Shown here: positions 1 through 64,000 of the stretch, one piece after another
Layout of the letters: every line of letters starts with the position of its first letter
How positions within the stretch are numbered: position 1 is the stretch's first letter
From: Malacoraja senta
Taxonomy: Eukaryota
Assembly: GCA_038087875.1 (NCBI GenBank)
Contig: CM075991.1
Span: 11,720,001 to 11,784,000 of the forward strand
Reading direction: 5' to 3'
Length of the DNA: 64,000 nt
The notes under the pieces: generated by a model
Told to the model about the DNA's origin: nothing
Database searches by the model: none
The model's input: only the letters and a program-made list of their open reading frames with translations
Program-made: the position numbers and the translations under genes

Positions 1-6
1 CAGAGG

Positions 7-669
7 TTATGTAACGGCCACCAGGCACTGTAGACAGTTCAATGTCCTGTTGTCGAGAGCCGTGAGGTCTACCCCTCCACCAGGGGGGCGGAGGACAGCG
101 GGGTCAAAAATGCCGTGCTGCTGCTGCACTGTTTGCTGGTCTGCTCCACGCACGCATGGACGCAGCCCCCAGCGACGCATGTTGCCGTTGAACCGGCCGA
201 CCCCTGTACGCAGCCGGTTCGGGGCGACCCACTCTTTGTGGGGCAGGTCCGAGCCGGGTGGGGCTGTGGTGTTCGGTGCAACGGTGAATAGCGGAGGTCG
301 TGAAGTCTGTTCCCAGCTGGTTCTCCGTGCCCCTAGTGTGTTGAAACCGGAGCCACACAGGGTCGCTGCGTGACGGGAGAAGGGGCAACGAGATGACAGG
401 CGTTGAGGCCCCAGTTGCTGTGAGTCCTGGGCGAGATGGTGCAGAGGATGTTTGGCATCCGATGGGGCCTTGCACATCAGCCTGTGGGTGAAGTACTCTC
501 TGCCAAGCTTGGTGGCTGCACTATCTGTGAGCACCGGCAGACGATCCGTCGGAGTAGGACGTAGGCAGCTGGTGATCATCCGCATGGTGTCGTTGAGGAT
601 GGCGTCTAGCTTGCTAGTATGAGCGCTGCGGCACCACGTTGTCGACCTCCCCGTGGTGAGCCCTGTCAA
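7..669 (-). mobile_element. Non-LTR retrotransposon 3' fragment (RTE-X-like)
   Basis: Translation with LD..LN.TMRMIT.CLRPTP..LPVL, HPLH, NRLRTGVGRF..M.RWG motifs. Confidence 0.8.
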
Positions 670-1289
670 CTGACCTCAGTCAGGCGAACGACAACATTGT
701 TCCCGATGTTGGGGAAGTCCAGGACAAGGGGTCACAGTTTAAGGATAAGGGGGAAGTCTTTTCGGACCGAGATGAGAAAAAAAAATTCACACAGAGAGTG
801 GTAAATCTGTGGAATTCCCTGCCACAGAAAGTAGTTGAGGCCAGTTCATTGGCTATATTTAAGAGGGAGTTAGATGTGGCCCTTGTGGCTAAAAGGATCA
901 GGGGGTATGGAGAGAAGGCAGGTACAGGATACTGAGTTGGATGATCAGCCATGATCATATTGAATGGCGGTGCAGGCTTGAAGGGCCGAATGGCGTCCAC
1001 CTGCACCTAGTTTCTATGTTTCTAAACAGAGACAGCAGCAGAAATAACAAGGAACAACAGCTTGCAGCCTTAATGCAACCCCTCCTCTATAACCAACACA
1101 GGACCAGCTCAAGGCTGTGTGCTCAGTCCCCTGCTCTATGACCAGGACTGCACAGACCAACCAGACCATTCCAATGCCTTCTTTAAATTTCACCGACGGT
1201 ACCACCGTTGTTGGACAAATAATGGGTAATGACGAGTCAGCGTACAGGAGAGAGATTGATAATCTGAGGGAATGCTGCCAATAGGACAT

Positions 1290-1595
1290 TGTTACTCCTG
1301 TTCTTCCATGTTTGCTTGGATATCCTCCAGAATATGGTTACTGTATAGGAAGGTGGTTTGCTGTATGTGAATTGATTTCCTCGTCCAGAGAGTGGCTATC
1401 AGTCACCGTTGATCCTAGGTAGGTGAATTGGATGACAGTTTCCAGCTGACTAGTGTTTAGGATGATTTCAGAGGGGAGTGGAGTGCCTTGACCCATGACA
1501 ACAGTCATCTTAATACTGATTGCCAGTCGGTAATCATTGCAAGCATGAGACAGTCTGTCCATCAGCCCCTGAAGTCCTTCTTCTGTTGGGGTGAT
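1290..1595 (-). mobile_element. RTE-clade LINE reverse transcriptase fragment
   Basis: TEEGLQGLMDRLSHAC..L.ISI..TVVMGQ..LETV.QFTYLGSTVT..SLDEEINS. Confidence 0.75.
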
Positions 1596-3245
1596 GAGTG
1601 ACCAATATGATCCCGATGGTTCCTCTTCCTTCTCGGCAGCGCGCCCTTCCATGAGCAGTCTGACCTCCGGCACCTACCGAGGGCCTGTCTTTGACACTTG
1701 TCTCGGCGGTCACTTCGGCTGACGGATTCGTCCTTGTTCGTGGCCAATGCGGGCCAAGTCCGGTCTTGAGTGGCTTCAATTTTCTGTCATTCAAGTCCAC
1801 GGTGATCATCAATCTTGGCCATTTCCTGTCATCAGAAACCAACCTGGTAAATGGAGACAAGAATGGAGTCTTGAAGGGTCTCGATCCAAATGTCATCTGT
1901 CCATTTCCTCCGCAGATGCTGCCTGACCCGCTGAGTTCCTCCAGCAGTTTTCTGCTCCACCTTCGCTGACAGCCGAGCTCTAAAAACACATCTCCATCAC
2001 AGTCTTCCACTGAGGGCAGTTTACAGAGGATCAGCTCCATATTCCCAGTGACACCAGATCTTCCTCAGCAACACAGCAGGGTCAGGTGTGATGAAGCTTC
2101 TGCGTGCCAGCCCTGGTCCATGGCCGTCTCATCAGATATTGTCCTCTGGTCAATCACAGGAAACATGGCAGAGGTCGATGACCTCAGGAGGGGAAAGCCG
2201 ATGATCCACAAACTTGTCTTCATTCATGGGACAGTGGTGGAGAACGTTATGTTGCAAGTTCCTGGTTGTCCATATCTCTGAAGATCTGTCCTCTGTCCAG
2301 CACATCAATGCAATCACAACCAAAACTTATGACTACCTCTAAGCTTTGATAACATCCACAAAGGCGATGAACACGGGGTTTGCTGCTCTTGACATTTTCC
2401 TTATATTATCGCAGGGAGAAGATCATGTCCATTGTGGATCTACCTCCATGGAAACAGCATTGTGCCTCAGGTCAGCGAGTCTGTGCAGTCTTTGCAGGAT
2501 CACTCTGGCAAAGGCCTTTCCTGTAACACTCAGAAGTGAGATGTCCCTGTAGTTGGTGCACTCCCTTGTTCTTGTACATTGTGACAATGTTGGTGTTACG
2601 CATGTGTTACGCAGAAACTGCTCAGTCCGTCACAGGTGATGATCTCTTTACCATCAAAGGGATCTACAGGAGATGCTACCTGCAAAAGGCAGCTAATATC
2701 AAAGACCCACACCACCCTAACATTGTGAAAAGCCAACAGAAGCAGGGAAACTGACCTCCAAGTTTAAGAGCAGCTTCTTCCCAGCAATTACAAGCCTCTC
2801 GAACACTGCACAACATGAACCACAACAATGAGATATTATGGACTGTGTCTTTTGTGGGCCGACCGATATTTATTACACTAGAATTTAATTAATAGTTTCC
2901 TGGATTTGTATTTTATTAGTTATCTGTGTGTCATTGCACTACGCTCCCATTATTTTGTTCAGAAGCCCAAAAAACGTGACCAGGTTCAGGAACAGCTTCT
3001 TCCCAGCAACCATCAGGCTCTTGAACACTGCCCAACACAAACCACATCTATGAACTGTGAAGAACTATGGACTGAGTCTTTGGTTGCATTACAGACATTT
3101 TAACAGTAGTATCGTGAGTATAAATTTACTGAAATGTAAATTAATGCATTTTTGTGTTGTTGCAATTACAGGCTTGATAATCTACACAAGAAATACCCCC
3201 GCCCCCCCAACCCCTGCTACATGCCTACTGCTATCCAAAAGTGCT

Positions 3246-4720
3246 GCTATTTTATCTTTTATAATTGACTCCAGCACCTTCCCCACCACTGATGTCAGGC
3301 TAACTGGTCTATAATTCCGTTTTCTCTCTCCCGTCTTTCTTAAAAAGTGGGATAACATTAGCTACCCTCCAATCCACAAAAACTGATCCTGAATCTATAG
3401 AACATTGGAAAATTATCACCAATGCGTCCACAATTTCTAGAGCCACTTCCTTGAGTACCCTGGGATGCAGACCATCAGGCCCTGGGGATTTATCAGCCTT
3501 CAGTCCCATCAGTCTATCCAACACCAATTCCTGCCTAATGTGGATTTCCTTCAGTTCCTCAGTCACCCCAGATCCTCTGGCCACTAGTACATCAGGAAGA
3601 TTGTTTGTGCCTTCCTTAGTGAAGACGGATCCAAAGTACCTGTTCAACTCATCTACCATTTCCTTGTTCCCCATAATAAATTCACCCTTTTCAGTCTTCA
3701 AGGGTCCAACTTTTTTCTCTTCACATACCTTAAGCTTTTACTATCCTCCTTTATATTCTTGGCTAGCTTACCTTCGTACCTCATCTTTTCTCCCCGTATT
3801 GCCTTTTTTAGTTATCTTCTGTTACTCTTTAAATGTTACCTCTGGCTTCCCGCTCATCTTTGCTACGTTGTACTTCTCTTTTATTTTTCTACTGTCCCTG
3901 ACTTCCCTACTGTCCCAGCCTCGGTCGCCCCTTACTCCCTTTGGAATCTTTCTACCTATTTGGAATGAACTGCTCCTGCACCTTCTGTATTATTCCCAGA
4001 AATACCTGCCATTGTTGTTCCACTGTCATCCCTGCTAGGGTATCTTTCCAGTCAACTTTGGGTAGTCTCCAATACAAGCTGCTCTAAGAATACATCACGG
4101 AGGAACTCCACAAACTCCCTTTCTTGGGGTCCAGTACCAACCTGATTTTCCCAATCTACCTGCATGTTGAAATCTCCCATAACAACCGTAGTATTACCTT
4201 TACGACATGCCAATTTTAACTCTTAATTCAATTTGCACCCTATATCCAGGCTACTATTTGGGGGCCTGTAGATGTCCTATTAGGGATTTTTACCCTTACA
4301 ATTACTAAGGGTAATTCCCTTCTATCCATACTGACTCTACATCTCCTGATTCTTTGTCACCCCTCGCAAGGGACTGAATTTCATTCCTCACCAACAGAGC
4401 TACCCCACCTCCTCTGCCCACCTGACTGCCTTTTTGACAGGACGTATACCCTTGAATATTCAGTTCCCAGCCCTGGTCCTCCTTGCAGCCATGTCTCTGT
4501 AGTTCCCACAACATCATACTTGCCAATTTCTAACTGAGCTTCAAGCTCGTCCACTTTATTTCTTATATTTCGCGCATTAATATAGAACACTTTAACTTCA
4601 GTATTCACCTCCCCTCTCACACTGGTCACTATTGGGCCTGGCCTTACTCTCTTATCCCTTCTCGAACTTTCCTTCCCATTAATTCGGGAGTCTTTTGTAA
4701 CTTTTCCTGTACTTGCTTTC
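3246..4720 (-). mobile_element. CR1-clade LINE ORF2 fragments (endonuclease and RT N-terminus), decayed
   Basis: YINARNIRNKVDEL..YDVVGTTETWL; GRGGGVALLVR; KSPGPDGLHPRVLKE..DWRVANVIPLFKK. Confidence 0.92.
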
Positions 4721-5094
4721 CCTTTAACTCTATCTTTATACTCCCAATTCACTCCACTACTCATGGGGAAACTGTCCGAAGTAGCGCCATCAAATTGCAC
4801 TGTAGATGCATGTTCTTGTGGAAGGACTGAGTGAGGTTTAGAAGACGTGGTATACATCCACCCGTCTCCAATACCTGCTAGAGCCACGTCTGCGGACAGA
4901 AATGAAAGCTTTTGCAAGAAGGCCAATCTTTCTCCAAGTTTGAAGCAAACTTCCACATGTGGAGCAGCTGTTGAGGAACAACTTCCTGTGGCTCCAGAGG
5001 AATTCAGTGGGTCAGGCAACATATGTGGAAGGAATGGACAGATTATATTTTGGATCACGGCTCTTCAAGACTCCATTCTAGTCTCCATTCACCA

Positions 5095-5376
5095 GGTCAG
5101 TTAACGACGACAGCAGATAGCAGAGGTTGATGTTCACCATGGACTGGAATAACACATGGTTGAAGATCCCAAAGGCCAATCTTGCTCCACGTTCTGCGTG
5201 ACCGTCCACATCTGGCGCCGGAGAAACTGTTGAGGAACAACTTGGTGGGATTTCTTGTGGCCCTGGTTCTCCTCCAGATGGTGTGAAGGGGAAAACATGA
5301 AACATCTGACGACTGATGCGGTCGCCAGCTGTTTACGAGGAACTTTCCCTCCGAACGATGAGGGACCGCTGCTCAT
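5095..5376 (-). pseudogene. Highly diverged histone H3-like relic
   Basis: GGKVPRKQLAT (5320-5352), then HLEENQGHKKS, TKLFLN, LRRQMWTVTQNVEQDWPLGSSTM and VNINLC, collinear with H3 motifs across frameshifts. Confidence 0.5.
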
Positions 5377-7449
5377 TGAGTGTCTGGTGGATGCTGAGGG
5401 AATGAGGACACTGAGGGAATGAGGCACGCTGAGGCGATGAGGGGCAGCGAGGAACTGCGGGACGGACGATGCTGAGGGATTTAGGGACATTGTGGAAATG
5501 AGGAGCCAACTCCCGAGGGTGACCCCTCACACAAGGGAAGGTCCACTCTCCCAGGGGGCAACATGAGTTCAGGGAAAAAGGGAGATGTTGGTACTACTGC
5601 GTATAACACTAGCAATATTGGTTTATCCCCAAAGAACCGCAGATGCCGGTTTACAAAACAAGACACAAAGTACTGGAGTAACACAACCGGTCAATCTACA
5701 AAAAAGGTGCAGTGGGAAGGAGTTGTTGCTCCGTCTGGTGGTGCAGATTTCTGTACCTTTCGCCTCACAGCAGCAGCGAGAAGAAGGAATGACCAGTCTG
5801 TTTGTTAAATTTGTTATGAAGGCCAACATGCCATTCGCTTTCTTCACTGCCTGCTGTACCTGCATGCTTACTTTCAGTGACTGATGAACAAGGACACATC
5901 ACCCAGATCTTGTTGTACTTCCCCTTTTCTTAATTTGACACCATTCAGATAATAATCTGCCTTCCTGTTCTTGCCACCAAAGTGGATAACCTCACATTTA
6001 TCCACAGTAAACTGCATCTGCCCACTCACCCAACATGTCCAAGTCACCCTGCATCCTCATAGCATTGAGGATGCAGGGTGACTTGGACATTCCAGTGATA
6101 TGGGCCCTTCGGCTCATTGAGACTACACTGACCATTAATCTACCTCTGTTGAGGTAGTCGATGGGCGAATCAAGGGCTGTGGGGCACTGGCATAGAGGAG
6201 GAGGTGAGGTTTGGGCAGATCAGCCATGATCTTGGTGAAGGACAGATACAGTATAGGTTTGAGGGGCCGAATGGTCTTCTCCCATTTATAGTGTCGCTAC
6301 CAAAACCCTACTGCCACCCATTGGCCTGCTGTGGGACTGCTGGCCTTCACATTTGTAGACTGGAGGTACATGAACTGCAGATGCTGGCTTTACAAAAAGA
6401 CACAAAGTGCTGGCGGAACTCAGTGGGTCAGGCAGCATCTCTGGAGGAAAGGAGTAGGTGATGTTTCAGGTTGGAACCTTTCTTCAGACTTTCTGACCCG
6501 AAACATCACCTATCCATGTTCTTCAGAGATACTGCCTGGCATGCTGAGTTACTCCTGCACTCTGTGTCTATGGTTTAACTTTGCATCTGCAGTTCCTTCA
6601 TACACACCATGTCTGGTGATTGCTAGGTGACTCTGGGCATGGTGGCAGAGGTGGAGACAAGAAGTGAGGTGCAGGAGGAGGCTGAGGGGTGATCTTATAG
6701 AGGTGTATATATTCATGAGAAGAATAAATATCTAGAATAGGGGAAATCAAGAACTTGGGGTCGTGGGTTTAAGGTGAGAGGGGGAAAAGATTTACTAAGA
6801 ACTTGAGAGGCAACTGTTTTCACACAGAGGGCGGTGGGTGAATAGATCGAACTGCCAGAGGAGGTGGATTAAACAATTGAGAAAGGACTCGATGGATCCT
6901 GTGGGGGTGGTTTCCCCCATGGACTGGCTAAGGCATTTTGCAAAAGATGCCTCAGACAGGCAGTATCTCTGGAGAGAAGGAATGACTGATAGACACAAAA
7001 AGCTGGAGTGACTCAGTGGAATCTGAAGAAGGGTCTCAACCCGAAACATCACTATTCCTTCTCTCCAGAGATGCTGATCGTCCCGCTGTTACTCCAGCAT
7101 TTTGTGTCTATCTGCAGTTATGTCAACAGACAATAGACAACAGGTGCAGGAGTCGGCCATTCGGCCCTTCCAGCTAGCACTGCCATTCGATGTGATCATG
7201 GCTGATCATCACCAATCAGTAACCTGTTCCTGCCTTCTCCCCATATCCCCTGACTCCGCTATTTTTAAGAGCCCTATCTAGCTCTCTCTTGAAAGTATCC
7301 AGAGAACCTGCCTCCACCGCCCTCTGAGGCAGAGAATTCCACAGACCTACACTTATGATCTCCTGCTGAGTCCCTCTTAGTTCTATCACATGTTCATGTC
7401 ATAGGAGCAGAATTTGGCCCGTCGAGTCCACTCCATCATTCCACTAGGG

Positions 7450-7686
7450 CAGGGGTTCCCAACCTTTTTCGTCCCGTTTACCCCCAGCAACTTTAACAGC
7501 ACATAACAAACTTATTTCACTTATTTATGAACAACTAATGATGAACAGAAGTTAGACAAAAGTGCTGGAGTGCTGGTATACCAGAAACAAACACAGTCAG
7601 TCAATGAGAAAAAATATGTACAAATACAGAATCAACAAATTTGCCCCCTGCAGTAAGTGAAATGTACCCCAGGTTGGGAACCCTTG
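7450..7686. mobile_element. hAT-type MITE
   Basis: TIRs CAGGGGTTCCCAACC / GGTTGGGAACCCTTG; 8-bp TSD CACTAGGG. Confidence 0.9.
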
Positions 7687-8479
7687 CACTAGGGGGATAG
7701 ATTGGGCAAGTGCAGTCTTTAGGAGGTAGACAAAAATGATGGAGAAACAAAGCGGGTGCAGCAGCATCTATGGAGCGAAGGAAATAGGCAACGTTTCAGG
7801 CCGGAACCCTCTATTTTCCTCGATTTCCACTGCAAAGTCCGATCAAAGCTAGTCAGATAGTAGTTCAGGACCACTCTCTGGTCTTGGTAAACGCTCTCTG
7901 CAAGTGGTGGAGGCAGGTTCGATTTTATCATTTAAAAATAAATTGGATAGCTATATGGACGGGAAAGGAATGGAGGGTTATGGTCTGAGTGCAGGTAGAT
8001 GGGACTAGGTGAGAGTAAGTGTTCGGCACGGACTAGAAGGGCTGAGATGGCCTGTTTCCGTGCTGTAATTGTTATAATGGAGGTGGCTGTGTTTTGGGCG
8101 AGGCAGCATGCAGTGGTGTTGAGGCTACAGCAGTTGCATTCAATAATGCATTGACAACTCTTCCCATTGCTGACTCAGCAGGTTGTTGGTGCTCTGGTGG
8201 CTGATGCGATAGTCTGCAAAGACTTGGATCTGCCCAGAGAGACGTGAGAGCATCCAGCGTTTTCCTCTCTTCCCCCTGTGCCTCGTAGACAGTCTGTACA
8301 CCTTTGTCATATTCATCTGTGGTCAGATGCAGCCAAGCATTCAACAGCCATTTCTGCATTAAACCTACCTTGGTCTATTTTCCTCGATTACACATTCTCA
8401 TCAGCTGCCCCCTGTATTCTGGCACTCACCCACACACTGGAGATAAGTCACAACGACCGATTTACCCACCAACACACAA

Positions 8480-8882
8480 TCCTGGTGAGACCGCACCTGG
8501 AGTATTGAGTGCAGTTTTGGTCTCCTAATTTGCGGAAGGACATTGCTACTGAGGGAGTGCAGCGTAGGTTCACCAGCTTAATTCCCGGGATGGTGGGACT
8601 GTCATGATGAAAGAATTGGTTGCTGGAATTTAGATGAGGGGGGATCGTATAGAAACACAAAATTCTTAAGGGATTGGACAGGCTAGATGCAGGAAAAATG
8701 TTCCCCATGTTGGGGGAGTCCAGAACCAGGGGTCACAGTTTAAGAATAAGGGGGTAGGCCATTTAGGACTGAGATGAGGAAACTTTCACCCAGAGAGTTG
8801 TGAATCTGTGGAATTCTCTGCCACAGAAGACAGTGGAGGCCAATTCACTGAATGTTTTCAAGAGAGAGTTAGATTTAGCTCT
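8480..8882 (+). mobile_element. CR1-clade LINE 3' fragment
   Basis: LVRPHLEY..FWSP..RGHSLRI..VNLWNSLP. Similar CR1 ends lie near 691-1025, 5810-6060, 9268-9555, 12740-13095, 25848-26085, 41415-41635, 44305-44720, 50400-50870, 53668-54030 and 59835-60035. Confidence 0.85.
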
Positions 8883-9689
8883 AACCAGAAACAAACACAG
8901 TCAGTCAATGAGAAAAAATATGTACAAATCCAGAATCAACAAATTTGCCCCCTGGGTAGGTGAAATGTACCCCAGGTTGGGAACCCTTGCACTAGGGGGA
9001 TAGATTGGGCAAGTGCAGTCTTTAGGAGGTAGACAAAAATGCTGTAGGAACAAAGCGGGTGCAGCAGCATCTATGGAGCGAAGGAAATAGGCAACGTTTC
9101 GGGCCAAAACCCTTAAGGGAATAGGCAACCCTTAAGGAAATAACCCTTAAGGAAATAGGCAACGTTTCGGGCCGAAACCCTTAAGGATTTTGGCCCGAAA
9201 CGTTGCCTATTTCCTTCGCTCCATAGATGCTGCTGCACCGCACTGTATTTGATCCCCCCCCGCCGGCCTTAGAATAAAGGGGAGGTCATTTAAGACTGAG
9301 GTGAGAAAAAACTTTTTCACCCAGTGAGTTGTGAATTTCTGGAATTCCCTGCCACAGAGGGCAGTGGAGGCCAAATCACTAGATGGATTTAAGAGAGAGT
9401 TAGATAGAGCTCTAGTGGAGTCAGGGGATATGGGGAGAAGGCAGGCATGGGTTATTGATTGGGGACGATCAGCCATGATCACAATGACTCGAAGGGCCGA
9501 ATGGCCTCCTCCTGCACCTATCTTCTATGTTTCTATGTTTCTATGTTTCTATGTTTCCATTTCCTTCGCTCCATAGATGCTGCTGCACCCACTGAGTTTC
9601 TCCAGCATTTTTGTCCACCTTCCATTTTCCAGCATCTGCAGTTCCTTCTTCAACACTGCAGTGTTTAGGACATGGTTCACCGTCCCAGG

Positions 9690-10195
9690 TGAGCTGCAGC
9701 TGCGGGCAGGGGCCGCACGGTGGGGGTGTCGGCGGAGGGTGGCGTTCCCTCTCCCCCTCCGACTGGCGGGCGGCGCGTCCCGTCCCGCTTGGCGCAGCGC
9801 ACGCTCCTCGGTCTTGGCGGAGTCCTCCAGGGCGGCGGGACGCGGCGACCGCTTGGTGACGGCAGGTAGGCCGCGGCCGCGGTGCTGGCGGCGGAAAACG
9901 CCCGGAATCCACCCGCTAAACCCGGGGTGGAGAGAGGGAGGAGGGAGGGAGCGGGAGGGGGGAAGAGTCTTTGTCGTGAGGGGGGGAGAGGGAGGCCTGG
10001 ATCCGGGCCCGCGCTGTGTTTGATTCTCCCCGCCGGCCAGCGAGGCCGCGCTCCCCGGGAGCCGCGCGGGAAAGGCCGCAGGCCTGGGCCTAGTCGTCGC
10101 GCTTCACGCCACGGGCCTCGAGTCCGGGCCAGGCCGCTCCCCGGCACCATCGCGCCCGCTCCGCCATCCCGCCAACGCGGGGCGGCCGGTTTCTC
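9690..10195 (+). promoter_or_regulatory. CpG island, probable CCAR2 promoter and non-coding first exon
   Basis: Very GC- and CpG-dense unique stretch 2.4 kb upstream of the first coding exon; candidate donor CAG|gtaggc at 9866 (another, CAG|gtgagc, at 9689). Confidence 0.75.
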
Positions 10196-10479
10196 CCTCA
10201 TTTTGGATCTTTTATATTTCCCCCCATTGTTACAAACCCCGCTCTCACCTCGCCTCAAACCACCAACAATATCCACCCCCCCCCCCTCTCTATCTCTTCA
10301 TTTTATTCCCTCTCTCTTCCTTTTATTCCCTCTCTCATCCTTTTATCCCCCCCCCTCTCTTCCTTTTATCCCCCCTCTCCCACCATCTCTTTCTTTCCAC
10401 CAATATATCGTATTTTATTCAATCTTTGCCAGGTTTTCCTTATTTTTTTTACCTTCTTTTCCGCATTCTCAGTTTTACC

Positions 10480-11245
10480 CCCTCTTTACCACAGTCTAAA
10501 TCTTATTTTTATATCTCTTTACCAGTCTTTCTTATTTTTTTAACCTCTTTGCCAGTCTTTCTTATTTTTTTAACCTCTTTACCACACTTTCTTATTTTTT
10601 AATCCCTTTACCAAAGTCTTTCTTATTTTTTAACCTCTTTGCCAGTCTTTCTTATTTTTTTAACCTCTTTGCCAGTCTTTCTTATTTTTTTAACCTCTTT
10701 ACCACACTTTCTTATTTTTTAATCCCTTTACCAAAGTCTTTCTTATTTTTTAACCTCTTTGCCAGTCTTTCTTATTTTTTTAACCTCTTTGCCAGTCTTT
10801 CTTATTTTTTTAACCTCTTTACCACACTTTCTTATTTTTTAATCCCTTTACCAAAGTCTTTCTTATTTTTTAACCTCTTTGCCAGTCTTTCTTATTTTTT
10901 TAACCTCTTTGCCACTCTTTCTTATTTTTTAATCTCTTTACCACACTTTCTTATTTTTTAATCCCTTTACCAAAGTCTTTCTTATTTTTTAACCTCTTCA
11001 CCAGTCTTTCTTATTTTTTAACCTCTTTACCACAGTTTTTCTTATTTTTTAATCCCTTTACCAAAGTCTTTCTTATTTTTTAACATCTTTGCCAGTCTTT
11101 CTTATTTTTTAACCTCTTTGCCAGTTTTTCTTATTTTTCAATCTCTTGACTAAAGTCTTTCTTATTTTTTAATCTCTTTACCAAAGCCTTTCTTATTTTT
11201 TAACCTCTTTACCACACTTTCTTATTTTTTAACCTCTTTGTCACA
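10480..11245. repeat. T-rich ~30-bp minisatellite with a 120-bp higher-order unit
   Basis: Unit ~ctttcttatttttttaacctcttt(g/a)cca(a)gt; block 10561-10680 recurs at 10681 and 10801. Confidence 0.95.
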
Positions 11246-12587
11246 ATCTCTCATTTCCCCCCTCTGCCACATGCTCTCATTTTATTTCCTCTTTGCCACA
11301 GTCGTTTCCTCTTTCCCAGTCTTATTTCTCCCTCTTTTCCCGTAGCTGCACGTAATTGTTTCACTTTTTTTGTTCTCTTATATTTGTCCTCTTTAGCCAC
11401 TAACTGTGGCAAAGAGGGGAAATGGAAAAAAAACCCTGGTGTATTTTGCCGTAGCCTCCAATTTTTCCTCCCTGCTATTTTATCCCTCTGTTACAGTCTC
11501 TTTTCTCAATCACAGTTTTTCCAAACCCCCCCCCCCTATATTTTTCTGTCTGCCACACTCATTTTTTTTCTCCGCCACATTCATCTGAAACGTAATAATT
11601 ATAACACGTGGAGAAAATTAGATTTTGCTTCAAAGATGGATCCAGTTGTGTTTTCTCTCTCCATTTGGCTCTATTTTCTCTGGTTCATTAAACCCTTTTC
11701 CCCAGATGTGTTCATCTGAAGCAGTCACTTTTTTTTCGCAATAAAATCACTTTTCTCAAATACAATTCCTCCTATGTATTACCTCTATCAGCATTCTCAA
11801 ATACCTTTGATATTATTGCCTCGTTCCAAGTCTGCTACAATAACCCTTTTTTTAAATTGATTTTATCCTTTTGTTTTCCACCACACAAGAAATCTACCCT
11901 GGTTTGGTGGCAGGTGATGATTATTTAGAAATACAGCACCAGAAACAGGCCATTCAGCCCACCGAGTCCCCGTGTTTGTGTTGTGCTTTTCCTGCGTTTT
12001 TTCCTCTGAATGCCTTTTCTCAAATGGTTTCCACTTTTACCTGGATATCTATGTACTGTTTTTTTACCAGCTGAATACTCACTTTGTTTCCCATGTGGCC
12101 TAAAGGTCAATAATTCCTGATATCTTGCGAAAATAAAAAGTCTGTCCATTTCTCAGCCTGGTTCTGATGGAAGTTCAGACAGTTTATTGTGGCCCCATTC
12201 AGCTTTACAAAAGTCCCTTTCATTCCTTGCAATAATGGGGTGTGTGTTTGGAACTCTTGGACTCATGTGCCTTCTGTCTGAGGGTAGCAGCCTTGCACCA
12301 GTGGCCAACAATGTTCCAAGCTGCCTCCTCCCTTTCGCATTGAGTATTACATGCTTCATTTGAGGTGCAGGATACGGTGGAAATACCAAGAACTGCAAGT
12401 GCTGGTTTCATAAGTTCTCGGAGCAGAATTAGGCCATTCGGCAATTGGAGCAAACTGCAATGCAGATTCTAACCCCCCATCTCTCTCTCTCTTGCCATGT
12501 TTCTCAGGTGCATTTCAGCTGAATCGGACGCTGCCTTCTGAGGGATAAAACATTCATCTTGTTTGGTGAAGATTGCAGACAAGACCA

Positions 12588-12624
12588 ATGTGGGGCAATC
12601 AGTTTCAGTCCGCGTCCAAGTCAG
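12588..12624 (+). CDS. CCAR2: CCAR2 first coding exon ([12 protein letters not shown])
   Basis: Acceptor ttctcag ending 12507, ATG 12588 with an upstream in-frame TGA, donor G|gtgtgt; phase 1 fits the next exon. Confidence 0.65.
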
Positions 12625-15600
12625 GTGTGTATTTAATCTGCTATTGTATGGACTTGCAATTTTCATCAGTCAATAAACATTCGCAGTGTCCTCCTCACCA
12701 TTTGTTCCTCAGTTTCAGTTTTCCCCATACCCCTAGTTCATAAGGTCCAGCAGCAGAATAAGGCCATTTGGCCCATCAAGTCTACTCTGCCATTCAATCA
12801 TGGGTGATCTATCTTTCCCTCTTAACCCCATTCTCCTGCGTTCGCCCCATAACCCCTGACATCCGTACTAATCAAGAATCTGTTAATCTCCACCTTAAAA
12901 ATATCTATTGACTTGGCCTCCACAGTTGTTTGTGTTCATGAATTCCACAGATTCACCACCCTCTAACTAAGAAATTCCTCTCCATCTCCTTCCCAAAGGT
13001 ACATCCTTTTATTCTGAGGCTGTGCCCTCTGGCCCTAGACTCTCCCACCTGTGGAAACATCCTCTCCACATCCGCTCTATCCAGGCCGTTCACTATTCAA
13101 GTGTACCCCCTTTCCCCTCTGTCACTTTAGCCCCAAGTCAACGTATCCCGTTCCTGATCATCCTCCGCAGCATACCCACCACCCACTCCCGTAAGGGATG
13201 TGTCATGTGTGTTTCCTGTTCCTCTTGCCAGTGGGTCACTCCAGCTGGCATGTAGTTGACGAGCTCTGAAGCCCGGTAATCTGCAGTCACTAGTGTATCG
13301 TGGATACTGGTTACTCAGTAAGTGTCGGGTGTTGGAATGATCAGTTTCTGAAAAGCAGCCAATGTGATCAAAGACTTGTTCCAACCCGCTCATCCCTACT
13401 CCCCGTTCCTGTCGGGCAGAAGATACAGAAGCTTGAAAGCTTGCACCACGAGACTTGGGAACAGCTTCTTCCCATCCATTATCATGCTTCTGAACAGTCC
13501 TTCCATAAGTTAGGGTACTGTCCGATTCACCTCTACCCCCATTGTTCTCCCTGTGACCCCATGGGTTTTTCCCGGGTGCTTCGTTTTCCTTCCACTCTCC
13601 ACAGACGTACATGTTTGTAGATTAATTGGCTTCGGTAAAAATTGTAAATTGGCCCTAGTGTGTAGGAATGTGCCAGTGTGCGGGGTGATCGCTGGTCAGC
13701 GGGACTAGATGGGCTGAAGGGCCTGTTTCTGTGCTGTATCTGCAAACTAAACTACCAATGAACCTTTGATAGACACAAAAAATTGGAGTAACTCAGCAGG
13801 TCAGGCAGCATCTCTGGAGAAAAGGAATAGGTAAATAGAGTCTGAAGAAGTGTCTCGACCCGAAACGTCACCTATTCCTTTTCACCAGAGATGCTGTCTG
13901 ACCCGCAGAGTTACTCCAGCTTTTTGTGTATCTTCGGTTTAAACCAGCATCTGCAGTTCCTTCCTACCAATGAACCTTGTGTTCTTTCTCTAGGCTCGCA
14001 TGGAGGCCAGCAACAGTCGCTGCTTGGACCTGGACCGCCATCCATGCAGCAGGCATTGCTACAGGTAACGTCGCGGGCTGTACTGATCCAGTGTGGGGCC
14101 TCACCGAGATTGTGCTGGTGTCTGGGCAGATGTTTTGGGGGGTGGGGTGGGGGAATGGGGGTGCTGATAATTATCCCTTGTGGTTGTCACTTGGATTATT
14201 GCTGGTGGCGGCAGTCTTTAGGTTGGAATACCAGCAGGGGCTCTTTACAGTGGGGACAATTGGCTTGGCCAGTAATGTTGCAGACTCCAGGGGTGGGCAT
14301 AATACTGGCGTAGGATGTTACTGGAGCTGGGTTATCAGTGTGGCTTTACTTATGGTGGAAGTATCATTGCTGACTGTTAGCTGGAGAAAAATCGGTGGTG
14401 ACTCTCTTTTCAGAGATTACACCAGGGGGGTTTGTTACTGGAATATTAAATTAAAGGAATAATATTGCTGGGCAGTAATATTATTGCTCGGAATAATATT
14501 AGTGGGGTGACCTAAGTTTAAGAAAGTAATAATAATGTGGCTTGTCAATGGATGGGGGTGATGATGATCAGTACCTGACGGAGAGGTTGAAATGTTGCCG
14601 TTTGGCATGGATGTGTTCGTGAGGGCTGTCGTTTGGTGGGGAATAATGTCACCCACGTTCTCGTGTGCAAGGCAGATTAATGTCAGAGGGTTATGTCACA
14701 GGGTGGTAGACAAAAATGCTGGAGAAACTCAGCGGGTGAGGCAGCATCTATGGAGCGATGGAAAAGGGCGATGTTTCGGGTCGAGACCCTCGAAGGGTCT
14801 CGACCCGAAACATCGCCTTTTTCCTTCGCTCCATAGATGCTGCCTCACTCGCTGAGTTTCTCCAGCATTTTTGTCTACCTTCGATTTTCCAGCGTCTGCA
14901 GTTCCATCTTAAACATGTCACAGGGTGGTGTCAGTGTGTGGGGGCTGTCACTTGATGTGGAGAGTCAATGTGGGGATCGGGCCAGTCACTTGTCTGGATG
15001 TTAATTTCGGTTAAAGAGAGGGTAACGGGGTTGGGGACGGTCATTTGTTGGGCAATACTGAAGGAGGGTGTCGACGGGGCCAATAATGGGGCTAATTCAT
15101 ATTAAATATTGTCGAGCCAGCTCAGGATTTCTGAAGCTTATCAAACTAAATTGCAATCCTGCTGCATATCCCTGGTTTTCTAGCGCCCAGCTGCTCACAT
15201 CGGAGCCAGATGACCTGGAGAAGAGTACGCATTTTCCCTTAAACTGGATGCGTTCCACGTTTCCACACTCTGCCCATGGTTTGCGAATCAGTGATGTGCC
15301 CTTTCACTCTCGGGCTTTGTACTGGTTCCCAGGGGAGACAAAGTCTTCCCATTTCAGAAGCCCAATCTCAGCATCAGACTCCCGACCCTCACCCGTCCCA
15401 CCAACATGGATCTGGAACCAGGGTGGCCTGGTGGTGTTTTGCTTCACTCTGGCCTTGATCATCACTCTCGTGTATTTTAAAATTAACTTTTCTCTTCAAT
15501 AATTCATGGGCCATCTGGCACCTGCTATGATTGCTGTGACAATTGTTCTGTTCTCTAACCACCTCACTTGCCTTTCTCTTTCAGCCTTCAAAGCTGTTGG

Positions 15601-18600
15601 GGGTACGCACACAAGGTGTTGCAGGTTGCTTGTTTTCTCAATAAATGCTTAAGATGCCTTGTGATTTCCCTCTTTATGGTGTAGTGTTATTATGGTCGGG
15701 CCAGATCACCACCTAAGGAGCCGAGCAGAATTGAGGCCCTGCTGTCCGATAGTTATTAATGTGCAAAGTATTTGTCTTGGTGGCTACTTTTAAAATTGCT
15801 GGTTGTTGCATCAAAGCAAAAGCACTCTGCACTCGAGTTACCACGCCATGTCCTTTCTCATCTCTTCCTGCCTCTCCCACCTATGCATCGCCCCCCATCC
15901 CATCTCTGCTGAACTCCTGACCCATGCTGCCTTTAGTTGCAACCAAACCACAGTTCTGTTGGAAGCTTGTCTAAAGCTCCACTTCTTGCATAAAGTCTGC
16001 AATTGTCCCGTCTTCTCCCCCTCCCACCAACTCCCCCCCAACCTCTCCTCTTTACCTCTTGCTGCCCACCTACACTGGCTCGTGATCTGGTGGGAATGAG
16101 CGGGGCCTTTGTCTTTGTCACTCCCCCCCTCGCTCTAATTCGTGTGTTCCTCAAATTCTGGCCTCGCCACATCCGCCATCCTTTGCTTTCCACCAGTATC
16201 TTCAGCCATGTAGAGCCTCGGAACTCTATTCCTAAACCTAACACATGTCTCTTCATTTAAGAAAATTCTGCTCTAACATGTTATGCAGTTTGCAAATGTT
16301 GTCTGACTGCACACCTTTGAAGGTTCTTGGGACACGTTGCTACATTAAAGGTGCTGTGTTAAACCAAGTTGTTGCTGTGGGGAACTTGCATTGTCATGGC
16401 ACACCCCCGATGGACGTGCCAGTGTTTGACAACTAGATTATTATTACAACAGAAGAGGTTTAAGACAGGAAATGTGGCAAACCATTTACACACAGATGAA
16501 AGCTGGAAGTGGCAAATTAGCTGATTAAATGGTCAATCTGTATGATGGATGAATGCTGGCCAGGACACCAGACAGCAGATGGAGCCGTAGTTTTATGTCG
16601 ACTTGCGTGTGGAAGAGTGCAGTGTGAGCTGATCATTTACCTGGGCAGGCAGGGCTGCAATTACACAGGTCTTGCTCACCACTTGGACTTCGTTGATCAT
16701 TGCTCTTTATCAGCTGATGGTAACCTTTTGTTCTACACTTCTTGGCGTAAACAATTGACAGCATTATTAGGGTGGTGCTTTGAAGGGTGCGGATGCCACC
16801 CATTCATTATAAACCGGATGAGAAGCAGGAATGATCAGATTTGACTGGGAGTTCCCTTGCAGTTAAATGCCAGTCTGACGCTTGGCTGGCAAGCTTGTGA
16901 GCATAGTGCTTCTGTCTCGAGAAGGTATGCTGCTGGAGATTTGTTGTCCCTTTGAATGATAATGACACTGGTTCTGTTGCTATTGGCAGGACCACCAGCA
17001 GTCAGGCCAGTCGCAGAAGCAGCGAGTGTTTACAGGAGTGGTCACAAGTCTCCACGACTACTTTGGGTTCATTGACGAGGAAGTGTTGTTCCATTTGAAG
17101 TAAGTGGTGCTTGAACCAGTAGAGAGTGTAGTATTGGAAGCTCCTCTTAATGGCTCCCCTATCTCCCCCCTCCCCCCCCCCCCCCCCCACTCTCCCTCTC
17201 TCCCCTTCCCCACGCTGTTTTGGCCACTGAGCCATTCAGATCCCACTTGCTCCAAGCTCGATTACAAGTTTGCATAATGGCTGACATTTGTGTCCTGCTT
17301 GAAGGGAGAGTTTTGCTGAGAGATCCTGTCACTGATCTCTGGAAGAGCTTTGGACAGTTGCCACAGTCACCAGCCTGTCAGAATGTGCTGTTCATGCAAA
17401 GATGGGCACTTTCAAGAACTGCCAAAAGCTGTTGGGCAGTGAGTGGTCCCTGCATCTTGTGACTTCACCCCACCATGCCCTTCGGGCTGTGGTCCTCAGT
17501 TTTAATGGGGCATTGTGTCCAGTGGGATAGTTAGTGCCTCATAACTTTGCCCATAGCGATCAGTCACCCATACCCACTTGGGGATGCCCCTATCTTTGGG
17601 AGTATTGTATGTTGCGCTGACAGCAGTGGGTGGTATGTGCAAGAGTTGTGATCTGTGCGTGTGTTTGTATTGCAGTGTGGTGAAGGGTCGGATGCCCCAG
17701 GTTGGGGAGCGAGTACTGGTGAAGGCGGTGTACAACTCTAGTCACTCAGTGCAATGGAGCGCACTGAAAGTCCAAGTGCAGCCCACTCAGGTACAGGCTT
17801 TAGTGCAGTGCCCAGGAACCATGACAGGCAGCTTAGAATACCGCATTCACCTCTTGCAGTTCAGTTTGTATAAAGCCTCCAATGTCCCTTTTGTGAAGGG
17901 AATTTATGAGATTTAGACACCTCACTGCTACTAACCCTTCATTTTTCTCCCCATCCCAAAACTTAGACTCTGTTTCCTCCAGCTGCTCCTCTCGAATCCC
18001 CTTTCTTCCCTCACCTCTAGATTCTTGAATGCCTCAGAACCGTATCCCTGTCCCTCCAAATTCTTTGTCTTCTAAACGCCGTGTGCCTTTTGGTTTGTGG
18101 TCCCTCAGTGCTGGGTGGCAATGGCTAGTTGTACTTGTTGCATTTTATGATGCTGAGACTGGAACTGAAAGTAGATAGAGTAGTCGGCTGGTCAGCACAC
18201 ACTCGCTCATTGCTTCCTCCCAGGAGCTCCCGTCAGCCGTGCAGTTCGTGTGATACGAGGTTCTGTTTCCATCGATGCAGTGATCCGCTGGAACTGGCGA
18301 TGGAGGTCTCGCGGCAACACCAGGCAGTCTTCATTAATGGCTCCTTTGCTTTGCAGGTTTGATTTGAGCTGAAGTGGTGTAACACAAGGACAATATGCAC
18401 TTCTCTACCCCTGCCACGTCCCACTGGAACCCAAAGCACAACACCCCCCATTCCCCACCCCCCACTCCACCCCACCCATCTAAACCCAAACAAGGTTTAA
18501 ACCAGGGGTGTCAAACTACCGGCCCGCGGAGGGGTCCAATCCGGCCTGCGGGATGATTTTGGGGGGGGGGGGGTATATTCACGGCCATTTATTATGTATC

Positions 18601-21600
18601 TATGGCAACTGCTCTCTCTCTCGACGCTGTCTGTGCCGCCTGCTGCCCCGTCCACCTCTCCGTGAACGGCCCGCGGTTGCCAAGGGGATGGTTGACCTCG
18701 GCAACCACTGTCAAACAGACAAGATGGCAGAGCTGAGCTCCCCTTGGGCTGGCTGGCTGACTGACGTTCGCGTGTGCACAACTGATCCGGCCCGCATGAG
18801 GTCGCATTTTGCCCAATCCAGCCCGTGACCTAAAATGAGTTTGACACCCCTGCGGTAAACGCAATAAGCCTCTGCTTGTCCTGTGTCTCTCACCTAGTGT
18901 AATTGGCTGAGGTTCCAGATGGCATTTGCCCCCCCATTAAGTTTCTGAGTTTTCCGGAATCGTTTTTCCCCAGGAGAAGCCTCCCTCATGTTGACTCCTT
19001 GTGTTGTAATCGTTTCTCATTGCAGAACCCATCGCACATGATGTCTGGGCAGAAGCAAGGCATCCTTGGAGCCAAGCCCCAGCCACAGCCTCTGCTCCAA
19101 GCTCCACGCATTCCCTCCCTGCTCTCTTCACAGCCACTTCTCTCTCAGCTCCCCCACAAACGTGAGTATCAACACTCGAGCACAACAGAGAAGTGTCTCA
19201 AGTACTCACCACTTGACACCAACAATAATCTCATCAACATCATCTCTTACTCAGTCCCATGCGACAAATTTAGCTCCACTCAAGTTCACACCATTGGTCA
19301 CCTCCCCATTTCACAGTCAGACTTTTGAAGTTTGTGTTCCCCTTGAAGCTTTCTACAACTGGGTGGCACATTGGGGCAGCGGGTAATGCTGTCGCTGTGG
19401 AGTTTGCGGGTTCTTTCACTGACCGCGTGGGCTTCCTCCCAATGCTCCAGTTCCCTCCCGCAACCCAAAGGCGTGCAGGTTTGTAGGTGGTTCGGCCTCT
19501 ATAAATTACCCCTCGTGTGCAGGGAGTGGTTATGAAGGTGGGACAACGTAGAACTACAGTGAACGGGGATCAATGGTTGGCATGGACTCAGTGGGCTGAA
19601 TGGCCTGTATCCATGCTGTATCTCTAAACCAAACTAAGCTCTAAAAGCCTGCACCCCTGCTTCCATTCATGACAGATGGGGTCCTGCATTGCCAGACTGC
19701 TAGAGGGACAGGACTTCAGAGGGGGCTGCACTGTAGGGGTGGTAGAACTATGTGAATGGTGAGATTGCATTGGGGCACTGCATCGCTGGAGTGGAGCTCC
19801 TGCAGGAGCCACACACTCTGAGGGTGTTCGTCTTTTGATTGAGATCCATTTTTAACATTAAATCAGCTTCACTCAACCGATTATCTGGTCGTTGTCACTT
19901 TACTTCTCGTAGCAACTTGCTGTGCACAGCTTGGCTACTATATTCCCTTCATAAAAATAATGCCCGCAGTTTGCTCCTTCATTGGCTTCAAATTGTTATG
20001 AGATTTGCTGTGATCGCAAACGTGTTATACCAATGCAAATCTCTCTTCCAATGTATAAGCACAGATAGCATTTAACACACCACAACCAGCCTTGGGTTAG
20101 TCTGTTTACCTTTCATATGGGTGAAGAGTTCTAATTGCTCATGTTCTTTTTCCATATCCCCTTCTATTTAATCTAATCTTGAATATTGGTAGTTTCACCC
20201 GCTCACCCTTAGTGGATTTCATAACCTCGCAGATGTCTGTTGTGTTCTAGATATAAATTATGTACATATATGATTAATGTACAACAGTTTTATTGGTGTA
20301 TGTCGCCATTGAAAACTGCTTGCTTCAATCCTTTGCCATACTTTCATCAGTTTTAGCACTTCTATTGTGATTAGCACCAATTTTTCAATGCGGCCTTGAT
20401 TATTTAATGGGCCAGACAAAATAGTTGTCACTCTAAAGCTTTATTATAGCTGAACCTTTCCCCCGCTCCCCCTCCTCAGGGCTGATCGCTCCCGCCAGGC
20501 ATTTGTATTCTATTCTACACATTGCTGTAAATGTTGTGTGGTCCATACTTGTGGCTTCCAGCATTGTGCCACGGATCAGATTTGGTCACAGATGAAGTGC
20601 CAGGAAATGGCGTGGGTAAATATAATTGTGGTCATTGTTGCACACTTTGTTGCACAGAGTTTAGAGTTAAGGTGTGGAAACAGCCTCTTTGGCTCACCTC
20701 GTCCACGCCGACCAGCGATCGTTAGCACTATTCTGCGCACTAGGGACAATTTACAGCTAACAGAAGCCAATGAAGCTACAAACCTGCATGTCTTTGGAGT
20801 GTGGGAGGTAACCGGAGCACCCAGAGAAAACCCACGCGGTCACAGGGACAACAACTCTACCACTGTGTCGCCTGGGTTCATGACTCTCTATAAATCATGT
20901 ACAGCAAAAGCAGAAAATGGTGGAAATGGTTAGCAGGCCAGTCAGCACCTGCGGAAAGAGAAACAAATTCCTAAAATCTGTACTTTCTGAGCATTAAGCC
21001 TGTTCCCATGTCTGTTTCTAGCTGCGTTTAGCATTTGCATTGCGAATGCCAAACTCTGCCTGCTGCACTTCAGTCTTTTCCTCATCTTGGCAGTGTACTG
21101 ATCACTCTTAGCCCATGCGCAAAGACTAGGGTGGCTTGCTAATCCAGGTCATACTTTCTACCATTTCATCTCAATCACAGAGCTCACATAACGATGTTTG
21201 GTTCGAACTAGAGTTATGGAAGAAAATAAGAGTTAGACCATTTCTGCATTTCTCGTGTTTTCCATGAGTGGTCTCTGCATCGTGAAAGGTTGTGCTGTTT
21301 TAACGGCTTCTCTCTTTTTCCCTCTTCTCTGTTATCTCTGCCCAACCTGACTCCTCCCGCCCTCTGTGTCCCTCTTCCCCACTCTCAAATCCCCACCTGA
21401 CTCACCCCCCTCTTCTCCACCTGGCTCCCTTCCTTCCCAACCCCTGTCCTCCACCCATGCACACTCTCTGTTCCCTGTTGTCTCCCCACCCTTCACCTTC
21501 CAGCTGGTTTGCTGCAGCCCCTGGTTCACTTGGGTCCCCATGGCCAGCTCGGTCGCAGGATGGACATGGGAATGCGGTCAATGGGCAGGAATGGCCGCAT

Positions 21601-24600
21601 GGACATGGGTCGCAGAGGTGACAGAAGGTAAATACACTCGCGTTCCTGCAAGTTTGAGAAACGTTTTTTTATCGGCAGGTTCAAAAGTTCATTAGTGATA
21701 GGACAGAAGTAGGCCATTTGGCCTATCAAGTCTACTCCGCCATTTAATCATGGCCAATCTATCTTTCCGTCTTAACCCCATTCTCCTGCCTTCTCCCCAT
21801 AACCCCTGGCACCCGTACTAATCATTTGGCGGTGGTTGTTTTTATTTGGGGTGGTTCCTCTTCAAGATAGGAGACTAAATTCATCCAGCTGTATTAGCTT
21901 TGGGGGTCACACACTTGGAAGTCCCAGCTCAAGTGGACTCAGTGCTGGCGGTGATCTCTCCTGCAGTGTGGGGCGAGGCAGTTGCGAGCCCCGTCTGATA
22001 CCAGGGTCAGGGCATCACCTAATGCTGTGACCAGTCTGGCTCTGAAAGTGAGCTCTCATTGTGCGTTGAGTATCAGTGTGAGTTCACACTCCATGTTGGA
22101 AGCCTGACTCTCGGGTCTGAGTGTGAGCTTTCAGCACGTCAGCAGGTTTCCATGTTTCTTCTTTCTCGGTATTGAGGAAAATGTCTTCCAGCTTGGGCAT
22201 GGCGTACTCTGGTTGTATTGGAGGCATTCCGCCTGATGTTGCTCGTGATCAATGTTGCCAATTATCTCTCGATGTTTACCCCTTGTTTATTCCCACACAG
22301 GGACAATTACAAGCGGATGGGCCAGGGCTCCCACAAAAGGTATCAGGATATGGCATCCGGGGAAGGGCCCGCCAAAAAGGCACGACATTACATTCCCTCC
22401 TACAATGTGCAGTACTCCCGCTTCTGCCTGGACAGGTACCAGCCCTTTCAATGCTTACATGCATGTTTTATAACCTCTGTCTTTCTGTATGAACTGTGCA
22501 GAACCAGCAGCCTGGTCGCTTCAGGCTCTACAGCTCGAGAGTGGTGGCTAAGATTGGCACCATGTCACTCATAAGTATTTGATGGTGCCAGAGCACTGGG
22601 CTGGCTGCTGTTCGCCTGAGTTGATGAGTGGTGTTGGCTGCCTGCTTGATTACTGAGGCATCAACGGACTGCCGTGCCATTTCTACTGCCCTTGTTTGCA
22701 AAGCTTAGTGACTTGAAATCCCAAATGTGCAATGGGACAGACTGTTCACCACCTTGTTGCATGGTAGCGAGACACATTGTCTGTGAACCGTTGTTGGGGC
22801 AAGTTGGGCTATGAATTCCTGTCGGGGCCACGGGTTTGGGTGTGATTGCTTGGATGCTCGCTGGGTGATGGAACGGATCGGAGTGAGTCACAGAGAAGTA
22901 GAATCTGTCTGTGATTCCCATAGCGGGGGGGGGGGGGGGGCAGGTGAGACTAGAACACTCACACACGTACAGTGGGGGGGGGTAGGGGAGGGGACACGCA
23001 CACAGGTAGGTCTGTGACTCCCCACGTGAGGTTAATCCAGGTTGATCAATCCTGTTTGTGGTCCCTCGCTATCCTGCTCTGGAGATTTGGAAAGCAGGCA
23101 AACCTGTACTGAGCTTTGTGTAAGAAAGAACTGCAGATGCTGAAAAAATCGAAGGTAGACACAAAATGCTGGAGTAATTCAGTGGGTGAGGCAGCATCTC
23201 TGGAGAGAAGGAATGTGTGACGTTTCGGGTCGAGACCCATTCCTTCTCTCCAGAGATGCTGCCTCACCCGCTGAGTTACTCGAGCATTTTGTGCCTACCT
23301 GTACTGAGCCTGTCGGCTTAATGACTTGCACCTATACATAGCAATGTTACAAAATTTTGAGCTTTTAAAAATAAAGTCTGCAATTTATCCCATCAGATAA
23401 AGCATAAAAAGAAGTTTAATTTGACACCTAATTCACTTTCATATCTTCAGTATTAAAGAAGTTATGGCCATTTTCATACTCGGAAATTAGCATCTTGTTC
23501 CCTATCGCTTTTCCATTGACTTAACACAAAAGCTGTGATCGAGGACAGTTAAAAGCCCATAACTTTCTTAATAATTAAGATAACTGAAAGAAATTTTCAG
23601 TTATTATAGATTGAAGCATTCTGAAACAAATATGAAACAATCTTACTTAGATGACATGAAAGTAAAGCATATAATTAGCTAGTTACCTAATTGTAGCTAA
23701 TTACAAAATTCAATTACTAGATCTAAACATCTATCAATTTCTTAAGAATAGATTAACATTTTTAAATAGCCTAAGTGTCCAAATAACATTCACACAATAA
23801 TTCACAATATAACATAATTTTAAAATCTCATTTTCATGAATTTACAGGCCAAATGGAAGGAATTGAATGTTTAATACCTGTAAATTAATGGACATTTAAA
23901 TCTTGTGAGTGAGGATTTCTGGAACGCGATCTTTTGGAACGTTCATTTGCGGTGAATTTAACCCCGTATTGGCATGAAAAATACTGCCGTTAGTTCGGGG
24001 AATAAAATCACCGTGTCGCGTGAAAAAATGTGAATTAAAGGCTTCTTAAGAAGCACTTTTATACATTTAAAGAAACCACTTTCGTTTACCTGTCCCGTGT
24101 GTGAAATCCGTCCCCGTTATCGGTGTTGACGCTTCAGGAGCTGCTTTTAAAATTACTCCAGCGCTGACATTGACGATTTAATAAAAAATAAAAAATTCAC
24201 AAAACGCCACTAGGAACGATTTTTCAGCAAAAGGTTGTACTCCAATGAAATATAATTCAGGACAAGGGAGGAGAAACCGTGTTTTAACCCCGCCCCCCCT
24301 TAAAGGCGCCAAAATCGCGCACACAGCCAGTGGCAGAATTACAGCGCGACTGAAGGTAAGTTTTGTAACATACCTACTATACATATTAAGTGCCATGGAA
24401 AGGACCAGTTGGCTGAGCAACACTGTCACCGGTCAATGGAGAATATCCTCAGTGACTCGCAGTATATTGACAGAATGTGCGTTGGAGATCCGCGGTGATG
24501 GATTGTCTGTGGCGTGTCCTCTGTACGTCCACGGTGATGGAATGTGAGTGTCAAATTAAGTCAAGAGTCTATTCGTCTGAAGAAGGGTCTCGACCCAAAA

Positions 24601-27600
24601 CATCACCCATTCCTTCTCTCCAGAGACACTGTCCCAGCGTTGTGTGTCTACGGAGTAAACCAGCATCTGCAATGCCTTCCTACACAATAATATTTTTTTA
24701 TTATCGTATGCCCTGAAACAGAACAATGAAATTCTTACTTGCAGCATCGCAACAGATTTATGATCATTGTCCTATAACAACAAGTAAAGTTTGGTATATA
24801 TATATATATTTTTTAAACAATAATAGTGCAAAAATAAAAACAATGCCTCCAAGTCTATGTAGTTTGCAGCTTATTTGGAGGTAGTAGTTAATAGCCTGAT
24901 GGTTGTAGGTGACAAATTGCCTGTTAACAGACTTAATATTAATGTGAACCCATTCCTTCTCGCCAGGGATGCTGCCTGTCCCGCTGAGTTACTCCAGCAT
25001 TTTGTGTCTACCTACCGCCCATTAACAGCCGGTCCTCTGCTTTTCCCTTTAGCGCTGCTTGTGATACCATTGAAGTGCAGCGACGCTACCCGTGCCTCAA
25101 CATCCCAGACACATTTTTCGATGGCAGACTGGGCTGGGTGAACACATTCCCATTGACCGAACCTTTTCAGTTAGGCCAGAAGTCTGTTTTCCACGTGATG
25201 GAGAAAGGGCTGGAACCAACTGAGGAACAAGATGATCAAATGGATCCTCCTGATGCCGACTCCACCTACAGTGCCAAGGTGAGCGGCAATGGGTGTTGTT
25301 TGGGATCAAACTGGTTTTGGAAGCAGTGCTATTTTTAAGGAACCTATCACTCTAATACTAACTCCACTGAATCAATTGTTTCGATTTCATTAAGTCGGTA
25401 CTAACCCATTCAACAGATTGAAGACTGAACATTTCAGATCATAGTGCGAGCCTAGATTTGGAAGTAAACTAATTTTCTTTCACATTCGATAGTAGTAGAC
25501 AGGGAAATATCTAAGGGTATTATTTAGATGGACTTCCATATGACATATGTAAAGTTCTGCAAAAGGAATTGTTAGTTAAAGTTGACATAACTGAAGATAA
25601 ACTTGATATGGTTAAAGATTTGCTTGAACAGCAGTGGTTAGAAATAGGCAGGTACTCAGTGGCAAAGTGTGACTGGAGGTGTCCAGAAAGTATGTTGGGC
25701 CATGGTTATCAGCTACAACATATAAATCACTGAGCTAATGGGACAGAAAGCCACATGTTCATCTACCGATAACCGTAGTTATGTCACGCTGAATGGTCAA
25801 AGTGACCAGGTGACATTTCCATTGTTCAGTCATTTTGTCATGTGATATAGAAACATAGAAAATAGGTGCAGGAGTTGGCCATTCGGCCCTTCAAGCCAGC
25901 ACCGCCATTCAATATGATCATGGTTGATCATCCAAAATCAGTATCTCGTTCCGGCTTTTCCCCCATATCCCTTGATTCCCTTATCCCTAAGAGCTAAATC
26001 TAACTCTCTCTTGAAAATATCCAGTGAATTGGCCTCCACTGCCTTCTGTGGCAGACAATTCCATGATTCACAACTCTCTGGGTGAAATGCTACTCTCCAG
26101 GGATTCCCAGCAATGAATGCAAGTTTAACTATTCTGGTTAAATACCCTGGCCTTTGCCCTCGTATTTCAGTAGCAGAATAATGAATGTAATTTTCCCATC
26201 CATGTGCATGGTTCCCAAGTCGAGAAAACTTGGAAAGATTGCATTTAGGGCAACTGTGGCAATCTCACCATTCTGTTCCATGGAGTTGCACATGCAGTCC
26301 CATCTCTCTGCTCCCACACATTGAGAGGTGCATTTACCCCCAGCAAATGAGCTTCAAAATTTACAGAATGGCCTTGCATAAAACCACATCTTTTCGGGGA
26401 GGACTTGAGATTGGGATCGTTACAGGTTACAGGAAGTTTTTTTGTTTTTTTTTCGTTTATTGTCACATGTACCGAGGTACAGTGAAAAGCTTTTGTTGCG
26501 TGCTAACTAGCCAGCGGAAAGACAATACATGATTATAATCGAGCCATTCGTACCAAGCCGAGAGTTAAGAGTGTGTAACTGTGCTGAAAGTTCTTCCTGG
26601 CTGCAGCTTAACTGGCCTGTAAACTCAAGACACATAGATAACACAGAACAGACACAAATTCAATAAACATGTTAGCACAGTTTGAAAGGTGAATGATCGA
26701 GTGATGTGATTCCAGTGGATTGTGTCTTATGGAGATGTACAGTGGCTTGCAAAAGTTTTCATACCCCTTGAACTTTTCCACATTTTGTCACGTTACAACC
26801 ACAAACGTAAATGTATTTTATTGGGATTTTATGTGATAGACCAACACAAAGTGGTGCATATTTGTGAAGTGGAAGGAAAATGATACATGGTTTTCAAATT
26901 TTTTTACAGATAAAAAACTGAAAAGTGTCGCGTGCAAAAGTATTCAGCCCCCCTGAGTCAATACTTTGTAGAACCAGCTTTGCACATCTAGAGACTGAAA
27001 TTTTTGCCCATTCTTCTTTGCAAAATAGCTCAAGCTCAGTCAAATTGGATGGAGAGCGTCTGTGAACAGCAATTTTCAAGTCTTGCCAGAGATTCTCAAT
27101 TGGATTTAGGTCTGGACTTTGACTGGGCCATTCTAACACATGAATGTGCTTTGATCTAAACCATTCCATTGTAGCTCTGGCTGTATGTTTAGGGCCGTTG
27201 TCCTGCTGGAAGGTGAACCTCCGCCCCAGTCTCAAGTCTTTTGCAGACTCTTAACAGGTTTTCTTCCAAGATTGCCCTGTATTTGGTTCCATCCATCTTC
27301 CCATCAACTCTGACCAGCTTCCCTGTCCCTGCTGAAGAAAAGCATCCCCACAGCATGATGCTGCCACCACCATGTTTCACAGTGGGGATGGTGTGTTCAG
27401 GGTGATGTGCAGTGTTAGGTTTCCGCCACACATAGCGTTTTGCATTTAGGCCAATTTTGGTCTCATCTGACCAGAGCACCTTCCTCCACATGTTTGCTGT
27501 GTCCCCCACATGGCTTGTGGCAAACTGCAAACGGGACTTCTTTTGGCTTTTTTTCAACAGTGGCTTTCTTCTTGCCACTCTTCCATAAAGGCCCGATTTG

Positions 27601-30600
27601 TGGAGTGCACGACTAATAGTTGTCCTGTGGACAGATTCTCCCACCTGAGCTGTGGATCTCTGCAGCTCCTCCAGAGTTACCATGGGCCTCTTGGCTGCTT
27701 CTCTGATCAATGCTCTCCTTGCCCGGCCTGTCAGTTTAGGTGGACGGCCATGTCTTGGTAGGTTTGCAGTTGTGCCATACTCTTTCCATTTTCGGATGAT
27801 GGATTGAACAGTGCTCCGTGAGATGTTCAAAGCTTGGGATATTTGTTTATAACCTAACCCTGCTTTAAACTTCTCCACAACTTTATCCCTGACCTGTCTG
27901 GTGTGTTCCTTGGGCTTCATGATGCTGTTTGTTCACTAATGTTCTCTAACAAACCTCTGAGGCCTTCACAGAACAGCTGTATTTATACTGAGATTAGATT
28001 ACACACAAGTGGACTCTATTTACTAATTAGGTGACTTCTGAAGGCAATTGGTTGCACTGAATTTTATTTAGGGGTATCAGAGTAAAGGGGGCTGAATTCT
28101 TTTGCACGCGACACTTTTCAGTTTTTTATTTGTAAAACAAATTGAAACCCATGTATCATTTTCCTTCCACTTCACAATTATGCGCCACTTTGTGTTGGTC
28201 TATCACATAAAATCCCAATAAAATACATTTACGTTTGTGGTTGTAACGTGACAAAATGTGGAAAAGTTCAAGGGGTATGAATACTTTTGCAAGCCACTGT
28301 AGTTGCTTGACTGCAGCTCTTTCACTGACATGTCCGCTCTACGCTTCAGGTGATACTGCTGTCCTGTCCAGACCTCTTGGACCTGTACCGCCAGACCTGC
28401 ACAATGGCTGAAGCACCCAAAGAACGGGCCGAGCCGGCTCAGCATGCCACAAAGCTGATTAAGGTAAGTTCCCGTGACAGGTCTTTGTAAAGCAGCTTCC
28501 CATTATTTCCCGCGATGGTAAACGCCTCTTTGCACTTGATTGATTCCTTCATTGAGCCCGTGGTGACGCTGCAGTAAGCAATGAGAATCAAACCACAGAC
28601 AACTCCAGCCGCCTTTCTCAGCTCATTCCTTCCACTTGTGCCTAGCCGCCAACAGTTACCCTTCTCCATCACGATCGGGCGCAGAGCTACCTCCACCCGC
28701 TTCTCCCCTCTCTCCACTTCGCTCCCCGGCCCCCGCGCTCCTGTTCTCTCTTTCCCCCTTTCCTACCTCCCACACTACTAGAAACCCCTCCCACTCCGAA
28801 CCGCCCTCGCTCATCTCCTCTGGTCTCTCGTGTTCTTTTGTACAGTTCTTGGTTGGGATGAAGGGCCAGGAGGAAGCGATGGCGATTGGGGGGAGTTGGT
28901 CTCCTTCTCTCGATGGTCCAGGCCCAGATAAGGACCCCAGGGTGCTGATCAAGACGGCCATTCGCACCACCAAGTTCCTGACTGGCATTGATTTGAGCGT
29001 CTGCACCCAATGGTGAGTCCCCCAATGCAGAGCGGGGTGGATGGGCGTGGATGCATGTGGACCCGATGGGTGCATAAACGGAAGCTTGCTGGAGAAAGAT
29101 GGTGGTTAGGGAGGGGAACAGTGCACCGTGTAAAACAGCAGGGGGGAGAGAGGTTAATCTTATTTCCTGGCAGACTTCATTGTTAGTTGGCGTGTTCTGG
29201 CACAGGCTCTGGAAACTTGGACCAGGGAAGGGGTTCTCTGCAGGAATAGTGGCACGGGTTGAGGAGATGCTCCAGTGAATGAGAAGGCATCTGTGGAGGC
29301 ACAGTGAGCCTGGATGTCCTTTGTCCCCTGCCTGGCCGGCAGCTGCAGTCTGGATCTGACGAGGGACAGCGCTGCCCAGGAGTGACGTGATGTTCAGAGC
29401 TACAGAGAGAGTCCGGCTCCAATATCTAGCTTGGTTACTTGGTGAATTGTTCCAATGTGCCCGCGTTGCACTGTACTTCTGGCTGCTGTAGTGTTGGTGC
29501 ACGTTGAGCTTCTGGGGCACCAAGAAATATTACTTTTAAGGGGCCTGTCCCACTTACGCGGTTTTTTTCGGCGACTGCCGACATGCCAGCAGTCGGCGAA
29601 AAAAATCACGTAAGTGGGACAGGCTCCTTAAGTGTCCCAGAACCCAGGAGCTTCCGTCACAGCCCACCGTGCAGGATCTCTCCGTGTACGGTGAAATACT
29701 ATTGCTAACCTGTTTGTTTCTGTTGGTTGAATGGATGCACTAATTCAGCCATCTGCCTGAGCGTTGTGCCAGAAAGGGGGAATGAGTTTCGGGCAGGAGT
29801 ACAGAATGCTGCCATTGTTTGCCTTGTAGAGTTAGCCTGACGGGTGCTTCTGTGGGGTGGGGTGGGATTTATACTTGGCCCTATCACGCTGGGGGTGATT
29901 AATGAAGGTGAGGATCCTGGGCCGAGGGGGCTTCTTTCTTCCCCCGTTGTCAACTCATGACTGAGTATCTATGGGAGGAAAAAAAGACCAAGTGCTGGAG
30001 TAACTCACCAGGTTGCACCATCTATGGATCACAGACATGAATAGGCGACGTTTTGGGTTGAGCCTCTTTCTCAGGCTGACGGTTCCCGACCCAAAATGCC
30101 ACCTGTTCATGTTCTCCAGAGATGCTGTCTGACACGCTGAGTTACTGCAGCACTCTGTGTGTCTTCTTTTGGATCCATCCTTGTATCCATCTACGGGAGG
30201 TTGACTTGACCTGGACTTGAGGAGACCGGTGCTTGGAATGGGTGAAGGATGCCTCCTGCTAGTTCTCGCCTCCTTTTGCAAAGTACCTTTTCCAATGGGG
30301 AATCTGGGATTGCGACTGTGCGAGGGTCAGAATGTGTTGGGGGGGGGGGGGGTATTTGAGGAGTGTGGGTGGCGCGTATCGTTGGACTGTAAGCTTTGGC
30401 GTTGGTTTTGCGATGCTGTGTGCTATTGTTTCCAGTAACCCTCTTCCCTTGTGACAGGTTTCGCTTTGCTGAGATCCGCTACCTTCATCCTGGAGAGCTC
30501 CGCGAGGGGCGGCTGCTCCCAGCCCGTGTGGAGACTGTGGTTGTATTTCTGCCGGATGTTTGGCATTGCCTCCCTACTCGCTTGGAGTGGGACGCACTGT

Positions 30601-30728
30601 CCCTGGGATACACGCAACAACTGACAGACAGGGAGCAGGCAGAGCACAAGGACACGGACCGAGATGAGGCATTGAATCTTTTTTTATTACTCCATTCTCT
30701 TACACACATACTATACACGCACACACCT

Positions 30729-30759
<31 letters not shown>

Positions 30760-33700
30760 CATATACAAACCTTCACACATACCTTCACTCACACACACAG
30801 ATACAAACTCTTTACCCCTCCACTGCCATAGCAAGAGTGACCGATAACTTTCAGTTCAAGTGAGCATTTGCCAAGATAGAATAACCACGAGACTATAAAA
30901 TGCTGTAGCAGGGAACTGCTGCAGAGCTGCTGGCACTCTTTATGAATGTGAACGGGACTCCACTAATGCACTGCCACGTCACAATTCCTTAAACAGAGAC
31001 GGGATGGGGGTAGTAGCAAAAGAGTCGGTGACTAGAATTGGTCATCACATAGTCTGGGGATTGGCCCACTGGTTGTTCAGGGTCAGTGTAGTTGTGGAGC
31101 TGGGTGTGGGAGGCACCAGCTCGTTCCCCAAATCACCCAGTTAACAACAACAAGCATCGGGCAGCTTGAGATCTGCGGTGAAGCCGGCTTCCAAGGCAGG
31201 GCAATATCTCCTGGACCATGTGTAGCAGCTTCTGGACCATCTCTAGCAGCTTCTGGACCATGTGTAGCAGCTTCTGGACCATGTGTAGCAGCTTCTGGAC
31301 CATGTGTAACAGCTTCTGGACCATGTCTAGCAGCTTCTTCACCATGTGTAGCAGCTTCTGGACCATGTGTAGCAGCTTCTGGACCATGTGTAGCAGCTTC
31401 TGGACCATGTGTAGCAGCTTCTGGACCATGTGTAGCAGCTTCTTCACCATGTGTAGCAGCTTCTGGACCATGTGTAGCAGCTTCTGGACCATGTGTAGCA
31501 GCTTCTGGACCATGTGTAGCAGCTTCTGGACCATGTGTAGCAGCTTCTTCACCATGTGTAGCAGCTTCTTCACCATGTGTAGCAGCTTCTGGACCATGTG
31601 TAGCAGCTTCTTCACCATGTGTAGCAGCTTCTGGACCATGTGTAGCAGCTTCTGGACCATGTGTAGCAGCTTCTTCACCATGTGTAGCAGCTTCTGGACC
31701 ATGTGTAGCAGCTTCTTCACCATGTGTAGCAGCTTCTGGACCATGTGTAGCAGCTTCTTCACCATGTGTAGCAGCTTCTGGACCATGTGTAGCAGCTTCT
31801 GGACCATGTGTAGCAGCTTCTTCACCATGTGTAGCAGCTTCTGGACCATGTGTAGCAGCTTCTGGACCATGTGTAGCAGCTTCTTCACCATGTGTAGCAG
31901 CTTCTGGACCATGTGTAGCAGCTTCTGGACCATGTGTAGCAGCTTCCTCACCATGTGTAGCAGCTTCTTCACCATGTGTAGCAGCTTCTTCACCATGTGT
32001 AGCAGCTTCTTCACCATGTGTAGCAGTGCCACAGGCTGAAGCCGTTTCCACACAGATACTCTGACTGTGGTTCCCCACAGCAAGCTTCAGCATAGATTGG
32101 CCTGAGCTTCCTCACTGGAGAATGGGGTGTGCGTCTGTATATCGACGCGGGTGATAACGACACAGCGTGTGCTCCGAGTGGGGAAATGAGATGTGCCTTT
32201 GGCCCCCCTGTCTGGTGACGAGACGGGTTAGTCTGTGGTCTCCCCACGGTGAAGGACATGTTCGCCGGCGATTCCCTTGCGGGTAATGGAACAAATCAGC
32301 CTGTGCTCCCTCACTGGGTGGTGGGTCTGTGGTCTCCTCACTGGGTGATAGGATGTGTGTGGGTGGTGATCTTTGTTAGGAGGTGAAATCTACCGTTGTC
32401 ATGGGCGCTACCGCTGCTGTGTATTAGAATGAAAAAGTATCCTGTGATACTTTTACCATGGAGTAATAAGTCACCCCTGAGGTAGTTGTGGTATTAGCTA
32501 ATAGTATGTTTATTCAATGCTTAATCTCTCTTGAACAAAACACAAAATGGCGGAAGAACTCGGCAGGTCAGGCTGTGAATAGATGGGGGTGACGTTTGCG
32601 GTTAGGTCCCTTCTGGAGATGATGTTTGGCATTGTGCCTGGGGTAACAATGGTTAGGTAAGTGGGGAACTGAAGCTGGGAAACAAAATCTCTGTTTAAAG
32701 AAATGTGACGGGGCCACACAGACCAAGACCACACTGGTGACGCATCAACACTTACACTCTGATTCTCTGACATCCTTTCACCCCAACTGAACACACTGTT
32801 TATGATGCATTGTTCCAGACAGTTTGCCGTTCCTTCCCCTGACGGGCTCACATGAACTCCCACGTGTTGCGTATTCTGGTTTCCGTCCAATACTCGTCTC
32901 ATTCCCATTCCCATATTTGACGAACCTATACCACAATGACAGCTCCCTCTAGGCGATTCCTGCCCCTCACAGTGTGTCCTTTCAGGCCCGAGGCTTTAAT
33001 GCTGGAGCAGCTATAGAATTAAAGTGCAGCTAGGCCTGTCCTTTAAAGCAGTCACAGCAAGAGCAGGCCTCCATCTTGTGGGTTGGTGATCTGTTCACTT
33101 CCTGGCATGGGGACCCTTGGATGGTCTAACTTCTGCTGGCTGAATCCATGCGTGTTTATCACCGGGTCATGAAAAGCAGGCCCTATGGCTGTTTTCGGGC
33201 TCATTGATATACTTGTCGAGCTAAGACGGGCTGGTGTCATAGAGATATCCAGAACTGCCAGTTCCGAACACTGGACATAACCTGCAAAATGCTCTACCCC
33301 AAGACTACTATAACCCAACATTATACAACGATAAAGCTGCACACATCCTACCCTCGCACAGCTCTGAACCTCAGTGTTATATAGGAACAAGCCAATGTGA
33401 CCAGTACTTTGTCCCAGTGTCGTACAGTAATAGACCTGTTCCCACCATCACCTTGCACCAATGTTAAACTGTATAAGTAACACAGGCACTATTGCCAAGA
33501 ATTGTCAGTGGGCAGACCTTTATCCATCTGTACTGTACCCAATGTGACATCAGGTACCCCCATGTAGGGCTGTACAGCCATTACTGTATCTCAGTGTAAG
33601 CTTCTACCCATTAACAATCTGCCCAAGGAATTAGTCCAGAGTTAGCCATCATAATATGCCCCACATTAAATCTCCTGTTTATCCTGGGTTCAGGCTCAGT

Positions 33701-36700
33701 CAGAAACTACTTGCTGCTCCGCATTAAATCCAATACTGAAAGAGACTTGTTAGGTGAGGTACCCTGTAGTATAGCCTTGGTGAAACATTTCATGAAATGA
33801 TCAGCACAGACCTGTGAAGTCTGTCGACTCTGTTCTCTTACCTCAAAACCTGGTGAATGACGTTGATGCTGTTGGCTGCCTCCTTGAAACAAACGGAGTT
33901 ACCACCTACAGTCTCGCTGCTGCTGGCTGCTAGCATGACCTGGTCTGGCTTGAACCAGCCTGTGGTTTAATTAACGTTTTACTGAAGTGTCCTCGTCTGT
34001 GTTCCTGCCTCCACACCAGGAAGTTTGTTCCGTTCAGAGGCAGGCGGGGCGTGGAGGATTCAGCACCTGAATGGTCTTGGGAGCAATTGGCAACTTCTCT
34101 GTGTGGAGGCATCAGAGCGGGACGTAGGCTAATGGCAGTCCATTGCAGCTGATAAAGCTCTGTGTTTAACCCATGAACCGCGCTGGGAGTGCTTCATACC
34201 AGAGTCTAAAGAGTGCTTTAATCTGCGTAAGAACAAACTGCGGATGCTGGTAAAATCGAAGGTAGACGCAAAATGCTGGAGTAACTCAGCTGGACGTTTC
34301 GTCGCCCATTCCTTCTCTCCATAGATGCTGCCTCACCCGCTGAGTTACTCCAGCATTTTGTATCTACCTTCGTTTTAATCTGTATCTGGTTCCACTGAGT
34401 GTTTAACGGGACAGTGTAGTAAATATGTCCACCTTGTGTCCCAAGAATGATGAGGCAGCTTTTAGGGGCTTTTGCCTGTTCCTAGCCATGTTAGATCTGC
34501 TCTGGGAGTATTGAGTACAGTGTCGGAGGTGAACAAGCTATGGCTAACCAAGGAGCTTAAAGTTGAGTGTTAAAAGAATACGATGGCGCAAGGACTAAGG
34601 ATTAAGATATTTACCCCTTTTAAACCCCCCTTTAACTACATTGGATAGGAGGTACAGTAGATGTGGATTTTCAAACGACATCCTACAAAGTGCTGAACAG
34701 AACACAAATGATAAAACATGGCTAGTGAAAGCTGCTGCATAAAGGACTGGGGATCCGTCTATGTGAAACAAATTGGTGGTAATCAGGAAAATCATTTCAA
34801 TATTGGCTTTTAAAATTGAGGTGGTAAGTGTACTGTACTTGAATTCTGGAAGGCATTTAATAGGGCAGATGGCCATGCTCTTTTTCCCAGGGTAGCACAG
34901 CTATAGGACATAGGTTTACGGTGAGGGCAGAGAGATTTAAAAGACCTGGAACTAGCTGCCAAAGGGAGTGGTGGAGGTGGCTACGATTAGAGGGATGTGG
35001 GCCTAACGCAGGCAGATGGGGACTGGCTCCGTTCGGCGACTTGGTTGGGATGAAGGGCCTGTTTTCATGTGTAAAACTGTCTAAATGGTAGGATAATGAG
35101 ACCAGGACAGAACAAGAACAGTGTTCTCTTCAAGAACATGTGCTCAGAGGAGCTAGTGGGACCCGGAAAATTACATAGTTTTAAAAAAAAAACACACAGA
35201 ATTTCTTAGCTGAGACATGTATGAGAAAGGTGGTTATGTATAAAACTCAAGCCACAACTAGATGGAGTTTCATCACCATGTTACAGGAAGGTTGTAAAAG
35301 TGCAAAATGGACCTTTAGAAAATTCAAAGGGATATTGTCAGGGCTGGAGAATTTTACCCATGGGGAGAGTCTTGTAGCACTGAGGTGGTTTTATTTGGAA
35401 ACCGACAGGAGATTTAACATCTGAAAGTATGTTTAAAATGTTATAAAGGTCTGGACCGATTTCCCGAAAGAGATTCTTGGTGCTAGGGTGATAGAGTTAA
35501 AGGAGCATGTTGAAGGATTGGAGGAGTTGAACTCCCTCTTTCACTGGATGGACACTGGGGTCTGCAACTCGCTGCCAGAAACCCTCGTTACATTTAACAA
35601 GAACCTGGGTCAACATTTGAGAGTGGGATTCCTATTGTGAGAGTGGGATTAGGCTGGGCAGCTCTTACTGCCCTGGCATGGACACAAAGAGCCAAAGCTG
35701 GCTCCAGGGGTTGTGGAGGAGAGTCATGGGAGCGGTGTGATCATTGACAAGGGTAAGGGGCGCATCTTTGTTCTGCTGCGCTGTGTGTCTCAGTGTGAAC
35801 TGCGTGTTTCCTAACCTTCCCCTTTTTGTCCCTTTCATCGCCTCTTGCCTCCATGTGTCCTCCCTCACAGGGGAGGAGGATGTAGGCTGGGGACACCTCA
35901 CTGATTGTTCCAGAGCGTTTCCTCCCGCCTGCTGTTAGTGGCACAGTGCAGGCCGCACGATGTAATGACAGACTGCCCGTGGAGCCTGGATCGCGACGGC
36001 AGCTCGACTGACACTGCAGGTTGCTCGTTTTAACGTCACCCTATTTGTCCTCGCAGGCTGAAGAGAAGATGGAAGAGCAGGGAGAAGATGCCCCCCCCAC
36101 CCCCACCCAGTGGAGTCAATCTGGATCTGAAGTCAATGAAAGTAAGAGCTGCTATTTGTATCTGGCGAGACCTGCCTCGTGGTCACTGCTCGCCTAAGTG
36201 CGTGTCTATAATACGCACCTTTCCGATCCGGTCCAGTTAGAATTCAGAATGGAGTTGCAAAAGATTGCAAAAAAAACTACTGGAGCAACTCGGCGGGTCA
36301 GGCAGCATCTGTGGAGGAAACAGTTGATCTTTCGTGTCAGGGCCCTTCCTCTGGACAGACTCCCTGGCTCCACGCACACACTCTCCGTTGGAACCATAGC
36401 CCACTCTGACTCATTCATGTCTGGCCATCATTATAGAGACTGTCTGAGGAAGGAGCAGATGGTTGGGGTTTAGTACATCCCTACATCAGTCTGAAGAAGG
36501 GTTTTGGCCCGAATCGTTGCCTATTTCCTTCGCTCCATAGACGCTGCTGCACCCGCTGAGTTTCTCCAGCACGTTTGTCTACCTTGGGGTTTAGTCAGAC
36601 GGCTGAAGCTCTGATCTGCACAGAATGCCAACTGTAGGACTCCGCGATTCTCGGCTAATCAGTGGAAACAACAGTAAGTCCAAAATGGATGTGTATCCCT

Positions 36701-39312
36701 GTGAAACCAAGCCTGAGGTAGAGCGGTGTGAGAAAGAACTGCAGATGCTGGATAAAATCGAAGGTGGACACCAAATGCTGGAGTAACTCAGCAGGTGAGA
36801 CACAAGAGTTTAGTTGGGGACGCCGTCTCCACGCGTTTGCGCAGTGGGCCCGGTATCCGTGCGTCACTGGGTCATTCTAGGTCATTTGGAATTCTATTTC
36901 ACGGGGAAAGATTGTTGAGGTGTGGAATCACTGGTGGAGTATGAGATTTACCTTGCTGTAAAAGGCAGCTAGCCCGGGTAAAATCGTTTTTTCCTGGTCG
37001 ATACAGAACCAAGCATATTAAGGCCGTGGTGTGACGGGTTCCACTATCTTTCCAGGTGGAAGATTTCCGCAGGGAGCTGAAAGCAAGGAATATGAACTGG
37101 AAAGGCACAAAGGCTCAGCTTGTGAGTCGGCTGGAGAAGGAGCTGGAGGAGGAGACAGCTAAAGAGGAGATAGAGAAAGATGAATCTCCAACCAAGGAGG
37201 CAGAGTCGGTTGTGACTCCAGAGCAGAGTCCTGATGAGGAGCAGAAGCAGGTGAGACAACTTGGGCCAATAAGCCCAATCATAGGCTGCAAATGGCACAA
37301 AACACGCGATGTGCTGAGGGAGCTGCAGCTGTCAAGCAGATGCGATAGGAAGGTGCAAGGCAGGGAATTCAACTCAAACCTGTTATTTTGGGATTATGGG
37401 AGGCTGAGTTGAGGCACTGTCTTCCTAAGAGTTGAAACTGGGGATGTTTGGGTTTGTTTGAAGTTGGGTCAGATCAACCTGATTAAGATGGGATCCTGGC
37501 TTTATATGGACATGGAATAGAAAAGCAGGATGTTATGGTGAAGCTTTAAAAAATCCTGTTTGGACTCGGTATCTAATGCAGAGAAGGCCTTGGGCGAGAG
37601 GGGGAGGGTTTCAGAGACAATGGCAAAATAGTCCAGAGATGAGACTTTTGCTCCGCCATTCAGTAACATGGTGGCTGATCTGATGGGTAGCTCGGTTGCA
37701 CATTCCTGCCTCTCCTCAGTAACCTGAATCACCCCTGTACCACTGGCTGCTGCTGTGCGGTGTTAAACTGTTGTCTGTTGTGCTGTGCAGGATGCCGAGG
37801 AGAAGCAGCCTGAAGAAGCCCCTGCTGCTCCAAAAGTGGAGCCTCGATGCCCCCTGCCAGCCGAGCCTGCGGTGATTGTGACCCCCAACGTCGCCGCCAT
37901 GGGGGGCAACTTTGGATGTGCCGTACTGTCGCTGAGTAACCTGAGGAGCTACCGCATTGATTCCAAGGGCCATTCCTTTGAGGTACGTGTTGGTAGATTG
38001 TCATCTCGCCTGCAACGTAACAGGTTTACAAATGTTATTTCCATGCCTTATGATGATGTTAGCGCCTATACTGATCAGGTACTTAGAGATGCAGCGTTGG
38101 AACAGGCCCACCCAGTACATGCCAACCATCATCTTCTGTGTTATCCCATTTCGTCAACCAGTCCTTACACAGTAGAGCTACTGTACAATAGCTAATAATA
38201 CACCAGGACACATTAACACACGAGTAAAGCACGTCCTTGCACACTAGTAAAACACGTACAATAGGTCATAATACACTAATACACACTAACACACTAGTAG
38301 AACCAGTTCTTGCACACTTCTGTGTTATCCCATTTTCTCAACCAGTCAAAAGACAATAGGTGCAGCAGTAGGCCATTCGGCCCTTTGAGCCAGCACCGCC
38401 ATTCAATGTGATCTTGGCTGATCATCCCCAATCAGTACCCCGTTCCTGCCTTCTCCCCATATCCCCTGACCTCTATTTTTAAGAGCCTATCTAGCTCTCT
38501 CTTGAAAGCATCCAGAGAACCTGCTTCCATCGCCCTCTGAGGCAGAGAATTCCACAGACTCACCGCTCTCTGTGAGAAAAAGTGTTTCCTCGTCTCCGTT
38601 CTAAATGGCTTACTCCTTATTCTTAAACTGTGGCCCCTGGTTCTGGACTCCCCCAACATCGGGAACATGTTTCCTGCCTCTAGCGTGTCCAAGCCCTTAA
38701 CAATCTTATATGTTTCAATGAGATCTCTCATCCTTCTAAACTCCAGAGTGTATAAGCTCCATTCTCTCAGCATTACACACTAGATCGATTGTACAATAGG
38801 TAATAATGTACTAGTAGCCACTAATACACACTAACATACTAGTAGAACCAGTCTTTGCGCACTAGTACAATAGGCAATTGTGCGGTTGCCAGTTAAGCTA
38901 CCAAGCCGCATGTGTGTGGGATGTGGGAGAGACCCCGTGGCGGTGGGTGGTGTGCGTTAGTTTGGTGACGGGGTTCTGGTTTTCCCTTCAGGTCCTGTGG
39001 CTGGCTGAGATATTCAGTGAGATGCTGCAGAGAGACTTTGGTTACGCCATCTACAGCGCCCTGCTGGCCTACCCAGAGAAGAAACCAGAGGAGGTCCCGG
39101 AGAAGCCGAAGGCAGCCACTGGCGGTCAGGATCAGGAACAAAAGGATCAGGACATGGAGCAAGATGAGAAGCCGAAAGAAGCCAAGGTCGAGGGGGAGGA
39201 GATGGAGAACGCGGAGTTGAAGGACACAGAGGAGGCGAAGGAGTCGGGCGATACCCTGGCTAAAACCACAGCCATGGAAGAGGATGACAACTGGGAATGG
39301 GAGCTGACAAAG
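12588..39312 (+). CDS. CCAR2: CCAR2/DBC1-like cell cycle and apoptosis regulator (spliced, 15 coding exons, 3' end truncated at assembly gap)
   Basis: Exons 12588-12624, 13994-14064, 16990-17099, 17676-17790, 19026-19161, 21504-21627, 22301-22435, 25053-25278, 28350-28463, 28846-29012, 30458-30668 (or -30859), 36057-36141, 37056-37250, 37791-37982, 38992-39312. AG/GT sites and phases chain correctly except around 30668/36057. Motifs: S1-like [27 protein letters not shown]2-type [12 protein letters not shown] and AKKARH, Nudix-like [36 protein letters not shown], and [16 protein letters not shown]-hand and coiled-coil exons are not in the window. Confidence 0.9.
13994..14064 (+). CDS. CCAR2: CCAR2 exon ([24 protein letters not shown])
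   Basis: ttctctag|...cag|gtaacg; SLLGP motif of the CCAR N-terminus. Confidence 0.8.
14705..14915. repeat. Fold-back (palindromic) Penelope-type short repeat, representative copy
   Basis: gtagacaaaaatgctggagaaactcagcggg... followed by its reverse complement; many related whole or half copies across the window (e.g. 9030-9245, 13770-13965, 23120-23300, 34230-34370, 44790-44965, 59455-59650). Confidence 0.8.
16990..17099 (+). CDS. CCAR2: CCAR2 exon, S1-like domain part 1
   Basis: [28 protein letters not shown]; ggcag|...AA|gtaagt. Confidence 0.92.
17676..17790 (+). CDS. CCAR2: CCAR2 exon, S1-like domain part 2
   Basis: [29 protein letters not shown]; ttgcag|...cag|gtacag. Confidence 0.92.
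18503..18852. mobile_element. hAT (Charlie-like) MITE
   Basis: TIRs CAGGGGTGTCAAACT / AGTTTGACACCCCTG; subterminal ccggcccgc motifs; degenerate 8-bp TSD (gtttaaac / cggtaaac). Confidence 0.85.
19026..19161 (+). CDS. CCAR2: CCAR2 exon
   Basis: [18 protein letters not shown]; ttgcag|...C|gtgagt. Confidence 0.88.
21504..21627 (+). CDS. CCAR2: CCAR2 exon
   Basis: [23 protein letters not shown]..; ttccag|...AG|gtaaat; phases 1/2 fit neighbours. Confidence 0.8.
22301..22435 (+). CDS. CCAR2: CCAR2 exon (NLS-like region)
   Basis: [23 protein letters not shown]; cacacag|...AG|gtacca. Confidence 0.88.
23339..24376. mobile_element. Non-autonomous TIR element (TAG...CTA), copy 1
   Basis: Imperfect TIRs TAGCAATGTTACAAAA / TTTTGTAACATACCTA; flanked by CTATACA direct repeats; homologous end to end, in inverted orientation, to 62811-63851. 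Confidence 0.9.
25053..25278 (+). CDS. CCAR2: CCAR2 exon
   Basis: [37 protein letters not shown]; ctttag|...aag|gtgagc. Confidence 0.92.
26740..28299 (-). mobile_element. Tc1-family (DD34E) DNA transposon, near full length, disrupted transposase
   Basis: TA duplication (26738-39, 28300-01); ~215-bp IR/DR-type TIRs starting CAGTGGCTTGCAAAAG; transposase split over ORFs 27189-27920 and 26894-27235 with [19 protein letters not shown] and SPDLNPIEN; one frameshift and small deletions. Confidence 0.97.
28350..28463 (+). CDS. CCAR2: CCAR2 exon
   Basis: [25 protein letters not shown]; cttcag|...aag|gtaagt. Confidence 0.9.
28846..29012 (+). CDS. CCAR2: CCAR2 exon, Nudix-like DBC1 domain
   Basis: [34 protein letters not shown]; tacag|...TG|gtgagt. 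Confidence 0.93.
29540..29627. mobile_element. 88-bp hairpin MITE, PIF/Harbinger-like ends
   Basis: Near-perfect palindrome GGGGCCTGTCCCACTTACG...CGTAAGTGGGACAGGCTCC with TTAA on both sides. Confidence 0.8.
30458..30668 (+). CDS. CCAR2: CCAR2 exon, Nudix-like DBC1 domain (3' boundary uncertain)
   Basis: [36 protein letters not shown]; no GT at the expected end, GC at 30669 or GT at 30860. Confidence 0.8.
30702..30800. repeat. (CA)n-rich microsatellite
   Basis: Direct reading. Confidence 0.9.
31212..32026. repeat. 21-bp minisatellite, ~38-39 copies, two interleaved variants
   Basis: ccatgtgtagcagcttctgga / ccatgtgtagcagcttcttca. Confidence 0.98.
36057..36141 (+). CDS. CCAR2: CCAR2 exon, start of SAP domain (85 nt, apparent 1-nt excess)
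   Basis: tcgcag|...AAA|gtaaga; PTPTQWS in one frame, LDLKSMK in the next. Confidence 0.75.
37056..37250 (+). CDS. CCAR2: CCAR2 exon, SAP domain plus acidic linker
   Basis: [30 protein letters not shown]; ttccag|...cag|gtgaga. Confidence 0.9.
37791..37982 (+). CDS. CCAR2: CCAR2 exon
   Basis: [31 protein letters not shown]; gtgcag|...gag|gtacgt. Confidence 0.9.
38352..38755 (-). mobile_element. CR1-clade LINE 3' end
   Basis: [39 protein letters not shown]. Confidence 0.9.
38992..39312 (+). CDS. CCAR2: CCAR2 exon (last one before gap)
   Basis: [30 protein letters not shown]..; cttcag|...aag|gtatgt. Confidence 0.9.
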
Positions 39313-39578
39313 GTATGTCCCGTGGGAAAGGGGAATCAGAAAGGGGGTTGGGAGGAACTGCAGATGCATGTTTACACCGATGATGGACACAAAATGCTGG
39401 AGTGACTCGGGGTCAGGCAGCATCTCTGGAGAAAGGGAATAGGTGACATTTTGGGTCGAGACCCTTCTTCAGATAGGGTGATAGGGCCCACCCTAACCAC
39501 TGGCCGCTGTCAATGGTCCTGGTGAATCCTAACGTCCAGGGCTTGGCCCACAGCCACCCTTGCGTGGGCAAGTGTTTG

Positions 39579-39778
39579 NNNNNNNNNNNNNNNNNNNNNN
39601 NNNNNNNNNNNNNNNNNNNNNNNNNNNNNNNNNNNNNNNNNNNNNNNNNNNNNNNNNNNNNNNNNNNNNNNNNNNNNNNNNNNNNNNNNNNNNNNNNNNN
39701 NNNNNNNNNNNNNNNNNNNNNNNNNNNNNNNNNNNNNNNNNNNNNNNNNNNNNNNNNNNNNNNNNNNNNNNNNNNNNN
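39579..39778. other. Assembly gap (200 N)
   Basis: Run of exactly 200 N; true size unknown. Confidence 1.
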
Positions 39779-40813
39779 AACTCTCCTGAACCAGAAAAAG
39801 ATAGTGTTTGGAGTAACTCAGCAGTCCAGGCAGCATCTCTGGAGAAAACGGATGGGGTGCTGTTTTGGATTAGGGACAGAATGTGGTAGAGGAGGGGGGG
39901 GGGTGGGAGAAATCTGGAAGAGGGGAAGGGCTGGACAAAGCCTGGGCGGATAGGCACAGAATGCTGGAGTAACTCAGCAGGACAGGCAGCATCTCTGGAG
40001 AGAAGGAATGGGTGACGTTTTGGATCGAGGCCCTTCAGACTCGGTTTAAGCCAGCATCTGCAGTTCCTTCCTGCACAAGTGATAGGCGGATACCAATGAG
40101 GACTCTGTTTGGTCATCTCAGGCTGCCGCCATGTCCTCTGGAACCTGTCTAATCTCTTCTGGGAAATGAAGCACACTTTTTCATTAGGAAGTGAGTTACT
40201 GTGGAGCTGGGCAGGACGACTGATTATTCCCAGACTTCCAGGAATGTCGTCAGCTCATGTGATGCGAGGGAAACCCCTTCAAACAATTCCAGGCCCATAA
40301 AACCACTAATACTGCCCTACATCACATGCCCTGACGACATAAGCTGGAATTGTAACAAGTGTAAAAATTGTCCCGAGTGGGTGTATGATAGTGTTAGTGT
40401 GTGGGGTTCACTGGTCGGCGCGGACCCAGTGGGCCGAAGGGCCTCTTTCGTTAAACTAAACTAAATTTAAAAGACATTTTGACATTTAAAAGACAGATAC
40501 ATAAATACACGATACGATAGAACTTTATTTAACCAAAGAGGGAAATTGATATAAAACACAAGATGCATGAAACATTTAGGTATAGGATCGGTATAGAGGA
40601 ATATGGGTGAAATGCAGGCAAATGGAACTAGCTTAGATGGGGCATCTTGCCAGCATGGCGTGGTGGGCCAAAGGACCTGTTTCCGTGCTGTATATTTTTA
40701 CGCAGCTTGAATCTGATGAATCGGTCTCCTGTGAAGCAGTTTGAATGCGGTAAAGTTAGTAGGTGTTGTGTGGGATTCAGTCACGCTCTCTGACACACTG
40801 TTGTTCCGTCCAG

Positions 40814-41036
40814 CTTCTTGTCGTAGGGCTGTGTCTGCTTGCGGCCCGCACCACTGATGGACTCCCGGTCAACAGCTCCGCGGTGTACCCGGCTAGCGGC
40901 AGAGAGACGCGGGGACGACCGTCGATCCTGGGCAACCGACCGGGAGACACGTTGCCCAACGGCAGACGTAACCGCTGTAAAACTGAGGAATACTACAGGG
41001 TGAGGAGTGACCTGTGCTGCAGAAACTGTCCAGCAG
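40814..41036 (+). CDS. Death receptor exon: signal peptide end and CRD1 start
   Basis: LLVVGLCLLAA..CKTEEYY..DLCCRNCPAG; gtccag|...G|gtaggt. Confidence 0.85.
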
Positions 41037-44000
41037 GTAGGTAAACATCTCACACAGGCCCTTCGGCCCAGCGCATCCATGCCATCCACAATGCCCCATC
41101 TAGTTTAGTTCATTATTGTCACCTGTACCAAGGCCTCAACAGTGGAACAGGCGGAGGATGATGGCTGACTTTAGTGGAGCGTCACAATGGCTGGGAAGGC
41201 GGATGGATGAAGGCTGCAGCAGAAAAGGGTCCCCGGTCGTCTTGGACTCCATGCCACTGGATCCTGACCCAGATCTGTCAAGGACCGTGTGGTGGCTGTC
41301 AGTGCACCAGTCTCCCCACGTTAAATAAAGTCACGCACAGGCGTCCTCCGTGAGAGGACGGTCATACTCGTTTCGAGTGACCGCCGATGATGATGACCAA
41401 AATACAGCCTAAAGCTTTTTCACCCAGAGAGTTGTGAATCTGTGGAATTCTCTGCCACAGAAGGCAGTGGACGACAATTCACTGGATCTTTTCAAGAGAG
41501 AGTTAGATATAGTTCTTAGGGTTAAAGGAATCAAGGGATATGGGGGGAAAGCAGGAACGGGGTACTGATCTTAGATGATCAGGCATTGAATGGCAGTGCT
41601 GGCCCGAATGGCCTACTCCTGCACCTATTTTTCTGTTTAAGATGGAACTTAAGGGGATGGGTCTGAAGAATGGTCTCGGCCTGAAACGTCACCTATTTCC
41701 TTCGCTCCATAGATCCTGCCTCACCCGCTGACTCTCTCCAGCATTTTTATCTACCTTCCTATTTTTCAGTTTCTATGCTAACCAGTCAGCGGAAAGAGAA
41801 TACATGATTTCAATCAAGCCGGCCATAGAGTTCAAGGCACCCACCCCCTGTGTAAAAAAAAAACTTGTCCCGCACATCTCCTTTGAACTTTGTCCCTCTG
41901 ACCTTAAAGCTATGGCCTGTAGTATTTGATATTTCCATCCAGGGTAAAAAGGTTCTGACTGTCTACCCTGTCTATCTATGCCTCTCATCGTTTTATAAAC
42001 CTCTATCCGATCTCCCCGCAACCCCCAGCGTTCCAGAGAAAACAATCTCCAAGTGTGTCCAATCTGTCCCTGTAGCTAATACCCCGTAATCCAGGCATTG
42101 TTCTGGTAACGTGGGGCCTATCAGCTTCTGTCCACCACTGGCTTGGCAGCTTTGGGATTTGCGTCTGACTTTAGTGACATGGTCCTCACCCCGCCCTTGT
42201 CTTCACAGGAACCCACGTCACTGAGCACTGTCGCAAAGATCAAGAGAGCGCAAAGTGTGAGCCGTGCGTGAAGGGAGAGGCTTTCACCGAGTATGAAAAC
42301 GGACTGAACAAGTGCATGCCTTGCACGGTTTGTCGCGAAGGTAAGCAGCGTGGGTTAAAGTTGGGTTCTGCTTGGTAGTGGTCGTCGCTTGAGGGGGTGC
42401 TACTGAGGGAGCGCCACACTGTGGGAGGGGCGGGGTTGAGGCTGCGCTGCACTCTGGGGGGCATTGAAAGGTCTGTTCTCTGCCTCTGGGGCAAGCACTG
42501 TAACAGCAGCATGAGCATCTCTCTGCATCGGCCCAGGTTGATTATTGTCACGTGTACCGAGGTACAGTGAAAAGCTTTAATTTACATGCTATCCAATCAG
42601 ATCAGATAATGCCACACATAAACACAATCCAGTCAAACTCCAGTACAACAGGTCGAGCAAAGGGGAAGATACAGAGTGCAGAATATAGTTCTCAGCATTG
42701 TAGCGCATCAGTCCCACAGACAAAGTCCAATGTCCGCAATGGGGTAGAAGTGAATCGGACAGTACCCTAGCTTATGGAAGGAACGTTCAGAAGCCTGATA
42801 ACAGCGGGGAAGAAGCTGTTCCTGAGTCTGGTGGTGGGCGGTTACAAGCTCCTGTACCTTCTGCCGGACGGGAGCGGGGAGGAGGGGTATGACCGGGGTG
42901 GGGCAGGGACGAGGCTTTGGTTAGTGCTGCCTGTGTCGTGACTGTCAGTGTGTGTGTCTCCACAGATCAGGAGCAGGTATCGGCGTGCAATGCGAGCAAG
43001 GATGCGGTGTGCCAGTGTCAAGCGGGGCGGTACTGCACGGACAACCGGGTCTGTGAGATGTGTCGCCGATGTACATCGCGGTGAGTCCGGCTCAGCTGCC
43101 CTGTGGCTCACACTTTTGGGCATTTCCGCTTGTGCACTGTTTGTCTCAAATAATCTTTGGTTTGCAGTGGGTTGGGTGTTTACCTTGCACTAAATGTTAT
43201 CCCCTTATAATGTATCTATATGTTGTAAATGGTCGACTGTAATCATGTATTGTCTTTCCGCTGACTGGCTAGCACGCAACAAAAGCTTTTCGCTGTACCT
43301 CGGTACACGTGACAATAATAAACCTGAACCTAAAGCTTCATGTGATTCTGTTCCAGCTGCCCAGATGGTGAGATTGTGGAGAACAACTGTACACCCACGT
43401 CAAACACAGTGTGTGGAAAGAACACCCTTGGCAAAGATTCACCTCAGATGAGCGGTGAGTGCCTTGTCGATGTGTGTCTGAATGCGCCCGTGAAGTTGCA
43501 GCATGATGTTATAGAGTTATGCAGAGTGGAAACGGGCCACACCGGCCAGCATGTCCCAGCTACACTAGTCCCACCTGCCTGCGCTTGGTCCATATCCCTC
43601 CAAACCTGAAGGATTTCAGCCTGAAACGTTGCCTATCTCCTTCGCTCCATAGATGCTGCTGCACCCGCTGAGTTTCTCCAGCATTTTTTTGTTTACCTTC
43701 GATTTTCCAGCATCTGCAGTTCCTTCTTTACCACTATCCATGTATCTGTCTAACTGTTTCTTAAACGTTGGGGTAGTCCCAGCCTCAACTACCTCCTCTG
43801 GCAGCTTCTTCCGTACACCCACCGTACTGTGTGAAAATGTTACCCCTCAGGTTCCTATTAAATCTTTTCCCCTTCACCTTGAACCAACGTCCTCTGGTCC
43901 TCGATTCCCCTACTCTGGGCAAGAGATTTTGTGCATCTACCGGATGTATTCCCCTCATGATTTTATACACCTCTATAAGAGTGTTACTAACCTGTGTGTG

Positions 44001-47000
44001 TTATGCTTTCAGGGGGAATGCTGGCCGTTGTGATCGTGCTATCTCTCGTTCTCGCTCTCGTTCTCGCTCCCATTCTCGCTGTGCGTTACTTTTGGAAGAA
44101 GTACCCGCAGCTCCAGCAGAGTGGTGGGTATCTGAATTAATGGACGAACCTCCTCAGCCCGCTCGCTCCACTCCCCTCTCAGCGGGCAGCGCGGACTCAC
44201 CCGGTCCCAACCCTGACCGTGCGATAGTACAGTGCTGCGGCGATCCCACAGGCTGCACCTCAGCTCCCCGCGTCCCCTCTTCACCCCCCCCTCCTGATTC
44301 ACAAATTATAGGAGCAGAATTAGGCCATTCAGCCCATCAGCTTCACTCCACCATTCAATCATGGCTGATCTGTCTCCTAATCCCATTTTCCTGCCTTCAC
44401 CCCATAACCCTTGACACCATTCTAATCAAGAACTTGTCCATCTCTTGCCTTATAAATATCCACTGACTTGGCCTCCACAGCCCTCTGTGCCAGTGAGTTC
44501 CACAGATTAACTACCCTCTGACTAAAGAAGTTCCTCCTCACCTCCTTTCTAAAAGAGCGCCCTTTAATTCTGAGGCTGTGACCTCCTGGTCCAAAACTCT
44601 ACCACCAGTGGAAACATCCTTTCCACATCCACTCTATCACTATTCCGTAAGTTTCAATGAGGTCCTCCCTCAAGCTTCTAAACTCCAACGAGTACAGGCC
44701 TAGTGCTGTCAAATGCTCACTGGACCTCATGTAAACTTCAAACAATGGACAGCTGCAGTCCTCTGAATGTGTAAGAAGGAATGTGTAGTAGATGCTGGTT
44801 TACACCGAAGGTAGACACAAAATGCTGGAGTAACTCAGTGGGACAGGCAGCATCTCTGGAGAGAAGGGATGGGTAATGTTTTTCGGGTTGAGGATGTCAC
44901 CCATTCCTTCTCTCCAGTGATGCTGCCTGTCCCGCTGAGTTACTCCAGCATTTTGTGTCTATCTCCGGCCTGTGAACATCTTCACTACTGGCCCAGCCTC
45001 GTGCCAATGGTACTGTGGGCTTTTGTCACACGGACCTAGGTACAGTGGAATTCCTTTTACATAGAGCTCGGTAAAAGTCTTACTGTACATAATCACTATC
45101 ATACGTGTGTGGAAGAGTGCAGGAATAGTAGATTATACTGAGACAATACGCACGGGTCTCCACGTTGCTGGCAAATCATACCGCACGTGAATGTAATTGA
45201 GCCATTCTCAAGTACAACAGACAGTACAAAGAGAAAAATCCCAGAGTTTAGTTTAGCAATACAGCGTGGAAACAGGCCCTTCGGCCCACTGAGTCCGCGC
45301 CGACCAACAATCACCCTTATCCTAGTTCTATCCTACACACTAGGGACAATTTACCAAAGCCAATTAACCTACAAAACTGCACGTCTTTGGAGTGTGGGAG
45401 GAAACCGGAGCACCCGGAGAAAACCCATGCGGTCACCGGGAAAGCGTGCAAATTCTGTACAGACAGCACCCATAGACGGGATCGAACCCGGGTGTCTGGC
45501 GTTGTTAGGCAGCACTACTGCTGTGCCAGCGTGCAGAATATAGTGTTGCAGAGTTATAGCATTACAGTTATGGGGAAGTGCAGTTTTAACTAAAGTGCAA
45601 GGTCCACAATGAGGTAGGTTGGAAGATGGAGACTACACCCTAGCTTATGGGAGAAACTGTTCAATCGTGTCATAACAGCGGGGAAGAAGCTGACTCTGGT
45701 GGGATGGGTTTTCAAGTTTTTAACATCGAACACAGAACCGTACAGAGCAAGAGTAGGCCCTTCAGCCCACTAACACAAACACAACCGGAGAGCAGTGCTG
45801 AACTACTATCTACCTCATCGGGGACCCTCGGACTATCCTTGATTGGACTTTGCTGGCTTTACCTTGCACTAAACGTTATTCCCCTAATCGTGTATCTATA
45901 CGCTGTAAAATGGCTGGATTGTAATCATGTATTGTCTTTCTGCTGACTGGATAGCACGCAACAAAAGCTTTTCACTGTACCTTGGTACATGTGACAATAA
46001 ACTAAACTAATTTAGAGTCATACAGCAACAAACAGGCCCTTCGGCCCAATTGTCCGTTCTATCACTGCCCCTGGGCATTTTGGTGATCCTGCAGTGTCCT
46101 GGTGGTGTACACGGTGATAGTGTGAGCCCTGTTGTGCCCACACAACTGACAATGTGCTGTGCAGGAGGGCCAGAGTTGCTGGGTGTCAAGCAACCATCTT
46201 GTTTCAACAAAGCCTTTCCTTTATTTTCCGCAGGTATCTATGGCAAGATATGTCGACACTGGAGCGCAAGGGATTCTTCAGGTGAGGGAAGGGTGATGAG
46301 AAAGCAGGCGTGCTGTGGGACTCTAGGCAGTCCCAGGCTTCCCCCCACACGGGTCTATTCAATAGTAGTGATTATTATTAATCACTAATATAATGCAGCA
46401 CGGTGGCACAGCGGGTAGTGCCGCTGCCTCGCAGCACCAGAAACCCGGGTTCGATCTGACCTCGGGTGCTGTCTATATGGAGTTTGCATGTTCTCCCGGT
46501 GGCCGCGTGGGTTCCCATTGGGTGCTCCGGTTTCCTCCCACATCCCAGAGACGTGCAGGTTTGTAGGTTAATTGTCCCTCTGTAAATTTGCCCCCCCCTC
46601 CCCCGTGTGTGGGGGAGTGGATGAGAAAGTGGAATAAGACATAACTTGTGTGAATGGGTGATCGATGGTCAGCATGGACTCGGTGGGGCCGAAGGGCCTG
46701 TTTCTGTGCTGTATCTCTAAACTAAAGTGAACTGCTGGTCAATTTACTGTTCTGAGGTCTCCATCTGTGGCCCATGGCAAAACATTGGTTCACATTAGGC
46801 CTTTGGGCGGCCATGGTGGTGCAGTGGCAGAGTTGCTGCCTTACGGCGCCGGAGACCCGGGTTCGATCCCGACTACGGGTGCTGTCTGTTCATTCTCCCC
46901 GTGACCACGCGGGTTTTCTCCGAGTTCTTCGGTTTCCTCCCACACTCCAAAGACGTACAGGTTTGTAGGTTAATGGGCTTGGGTTTGTATGTAAATTGTC

Positions 47001-50000
47001 CATACTGACCCGCACACTAACGCTATCCTACACAGTGTGCGGGTCAGTGGTCGGTGCGGACTCGGTGGGCCGAAGGGCCTGTTTCCGCGCTGCATCTCTA
47101 AAAACTAAAACTAAGAAACTAAAACTCCACCCTGAATTCTACAAAACACTGGAGTAACTCAGCAGGTTACTCCAGCACAAGGTCTAATCCAACAGCTACA
47201 GTTCCACGTGACCACATTGAATTCTACAAACTGGGGTAGCTCAGTTTCCATGGGTCTGTGTCAAAGTTCAAATTTACTTGCCCGTTGGTGAGGCAGGAGG
47301 AAGTGCAGGCAGTGGCGGACTGGCCAGGGTGTCAGCTTGCCCGATGGCAAGTGGGCCCCCTATATCAAGTGGGGCCCCCTATATCAAGTGGGCCCCTGAT
47401 GAAGTGGGCCCCATATCAAGTGGGCCCCTGATGAAGTGGGCCCCCTATATCAAGTGGGCCCCTGATGAAGTGGGCCCCCTATATCAAGTGGGCCCCCTAT
47501 ATCAAGTGGGCCCCTGATGAAGTGGGCCCCTTATATCAAGTGGGCCCCTGATGAAGTGGGCCCCCTATATCAAGTGGGCCCCTGATGAAGTGGGCCCCCT
47601 ATATCAAGTGGGCCCCCTATATCAAGTGGGCCCCTGATGAAGTGGGCCCCCCTTTGCCTCCTGGCAACCAATATTTTTAGACCCAGTCCGCCACTGAGTG
47701 CAGGTGCTGGTATCGTCACAAAGTGCTGGAGGAACTCAGCGGGTCAGGCAGCATGTAGGTAGGGAACAAACAGGTGATATTTTGGTCGGGAGGATCCGCC
47801 TGTGATTTTGGTTTGGATTGTTGTGCATGTTTCTGATGTGCTCGGGCTAAACCTGCCTGGCTTGTCCTTCTGCTCTGCATTGCACAACATTCACATTCTT
47901 TTGTTCTTTTGTCTCTGTTCTTGCCTTAAAATGGCTCCGTTCGCTCATTGACCAGGTGACTCTGTTTACAGTTACTTCCCTCCCCGTGGTCACCATGGTT
48001 TTGTGCCATCGGACCCTTCTGGCAGCCTAACGAGTTCCTCTTGTCTCCCTCCCAGTTCTGATGAAGGGCCTCGGACCGGGGAATGTTGCCTCTGATGTAA
48101 TTAAACCAGAAAATGCAGGAAATACTCAGCAGGTCAGGCATCATTTGTGGGGAGGGAAATCATGAATGTTTCAGGTTGATACTGAATCTGGGAACAAACT
48201 GAGTAAATGTAGTTTAGTTTAGAGTTACTGTGTGGAAACAGGCCCTTCGGCCCACCGAGTCCGTGCCGACCAGCGATCCCTGCACACTAACTCGATCCTA
48301 CACACACTAGGGACAGTTTACACATACACCAAGCCAATTAACCTACAAACCTGCACATCTTTGGAGTGTGGAGGAAATCGAAGATCTCGGAGAAAACCCA
48401 CACAGGTCACGGGGAGAACGTACAAACTCCGCATAGACAGCACCGTAGTCGGTCTCCGGTGTTGTAAGACAGCAACTCTACTGCTGCGTCATCGTACTGT
48501 TAGTGTGGAGACTAACAATGGACAAGGACTACTGTACTTGTTGCATCTACAGTGCATGTTCTTTATAATCTTATGCTGCTGTGGTAATATCACCATTCCA
48601 TTTTGCAGATCCTGAGAATGAAACGGTGCAGGGAGCAGACCCAGCGTTGGTAAGTACACGGTCGAAGAAGGGTCTCGACCCGAACTGTCGCCCATTCCTG
48701 CTCTCCAGCGCCTGACCCGCTGTGTTACTCCAGCACTTTGTGTCCTTTTGTATAAACCAGCATCTGCAGCCCCTTGTTTCTATACTTTGGCTTTGCCCTA
48801 TAATTGTCTGGCTACCACGCATTAGCGCAGGTGGAGAGTTGCTGCCTTACAGCGCCAGAGACCGGGGTTCGGTCCTGACTACGGGTGCCGTCTGCACAGA
48901 ATTTGTACATTCTCCCTGTGATCATGTGGGTTTTCTCCAGGTGCTCTGGTTTTCTCCCACACTCCAATGACATGCAGGTTTGTAGGTTAATTGGCTTTGG
49001 TAAAGTTGTAAACATTGTGCCTGCTGATAGTGTTAGTGTACGGGCATCGCTGGCTGGTGTGATCCGGTGGGCCGAAGTGCTTGTTTCCAACCTCGACCCA
49101 GGAATGAGTAGGTTAACCTATGGTGAGCGTTAGTCGGCACTGGGCCTGTACTCATTGGAGTTTAGAAGAATGAGGCGGCGGGGGGGGGGGGGAGGGGGGG
49201 GGGGGGGGGACGGGACGACGACCTCAATGAAACATACAGAATAGTGAAAGGCTTGAATAGAGTCGATGTGGGGAGGGTGTTTCCACTAGTGGGAGAGTCT
49301 AAAACTAGAGGTCATAGCCTCAGAATTAAAGGACATTCTTTTAGGAAGGAGACTAGGAGAAATGTCTTCAGTCAGAGGGTGGTGAATCTGTGGAATTGTT
49401 TGCCACAGAATGCTGTGGAGGCCAAGTCAGTGGATATTTGTAAGGCAGAGATAGATAGATTCTTGATTAGTACGGGTGTCAGGGGTTATGGGGAGAAGGC
49501 AGGAGGATGGGGTTAGGAGGGAGAGATAAATCAGCCATGATTTGATGGGCCGAATGGCCTAATTCTGCTCCTATCACTTATGACCTTACCCTGACCTGTC
49601 CTAAACCCTTGGTGTACATCAGCAAGTGATACTGATCTGAGATCCTCCATCTCTTCCAGGTAAATGATAATCACTTGGGCACAAGTGGAAGAGGAGGAAC
49701 TTCTTTGGACACTTCTGGCCACAATGCGGACAATGACGATTCTGAGGAGATGACTTTACTTGTAAATAAGCCTGAAGCATCACCTGAAGACCGAGCTAGA
49801 GCATGTGACCAAGGCCCGTGTCAAGGCAGGATTGTTGACCTGCCATTAGACCAAGGGGATAACTCTTTGATTGGACAAAATGGACTGAGTAGCTCCAGAG
49901 ATCTTGCTTGTGTTCTCAACGTCACCTCACTGTGTAACTGTGGAGCCACGGGCAACGAGACGGGCGGAGCTAGCAACACGAAGTGCTCCGCTGGAATTAC

Positions 50001-52898
50001 GCCTTCAGTTTCTGACAAAGACACGGTAAGCTCACATCGTAAATACTTCCTCCTTAAGACATTTCCTTTTTTGCTCTCCCCTCACTCCATGGTGTGTTGA
50101 AGAGATGGGAAAATTTTCTGGGGGGAAGAAGATGGCGCCTCGTCCCCGCGGGCAACACCAATCCAAGACCCTCACCGGGTTAACCGCCACCCGCGCAAAC
50201 CCGCAAGCTTTGCTGTAAAATTAATTTACATTCAATATTTGTTTTATTTGAGTTTCTAGCAGTCCGTGGTGCTTTAGAGACATGGGGGTATAATTAGTGG
50301 ATCAGAGGTCTATTGTTGTATCATTATTACATGACCTCTGTTAGCCCAGCAAATGGTAGCCCAGATTTGAACTTTCATCATTGCCACCTGTACAGTTGGT
50401 CTTATAGAGGTGTACAAGATCATGTGGTGCATAGATAGGGTAAATGCACAGTCTTTTAGCCAGATCAAAACCAGAGGACATAAGTTTAAAGTGAGAGGGG
50501 AAAGATTTAATACGAACATGAGAGGCACCTTTTTCACACAGAGGGTGGTGGGTGAATGGAACGAGCTGCCAAATGGAGGTGGCTGAGTCAGGTAAATGCA
50601 CAGTCTTTTAAGACCGAGATGAGAAAAAACGTTTTTACACAGAGAGTGGTGAATCTCTGGAACTCTCTGCCACAGAGGGTAGTGGAGGCCAGTTCATTGG
50701 CTATATTTAAGAGGGAGTTAGATGTGGCCCTTGTGGCTAAAGGGATCAGGGGGTATGGAGAGAAGGCAGGTACGGGATACTGAGTTGGATGATCAGCCAT
50801 GATCATATTGAATGGCGGTGCAGGCTCGAAGGGCCGAATGGTCTACTCCTGCACCTATTTTCTATATCTATGTAACTTAGAATTTAAATGACATTTGGAC
50901 AAGTACATGGACAGCAAAGGCTTTGAGGAATATGGACCAAACGCGGGAAAATGGGAGTAGCTTAGATGGGGCATCGTGATCTGCGGGGACGAGTTAGGCC
51001 AAAGGACCTGTTTCCGTGCTGTATGTTTCTGTGTTTTAACAGATATTTAACAGATCATTCTGTGCTTTTTTTAAATTAAAAAAACAGGTAACCAGTAAGC
51101 ATCGTTGTTCAGACAGCAAATCCATGAATATAGAAGGTAATTTTCCAACATATTGATGTTAAATGTTGGGTTTTGGTGGCAGGGTTTGGAATTGAAAACC
51201 TTTTTCTAGTTTCTCGTCTATTTCTGAAGAGCTGGGAGCTCAAATTCTAATCTGATTCTGATTCCACAATTACGTTGGCCTCTAATTCTCTTCAAGATTT
51301 TTCTTCGAGATCACAGCGTTTCTTCACTCTGGTTCCTTGTGCGTCTTCAAATTTAATTTTATTATTAATGTTTAATGTTTTATGTGTCATTCCTGACTGT
51401 CGCTGTATGTCATGTTGTCACTTACAGGCGGAGCACCAAGACAAATTCCTTGTATGTGAATACTTCGCCAATAAATATATTAATTCATTCAAATTTAATT
51501 TACACTTTAGAATTTAGATACAGCGTGGAAACAGGCCCTTCGACCCACCAAGCCCACACTGGCCATCAATCCCTGCACGCTACCACTATTCTACACACTA
51601 GGGACAATGTACAATTTACAGAAGTCAATTAACGTACAAACCTATACGTCTTTGGCGTGTGGGAGGAAACTGGAGCACCCGGTGAAAACCCACGCGGTCA
51701 CAGGGAGAACGGGCAAACTCCACACAGACAGCACCCGTAGTTAGGTTTGAACCCGTGTCTCTGGTGGTGTAAGGCAGCAACTCTACCGCTGTGACCCCTC
51801 TATATGCTCCTGCAACATACTTCACCTGGGCTCTAAGATAATAATAATAATAATAATCACTTTATTTGTATAACACTTTTCATACAATTAAATGCAACCT
51901 AAAGTGCTTTTCACAAAAACACAGGTCTAAACAAAAATACAATTTAAACCAGTAAGGACAAAGACAGTTAATAACATAAAAAGCACAGATTTATATAAAA
52001 ATTAAAAATAAAAAATTGAGTGTAAAAGGACAAAAACAAAAACACTTAGGTCAAATACAGATGTTCTTTACAATATACTCTTTGCCAAAGCTTTCAGTGT
52101 ATTTAACCTCTGTCCCTTACTGTGTGTGTGCGCATATGACGTGTGTGTATATGTGCGCACGCACATGTGTCTGTGTATTTGTGCGTGTGTGTGTGTGCGC
52201 ATATGTGTGTGTGCGCGCGCTTGGCAATGTCCCTCCATTACTGTGGCCTGATCAGCTCCTTACTCTCTCCATAACCCTGTCCAATGTGTGTGCTCTGACT
52301 GGGTGTGTGGAGATTCTCCTAGTGGTCACAGAATAAAATAGACCAAATGTAAAGCTAAAGTGGGGACGGGGGAGAGCACAGCGTTATGGTCGGGGGGGGG
52401 AGGGGAGAGATGTTTAAAGGAGATGTGCAGGCCATGTATGGTGGTCTGCTTGGGATGGTGGTGGAATCAGATACAACAGTGGCATTTAACAGGCTTTTAG
52501 ATAGGCAGGGAATGGAGGGCTGGGGAGATTAACTTGGCTTCATGTTTGGCACAGACATTGTGGGCTGAAGGGCCTGCACCTGTGCTGTACTGTTTTATAA
52601 TGATTTGTTTCGTCTGCTTTCAGATTTAAGACAAAGCTTCATGTTATTTATTGAAAAGGTACCTCTTAAAAAGTGGAAGCAGTTTATGCGAAAACTTGGC
52701 CTGACCGACAACGAGATAGAAACGGCTGAGCAGAACAATAGCAAGAACATTGAAGAAGCCCACTATCAGATGCTCAACACCTGGTTGCAGAAAGCAGGCC
52801 GAGCCGCCTCCCTCAATGCCCTGCTCAACACACTGAAGGACATGGACCTCAATGATGCTGCCGACAATATCCAGAAAACTAATGAGCAGTACTTATGA
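40814..52898 (+). CDS. TNF receptor superfamily death receptor, TNFRSF10 (TRAIL receptor/DR4-DR5)-like; spliced, first exon missing
   Basis: Exons 40814-41036, 42209-42340, 42966-43080, 43357-43454, 44013-44123, 46234-46281, 48609-48649, 49660-50025, 51088-51136, 52624-52898. All are AG/GT, phases chain, and the total is 1458 nt (485 aa + stop). Signal-peptide remainder LLVVGLCLLAA, three CRDs, TM MLAVVIVLSLVLALVLAPILAV, death domain VPLKKWKQFMRKLGLTDNEIE..YQMLNTWLQKAGRAASLNALLNTL. Confidence 0.88.
42209..42340 (+). CDS. Death receptor exon: CRD1/CRD2
   Basis: THVTEHC..KCEPCVKGEAFTEYENGLNKCMPCTVCRE; cacag|...G|gtaagc. Confidence 0.92.
42966..43080 (+). CDS. Death receptor exon: CRD2/CRD3
   Basis: DQEQVSACNASKDAVCQCQAGRYC..CEMCRRCTS; cacag|...CG|gtgagt. 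Confidence 0.92.
43357..43454 (+). CDS. Death receptor exon: CRD3 end and stalk
   Basis: CPDGEIVENNCTPTSNTVCG; ttccag|...G|gtgagt. Confidence 0.9.
44013..44123 (+). CDS. Death receptor exon: transmembrane helix
   Basis: GMLAVVIVLSLVLALVLAPILAVRYFWKK; tttcag|...G|gtgggt. Confidence 0.88.
46234..46281 (+). CDS. Death receptor small cytoplasmic exon
   Basis: ttttccgcag|...G|gtgagg; phase 1/1 open frame GIYGKICRHWSARDSS. Confidence 0.7.
46396..47120 (+). mobile_element. Two tandem tRNA-derived V-SINEs (HE1-like)
   Basis: A box tggcacagcgg / tggtgcagtgg, B box gggttcgatc, conserved core gtgggtt..ccgg.tgctccggtttcctcccaca, CR1-like tail and taaac repeats. Other copies near 13545-13755, 19370-19640, 45245-45525(-), 48210-48490(-), 48830-49090 and 51510-51800(-). 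Confidence 0.85.
47310..47696. mobile_element. hAT-type MITE filled with an internal minisatellite
   Basis: TIRs CAGTGGCGGACTGG / CCAGTCCGCCACTG; perfect 8-bp TSD AGTGCAGG; about 18 AAGTGGGCCCC-based units inside. Confidence 0.92.
48609..48649 (+). CDS. Death receptor small cytoplasmic exon
   Basis: ttttgcag|...TTG|gtaagt; supplies the phase 1 to 0 change the model needs. Confidence 0.75.
49095..49585 (+). mobile_element. CR1-clade LINE 3' end
   Basis: [24 protein letters not shown] and 3' UTR. Confidence 0.85.
49660..50025 (+). CDS. Death receptor long cytoplasmic linker exon
   Basis: ctcttccag|...ACG|gtaagc; 122 open codons, Ser/Gly/Asp-rich. Confidence 0.75.
51088..51136 (+). CDS. Death receptor small pre-death-domain exon
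   Basis: aaacag|...G|gtaatt; supplies the phase 0 to 1 change the model needs; acceptor has a weak pyrimidine tract. Confidence 0.6.
52121..52220. repeat. Imperfect (GT)n microsatellite
   Basis: Direct reading. Confidence 0.85.
52624..52898 (+). CDS. Death receptor terminal exon: death domain
   Basis: tttcag|AT TTA AGA..; W..FMRKLGL.DNEI..YQML..W....G..ASL..LL..L; TGA 52896-52898. Confidence 0.93.
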
Positions 52899-53044
52899 AG
52901 TTTTGACTTTAGATCTAAACAGGCCCATCGTCACTGTGAGTCCGCGCCGACCAGCGATTTCACCGTACACCAGCACTATCCTGCGCGCACACGAGGAACA
53001 ATATACAATTTGACTAAAGCAATGTAATCTACAAAGATGTACTT

Positions 53045-53660
53045 AGTGGCGGACCTCCAATTTTGGGGCACTGAATTTTGTTATGGGGGCCCCTTCACAA
53101 CCAGCAATGAGGTCTGGGTAACCACTGTTATCTACTTCAATGGGGTTGTTCCACGACAGGTCACCAAATTTTAATTTCTGTGATAAATGTTAATATTGTT
53201 TTTAAATTATTTATAATTATTTTATATTAAATATTTACAATAAAATCCTTAATTTGAACTTTTTTTCATTTACGGCTAGCCTACATGATACTTTAATAAC
53301 CATTTAATTTTTATTTTAACTATTATTTTGTATTGAATTACACTAATTATATATATTTTTTAAACCCCTTCTCATACAGTTGACCTAAAATTTTTAAGTA
53401 ATGTGGACTAAGCATGATATTCACCGCCAGTAAAAAAGTAGGAAGTATTGGCCTGGGGTCCAGGAGGCTGGCTGGGCCCCTGGCAGGGTCCAGGGGCAGC
53501 GCCCAGCTGGGGGTTCAGGAGCCAATGCCCCCTGAAGCGTCTGCATTTTCAATAAATTGAATGTGATTCTCAAGCTTTCCGCTGGTAGTTTACACAACAG
53601 AAGCTTAGAATTTTTCTAACACATAAGCAGTAAAATAACCTCCAAAAGATATATATTTCA
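53045..53660. mobile_element. Probable hAT-like element fragment downstream of the death receptor stop
   Basis: Starts TAGTGGCGGAC (resembles the TIR at 47310); AT-rich core and ggggtccagggg subterminal-type repeats; the other end was not located. Confidence 0.45.
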
Positions 53661-54202
53661 TGAAATAGATAATAGGTGCAGGAGTAGGCCATTCGGCCCT
53701 TCGAGCCAGCACCGCCATTCAATGTGATCATGGCTGATCATCCACAATCAGTACCCCGTTCCTACCTTCGCCCCATATCTCTTGACACTGCTATCTTTAA
53801 GAGCTCTATCTAATGCTCTCTTGAAAGCCTCCAGAAAATTGGCCTCCACTCCCTTCTGGAATTCCACAGATTCACAACTCTCTGTGTGAAAAAGTATTTC
53901 CTCATCTCTGTTCTAAATGGTCTACCCCTTATTCTTAAACGGTGGCCCCTGGTTCTGGACTCTCCCAGCATTGGAAACATGTTTCCTGCCTCAAGCATGT
54001 CCAAACCCTTAATAATCTTATACGTTTCAATAAATGGCCTCATACAGATAAAAAAAAACTTTACAAAACATATGTTACCTGAAATGTCTCTTTGCCTGGC
54101 ACTGAGATAAGTAAAAATGTTTTCACCCAGAATTGTGAATTTGTGGAATTGTCTGCCACAAATCGAGTAGGTTTATTAGGTGGACTAAGCGGGGGGTGTT
54201 AA

Positions 54203-54581
54203 GAGCCTGTCCCTCTTTCACGACTTGATTCAAAACGAATCAAGATCGTGGTAATCTACGAACTCCTACGACCTTCCGTGACTATGTTCACGAACTCCTA
54301 CGAGTATATCTACGAATTCCCATGACTATTTTGATGCCCTCCTTACGAGTAAATAGTTGCAATTTCTTTCATCCCGGACATTTTTTTACTCGTGGCCATT
54401 TTTTATCGGGCTGGAAAAATCGTCCGACTTACCTGATGCCACGAGTACCTATGGCTGGCATAACGAGCCGCTACGATATATCTACGAACTCCTACGGACT
54501 CGTTACGAACATTCTGCGAGTTTGAATCTAGGGGAAAACTCGGGAGAATTCGTGAATAACTCGTGAAAGTGGGACAGGCCC
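54203..54581. mobile_element. MITE with the same GCCTGTCCC/GGGACAGGC ends as 29540-29627
   Basis: TIRs GAGCCTGTCCCTCTTTCACGA / TCGTGAAAGTGGGACAGGCCC; internal TACGA repeats. Confidence 0.75.
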
Positions 54582-56873
54582 TTCAGCGAAACGATCGCCG
54601 AGCCTGCACTTGGTATCTCTGTAAAGAACATCCTCGTAAATCTTAACTGGTTATTACACTGCGAGCTCTACTCAAGGGCCAGGCTCCATCTGCCCCCTTG
54701 TGCTTTAATGTGGCATTGCAGTGCTTTGCACTCCATTTGCTTTGCAAATTGCATCTGTGCACAATGTAGAGGTGACATCATCTTGCATCTAACCTGCACT
54801 GTGAGTGCAGTGGGTGTGTTTAATAGGAATTGTAATGGTAGCTTTAATGTGGATCTGCCTGGTCCGGTCCCGACTCAAAACATCGTCTGCAAAATTACCT
54901 CTACGGATGCTGCCTAACCTGCTGTTGCGTTACTTGGGCAAGATGTCAAAATCATCTTCAAATGAGTGACAAACATCATTTCTAGGTTGGTTGGTCGGTT
55001 AATCGGCCCTCTGTAAATTCCCCCTAGTGTGTAGGGAGTGGATGAGAAAGTGGTATAACGTAGAACTAGTGTGAACAGTGGTTGGTGTGGACTCGGTGGG
55101 CCAAAGTTTCCATGCTGTCTCTCTAAACATGATGGGGTGATGTTTCACGCATAGTGTAGAACTGCCTATTGTCCAGCATTTATCACTTATTTATCGCCCA
55201 CAGAAGATGGGGTTTTGTTCTAAAAGGACATCGCAGAAGGATGTGGAGTTTTACATCTTCATTCCCATTCTGGGAACTAGCCAACTAATCAATTCTTGAG
55301 GAGTGCGGGTGTCGGGGGTTATGGGGAGAAGACAGGAGAATGGGGTTGAGGGGAAAAGATAGATCAGCCATGATTGAACGGTGGAATAGACTCAATGGGA
55401 CGAATGGCCTAATTCTGCTATAACTTAGGAACCCTCTCAGCTACTTGATTTTTATTCTGATTTATGTTACATGGATTTAAAATTTCCGTTGTTGCCGTGG
55501 CGAGGATTAAACTCTTCTCTGAGCCAATAATTCATGGCGCGTGGATGTAGGAGCAGTGAGTTGAGCACCCTGCTACTGTGTGTGTGGCCCTTGCCTTGCC
55601 CATACCTGCCACTGCCACCTCACCCATTGTGAGACCGCCTGTGCCATTGTGAGGTCACACTCACTGCCCTCCTTGCATCTCGGCTTGCCCTTGTTCTACC
55701 CGGTTTATATTTGATCTGAACTGAGAGGCTGGAGGGAAAGATCATGGCCTTTGGAGAGGAGACTCGATAAATGCGGTGAGTCCCAGCGCAGGGGGGGCAA
55801 TGTCAGTGAGGGTGACGCTCTCTCCTTCCCTCCCCGTGGATAGTGTACCAGGGTCCACCTGCCCTCCGCTGTCTGACGCCCCTGACCAATGTCACTGTGA
55901 GGATCTAAAGCTGCAGTACAACTGGACTTTCCTCCATAGTATCCAGCTCCTGCAGGGGCCCACTGCCCATTTCACTTCATCGTCCACTGCACTCGCTGCA
56001 AGTGAACCGTAACCAGTTGTGGTCTCCGGGCAGAGTCATGGGCATGCACTGGGAAAGCACAACTTTTATTTAGGTGGCAACAGTGTAGGTACTTCAGTAA
56101 AACAATACAAACATCAAAGAAGGAGGCCAGCGTCTCCCAGCTCTGCTTGGTCCATGATTATTATGACTGGAGACTGAGGGAGAAGGCCCGGCAGAGGCCA
56201 GCAGACACCCCATTTGCTGTATGTGGGGGGTGGGGGCCAAATGGCAGATGTTCGTAACCCCAGGACATGGAATTTAAAAGCTTTGAAATCATCGACTGCT
56301 GGCATGAACACTTTTCCTGCCTCCGAATAAGCCCTCAGGCTGCCCTGTATCCTTGGCATTTGTCATAGTCGTACAGCGTGGAAACAGGCCCTCCGGCCCA
56401 ACTTGCCCACACCGACCAACATGTCCCAGCTACACTAGTCCCACCTGCCCGCATTTGGTCCATATGCCTCCAAACCTGTCCTATCCATGTCTGAAGTAGG
56501 GTTTCGGCCCGAAACGTTACCTATTTCCTTCGCTCCATAGATGCTGCTGCACCCACTGAGTTTCTCCAGCATTTTTGTGTACCTATCCATGTACATGACT
56601 ATCTGTTTCTTAAATGTTGGGATAGCCCCAGCCTCAACTACCTCCTCTGGCAGCTTGTTCCATACACCCACCACCCATTTCCTTCAAATAATATCTAATA
56701 ATTAACTTTTTAAAAATGTGTTCGCTATCTCATGTAGTTTATTACTCATGTTAACATGAGCTCCAGCAATCACGATAGGACAATCTTTTCACCCCGGAAA
56801 TAACTAGTATATCTATTCTGGATTGCCTCCTATGGCAATAGATACCTTTTAAAATCTTTGTCTTGTTGTTTCG

Positions 56874-57130
56874 CTACACTTTTCCAAGCCACTGCATAAC
56901 ACAGGCTCTGGCATGTGGGTTGAAGACCTTGAGATCTTCTGGTTTGCAGGGCTCTGGGTGGAGGGGGCAGGTATGTAGGTGCTCCATAGTTTGGGTTGCC
57001 TCCCCCCAGTAATCGTTGTTGGACCCCCACTTCTGCATGAGGGCTTTGCACCGCCCGACTCGTGTTCTGAGGCGGTTGAGGCAGAGCCAGACTGGCCACG
57101 TCTCTTTCGCTCCCAATGGAAGGGACTCCT
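56874..57130 (-). mobile_element. RTE-X-like LINE 3' fragment
   Basis: W.CLNRLRTRVGRCK..MQKWG..QTMEHL..CP. Confidence 0.75.
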
Positions 57131-60109
57131 CAGAGTATAGTGTCAGTGTGTGTGGGGTTTTGATTGTAGTTGTGTCACCCAAGCATCTATCCTACAGGTG
57201 CGGGGGTTATCATTAAGGGGACTACAACCATGCACAATACACCAGGCACAGTCTCACCAACGTCTTGTACCATTGTAACAGCGCTTGTCTAGTTTTAAAC
57301 AAGCCCATCACATTAAGGGTCAATATGCCCTTTGCCACGTTACTTGCTGTGTACACCCCAACTTGTGTTTCTTTCACAAGAACACCCTGATCTCTCTCTC
57401 TCCCTCCCCCCTCCTCTCTCTTCCACATTTACAGTCTCTTTCCATCTAGATAATAATGCAGAGAAACTGCAAATGTTAGATAGTAATGCATTTTGAGTAC
57501 AATGTAATGTAGATAATAATGCCTTTCGATTCCTCCTGCCAAAGGGCATGACCGCACACTTGAGATAGTGAAAAATGTTGTGTGTTGTGTTAACCAGTCA
57601 AATCATACTATACATGAGTGTAATCAGACCGTGCATAAATGCAACAGGTAGCGCAGAGTGTAAGGAAACACAGAGTAGTGAGTTACAACTTATAGAGATA
57701 GTGCAGGAAAAAAAGTGCACGGGTTGCAACGAGGTAGATTGGAAGATCAGAACTGAACTGCTAAAGAATCTGGTAATAGACAAGGAATTTGCACCAAGGC
57801 AAATTCCTTGTATGTGAATACTTGGCCAATAAACTTATTCATTCACTCATTCAATAGCAGGGAAGCAGCTATTGAAACTGTTGTTATGTGCTTTCAACCT
57901 TTAGTATCTTCTGCCCGATGGGAGAGGGGATGTCCAGGGTACTCGTGGTCCTTAGCAAAGATACTATGATCTTTGGTCCTTGGAGTCATGGATAGTCATA
58001 CAGTGTGGAAACAGGCCCTTCAGCTCAACTCGCCCACACCGGCCTTGATTACGTTGTTTACTTTCCCAAGTGTCGATGGAGTCAATGGGGTTGCGGGGGA
58101 GGGTGGTTTGTATGACAAAGCATTAAACTCCATTTGTCAAGTCCCCGCTCTCACTAAACTTATCTGCATCTAGTGGCAGAGTCCTCAATGCACACTCTCC
58201 CAGTGCTTTCCATGTCTCGTAGCCCTCTGTTCGGCTTTCTCCGCTCAGCTTTCTCTATCTCCCCTCGACCCACATCGTATTTCATCTTGCAATCCCTTCC
58301 ACTCTGACTATCCCAGCAACTCAGTTTCAGAACGTGCAAAACTGCTGTGAGAGAACTATAGACAATCGCAGCAGCAGCGTGAGTTTGGAATGTATCTCAC
58401 TGGTACTGGGGAAAAGCTTGCACATGGACTTGCACCAGGTACAACCCACCAGGTACCTGGATGCTAAAGTTTGGTTTTTGACCTTTGTGCCATAACATCC
58501 AGGCAGAGCTGATGGGCATGTGAGAAAATAGGTACAGGGAAATCAGTGTGGGGATGGGATTAATCTGTGAGTTAACGTAGACTCCTTTTATGTATCTAAA
58601 GAGACGGGACAAATTGCAGACAGCCAGCCCTTCACCCATCATTTCTATGCTGACCATCATGTACCCATCTAAACTATTTCCAATTACACCGGCTTGTAAC
58701 CTATATATTGGTGATTCAAGTACTTGTGCAGATGTGTAGTAAGTGCCCATCCCCATCACCCACTCAGTCATGCAATTTAAATTCCATCAATCCCTGGATG
58801 GAAAGTTCTTCCCTGGATCCCCTTTATGTCTCTTATCCTGCACACTAAACCCTAGTTTATGTCAGCTCTGCTGAGGGGAAGTGTCCTAGACTTATACCCC
58901 ACACCTCTATTACTCCTCTGCACCTTCTCCAGCGCTGTCACGTCCTTCCCACTGTGTGGTGACTAAAACCTACACGCTGAGGTCAAATGTTTTATTGTGC
59001 GACTCCAAAATTCAAAAGAGAAAGGCTGTTCAAGGTACACACTTTAATAAAACAAGCTTGGGATGGGTGGAGTCACCACCCTGAAAACACTATCCTGCCT
59101 CCCCAGCGATATAGGCCCTTCAGGGTGATGTTTCCGGTCAAGACCCTTCTTCAGATTATCAGATGTCCATCTGATTAATTCACCGATCAGTAAAAATGTA
59201 CCCTCCCCTCAGCTAACAATCAACCATTCTATATTTCCTTATTGTCTGCTTTGATCACCCGTTTTCACACCTTACCCGATCATATCTCTGCTTTCCCTCT
59301 CCCAGTCTGAAGAGTCTCAGCCCGAAACATGCCCCATGCTACCTGACCCACTGAGTTACTCCAGCATTTTGAGTCTACCCTCAGGTCCAATACTCTAGTG
59401 CAGAGATCTATAGGACATCAGCAAGAATCCAACACTCAGCTATTGTCTTTAAACACAAAATGCTGCAGTAACTGAGCGGATAGACATCATTGGAGAGAAG
59501 GAATGGGTGACGTTTTGGGTCTCGACCCTTCTTCTGTCTGGGGTTCGACCCAAAACGTCACCCATTCCTTCTCTCCAGAGATGCTGCCTTTCCTGCTGAA
59601 TAACCCCAGCATTTCTGTGTCAACCTTTGACTTCAATCAGCATCTGCAGTTCTTTCCAACACATCATTGTCTGTAACTCGTTCTCACCGACCCCGCAGCT
59701 CACAATGGCCAGTTTCCTTTCTCATCCTTACTTTCTTTTGGCATATCTTTCATTCATGTATTCTATATCTCTCCCCATCACTGTCTGTATCTCTCGTTTC
59801 CCTCTCCCCTGACTGTCTGAAACAGGGTTTCGACTTAGGCCATTTAGGACTGAGATGAGGAAAACCTTTTTCACCCAGAGAGTTGTGAACTCGTGGAATT
59901 CTCTGCCACAGAAGCCAGTGGAGGCCGATTCACTGGATGTTTTCAAGGGAGAGTTAGATTTAGCTCTTAGGGATAAGGGAATCGAGGGATATTGGGAGAA
60001 AGCAGGAACGGGGAACTGATTTTAGATGATCAGCCACTCCATGTTCGGGGGTGGGGGGTGGGGGGGCGGTTAGTAGATTAAGCCCTTACGCGGCCCTTCA
60101 GTCCAAAGA

Positions 60110-60866
60110 ACATAGAACATAGAAAATAGGTGCAGGAGGAGGCCATTCGGCCCTTCGAGCCAGCACCGCCATTCATTGCGATCATGGATGATCGTCCCCA
60201 ATCAATAACCCATGCCTGCCTTCTCCCCATATCCCTTGATTGCACTAGCCCCTAGAGCTCTATCTAACTCTCTCTTAAATCCATCCACTGATTTGGCCTC
60301 CACTTCCCTCTGTGGCAGGGAATTCCACAAATTCACAACTCTCTGGGTGAAAAAGTTTTTTTCTCACCTCGGTCTTAAATGGCCTCCCTTTATTCTAAGA
60401 CTGTGGCCCCTGGTTCTGGACTCGCCCAACATTGGGACCATTTTTCCTGCATCTAGCTTGTCCAGTCCTTTTATAATTTTATATGTCTCTATAAGACCCC
60501 CCCTTATCCTTCTAAACTCCAGTGAATACAAGCCTAGTCTTTTCAATCTTTCCTCATATGACAGTCCCGCCATCCCAGGGATCAATCTTGTGAACCTATG
60601 CTGCACTGCCTCAATCACAAGGATGTCCTTCCTCAAATTAGGAGACCAAAACTGCACGCAATACTCCAGATGTGGTCTCACCAGAGCCCTATACAACTGC
60701 AGAAGAACCTCTCTACTCCTATACTGAAATCCTCTTGTTATGAAGGCCAACATTCCATTAGCTTTCTTCACTGCCTGCTGTACCTGCTGTATGCCAACTT
60801 TCAGTGACCGGTGTACAAGGACACCCAGGTCTCGCTGTACCTCCCACTTACCTAACCTAACCCCAT
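60110..60866 (-). mobile_element. CR1-clade LINE 3' end
   Basis: [34 protein letters not shown] plus the 3' tail repeat. Confidence 0.92.
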
Positions 60867-61110
60867 TCCATCGAGGGGATCTATCGCAGTCGCTGCCTCA
60901 AAGAGGCTGGCAGTATCATCAAGAACCCACACCATCCTGGCCACACACTCATCTCCCTGCTACCTTCAGGTAGAAGGTACAGGAGCCTGAAGACTGCAAC
61001 GACCAGGTTCAGGAATAGCTACTTCCCCACAGCCATCAGGCTATTAAACCTGGCTCGGACAAAACACTGAACTTTATTAGCCAATTAACTGTTATTTGCA
61101 CTTTATCAGT
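60867..61110 (+). mobile_element. Rex1/Babar-like LINE 3' end
   Basis: [34 protein letters not shown]....TRFRNSYFP.AIRLLN. Confidence 0.75.
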
Positions 61111-61982
61111 ATAGGGGGGTTGCACATAAGGTCACTGGGTCATAGGGCTTGACGCACAGAGCCGCTCAATCCATCTGGAGGACATCCGTCACTTCCGGTA
61201 TATGTTATTAATGCAAGAAACGCGTACTTTCCTACCTGTTAAAAACCGCCAAAATGTTGAATTTTTTCGCTGTAAAAAATTGTGGAAGTCGGGGTAAGTG
61301 TGAGAGACATGCACCCAACTTCAGAATTCCAAAAGTGAAGCGAAATGAAGGTAAAGAGAATCGAGAGCTGAAGGGACAACAGCAGCTAAAGTGCTTGGCA
61401 AACATTGGCCGTACAGATATCGGAATTGAAAATATTGGGAATTATCGCGTTTGCTCACTGCATTTCATCAACAGTAAGGCATTATTTGGGTTTTTTCTTG
61501 ATTCCTTTGGTATCTAAAGTCTCAGAAGTGATAAATCTGGTTGTAAATTTTGTTTTCTTTTTGTATGTAAAAACCCACTTGAGAACCTTGGGCGATTTAA
61601 AAATTTTAAAGCCAGATTTATCCCTTCTGAAACTTTTTAGATGCCAAAGGAATCAAGAAAAAACACAAATAATGCCTTAGTTGATGAAATGCAGTGAGCC
61701 AAGCACTTTGGCTGTTGTCCCTTCAGCTCTCGCTTCTATCTGCCGTGATTTCTCCTCACTTTTTGAATTCTGAAGTTGGCTAAATGTCTCTCACGCTTAT
61801 CCCGATTTCCATAATTATTTACAGCGCAAAAATTGACCATCTCGGCGGGTTTTAACGGGCCCGCTACGCTGGAAACAATGGTCAGTGCTTACCTGCAGTT
61901 CATCGCGTGTACTCCACTTGGCGTAGCGTAGCAACAGTATGGGTCATGGGTCGTGACCCGACTACCGTGAAACCTCCTTATA
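61111..61982. mobile_element. Fold-back DNA transposon derivative carrying two decayed THAP-domain arms
   Basis: Ends ATAGGGGGGTTGCAC / GTGAAACCTCCTTATA; arm 61254-61475 encodes ..AVKNCG..FRIPK..LANI.R.D..RVCSLHF; the inverted arm starts MVNFCAV at 61840; inserted in the tail of a Rex-like LINE. Confidence 0.7.
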
Positions 61983-62810
61983 TTGATTCATGTGTGTATA
62001 TATTTATAGAATGCCTTGTAGTCAATGATAGATATTTATTTGTTGTCATTTGAACCTAAGTTCAAACGAAATTCTGTTTCTGCAGTCATACAAACAAATA
62101 AAAGAACCAAGACACAACACAATTTACACAAACATCGATCACAGTGAATCTCCTCCTCACTGTGATGGAAGGCAAAGTCTTATCTCTCCCCTGCACTCCA
62201 CATTCTCCTCCCGATGTCAAAGTCAAAGCCCCCGGCGGGCGATTGCAGACATGTCCCGCGGCCATTAAAGCCGCGCCGGGCGATGCAAGGCCACGCTCCG
62301 GGTCTTGATGTTGTAGCCCCCGGTAGCGCCAGCAAGTCCCACAGCCACCAATGCCGCGCCGGGCGATGCCAGACCCCGCTCCAGGTCATCCCCAACCCCG
62401 CAACTCGGGCGGGAGTAGCTGCCGTTGCGGGAGCCCCGAAAAGCGGTCTCCCACCATGGACCCACGAGCTCCCGATGTCACCGTCCACCAGACCTGCGGC
62501 TGGAGCCTCCGAATCTCCGGGGTCGGGTAGCAGCAGCTCCTCCTGCTCCGAACTCGGCCAGCTCCGCGATGGCGAGTAGTCCGCAGGCTCCGCGACTGGA
62601 GCCCCAGGTCGTTCCGGTTGGAGGCCGCTCCACGGTGCTAGGCCCCAACGACAACGGAGACCCGACAGAGAAAGGTCGGGTCTCCCGTGCAGGGAAAAGA
62701 TTTTAAAAGTTTCCCCACCCCCACCCAATGCCTACTATGTTCTGTGTGCTGAAGCAAAGCAAGACTTTCATTGTCCTATCAGGGACTCATGACAATAAAC
62801 TCACTTGAAC

Positions 62811-63851
62811 TAGGTATGTTACAATACTTGCCTTCAGCGGCGCTGTAATTCTGTCACTGGCCGTGTGTGCGATTTTGGCGCCTTTAAGGGGGGGCGGGGT
62901 TAAAGCGCGGGTTTCTCCTCCCTTGTCCTGAATTATACTTTGTTGGAGTACCAGCTTCTCTGGAAGAAGCGTTCCGAGTGCCGTTTTGCGTAGTTTGTTT
63001 TAAAAATCTCCCAACAAGTTCAGCGTTGGAATCATTTTTAAATCATCTTCTGAAGCGTCAACGCCAACAACGGGGACGGATTTCACACAAGGGAAAGGTA
63101 AACGAAAGTGCTTTATGTTAATGTATAAACGTTCTCCTTAAGTGACCTTTAATTCACATTTTTACATGCGACACGGTGATTTTATTCCCCGAATTAACGG
63201 CAGTATTTTTCATGCCAATACGGGGTTAAATTCACCGCAAATGAACGTTCCAAAAGATCGCGTTCCAGAAATCCTCACTCGCAAGATGAATTAAATCCCC
63301 ATTAATTTACAGGTATTAAACATTCAATTCCTTCCATTTGGCCTGTAAATTCATGAAAATTAGATTTAAAAATTATGTTATATTGTGAATTATTGTGTGA
63401 ATGTTATTTGGACACTTAGGCTATTTAAAAATGTTAATCTATTCTTAAGAAATTGATAGATGTTTAGATCTAGTAATTGAATTTTGTAATTAGCTACAAT
63501 TAGGTAACTAACTAATTATATGCTTTGCTTTCATGTCTTCGAAGTAAGATTGTTTCATATTTGTTTCAGAATGTTTCAATCTATAATAACTGAAAATTTC
63601 TTTCGGTTATCATAATTTTTAAGAAAGTTATGGGCTTTTAACTGTCCTCGATCACAGCTTTTGTGTTAAGTCAATGGAAAAGCAATAGGGAACTAGATGC
63701 TAATTTCTGAGTATGATAATGGCCATAGCTTTTTTAATACTGACGATATGAAAGTGAATTAGGTGTCAAATTAAACTTCTTTTTATGCTTTATCTGATGG
63801 GATAAATTGCAGACTTTATTTTTAAAATCTCAAACATTTGTAACATTGCTA
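62811..63851. mobile_element. Non-autonomous TIR element (TAG...CTA), copy 2
   Basis: Reverse-complement homolog of 23339-24376; flanked by a 35-bp direct repeat (62776-62810 and 63852-63886). Confidence 0.9.
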
Positions 63852-64000
63852 CTATCAGGGACTCATGACAATAAACTCACTTGAACTTGAGATTATTATA
63901 TCAATCAATGCCCCCTTGTATTTGCCGCCATAAATAAACCTCACACATTGATCTCTATCCACCCTTGTGCCCCCCCTGCTCTTCCCCCCGCAGGTCTCTC

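What the first reader, a model, noticed from the sequence alone, without database searches (positions are those of the whole stretch)
5095..5400. Cryptic, heavily diverged histone H3-like sequence
Seen on the - strand: GGKVPRKQLAT (5320-5352), 10/11 identical to the H3 tail GGKAPRKQLAT that spans K14 and K18. It is followed in order by HLEENQGHKKS (H3 ALREIRRYQKS), TKLFLN after a 1-nt shift (TELLIR), LRRQMWTVTQNVEQDWPLGSSTM ([23 protein letters not shown]) and VNINLC after another shift (EDTNLC). Many aligned codons differ from typical H3 codons by one base. The tail motif is far better preserved than the fold. It lies in an open 118-codon frame (5134-5490) behind a Ser/Pro-rich leader instead of ARTKQTARKS. 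No histone cluster is nearby. Inference: an old H3 pseudogene, a fast-evolving lineage-specific H3 variant, or an H3-tail mimic exapted in another protein.
Basis: partly seen in the sequence, partly recalled or inferred. Interest (0 to 1): 0.7.

Follow-up and report, generated by a model that had tools for sequence, protein, structure and literature searches.

The report
Dead histone H3 genes, multiplied subtelomerically
This is a broken copy of an ordinary histone H3 gene inside a block of several such remnants that is repeated at about two dozen sites, mostly near chromosome ends; it likely makes no protein, and its apparent reading frame comes from a deletion found only in this copy.

Summary
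Window 5355-5176 (-) descends from the genome's own canonical H3 genes: the tail motif matches at 31 of 33 nt, and the fold part alone beats 2000 of 2000 shuffles. At protein level the fold part is no better than shuffles (56 of 200 reach it). The segment is not unique: 67 related segments lay in the loci I fetched, only 35 keep the motif and 8 of those keep this peptide; pN/pS is about 1. It is one of several differently decayed H3 remnants in a roughly 15-25 kb block repeated at 26 or more chromosomal sites, 21 within 3 Mb of a contig end (8.8 expected). The block has ragged ends, no terminal inverted repeats and no transposase. The Ser/Pro leader and ATG come from a roughly 2 kb deletion seen only in this copy (1 of 40 scored matches). 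So: an unprocessed H3 pseudogene spread by likely subtelomeric segmental duplication, not an H3 variant or tail mimic. Unexplained: the 33-nt motif is better preserved than the fold (p about 0.004, chosen after the fact). Sister copies form 430-bp inverted pairs that could yield anti-H3 small RNA (untested).

The parts
5320..5355 (-). Remnant of H3 codons G12-T22 (tail motif), 31 of 33 nt identical to the closest live H3 genes
   Evidence: live H3 mRNA reads cross-map exactly here
5278..5319 (-). Degraded tail-to-fold linker, 42 nt where H3 has 75 (net loss of 33 nt, frame kept)
5176..5278 (-). Remnant of H3 alpha-N to alpha-1/L1 coding DNA, 68 of 98 aligned nt identical, with a +1 and a -4 indel
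5114..5175 (-). Weak remnant of the alpha-2 coding region with large deletions (low confidence)
   Evidence: alignment; not tested separately
4997..5075 (-). Piece of a high-copy short repeat that ends the H3-derived segment; resembles a decayed Penelope-type hammerhead tail (label recalled; no Rfam match)
   Evidence: family D19 (4999-5050)
4870..4995 (-). Older partial internal duplicate of the fold-coding part
   Evidence: 74% to 5243-5172; 3 of 1000 shuffles
5355..5357 (.). Deletion junction private to this copy; about 1.8 kb missing relative to L006 (a CpG-rich remnant, the inverted arm and the loop)
5357..6098 (.). Neighbouring part of the repeated block: 17-18-nt tandem repeat (5394-5442) and LINE fragments; supplies the ATG at 5490 and the Ser/Pro leader; no similarity to H3
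   Evidence: 1163 of 2000 shuffles reach its score
5134..5490 (-). 118-codon open frame made by the junction; likely accidental
1967..2112 (-). A second, differently decayed H3 remnant of the same block
   Evidence: E 2e-9; 0 of 1000 shuffles
1..6098 (.). Part of the repeated block that lies in the window; it continues about 3.1 kb beyond the window's left edge, with two more H3 remnants and a decayed stem-loop-like sequence

Best explanation
This is a decayed, intronless copy of a canonical histone H3 gene, one of several H3 remnants in a 15-25 kb block present at 26 or more chromosomal sites, and it is likely non-coding DNA spread passively by subtelomeric segmental duplication. Shown: H3 descent, canonical parent class, multi-copy block, neutral change among copies, the private junction. 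Inferred history: (1) a stretch of a replication-dependent H3 array was displaced and decayed by about 25-30%, with deletions, LINE and short-repeat insertions and an inversion that put two copies of this segment head to head; (2) the whole block was then copied between chromosome ends by ectopic recombination or break repair, breakpoints often falling in LINE tails, leaving copies 84-97% alike; (3) in this copy a deletion of about 2 kb fused a tandem-repeat region to the second arm and by chance produced an ATG-led frame. The better-kept 33-nt motif is most likely a short conversion or template-switch patch from a live H3 gene, or module shuffling between remnants, fixed before step 2 (inferred).
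For: DNA match beyond the motif, 0 of 2000 shuffles. A profile of the 35 copies hits 20 of 20 H3 entries and none of 23 H2A, H2B or H4 entries at E<0.01. Fold part scores 169-196 against 18 canonical genes, 94 and 94 against two H3.3-type exons, 60 against a CENP-A-like exon. Stem-loop-region remnants beside sister copies, E 1e-5 to 9e-3. No third-position bias. pN/pS 1.18 in the motif (15 N, 5 S) and 1.04 over 58 codons (91 N, 31 S, 6 stop alleles); 11 of 35 copies have that frame broken. 32 of 67 segments lack the motif. Only 4 of 35 have an in-frame ATG within 130 nt upstream, and the other three break early. Junction in 1 of 40 scored matches. No protein relative of residues 45-118 among 64-207-aa proteins. 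21 of 26 loci within 3 Mb of a contig end versus 8.8 expected, none of 100,000 simulations. Ragged ends and no TIR signal. Only reverse-transcriptase, endonuclease and one LINE-associated family among 134 ORFs of 125 aa or more. One sister remnant joins this segment's tail block to another remnant's body.
Against: The motif is better preserved than the fold (31/33 versus 68/98, p 0.004; majority 32/33 versus 67/89, p 0.008; window picked after the fact, about 8 such windows), which uniform decay does not predict. The frame from tail to alpha-1 stays open through a 33-nt loss and compensating +1/-4 indels, and 24 of 35 copies keep 58 open codons. Several copies share nearly the same left end, as a mobile element would. 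The sequence upstream of intact copies has CCAAT- and TATA-like words but is no closer to live H3 promoters than shuffles (115 of 200), so a promoter remnant is not shown. Copy counts are lower bounds, and contig ends were taken as chromosome ends.
Confidence: 0.83

Rival explanations
1. The block is a large non-autonomous mobile element (rolling-circle or retroelement-carried) that captured a decayed H3 array, rather than a segmental duplication.
For: Six fetched copies begin within about 20 nt of one another at the left end, and the terminal 260 bp occurs at about 13 places. H3-derived segments end in a Penelope-like tail and occur as partial tandems and inverted pairs, a Penelope habit (recalled).
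Against: No TIR signal in 4 of 4 end pairs; right ends differ by up to 500 nt; the shared left end lies in a LINE-tail-type repeat; no transposase or helicase family in 134 ORFs; no target-site duplication seen by eye in the two copies with both ends in hand; the H3-derived segment turned up mostly at places that also hold other block parts, four contigs not checked.
Confidence: 0.1
2. The family works at the RNA level: read-through of the head-to-head arms would form a long hairpin or antisense RNA whose 33-nt near-perfect patch targets replication-dependent H3 mRNA. The window's copy would be a crippled member, as it lost one arm.
For: L006 folds into a roughly 430-bp hairpin, -807 kcal/mol, no shuffle control. 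A CpG-rich piece with CCAAT, GC-box and TATA-like words and a conserved donor-like site lies just before the antisense arm. The motif is conserved as nucleotides. Three reads from 2 starts are antisense to H3 in one polyA run of a relative (strand inferred from the H3 mRNA reads in the same lay).
Against: Arms of one locus are no more alike (0.86-0.90, 4 pairs) than arms of different loci (0.87-0.91, 12 pairs), and arms group by type in the tree. The motif varies among copies like its neighbours (24 alleles in 33 columns versus 226 in 260; p 0.35). At most 6 family reads among 7.3 million records.
Confidence: 0.05
3. The 118-codon frame encodes an H3-tail mimic or a divergent H3 variant that binds readers or writers of K14/K18.
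For: The frame is open, has an ATG with A at -3, and carries 10 of 11 H3 residues.
Against: Junction private to one copy; neutral change; no protein-level fold similarity; no homologue; no read on the leader 5370-5640 in the one RNA run, which is from another species; DNA runs of three organisms show intact-type ends at 5355 and no listed bridging piece (344 pieces not shown).
Confidence: 0.02

Closest known systems
Unprocessed pseudogenes and displaced 'orphon' copies of replication-dependent histone genes (birth-and-death evolution)
   Same: Intronless, derived from canonical H3, disabled by indels, neutral. PMC13525598 (passages) notes histone pseudogenes in clusters and birth-and-death evolution; the orphon concept is recalled.
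   Different: Here several remnants sit together far from any live cluster and were amplified as one block after they had decayed. This genome also has ordinary, barely decayed H3 pseudogenes (L048, L050).
Subtelomeric segmental duplications (human subtelomeric duplicons, PMC2323237; abstract read)
   Same: Multi-kb blocks at chromosome ends and some internal sites, variable divergence and variable block order.
   Different: Copies are 84-97% alike and up to several Mb from the ends; ends lie in LINE-type tails; telomere-repeat tracts at boundaries were not looked for; the cargo is H3 debris.
Histone-derived piRNAs (Aedes aegypti, PMC5416884; abstract and headings read) and pseudogene-derived endo-siRNAs of mouse oocytes (recalled)
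   Same: Inverted or antisense gene-derived sequence could supply small RNAs against the parent mRNA.
   Different: No small RNA shown here, no sign of selection on pairing, and the window's own copy lacks the second arm.
Histone H3 variants (H3.3, CENP-A, testis H3s) and histone-tail mimics (recalled)
   Same: Contains the K14-K18 tail stretch.
   Different: No intact fold, no conserved start, no purifying selection, closer to canonical H3 DNA than to H3.3 or CENP-A exons.

Membership tests
Pseudogene of replication-dependent histone H3 | Significant collinear DNA similarity to H3 beyond one motif | tested here: met
   (0 of 2000)
Pseudogene of replication-dependent histone H3 | Closer to canonical H3 than to H3.3 or CENP-A, no intron at the H3.3 position | tested here: met
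   (169-196 versus 94, 94, 60); tail and fold 42 nt apart
Pseudogene of replication-dependent histone H3 | Disabling lesions and neutral evolution | tested here: met
Pseudogene of replication-dependent histone H3 | 3' stem-loop or promoter remnants showing a DNA-level copy | tested here: inconclusive
   stem-loop-region hits beside sister copies, none by Rfam; promoter similarity not significant
Pseudogene of replication-dependent histone H3 | Not translated | not testable with these tools
   no ribosome or peptide data; one RNA run of a relative shows no leader reads
Subtelomeric segmental duplication | Multi-kb collinear blocks at many loci, about 90% alike | tested here: met
   (84-97%)
Subtelomeric segmental duplication | Enrichment near chromosome ends | tested here: met
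   (21 of 26 within 3 Mb, 13 of 26 within 1 Mb; expected 8.8 and 3.0); contig ends stand in for telomeres
Subtelomeric segmental duplication | Telomere-repeat tracts at block boundaries | not tested
   not searched
Cut-and-paste DNA transposon or MITE | Terminal inverted repeats | tested here: not met
   (4 of 4 end pairs at shuffle level)
Cut-and-paste DNA transposon or MITE | Target-site duplication and fixed termini | tested here: inconclusive
   left end nearly shared by six copies, right end ragged, no TSD by eye
Functional H3 variant | Intact histone fold under purifying selection | tested here: not met
Histone-tail mimic | Motif conserved as peptide inside a conserved ORF | tested here: not met
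Hairpin or antisense small-RNA locus | Long inverted repeat in one transcribable unit | tested here: met
   sister copies only; absent from the window's copy
Hairpin or antisense small-RNA locus | Small RNAs produced from the arms | not testable with these tools
   no small-RNA run was listed

The most novel reading that the evidence does not exclude
The repeated block is a chromosome-end family of H3-derived hairpin loci: a CpG-rich promoter drives RNA through head-to-head H3 remnants, and the one near-perfect 33-nt patch yields small RNAs against replication-dependent H3 mRNA in the germline of a cartilaginous fish.
Probability: 0.05. Interest if true: 0.7.

Novelty: new member of a known kind. 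Interest (0 to 1): 0.24.

Why it matters
As read here it is ordinary: a histone pseudogene in a segmental duplication. It has modest value as a dated marker of exchange between chromosome ends in rays or skates (taxon inferred from repeat types), where I found no description, and as a mapping trap, since live H3 mRNA reads land on the motif (7 of 13 reads). It would matter more if the inverted pairs made anti-H3 small RNAs, which would be a vertebrate case of pseudogene-based control of histone mRNA.

Tried and rejected
Chance match: rejected. H3.3 or CENP-A origin: rejected on fold-exon scores; H3.3 tail exons were not in the fetched stretches. Other histones as contributors: only H3 coding hits, H1 genes were not recovered by my script so H1 is untested. 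'Decayed H3 promoter' upstream of intact copies: I first thought so and dropped it (919 of 1000 and 115 of 200 shuffles reach the score). PDB search gave only non-significant H3-tail hits, best E 0.16. Rfam found no histone stem-loop or hammerhead in 3 loci. No RNA holder listed for the stretch; depth over 5174-5340 in the one raw polyA run of a relative was 2.8 and 1.6 reads with 6% of the run read. Only near-length proteins were searched; longer and shorter ones were not. No structure prediction was run, since no conserved ORF exists. One search's motif index was off by one codon; one search is the corrected run. Earlier findings of this scan: nothing returned. Literature: one search gave 0 papers; searches listed nothing on this family (listings only; subscription papers and supplements not seen).

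Full report
Observation. The minus strand at 5352-5320 reads GGKVPRKQLAT inside an ATG-started frame of 118 codons. Rather than use recalled sequence, I took H3 genes from the window's own genome (21 full-length CDSs, 18 distinct ones used in the tests from then on). The motif differs from the closest of them at 2 of 33 nt (2-5 across 18 genes) and 10 of 11 third positions are identical. Best chance match in 200 shuffled windows was 7 of 11 residues. With the motif excluded, 5060-5315 still aligns to H3 DNA at z 7.8, 0 of 2000 shuffles (best of 18 genes); H2B and H4 controls are flat and H2A is mildly raised at 8 of 500. A frameshift-aware protein alignment of the same part is not significant (56 of 200), and Pfam and PDB give nothing significant. 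The similarity is therefore inherited DNA, not a preserved protein.

Parent class. The fold part scores 169-196 against 18 canonical genes, 94 against each of two H3.3-type exons and 60 against a CENP-A-like exon. A profile of the copies finds 20 of 20 H3 entries and none of the 23 other histone entries. Remnants of the CDS end and stem-loop region lie beside sister copies. A promoter remnant is not shown.

It is a repeat. The segment has 59 matches from 40 scored of 866 candidates, and 45 from 40 of 161 with the high-copy tail left off. In the loci I fetched there were 67 segments; 35 carry the motif, 8 of them as GGKVPRKQLAT and none as the true H3 peptide. The motif varies like its neighbours (p 0.35), with pN/pS 1.18; over 58 codons pN/pS is 1.04 with 6 stop alleles, and 24 of 35 copies keep that frame open. 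These are counts of distinct alleles against a majority sequence, not tree-based rates. Differences from H3 show no third-position bias. The tree has three groups; the window's copy falls with the 'second arm' copies (100/97) on an ordinary branch.

The larger block. Similarity between loci runs far beyond the segment. The block holds several differently decayed H3 remnants; in this copy they lie at 5361-5176, 4995-4870, 2112-1967 and, left of the window, at about -1277 to -1451 and -2635 to -2812. A CpG-rich piece in sister copies is also weakly H3-derived (2 of 1000 shuffles). From I merged matches into 26 loci on 14 large contigs, leaving out unplaced contigs and one contig of unknown length; a few of the 26 hold only part of the block at 75-79%. 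Of these, 21 lie within 3 Mb and 13 within 1 Mb of a contig end, against 8.8 and 3.0 expected. Ends are ragged on the right and nearly shared by six copies on the left; in the longest copies both fall in LINE-tail-type repeats, and there is no TIR signal. Of 134 ORFs of at least 125 codons from ten 10-kb stretches and the window, 14 hit Pfam: reverse transcriptase (11), endonuclease (2) and one family that I recall as LINE-associated. DNA runs of three organisms hold many variants with intact-type ends, so the family likely predates their split; one of these may be the source sample.

The ORF. In sister copies the motif is preceded by other sequence, usually with a stop within 13 codons and no ATG. 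In the window a deletion (about 1.8 kb against L006) joins a 17-18-nt tandem-repeat region to the second arm at 5356. Only the window spans this junction among 40 scored of 67 candidates. The leader has no H3 similarity, and residues 45-118 have no relative among near-length proteins. In one polyA run from a relative, 6% read, 13 reads lay on 5070-5640: 7 are live H3 mRNA caught by the motif, 3 are antisense reads of intact-type copies, 3 others, none on the leader. That is weak evidence, from another species and an unknown tissue. An assembly error at the junction was not excluded.

Mechanism. Shown: descent from canonical H3, the multi-copy block, end enrichment, neutral change, the private junction. 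Inferred: displacement and decay of part of an H3 array, an inversion that predates dispersal (arms group by type), copying between chromosome ends by recombination in shared repeats, and a late deletion here.

What remains odd. The motif is better kept than the fold (p 0.004-0.008 before allowing for about 8 windows). Peptide selection does not fit, since silent sites are kept and the fixed change is a replacement. A short conversion patch or module shuffling fits; one sister remnant joins this tail block to a different remnant's body. Selection on RNA pairing is the bold alternative: sister copies form a 430-bp hairpin, but the arms are not homogenised and the motif is not constrained now.

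Comparison. Histone pseudogenes and birth-and-death evolution are known (PMC13525598, passages), as are subtelomeric duplicons (PMC2323237, abstract) and histone-derived piRNAs (PMC5416884, abstract and headings). Minimal hammerheads in Penelope-like elements are described in PMC6155905 (passages); my label for the short tail repeat rests on recalled motifs and has no Rfam support. Searches listed no account of this family. Verdict: real, explained, a new member of a known kind; interest 0.24.

Noticed in passing
L006:880-1250 (+) and relatives L143-L146: CpG-rich piece (64% GC, CpG o/e 0.91) with two CCAAT words, a GC box, a TATA-like word, an AATAAA and a donor-like site in all eight full-length copies displayed; weakly H3-derived; its ATG is not conserved. 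Possibly a live non-coding promoter. Deleted from the window's copy.
   Followed up: partly
L006:1501-2706: Head-to-head inverted pair of the H3-derived segment, about 430-bp arms, present in many copies of the block.
   Followed up: partly
L015, L019, L020 and other 'GGKLP' copies: One subfamily keeps 109 or more open codons downstream of the motif but has a stop just upstream and no leading ATG.
   Followed up: partly
window 9600-10300 and 17557-39402 (+): GC-rich island followed by exons with S1-like, SAP and LAIKA domains, a CCAR1/CCAR2-like gene (name inferred). The block lies about 3.5 kb upstream of the island.
   Followed up: partly
window 52569-52895 (+): Death-domain exon, E 1.5e-21; likely a TNF-receptor-family gene (inferred).
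   Followed up: no
window 26738-28301: Tc1-type transposon with 222-nt inverted ends and a broken transposase frame.
   Followed up: no
window 31211-32026: 21-nt tandem repeat, 39 copies, open in four reading frames.
   Followed up: no
window 6035-6090: Near-perfect 56-nt palindrome close to the right end of the block, shared by sister copies; only sub-threshold microRNA-shaped Rfam hits.
   Followed up: partly
G000:C1:221.84-221.95 Mb (L118, L142, L143, L156): An internal copy of an otherwise end-biased block in the middle of the 396-Mb contig; could mark an old chromosome fusion (speculation).
   Followed up: no
L149, L150: Exons of a CENP-A-like gene on an unplaced contig.
   Followed up: partly
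window 23339-24172 and 63015-63851: Two adjacent inverted repeats of 564 and 273 nt, 96% and 90% complementary, 39 kb apart.
   Followed up: no

What the first reader, a model, noticed from the sequence alone, without database searches (positions are those of the whole stretch)
62776..63886. TIR element family with very different target duplications: 35 bp here, 7 bp in the other copy
Seen: two ~1.04-kb copies (23339-24376 and, inverted, 62811-63851) share the same imperfect TIRs, TAG(C/G)(A/T)ATGTTACAA, with exact TAG...CTA ends. Copy 2 is flanked by a perfect 35-bp direct repeat, CTATCAGGGACTCATGACAATAAACTCACTTGAAC. Copy 1 is flanked by CTATACA (7 bp; 9 bp if the terminal TA is assigned to the target). 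Both duplications begin with CTAT on the top strand although the elements are in opposite orientations. Established: eukaryotic cut-and-paste superfamilies make short, nearly fixed TSDs (e.g. hAT 8 bp, Tc1 TA, Mutator 9-11 bp); long variable duplications are known mainly from some bacterial IS such as IS1634/IS1549 types. Inference: this may be a non-autonomous member of a poorly described DNA transposon with uncoupled or sequential strand transfer and a CTA(T) target preference. With only two copies, the 35-bp repeat could be a one-off repair product.
Basis: partly seen in the sequence, partly recalled or inferred. Interest (0 to 1): 0.75.

Follow-up and report, generated by a model that had tools for sequence, protein, structure and literature searches.

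The report
Fish transposon with uneven target duplications
A very common, gene-less 1-kb jumping element in what looks like a ray or skate genome leaves target duplications of 7 and 35 bases (and probably 31 in another species) instead of one fixed length, which hints that its two ends are not inserted in one concerted step, though only three insertions could be examined.

Summary
In detail: two copies (23339-24376, and inverted 62811-63851; 91% alike) with 14-bp imperfect TIRs, TAG...CTA ends, and exact flanking repeats of 7 and 35 bp, both starting CTAT. Public contigs from 4 runs (3 organisms) show a very high-copy family with these ends. Copy 2 sits in the 3' end of an abundant retroposon-like repeat whose other copies carry the 35-mer once, so the duplication was not pre-existing. 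One head-to-tail joint in another organism has a 31-nt spacer that also begins CTAT; another has 1 nt. Against a strict CTAT rule: the few flank groups shown mostly do not start CTAT. No coding trace, no transposase, no family assignment; Repbase/Dfam and the host genome were unavailable. Best reading (0.5): a non-autonomous TIR transposon whose first end is joined at a preferred C^CTAT site and whose second end is joined 7-35 bp away, giving variable duplications. Main rival (0.3): an ordinary 7-10-bp family (hAT- or AcademH-like) with rare long duplications. Variable duplications within one family are known (IS481EU, IS1549/IS1634, Replitron-1), but my searches found none in a vertebrate TIR family.

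The parts
62811..63851 (-). Copy 2 of the non-autonomous TIR element, 1041 bp, no coding trace
   Evidence: ends supported by mixed flanks leaving at 62811 and 63851/63852 in public contigs
62811..62824 (+). TIR of copy 2, end reading TAGGTATGTTACAA
63838..63851 (-). TIR of copy 2, end reading TAGCAATGTTACAA; its 3' CTA is joined to CTAT
62776..62810 (+). 35-bp duplication, left copy (36 bp if the T at 62811 is counted)
63852..63886 (+). 35-bp duplication, right copy, exact
62726..62810 (+). Target of copy 2: 3' end of a high-copy retroposon-like repeat (AATAAA, CTTGAA-unit tail), 5' part; the tail resumes at 63887-63890
   Evidence: summed depth 0.5-3.6 million at 62734-62777 in 4 of 4 runs, loose ends at 62726/62727/62745, tail continuations behind 62811 and 63890; diverged paralogue at 24697-24740. 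The label retroposon is inferred from the anatomy
63887..63890 (+). Remainder of the repeat's tail after the duplication
   Evidence: 63 contigs of run X1 leave the stretch behind 63890 with further tail units
23339..24376 (+). Copy 1 of the element, 1038 bp
23332..23338 (+). 7-bp duplication CTATACA, left copy (8 or 9 bp if T or TA of the element's start is counted)
24377..24383 (+). 7-bp duplication, right copy; here the TAGGTATG-type end is the one joined to CTAT

Best explanation
A high-copy, non-autonomous TIR DNA transposon (about 1.04 kb, 14-bp imperfect TIRs, TAG...CTA) mobilised in trans by an unidentified transposase, most likely of the DDE type (inferred). Shown: exact ends, no coding trace, either end can be the one joined to CTAT, duplications of 7 and 35 bp at intact insertions. 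Inferred mechanism: the two strand transfers are not locked at a fixed stagger. One 3'-CTA end attacks the target just 5' of a preferred CTAT (both window targets read C^CTAT, which resembles the element's own CCTA end); the second end is joined to the opposite strand 7 to about 35 bp away, either by the transposase after looping or sliding, or by host end joining at 1-2 nt of shared sequence; gap filling then gives a duplication of variable length that always begins at the preferred site. The CTAT preference is probably a bias, not a rule.
For: Exact 7- and 35-bp repeats, both starting CTAT, with the element in opposite orientations. The target repeat family has one 35-mer followed by its tail: 17 contigs in X17 and 63 in X1 continue with tail units, and none of the 24 loose-end rows shown continues with a second 35-mer. 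A head-to-tail joint in run X1 (another organism) runs from 63855 back to 62811 with 27 letters between, that is a 31-nt spacer starting CTAT (table 5c); its last 15 letters equal window 42608-42594 (-), part of another retroposon-like 3' region, so it is target-like DNA. Head-to-tail spacers of DNA transposons usually are the TSD (bioRxiv 10.1101/158386, passages). Three of three spacers of 4 nt or more share the first four letters: p about 1e-4 after the fact. Neither of the 2 head-to-tail joints shown has a 7-10-nt spacer. At the non-CTAT junction both window copies share 1-2 nt with the target (p about 0.025-0.08). A textbook 8-bp-TSD element and a TA-flanked Tc1 element in the same window keep clean standard TSDs, so long duplications are not a feature of the region.
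Against: Only three cases; copy 2 was picked for its oddity and table 5c can only show spacers up to 40 nt. The CTAT of the X1 joint is read from the aligned coordinates, not printed, the joint comes from one run at 85% likeness, and its side length is not shown. Loose-end groups do not fit a strict CTAT rule: X1, 46 contigs leave after C only; X18, 29 leave with a first letter other than C; X19, 85 at the other end give a consensus CTTT on the joined strand at agreement 0.36; no group at 63855 is among the 24 rows shown of 1437. Copy 1 also fits a fixed 7-, 8- or 9-bp TSD with 0-2 nt lost. Fixed-stagger integrases do leave rare long duplications: 8 table rows over 10 bp among 451 putative HERV-K TSDs (PMC5488345, passages). 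The 1-nt spacer in X19 fits no TSD reading without a deletion. No transposase was found.
Confidence: 0.5

Rival explanations
1. An ordinary TIR family with a fixed short TSD (hAT-like 7-8 bp, or AcademH-like 9-10 bp) and a CT-led target preference. Copy 1 is a normal insertion (7 bp, or 8-9 bp with 1-2 nt lost at a TA-rich junction); copy 2 and the 31-nt spacer are rare one-ended insertions finished by host repair.
For: Copy 1 reads as 8 or 9 bp when T or TA is given to the target. The ends match the Ac/Ds TIR at positions 1-3 and 6-8 (Ac/Ds TIR from PMC3260210); TIR length fits hAT's 10-25 bp (PMC3942097); hAT lineages with 5, 6 and 7 bp exist (PMC12730594). Rare long TSDs occur with fixed-stagger integrases. 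TSD deletion at dimer junctions is common (24 of 36 hobo dimers), which would cover the 1-nt spacer.
Against: Needs two independent rare events among three usable cases, both led by CTAT, and for 8 or 9 bp a further deletion in copy 1. None of the three far ends starts CTAT (TGTA, GTTC, CAAT), where a symmetric transpososome with a strong half-site preference would show it at both ends. No 7-10-nt spacer among the 2 head-to-tail joints shown (18 rows of table 5c hidden). Position 5 of the TIR is A or T, not the G of Ac/Ds.
Confidence: 0.3
2. The long repeat is not a TSD of one event: two copies inserted about 30 bp apart on sister or homologous chromosomes (local hopping, or a hot spot in the retroposon tail), and unequal exchange between them left one element with the intervening DNA on both sides.
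For: The family is very abundant; the X1 joint shows two element ends 31 nt apart in retroposon-like DNA, which is also what neighbouring insertions would look like. Pseudo-TSD models of this kind are discussed for HERV-K.
Against: Needs three events at one locus; should give deletions as often as duplications; does not explain why the far end lacks the CTAT seen at the near end in 3 of 3 cases.
Confidence: 0.1
3. The duplication was made by retroposon machinery: either the element was retrotransposed by target-primed reverse transcription, or the second 35-mer is a separate, 5'-truncated retroposon insertion that landed at the element's end.
For: The 35-mer is a retroposon-like 3' end with tail; variable TSDs are the hallmark of target-primed reverse transcription (PMC7805219, passage); X1 also shows a retroposon tail joined to the inside of the element (63890 to 63615, depth 369).
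Against: Both TIRs are complete, there is no tail on the element, either end can be the CTAT-joined one, and copy 1 shows the same CTAT start outside any matched repeat. The left 35-mer has its tail cut short and the right one carries it on, as expected of one interrupted copy.
Confidence: 0.07
4. An assembly error duplicated 35 bp around a repeat.
For: No listed public contig spans the locus; the window has a 200-N gap elsewhere.
Against: Both junctions are base-exact at the family's ends; a similar CTAT-led spacer appears in another organism's run.
Confidence: 0.03

Closest known systems
IS481EU (parabasalids) and the prokaryotic IS481/IS1202 groups (PMC10045372; parts 2 and 3 of 5, introduction and passages read)
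   Same: Short TIRs, non-autonomous members, several TSD lengths within one eukaryotic family (4, 5, 15 and 24 bp among 11 copies of IS481EU-7_TV); mechanism open.
   Different: Termini TNT..AYA, not TAG..CTA; lengths step by about 10 bp (4, 15, 25), whereas 7, 31 and 35 do not share one ladder; described only from parabasalids; no one-sided motif reported in the parts read.
IS1549 and IS1634 (PMC2266710, passages)
   Same: TIR elements giving long, variable direct repeats (8-514 bp); no mechanistic model at the time of that paper.
   Different: Bacterial; IS1634-family ends begin with C; autonomous.
Replitron-1 and Replitron-N1 of Chlamydomonas (bioRxiv 10.1101/2022.12.15.520654 and PMC9977147, passages)
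   Same: Variable TSD anchored at a short target motif (RG) at one end only.
   Different: HUH transposase, direct terminal repeats, orientation-specific insertion, one fuzzy end; here the ends are inverted repeats, exact, and either can face the motif.
hAT superfamily MITEs (Ac/Ds type; PMC3260210, PMC3942097, PMC12730594, passages)
   Same: About 1 kb, short TIRs, ends with TAG-NN-ATG; copy 1 can be read as 7 or 8 bp.
   Different: Fixed TSD per lineage; TIR position 5 differs from Ac/Ds; 35 and 31 bp unexplained.
Academ (AcademX, AcademH)
   Same: TSD length differs with accessory enzymes: 9-10 bp with helicase, 3-4 bp with nuclease (as cited in PMC10045372); TAG-type ends are recalled, from no call; copy 1 can be read as 9 bp.
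   Different: Each lineage has a fixed short TSD; the primary paper was not held, so termini were not compared.
IS3EU/GingerRoot (PMC10045372, PMC6839031, PMC12730594, passages)
   Same: TA..TA termini; present in fish; not separated from IS481EU in phylogeny.
   Different: 6-bp TSD (72 of 77 GingerRoot copies; 7-8 bp in 6); TIRs over 30 bp or 100-150 bp; TAYGG ends in the fungal IS3EU.

Membership tests
Non-autonomous TIR DNA transposon (MITE-like) | Dispersed high-copy repeat with TIRs, exact ends, flanking duplication, no coding capacity | tested here: met
   no codon pattern in substitutions; 0 of 14 element frames reach a Pfam cut-off
hAT | Fixed 8-bp TSD (5-7 bp in named sublineages) | tested here: inconclusive
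   Copy 1 is 7 bp, or 8 bp with one T lost; copy 2 is 35 bp; family distribution not obtained
hAT | TIRs of 10-25 bp | tested here: met
   14-19 bp against PMC3942097; weak, shared with many superfamilies
hAT | Ac/Ds-like terminal motif | tested here: inconclusive
   Positions 1-3 and 6-8 agree with the Ac/Ds TIR in PMC3260210; position 5 does not, at either end; only one reference TIR compared
hAT | hAT transposase in an autonomous partner | not testable with these tools
   No host genome; no copy in metagenome or viral collections
Academ (AcademX/AcademH) | TSD of 3-4 bp (X) or 9-10 bp (H) | tested here: inconclusive
   3-4 bp not met; 9 bp only if TA was lost in copy 1; 35 bp not met
Academ (AcademX/AcademH) | Terminal signature and transposase with nuclease or helicase | not testable with these tools
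   Paper not held; no Repbase or Dfam; no autonomous copy
IS3EU/GingerRoot | TA..TA termini | tested here: met
   two letters only
IS3EU/GingerRoot | 6-bp TSD, TIRs over 30 bp, TAYGG ends | tested here: not met
   7 and 35 bp, 14-bp TIRs, TAG ends
IS481EU | TNT..AYA termini | tested here: not met
   TAG..CTA
IS481EU | TSD lengths near 4, 15 and 25 bp, about one helical turn apart | tested here: not met
   7, 35 and a probable 31; 35 alone would extend the ladder
Replitron | Direct terminal repeats and orientation-specific insertion | tested here: not met
   Inverted repeats; opposite ends face CTAT in the two copies
Non-LTR retroposon (LINE/SINE) | 3' simple-repeat or poly(A) tail, ragged 5' end, no TIRs | tested here: not met
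   Both ends exact and inverted; no tRNA or Rfam match in the window
IS1549/IS1634 type | Long variable direct repeats | tested here: inconclusive
   Works like it in 3 cases; ends differ and the host is a eukaryote

The most novel reading that the evidence does not exclude
An unclassified vertebrate TIR transposon lineage, abundant in several related cartilaginous fishes, whose transposase integrates asymmetrically as a matter of course: one end is placed at a C^CTAT site that mimics the element's own end, the other at a freely variable distance (7 to at least 35 bp), with either end able to lead. Its autonomous partner would encode a new or accessory-equipped transposase, a vertebrate counterpart of IS1549/IS1634 and IS481EU.
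Probability: 0.35. Interest if true: 0.8.

Novelty: new variant of a known kind. Interest (0 to 1): 0.55.

Why it matters
TSD length is one of the main characters used to classify gene-less DNA transposons, and it is thought to be fixed by the geometry of the transpososome. How IS1549, IS1634 and IS481EU make long or multiple TSD lengths is stated to be unexplained in the papers read (PMC2266710, PMC10045372). A family with very many genomic insertions in several sequenced fishes would give a large natural data set (length spectrum, sequence logos at each end, junction microhomology) that could separate looping, sliding and one-ended insertion with repair by computation alone. It would also mean that such elements are missed by annotation tools that demand a fixed short TSD.

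Tried and rejected
No host genome is held, so the decisive table of all copies could not be made. Pattern scans for other copies found 0 in metagenome contigs (left-end pattern; internal pattern) and 0 in viral contigs. The search for sequencing runs listed 22 runs from 9 coded organisms at word shares 0.23-0.60; only 4 runs of 3 organisms were laid, and the query held other repeats, so the other 18 rows are not evidence of the element. No joint showing an empty orthologous site was among the 15 of 51 joints shown; this says nothing either way. Coding remnants: substitutions are even across codon positions, Pfam gives nothing at cut-off for 14 element frames, and a protein search with the frame that reads through one end, meant to tabulate flank codons, found no candidate among proteins of 66-210 residues. 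Rfam and ARAGORN: 0 hits. A scan of the window for other TIR pairs with long flanking repeats gave 190 rows; apart from two tandem arrays, copy 2 was the only one with a repeat over 8 bp. No subterminal repeat array was found. Literature: 10 searches; the TIR 12-mers gave 1 unrelated paper; chondrichthyan and variable-TSD searches gave no description of this family; the AcademH paper was not held. Earlier findings of this scan: nothing alike by sequence, place or words; 2 unrelated notes. Rejected readings: a TA-target Tc1/mariner element inside a pre-existing duplication (the target repeat has no TA before CTAT); a pre-existing tandem 35-mer; Crypton (no TIRs).

Full report
Observation. Copy 1 (23339-24376, +, 1038 bp) and copy 2 (62811-63851, -, 1041 bp) are 91.2% identical and are the only copies in the window. 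Identity is 93-98% over the first 700 columns and falls to 67% in columns 801-900. The four ends carry TAG(C/G)(A/T)ATGTTACAA, 12 of 14 positions complementary. Exact direct repeats of 7 bp and 35 bp abut the ends; they lengthen to 8-9 and 36 bp if the element's first T or TA is given to the target. Both begin CTAT on the top strand, and in both the base before is C. Because the copies are inverted, a different end of the element is joined to CTAT in each. An exact 7-bp match at that spacing arose in 0.0165% of 200,000 random placements; the shared four-letter start has p about 0.015 after the fact.

Setting. The window is eukaryotic and repeat-rich, with exons matching the LAIKA domain. The repeats look to me like those of a skate, ray or other cartilaginous fish; that label is recalled and comes from no call. 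No host genome is held.

It is a high-copy family with exact ends. I laid 4 of 22 listed runs (3 coded organisms, 3 studies; all assembled contigs) on 62690-64000 at 85% likeness. Summed depth over 63306-63833 is 0.4-5.5 million in all four, against 0-46 in the flank at 63922-64000. The tool warns that this is no copy number, but a gap of four to five orders of magnitude means very many copies. Contigs leave the element with mixed flanks at 62811 (X19, 85 contigs, agreement 0.36), 63851 (X18, 29, 0.43) and 63852 (X1, 46, 0.39), so TAG and CTA belong to the element. The section 62950-63260 is thinly covered in two organisms, so the middle varies between subfamilies while the ends are shared. 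There is no coding trace: substitutions are even across codon positions, 0 of 14 element frames reach a Pfam cut-off, and a protein search found no candidate.

The target of copy 2 is itself a repeat. Depth at 62734-62777 is 0.5-3.6 million, loose ends pile up at 62726, 62727 and 62745, and contigs that match the 35-mer go on with further CTTGAA units (17 contigs behind 62811 in X17, 63 behind 63890 in X1). With its AATAAA and short-unit tail this is the 3' end of a retroposon-like repeat (inference); a diverged paralogue lies at 24697-24740. The family carries the 35-mer once; none of the 24 loose-end rows shown, of 1437, continues with a second copy. In the window the tail is cut after the left 35-mer and resumes after the right one. 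This is the family state, not the orthologous empty allele, which was not seen among the 15 of 51 joints shown.

A third case. Table 5c (12 of 30 rows shown) has two joints that run from the element's right end back to its left end. In X1 the joint is 63855 to 62811 with 27 letters between (depth 131): element end, CTAT, 27 letters, element start, a 31-nt spacer. Its last 15 letters equal window 42608-42594 on the minus strand, in the 3' region of another retroposon-like repeat. In Drosophila, head-to-tail dimers of DNA transposons mostly hold the TSD as spacer (bioRxiv 10.1101/158386, passages); a 31-bp TSD at a single copy could also close such a path in a word graph. Either way it points to a 31-bp duplication starting CTAT; two independent insertions 31 bp apart remain possible. 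Three of three sharing the start has p about 1e-4 after the fact. Caveats: one run, side length not shown, and the CTAT is read from aligned coordinates. The second joint (X19, 63851 to 62811) has a single letter between the ends; deleted TSDs are common at such junctions (24 of 36 hobo dimers), or ends may be joined directly.

Results against a strict CTAT rule. If one end of every insertion faced CTAT, flanks leaving at 63855 should be among the largest groups, and half of the flanks at 62811 should end ATAG. No 63855 row is shown; X1 lists 46 contigs with C but not CT, X18 lists 29 without C, and the X19 consensus at 62811 reads CTTT on the joined strand. The rule by which rows are kept is not transparent and 1413 are hidden, so this weakens but does not exclude a preference. 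I read CTAT as a bias, perhaps strongest in the asymmetric events.

Mechanism. Shown: TIR element, exact ends, either end can face CTAT, duplications of 7 and 35 bp. Inferred: a transposase supplied in trans joins one 3'-CTA end 5' of a preferred CTAT, and the second end is joined to the other strand at a variable distance, by the transposase on looped or slid DNA or by host end joining. The far junction shares TA (copy 1) and T (copy 2) with the target, a weak hint of end joining (p 0.025-0.08). The far ends start TGTA, GTTC and CAAT, so the preference is one-sided, which a symmetric fixed-stagger complex does not predict. I put this at 0.5. The main rival (0.3) is an ordinary 7-10-bp family with rare one-ended events: copy 1 fits 7, 8 or 9 bp, the ends agree with the Ac/Ds TIR at six of the first eight positions (PMC3260210), 7-bp hAT lineages exist (PMC12730594), and HERV-K shows 8 table rows over 10 bp among 451 putative TSDs (PMC5488345). 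The two readings share the chemistry of copy 2 and differ in how often it happens. Exchange between neighbouring insertions (0.1), a retroposon-made duplication (0.07) and assembly error (0.03) are less likely. As an internal control, an 8-bp-TSD element at 47310-47696 and a TA-flanked Tc1 element at 26740-28299 have clean standard TSDs, and copy 2 is the only TIR pair outside tandem arrays with a flanking repeat over 8 bp.

Comparison with known systems. It works most like IS1549/IS1634 (8-514 bp, no model; PMC2266710), IS481EU (4, 15, 25 bp within a family; PMC10045372) and, for the one-sided anchor, Replitron-1 (bioRxiv 10.1101/2022.12.15.520654; PMC9977147). Other variable cases seen: CRe Helitron2, 7-19 bp (PMC3627910) and KDZ2/3, 4-8 bp (PMC12810828). 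It fails the membership tests for IS481EU (termini, ladder), Replitron (direct repeats, orientation), IS3EU/GingerRoot (6 bp, TIR length) and non-LTR elements; hAT and Academ are open. Of all these papers I saw matched passages or named parts, not whole texts, and no supplements; consensus files there, and Repbase or Dfam entries, may already hold this family. The AcademH paper was not held. Ten paper searches, including the TIR 12-mers and chondrichthyan and variable-TSD terms, found no description of it, in a library that lacks most subscription journals.

Verdict. A real, abundant, unclassified non-autonomous TIR family with at least one and probably two long duplications among three usable insertions. 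New variant of a known kind; interest 0.55. One genome-wide table of TSDs would settle it.

Noticed in passing
window 47310-47696: 387-bp element with 14/14 TIRs starting CAG, an exact 8-bp TSD and an internal 16-18-bp tandem array: a textbook hAT-type MITE (family label from anatomy).
   Followed up: partly
window 26740-28299: Tc1-type element with TA on both sides and a 247-aa frame matching Tc3/Sleeping Beauty transposase domains.
   Followed up: partly
window 31130-32050: About 0.9-kb tandem array of a 21-bp unit, open in several frames.
   Followed up: no
window 37767-39405: Exons matching the LAIKA domain, split over two frames; a CCAR1/CCAR2-type gene by recall.
   Followed up: no
run X1, joint 63890 to 63615: A retroposon-like tail joined through 10 letters to the inside of the TIR element at depth 369, several times single-copy depth: perhaps a subfamily that carries a retroposon fragment.
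   Followed up: no
run X19, joint 63851 to 62811: Two element ends joined head to tail with one base between (depth 100): a tandem dimer with deleted TSD, or an integrated end-to-end junction.
   Followed up: no
window 62950-63260 (element columns about 700-900): The two copies are only 67-85% alike here against 93-98% elsewhere, with many transversions, and two other organisms barely cover it: a swapped or subfamily-specific segment.
   Followed up: partly
window 5634-59673, many places: An abundant short repeat that often occurs as inverted pairs forming 150-230-bp palindromes, e.g. 6372-6595, 9058-9239, 14705-14882, 23151-23301.
   Followed up: no
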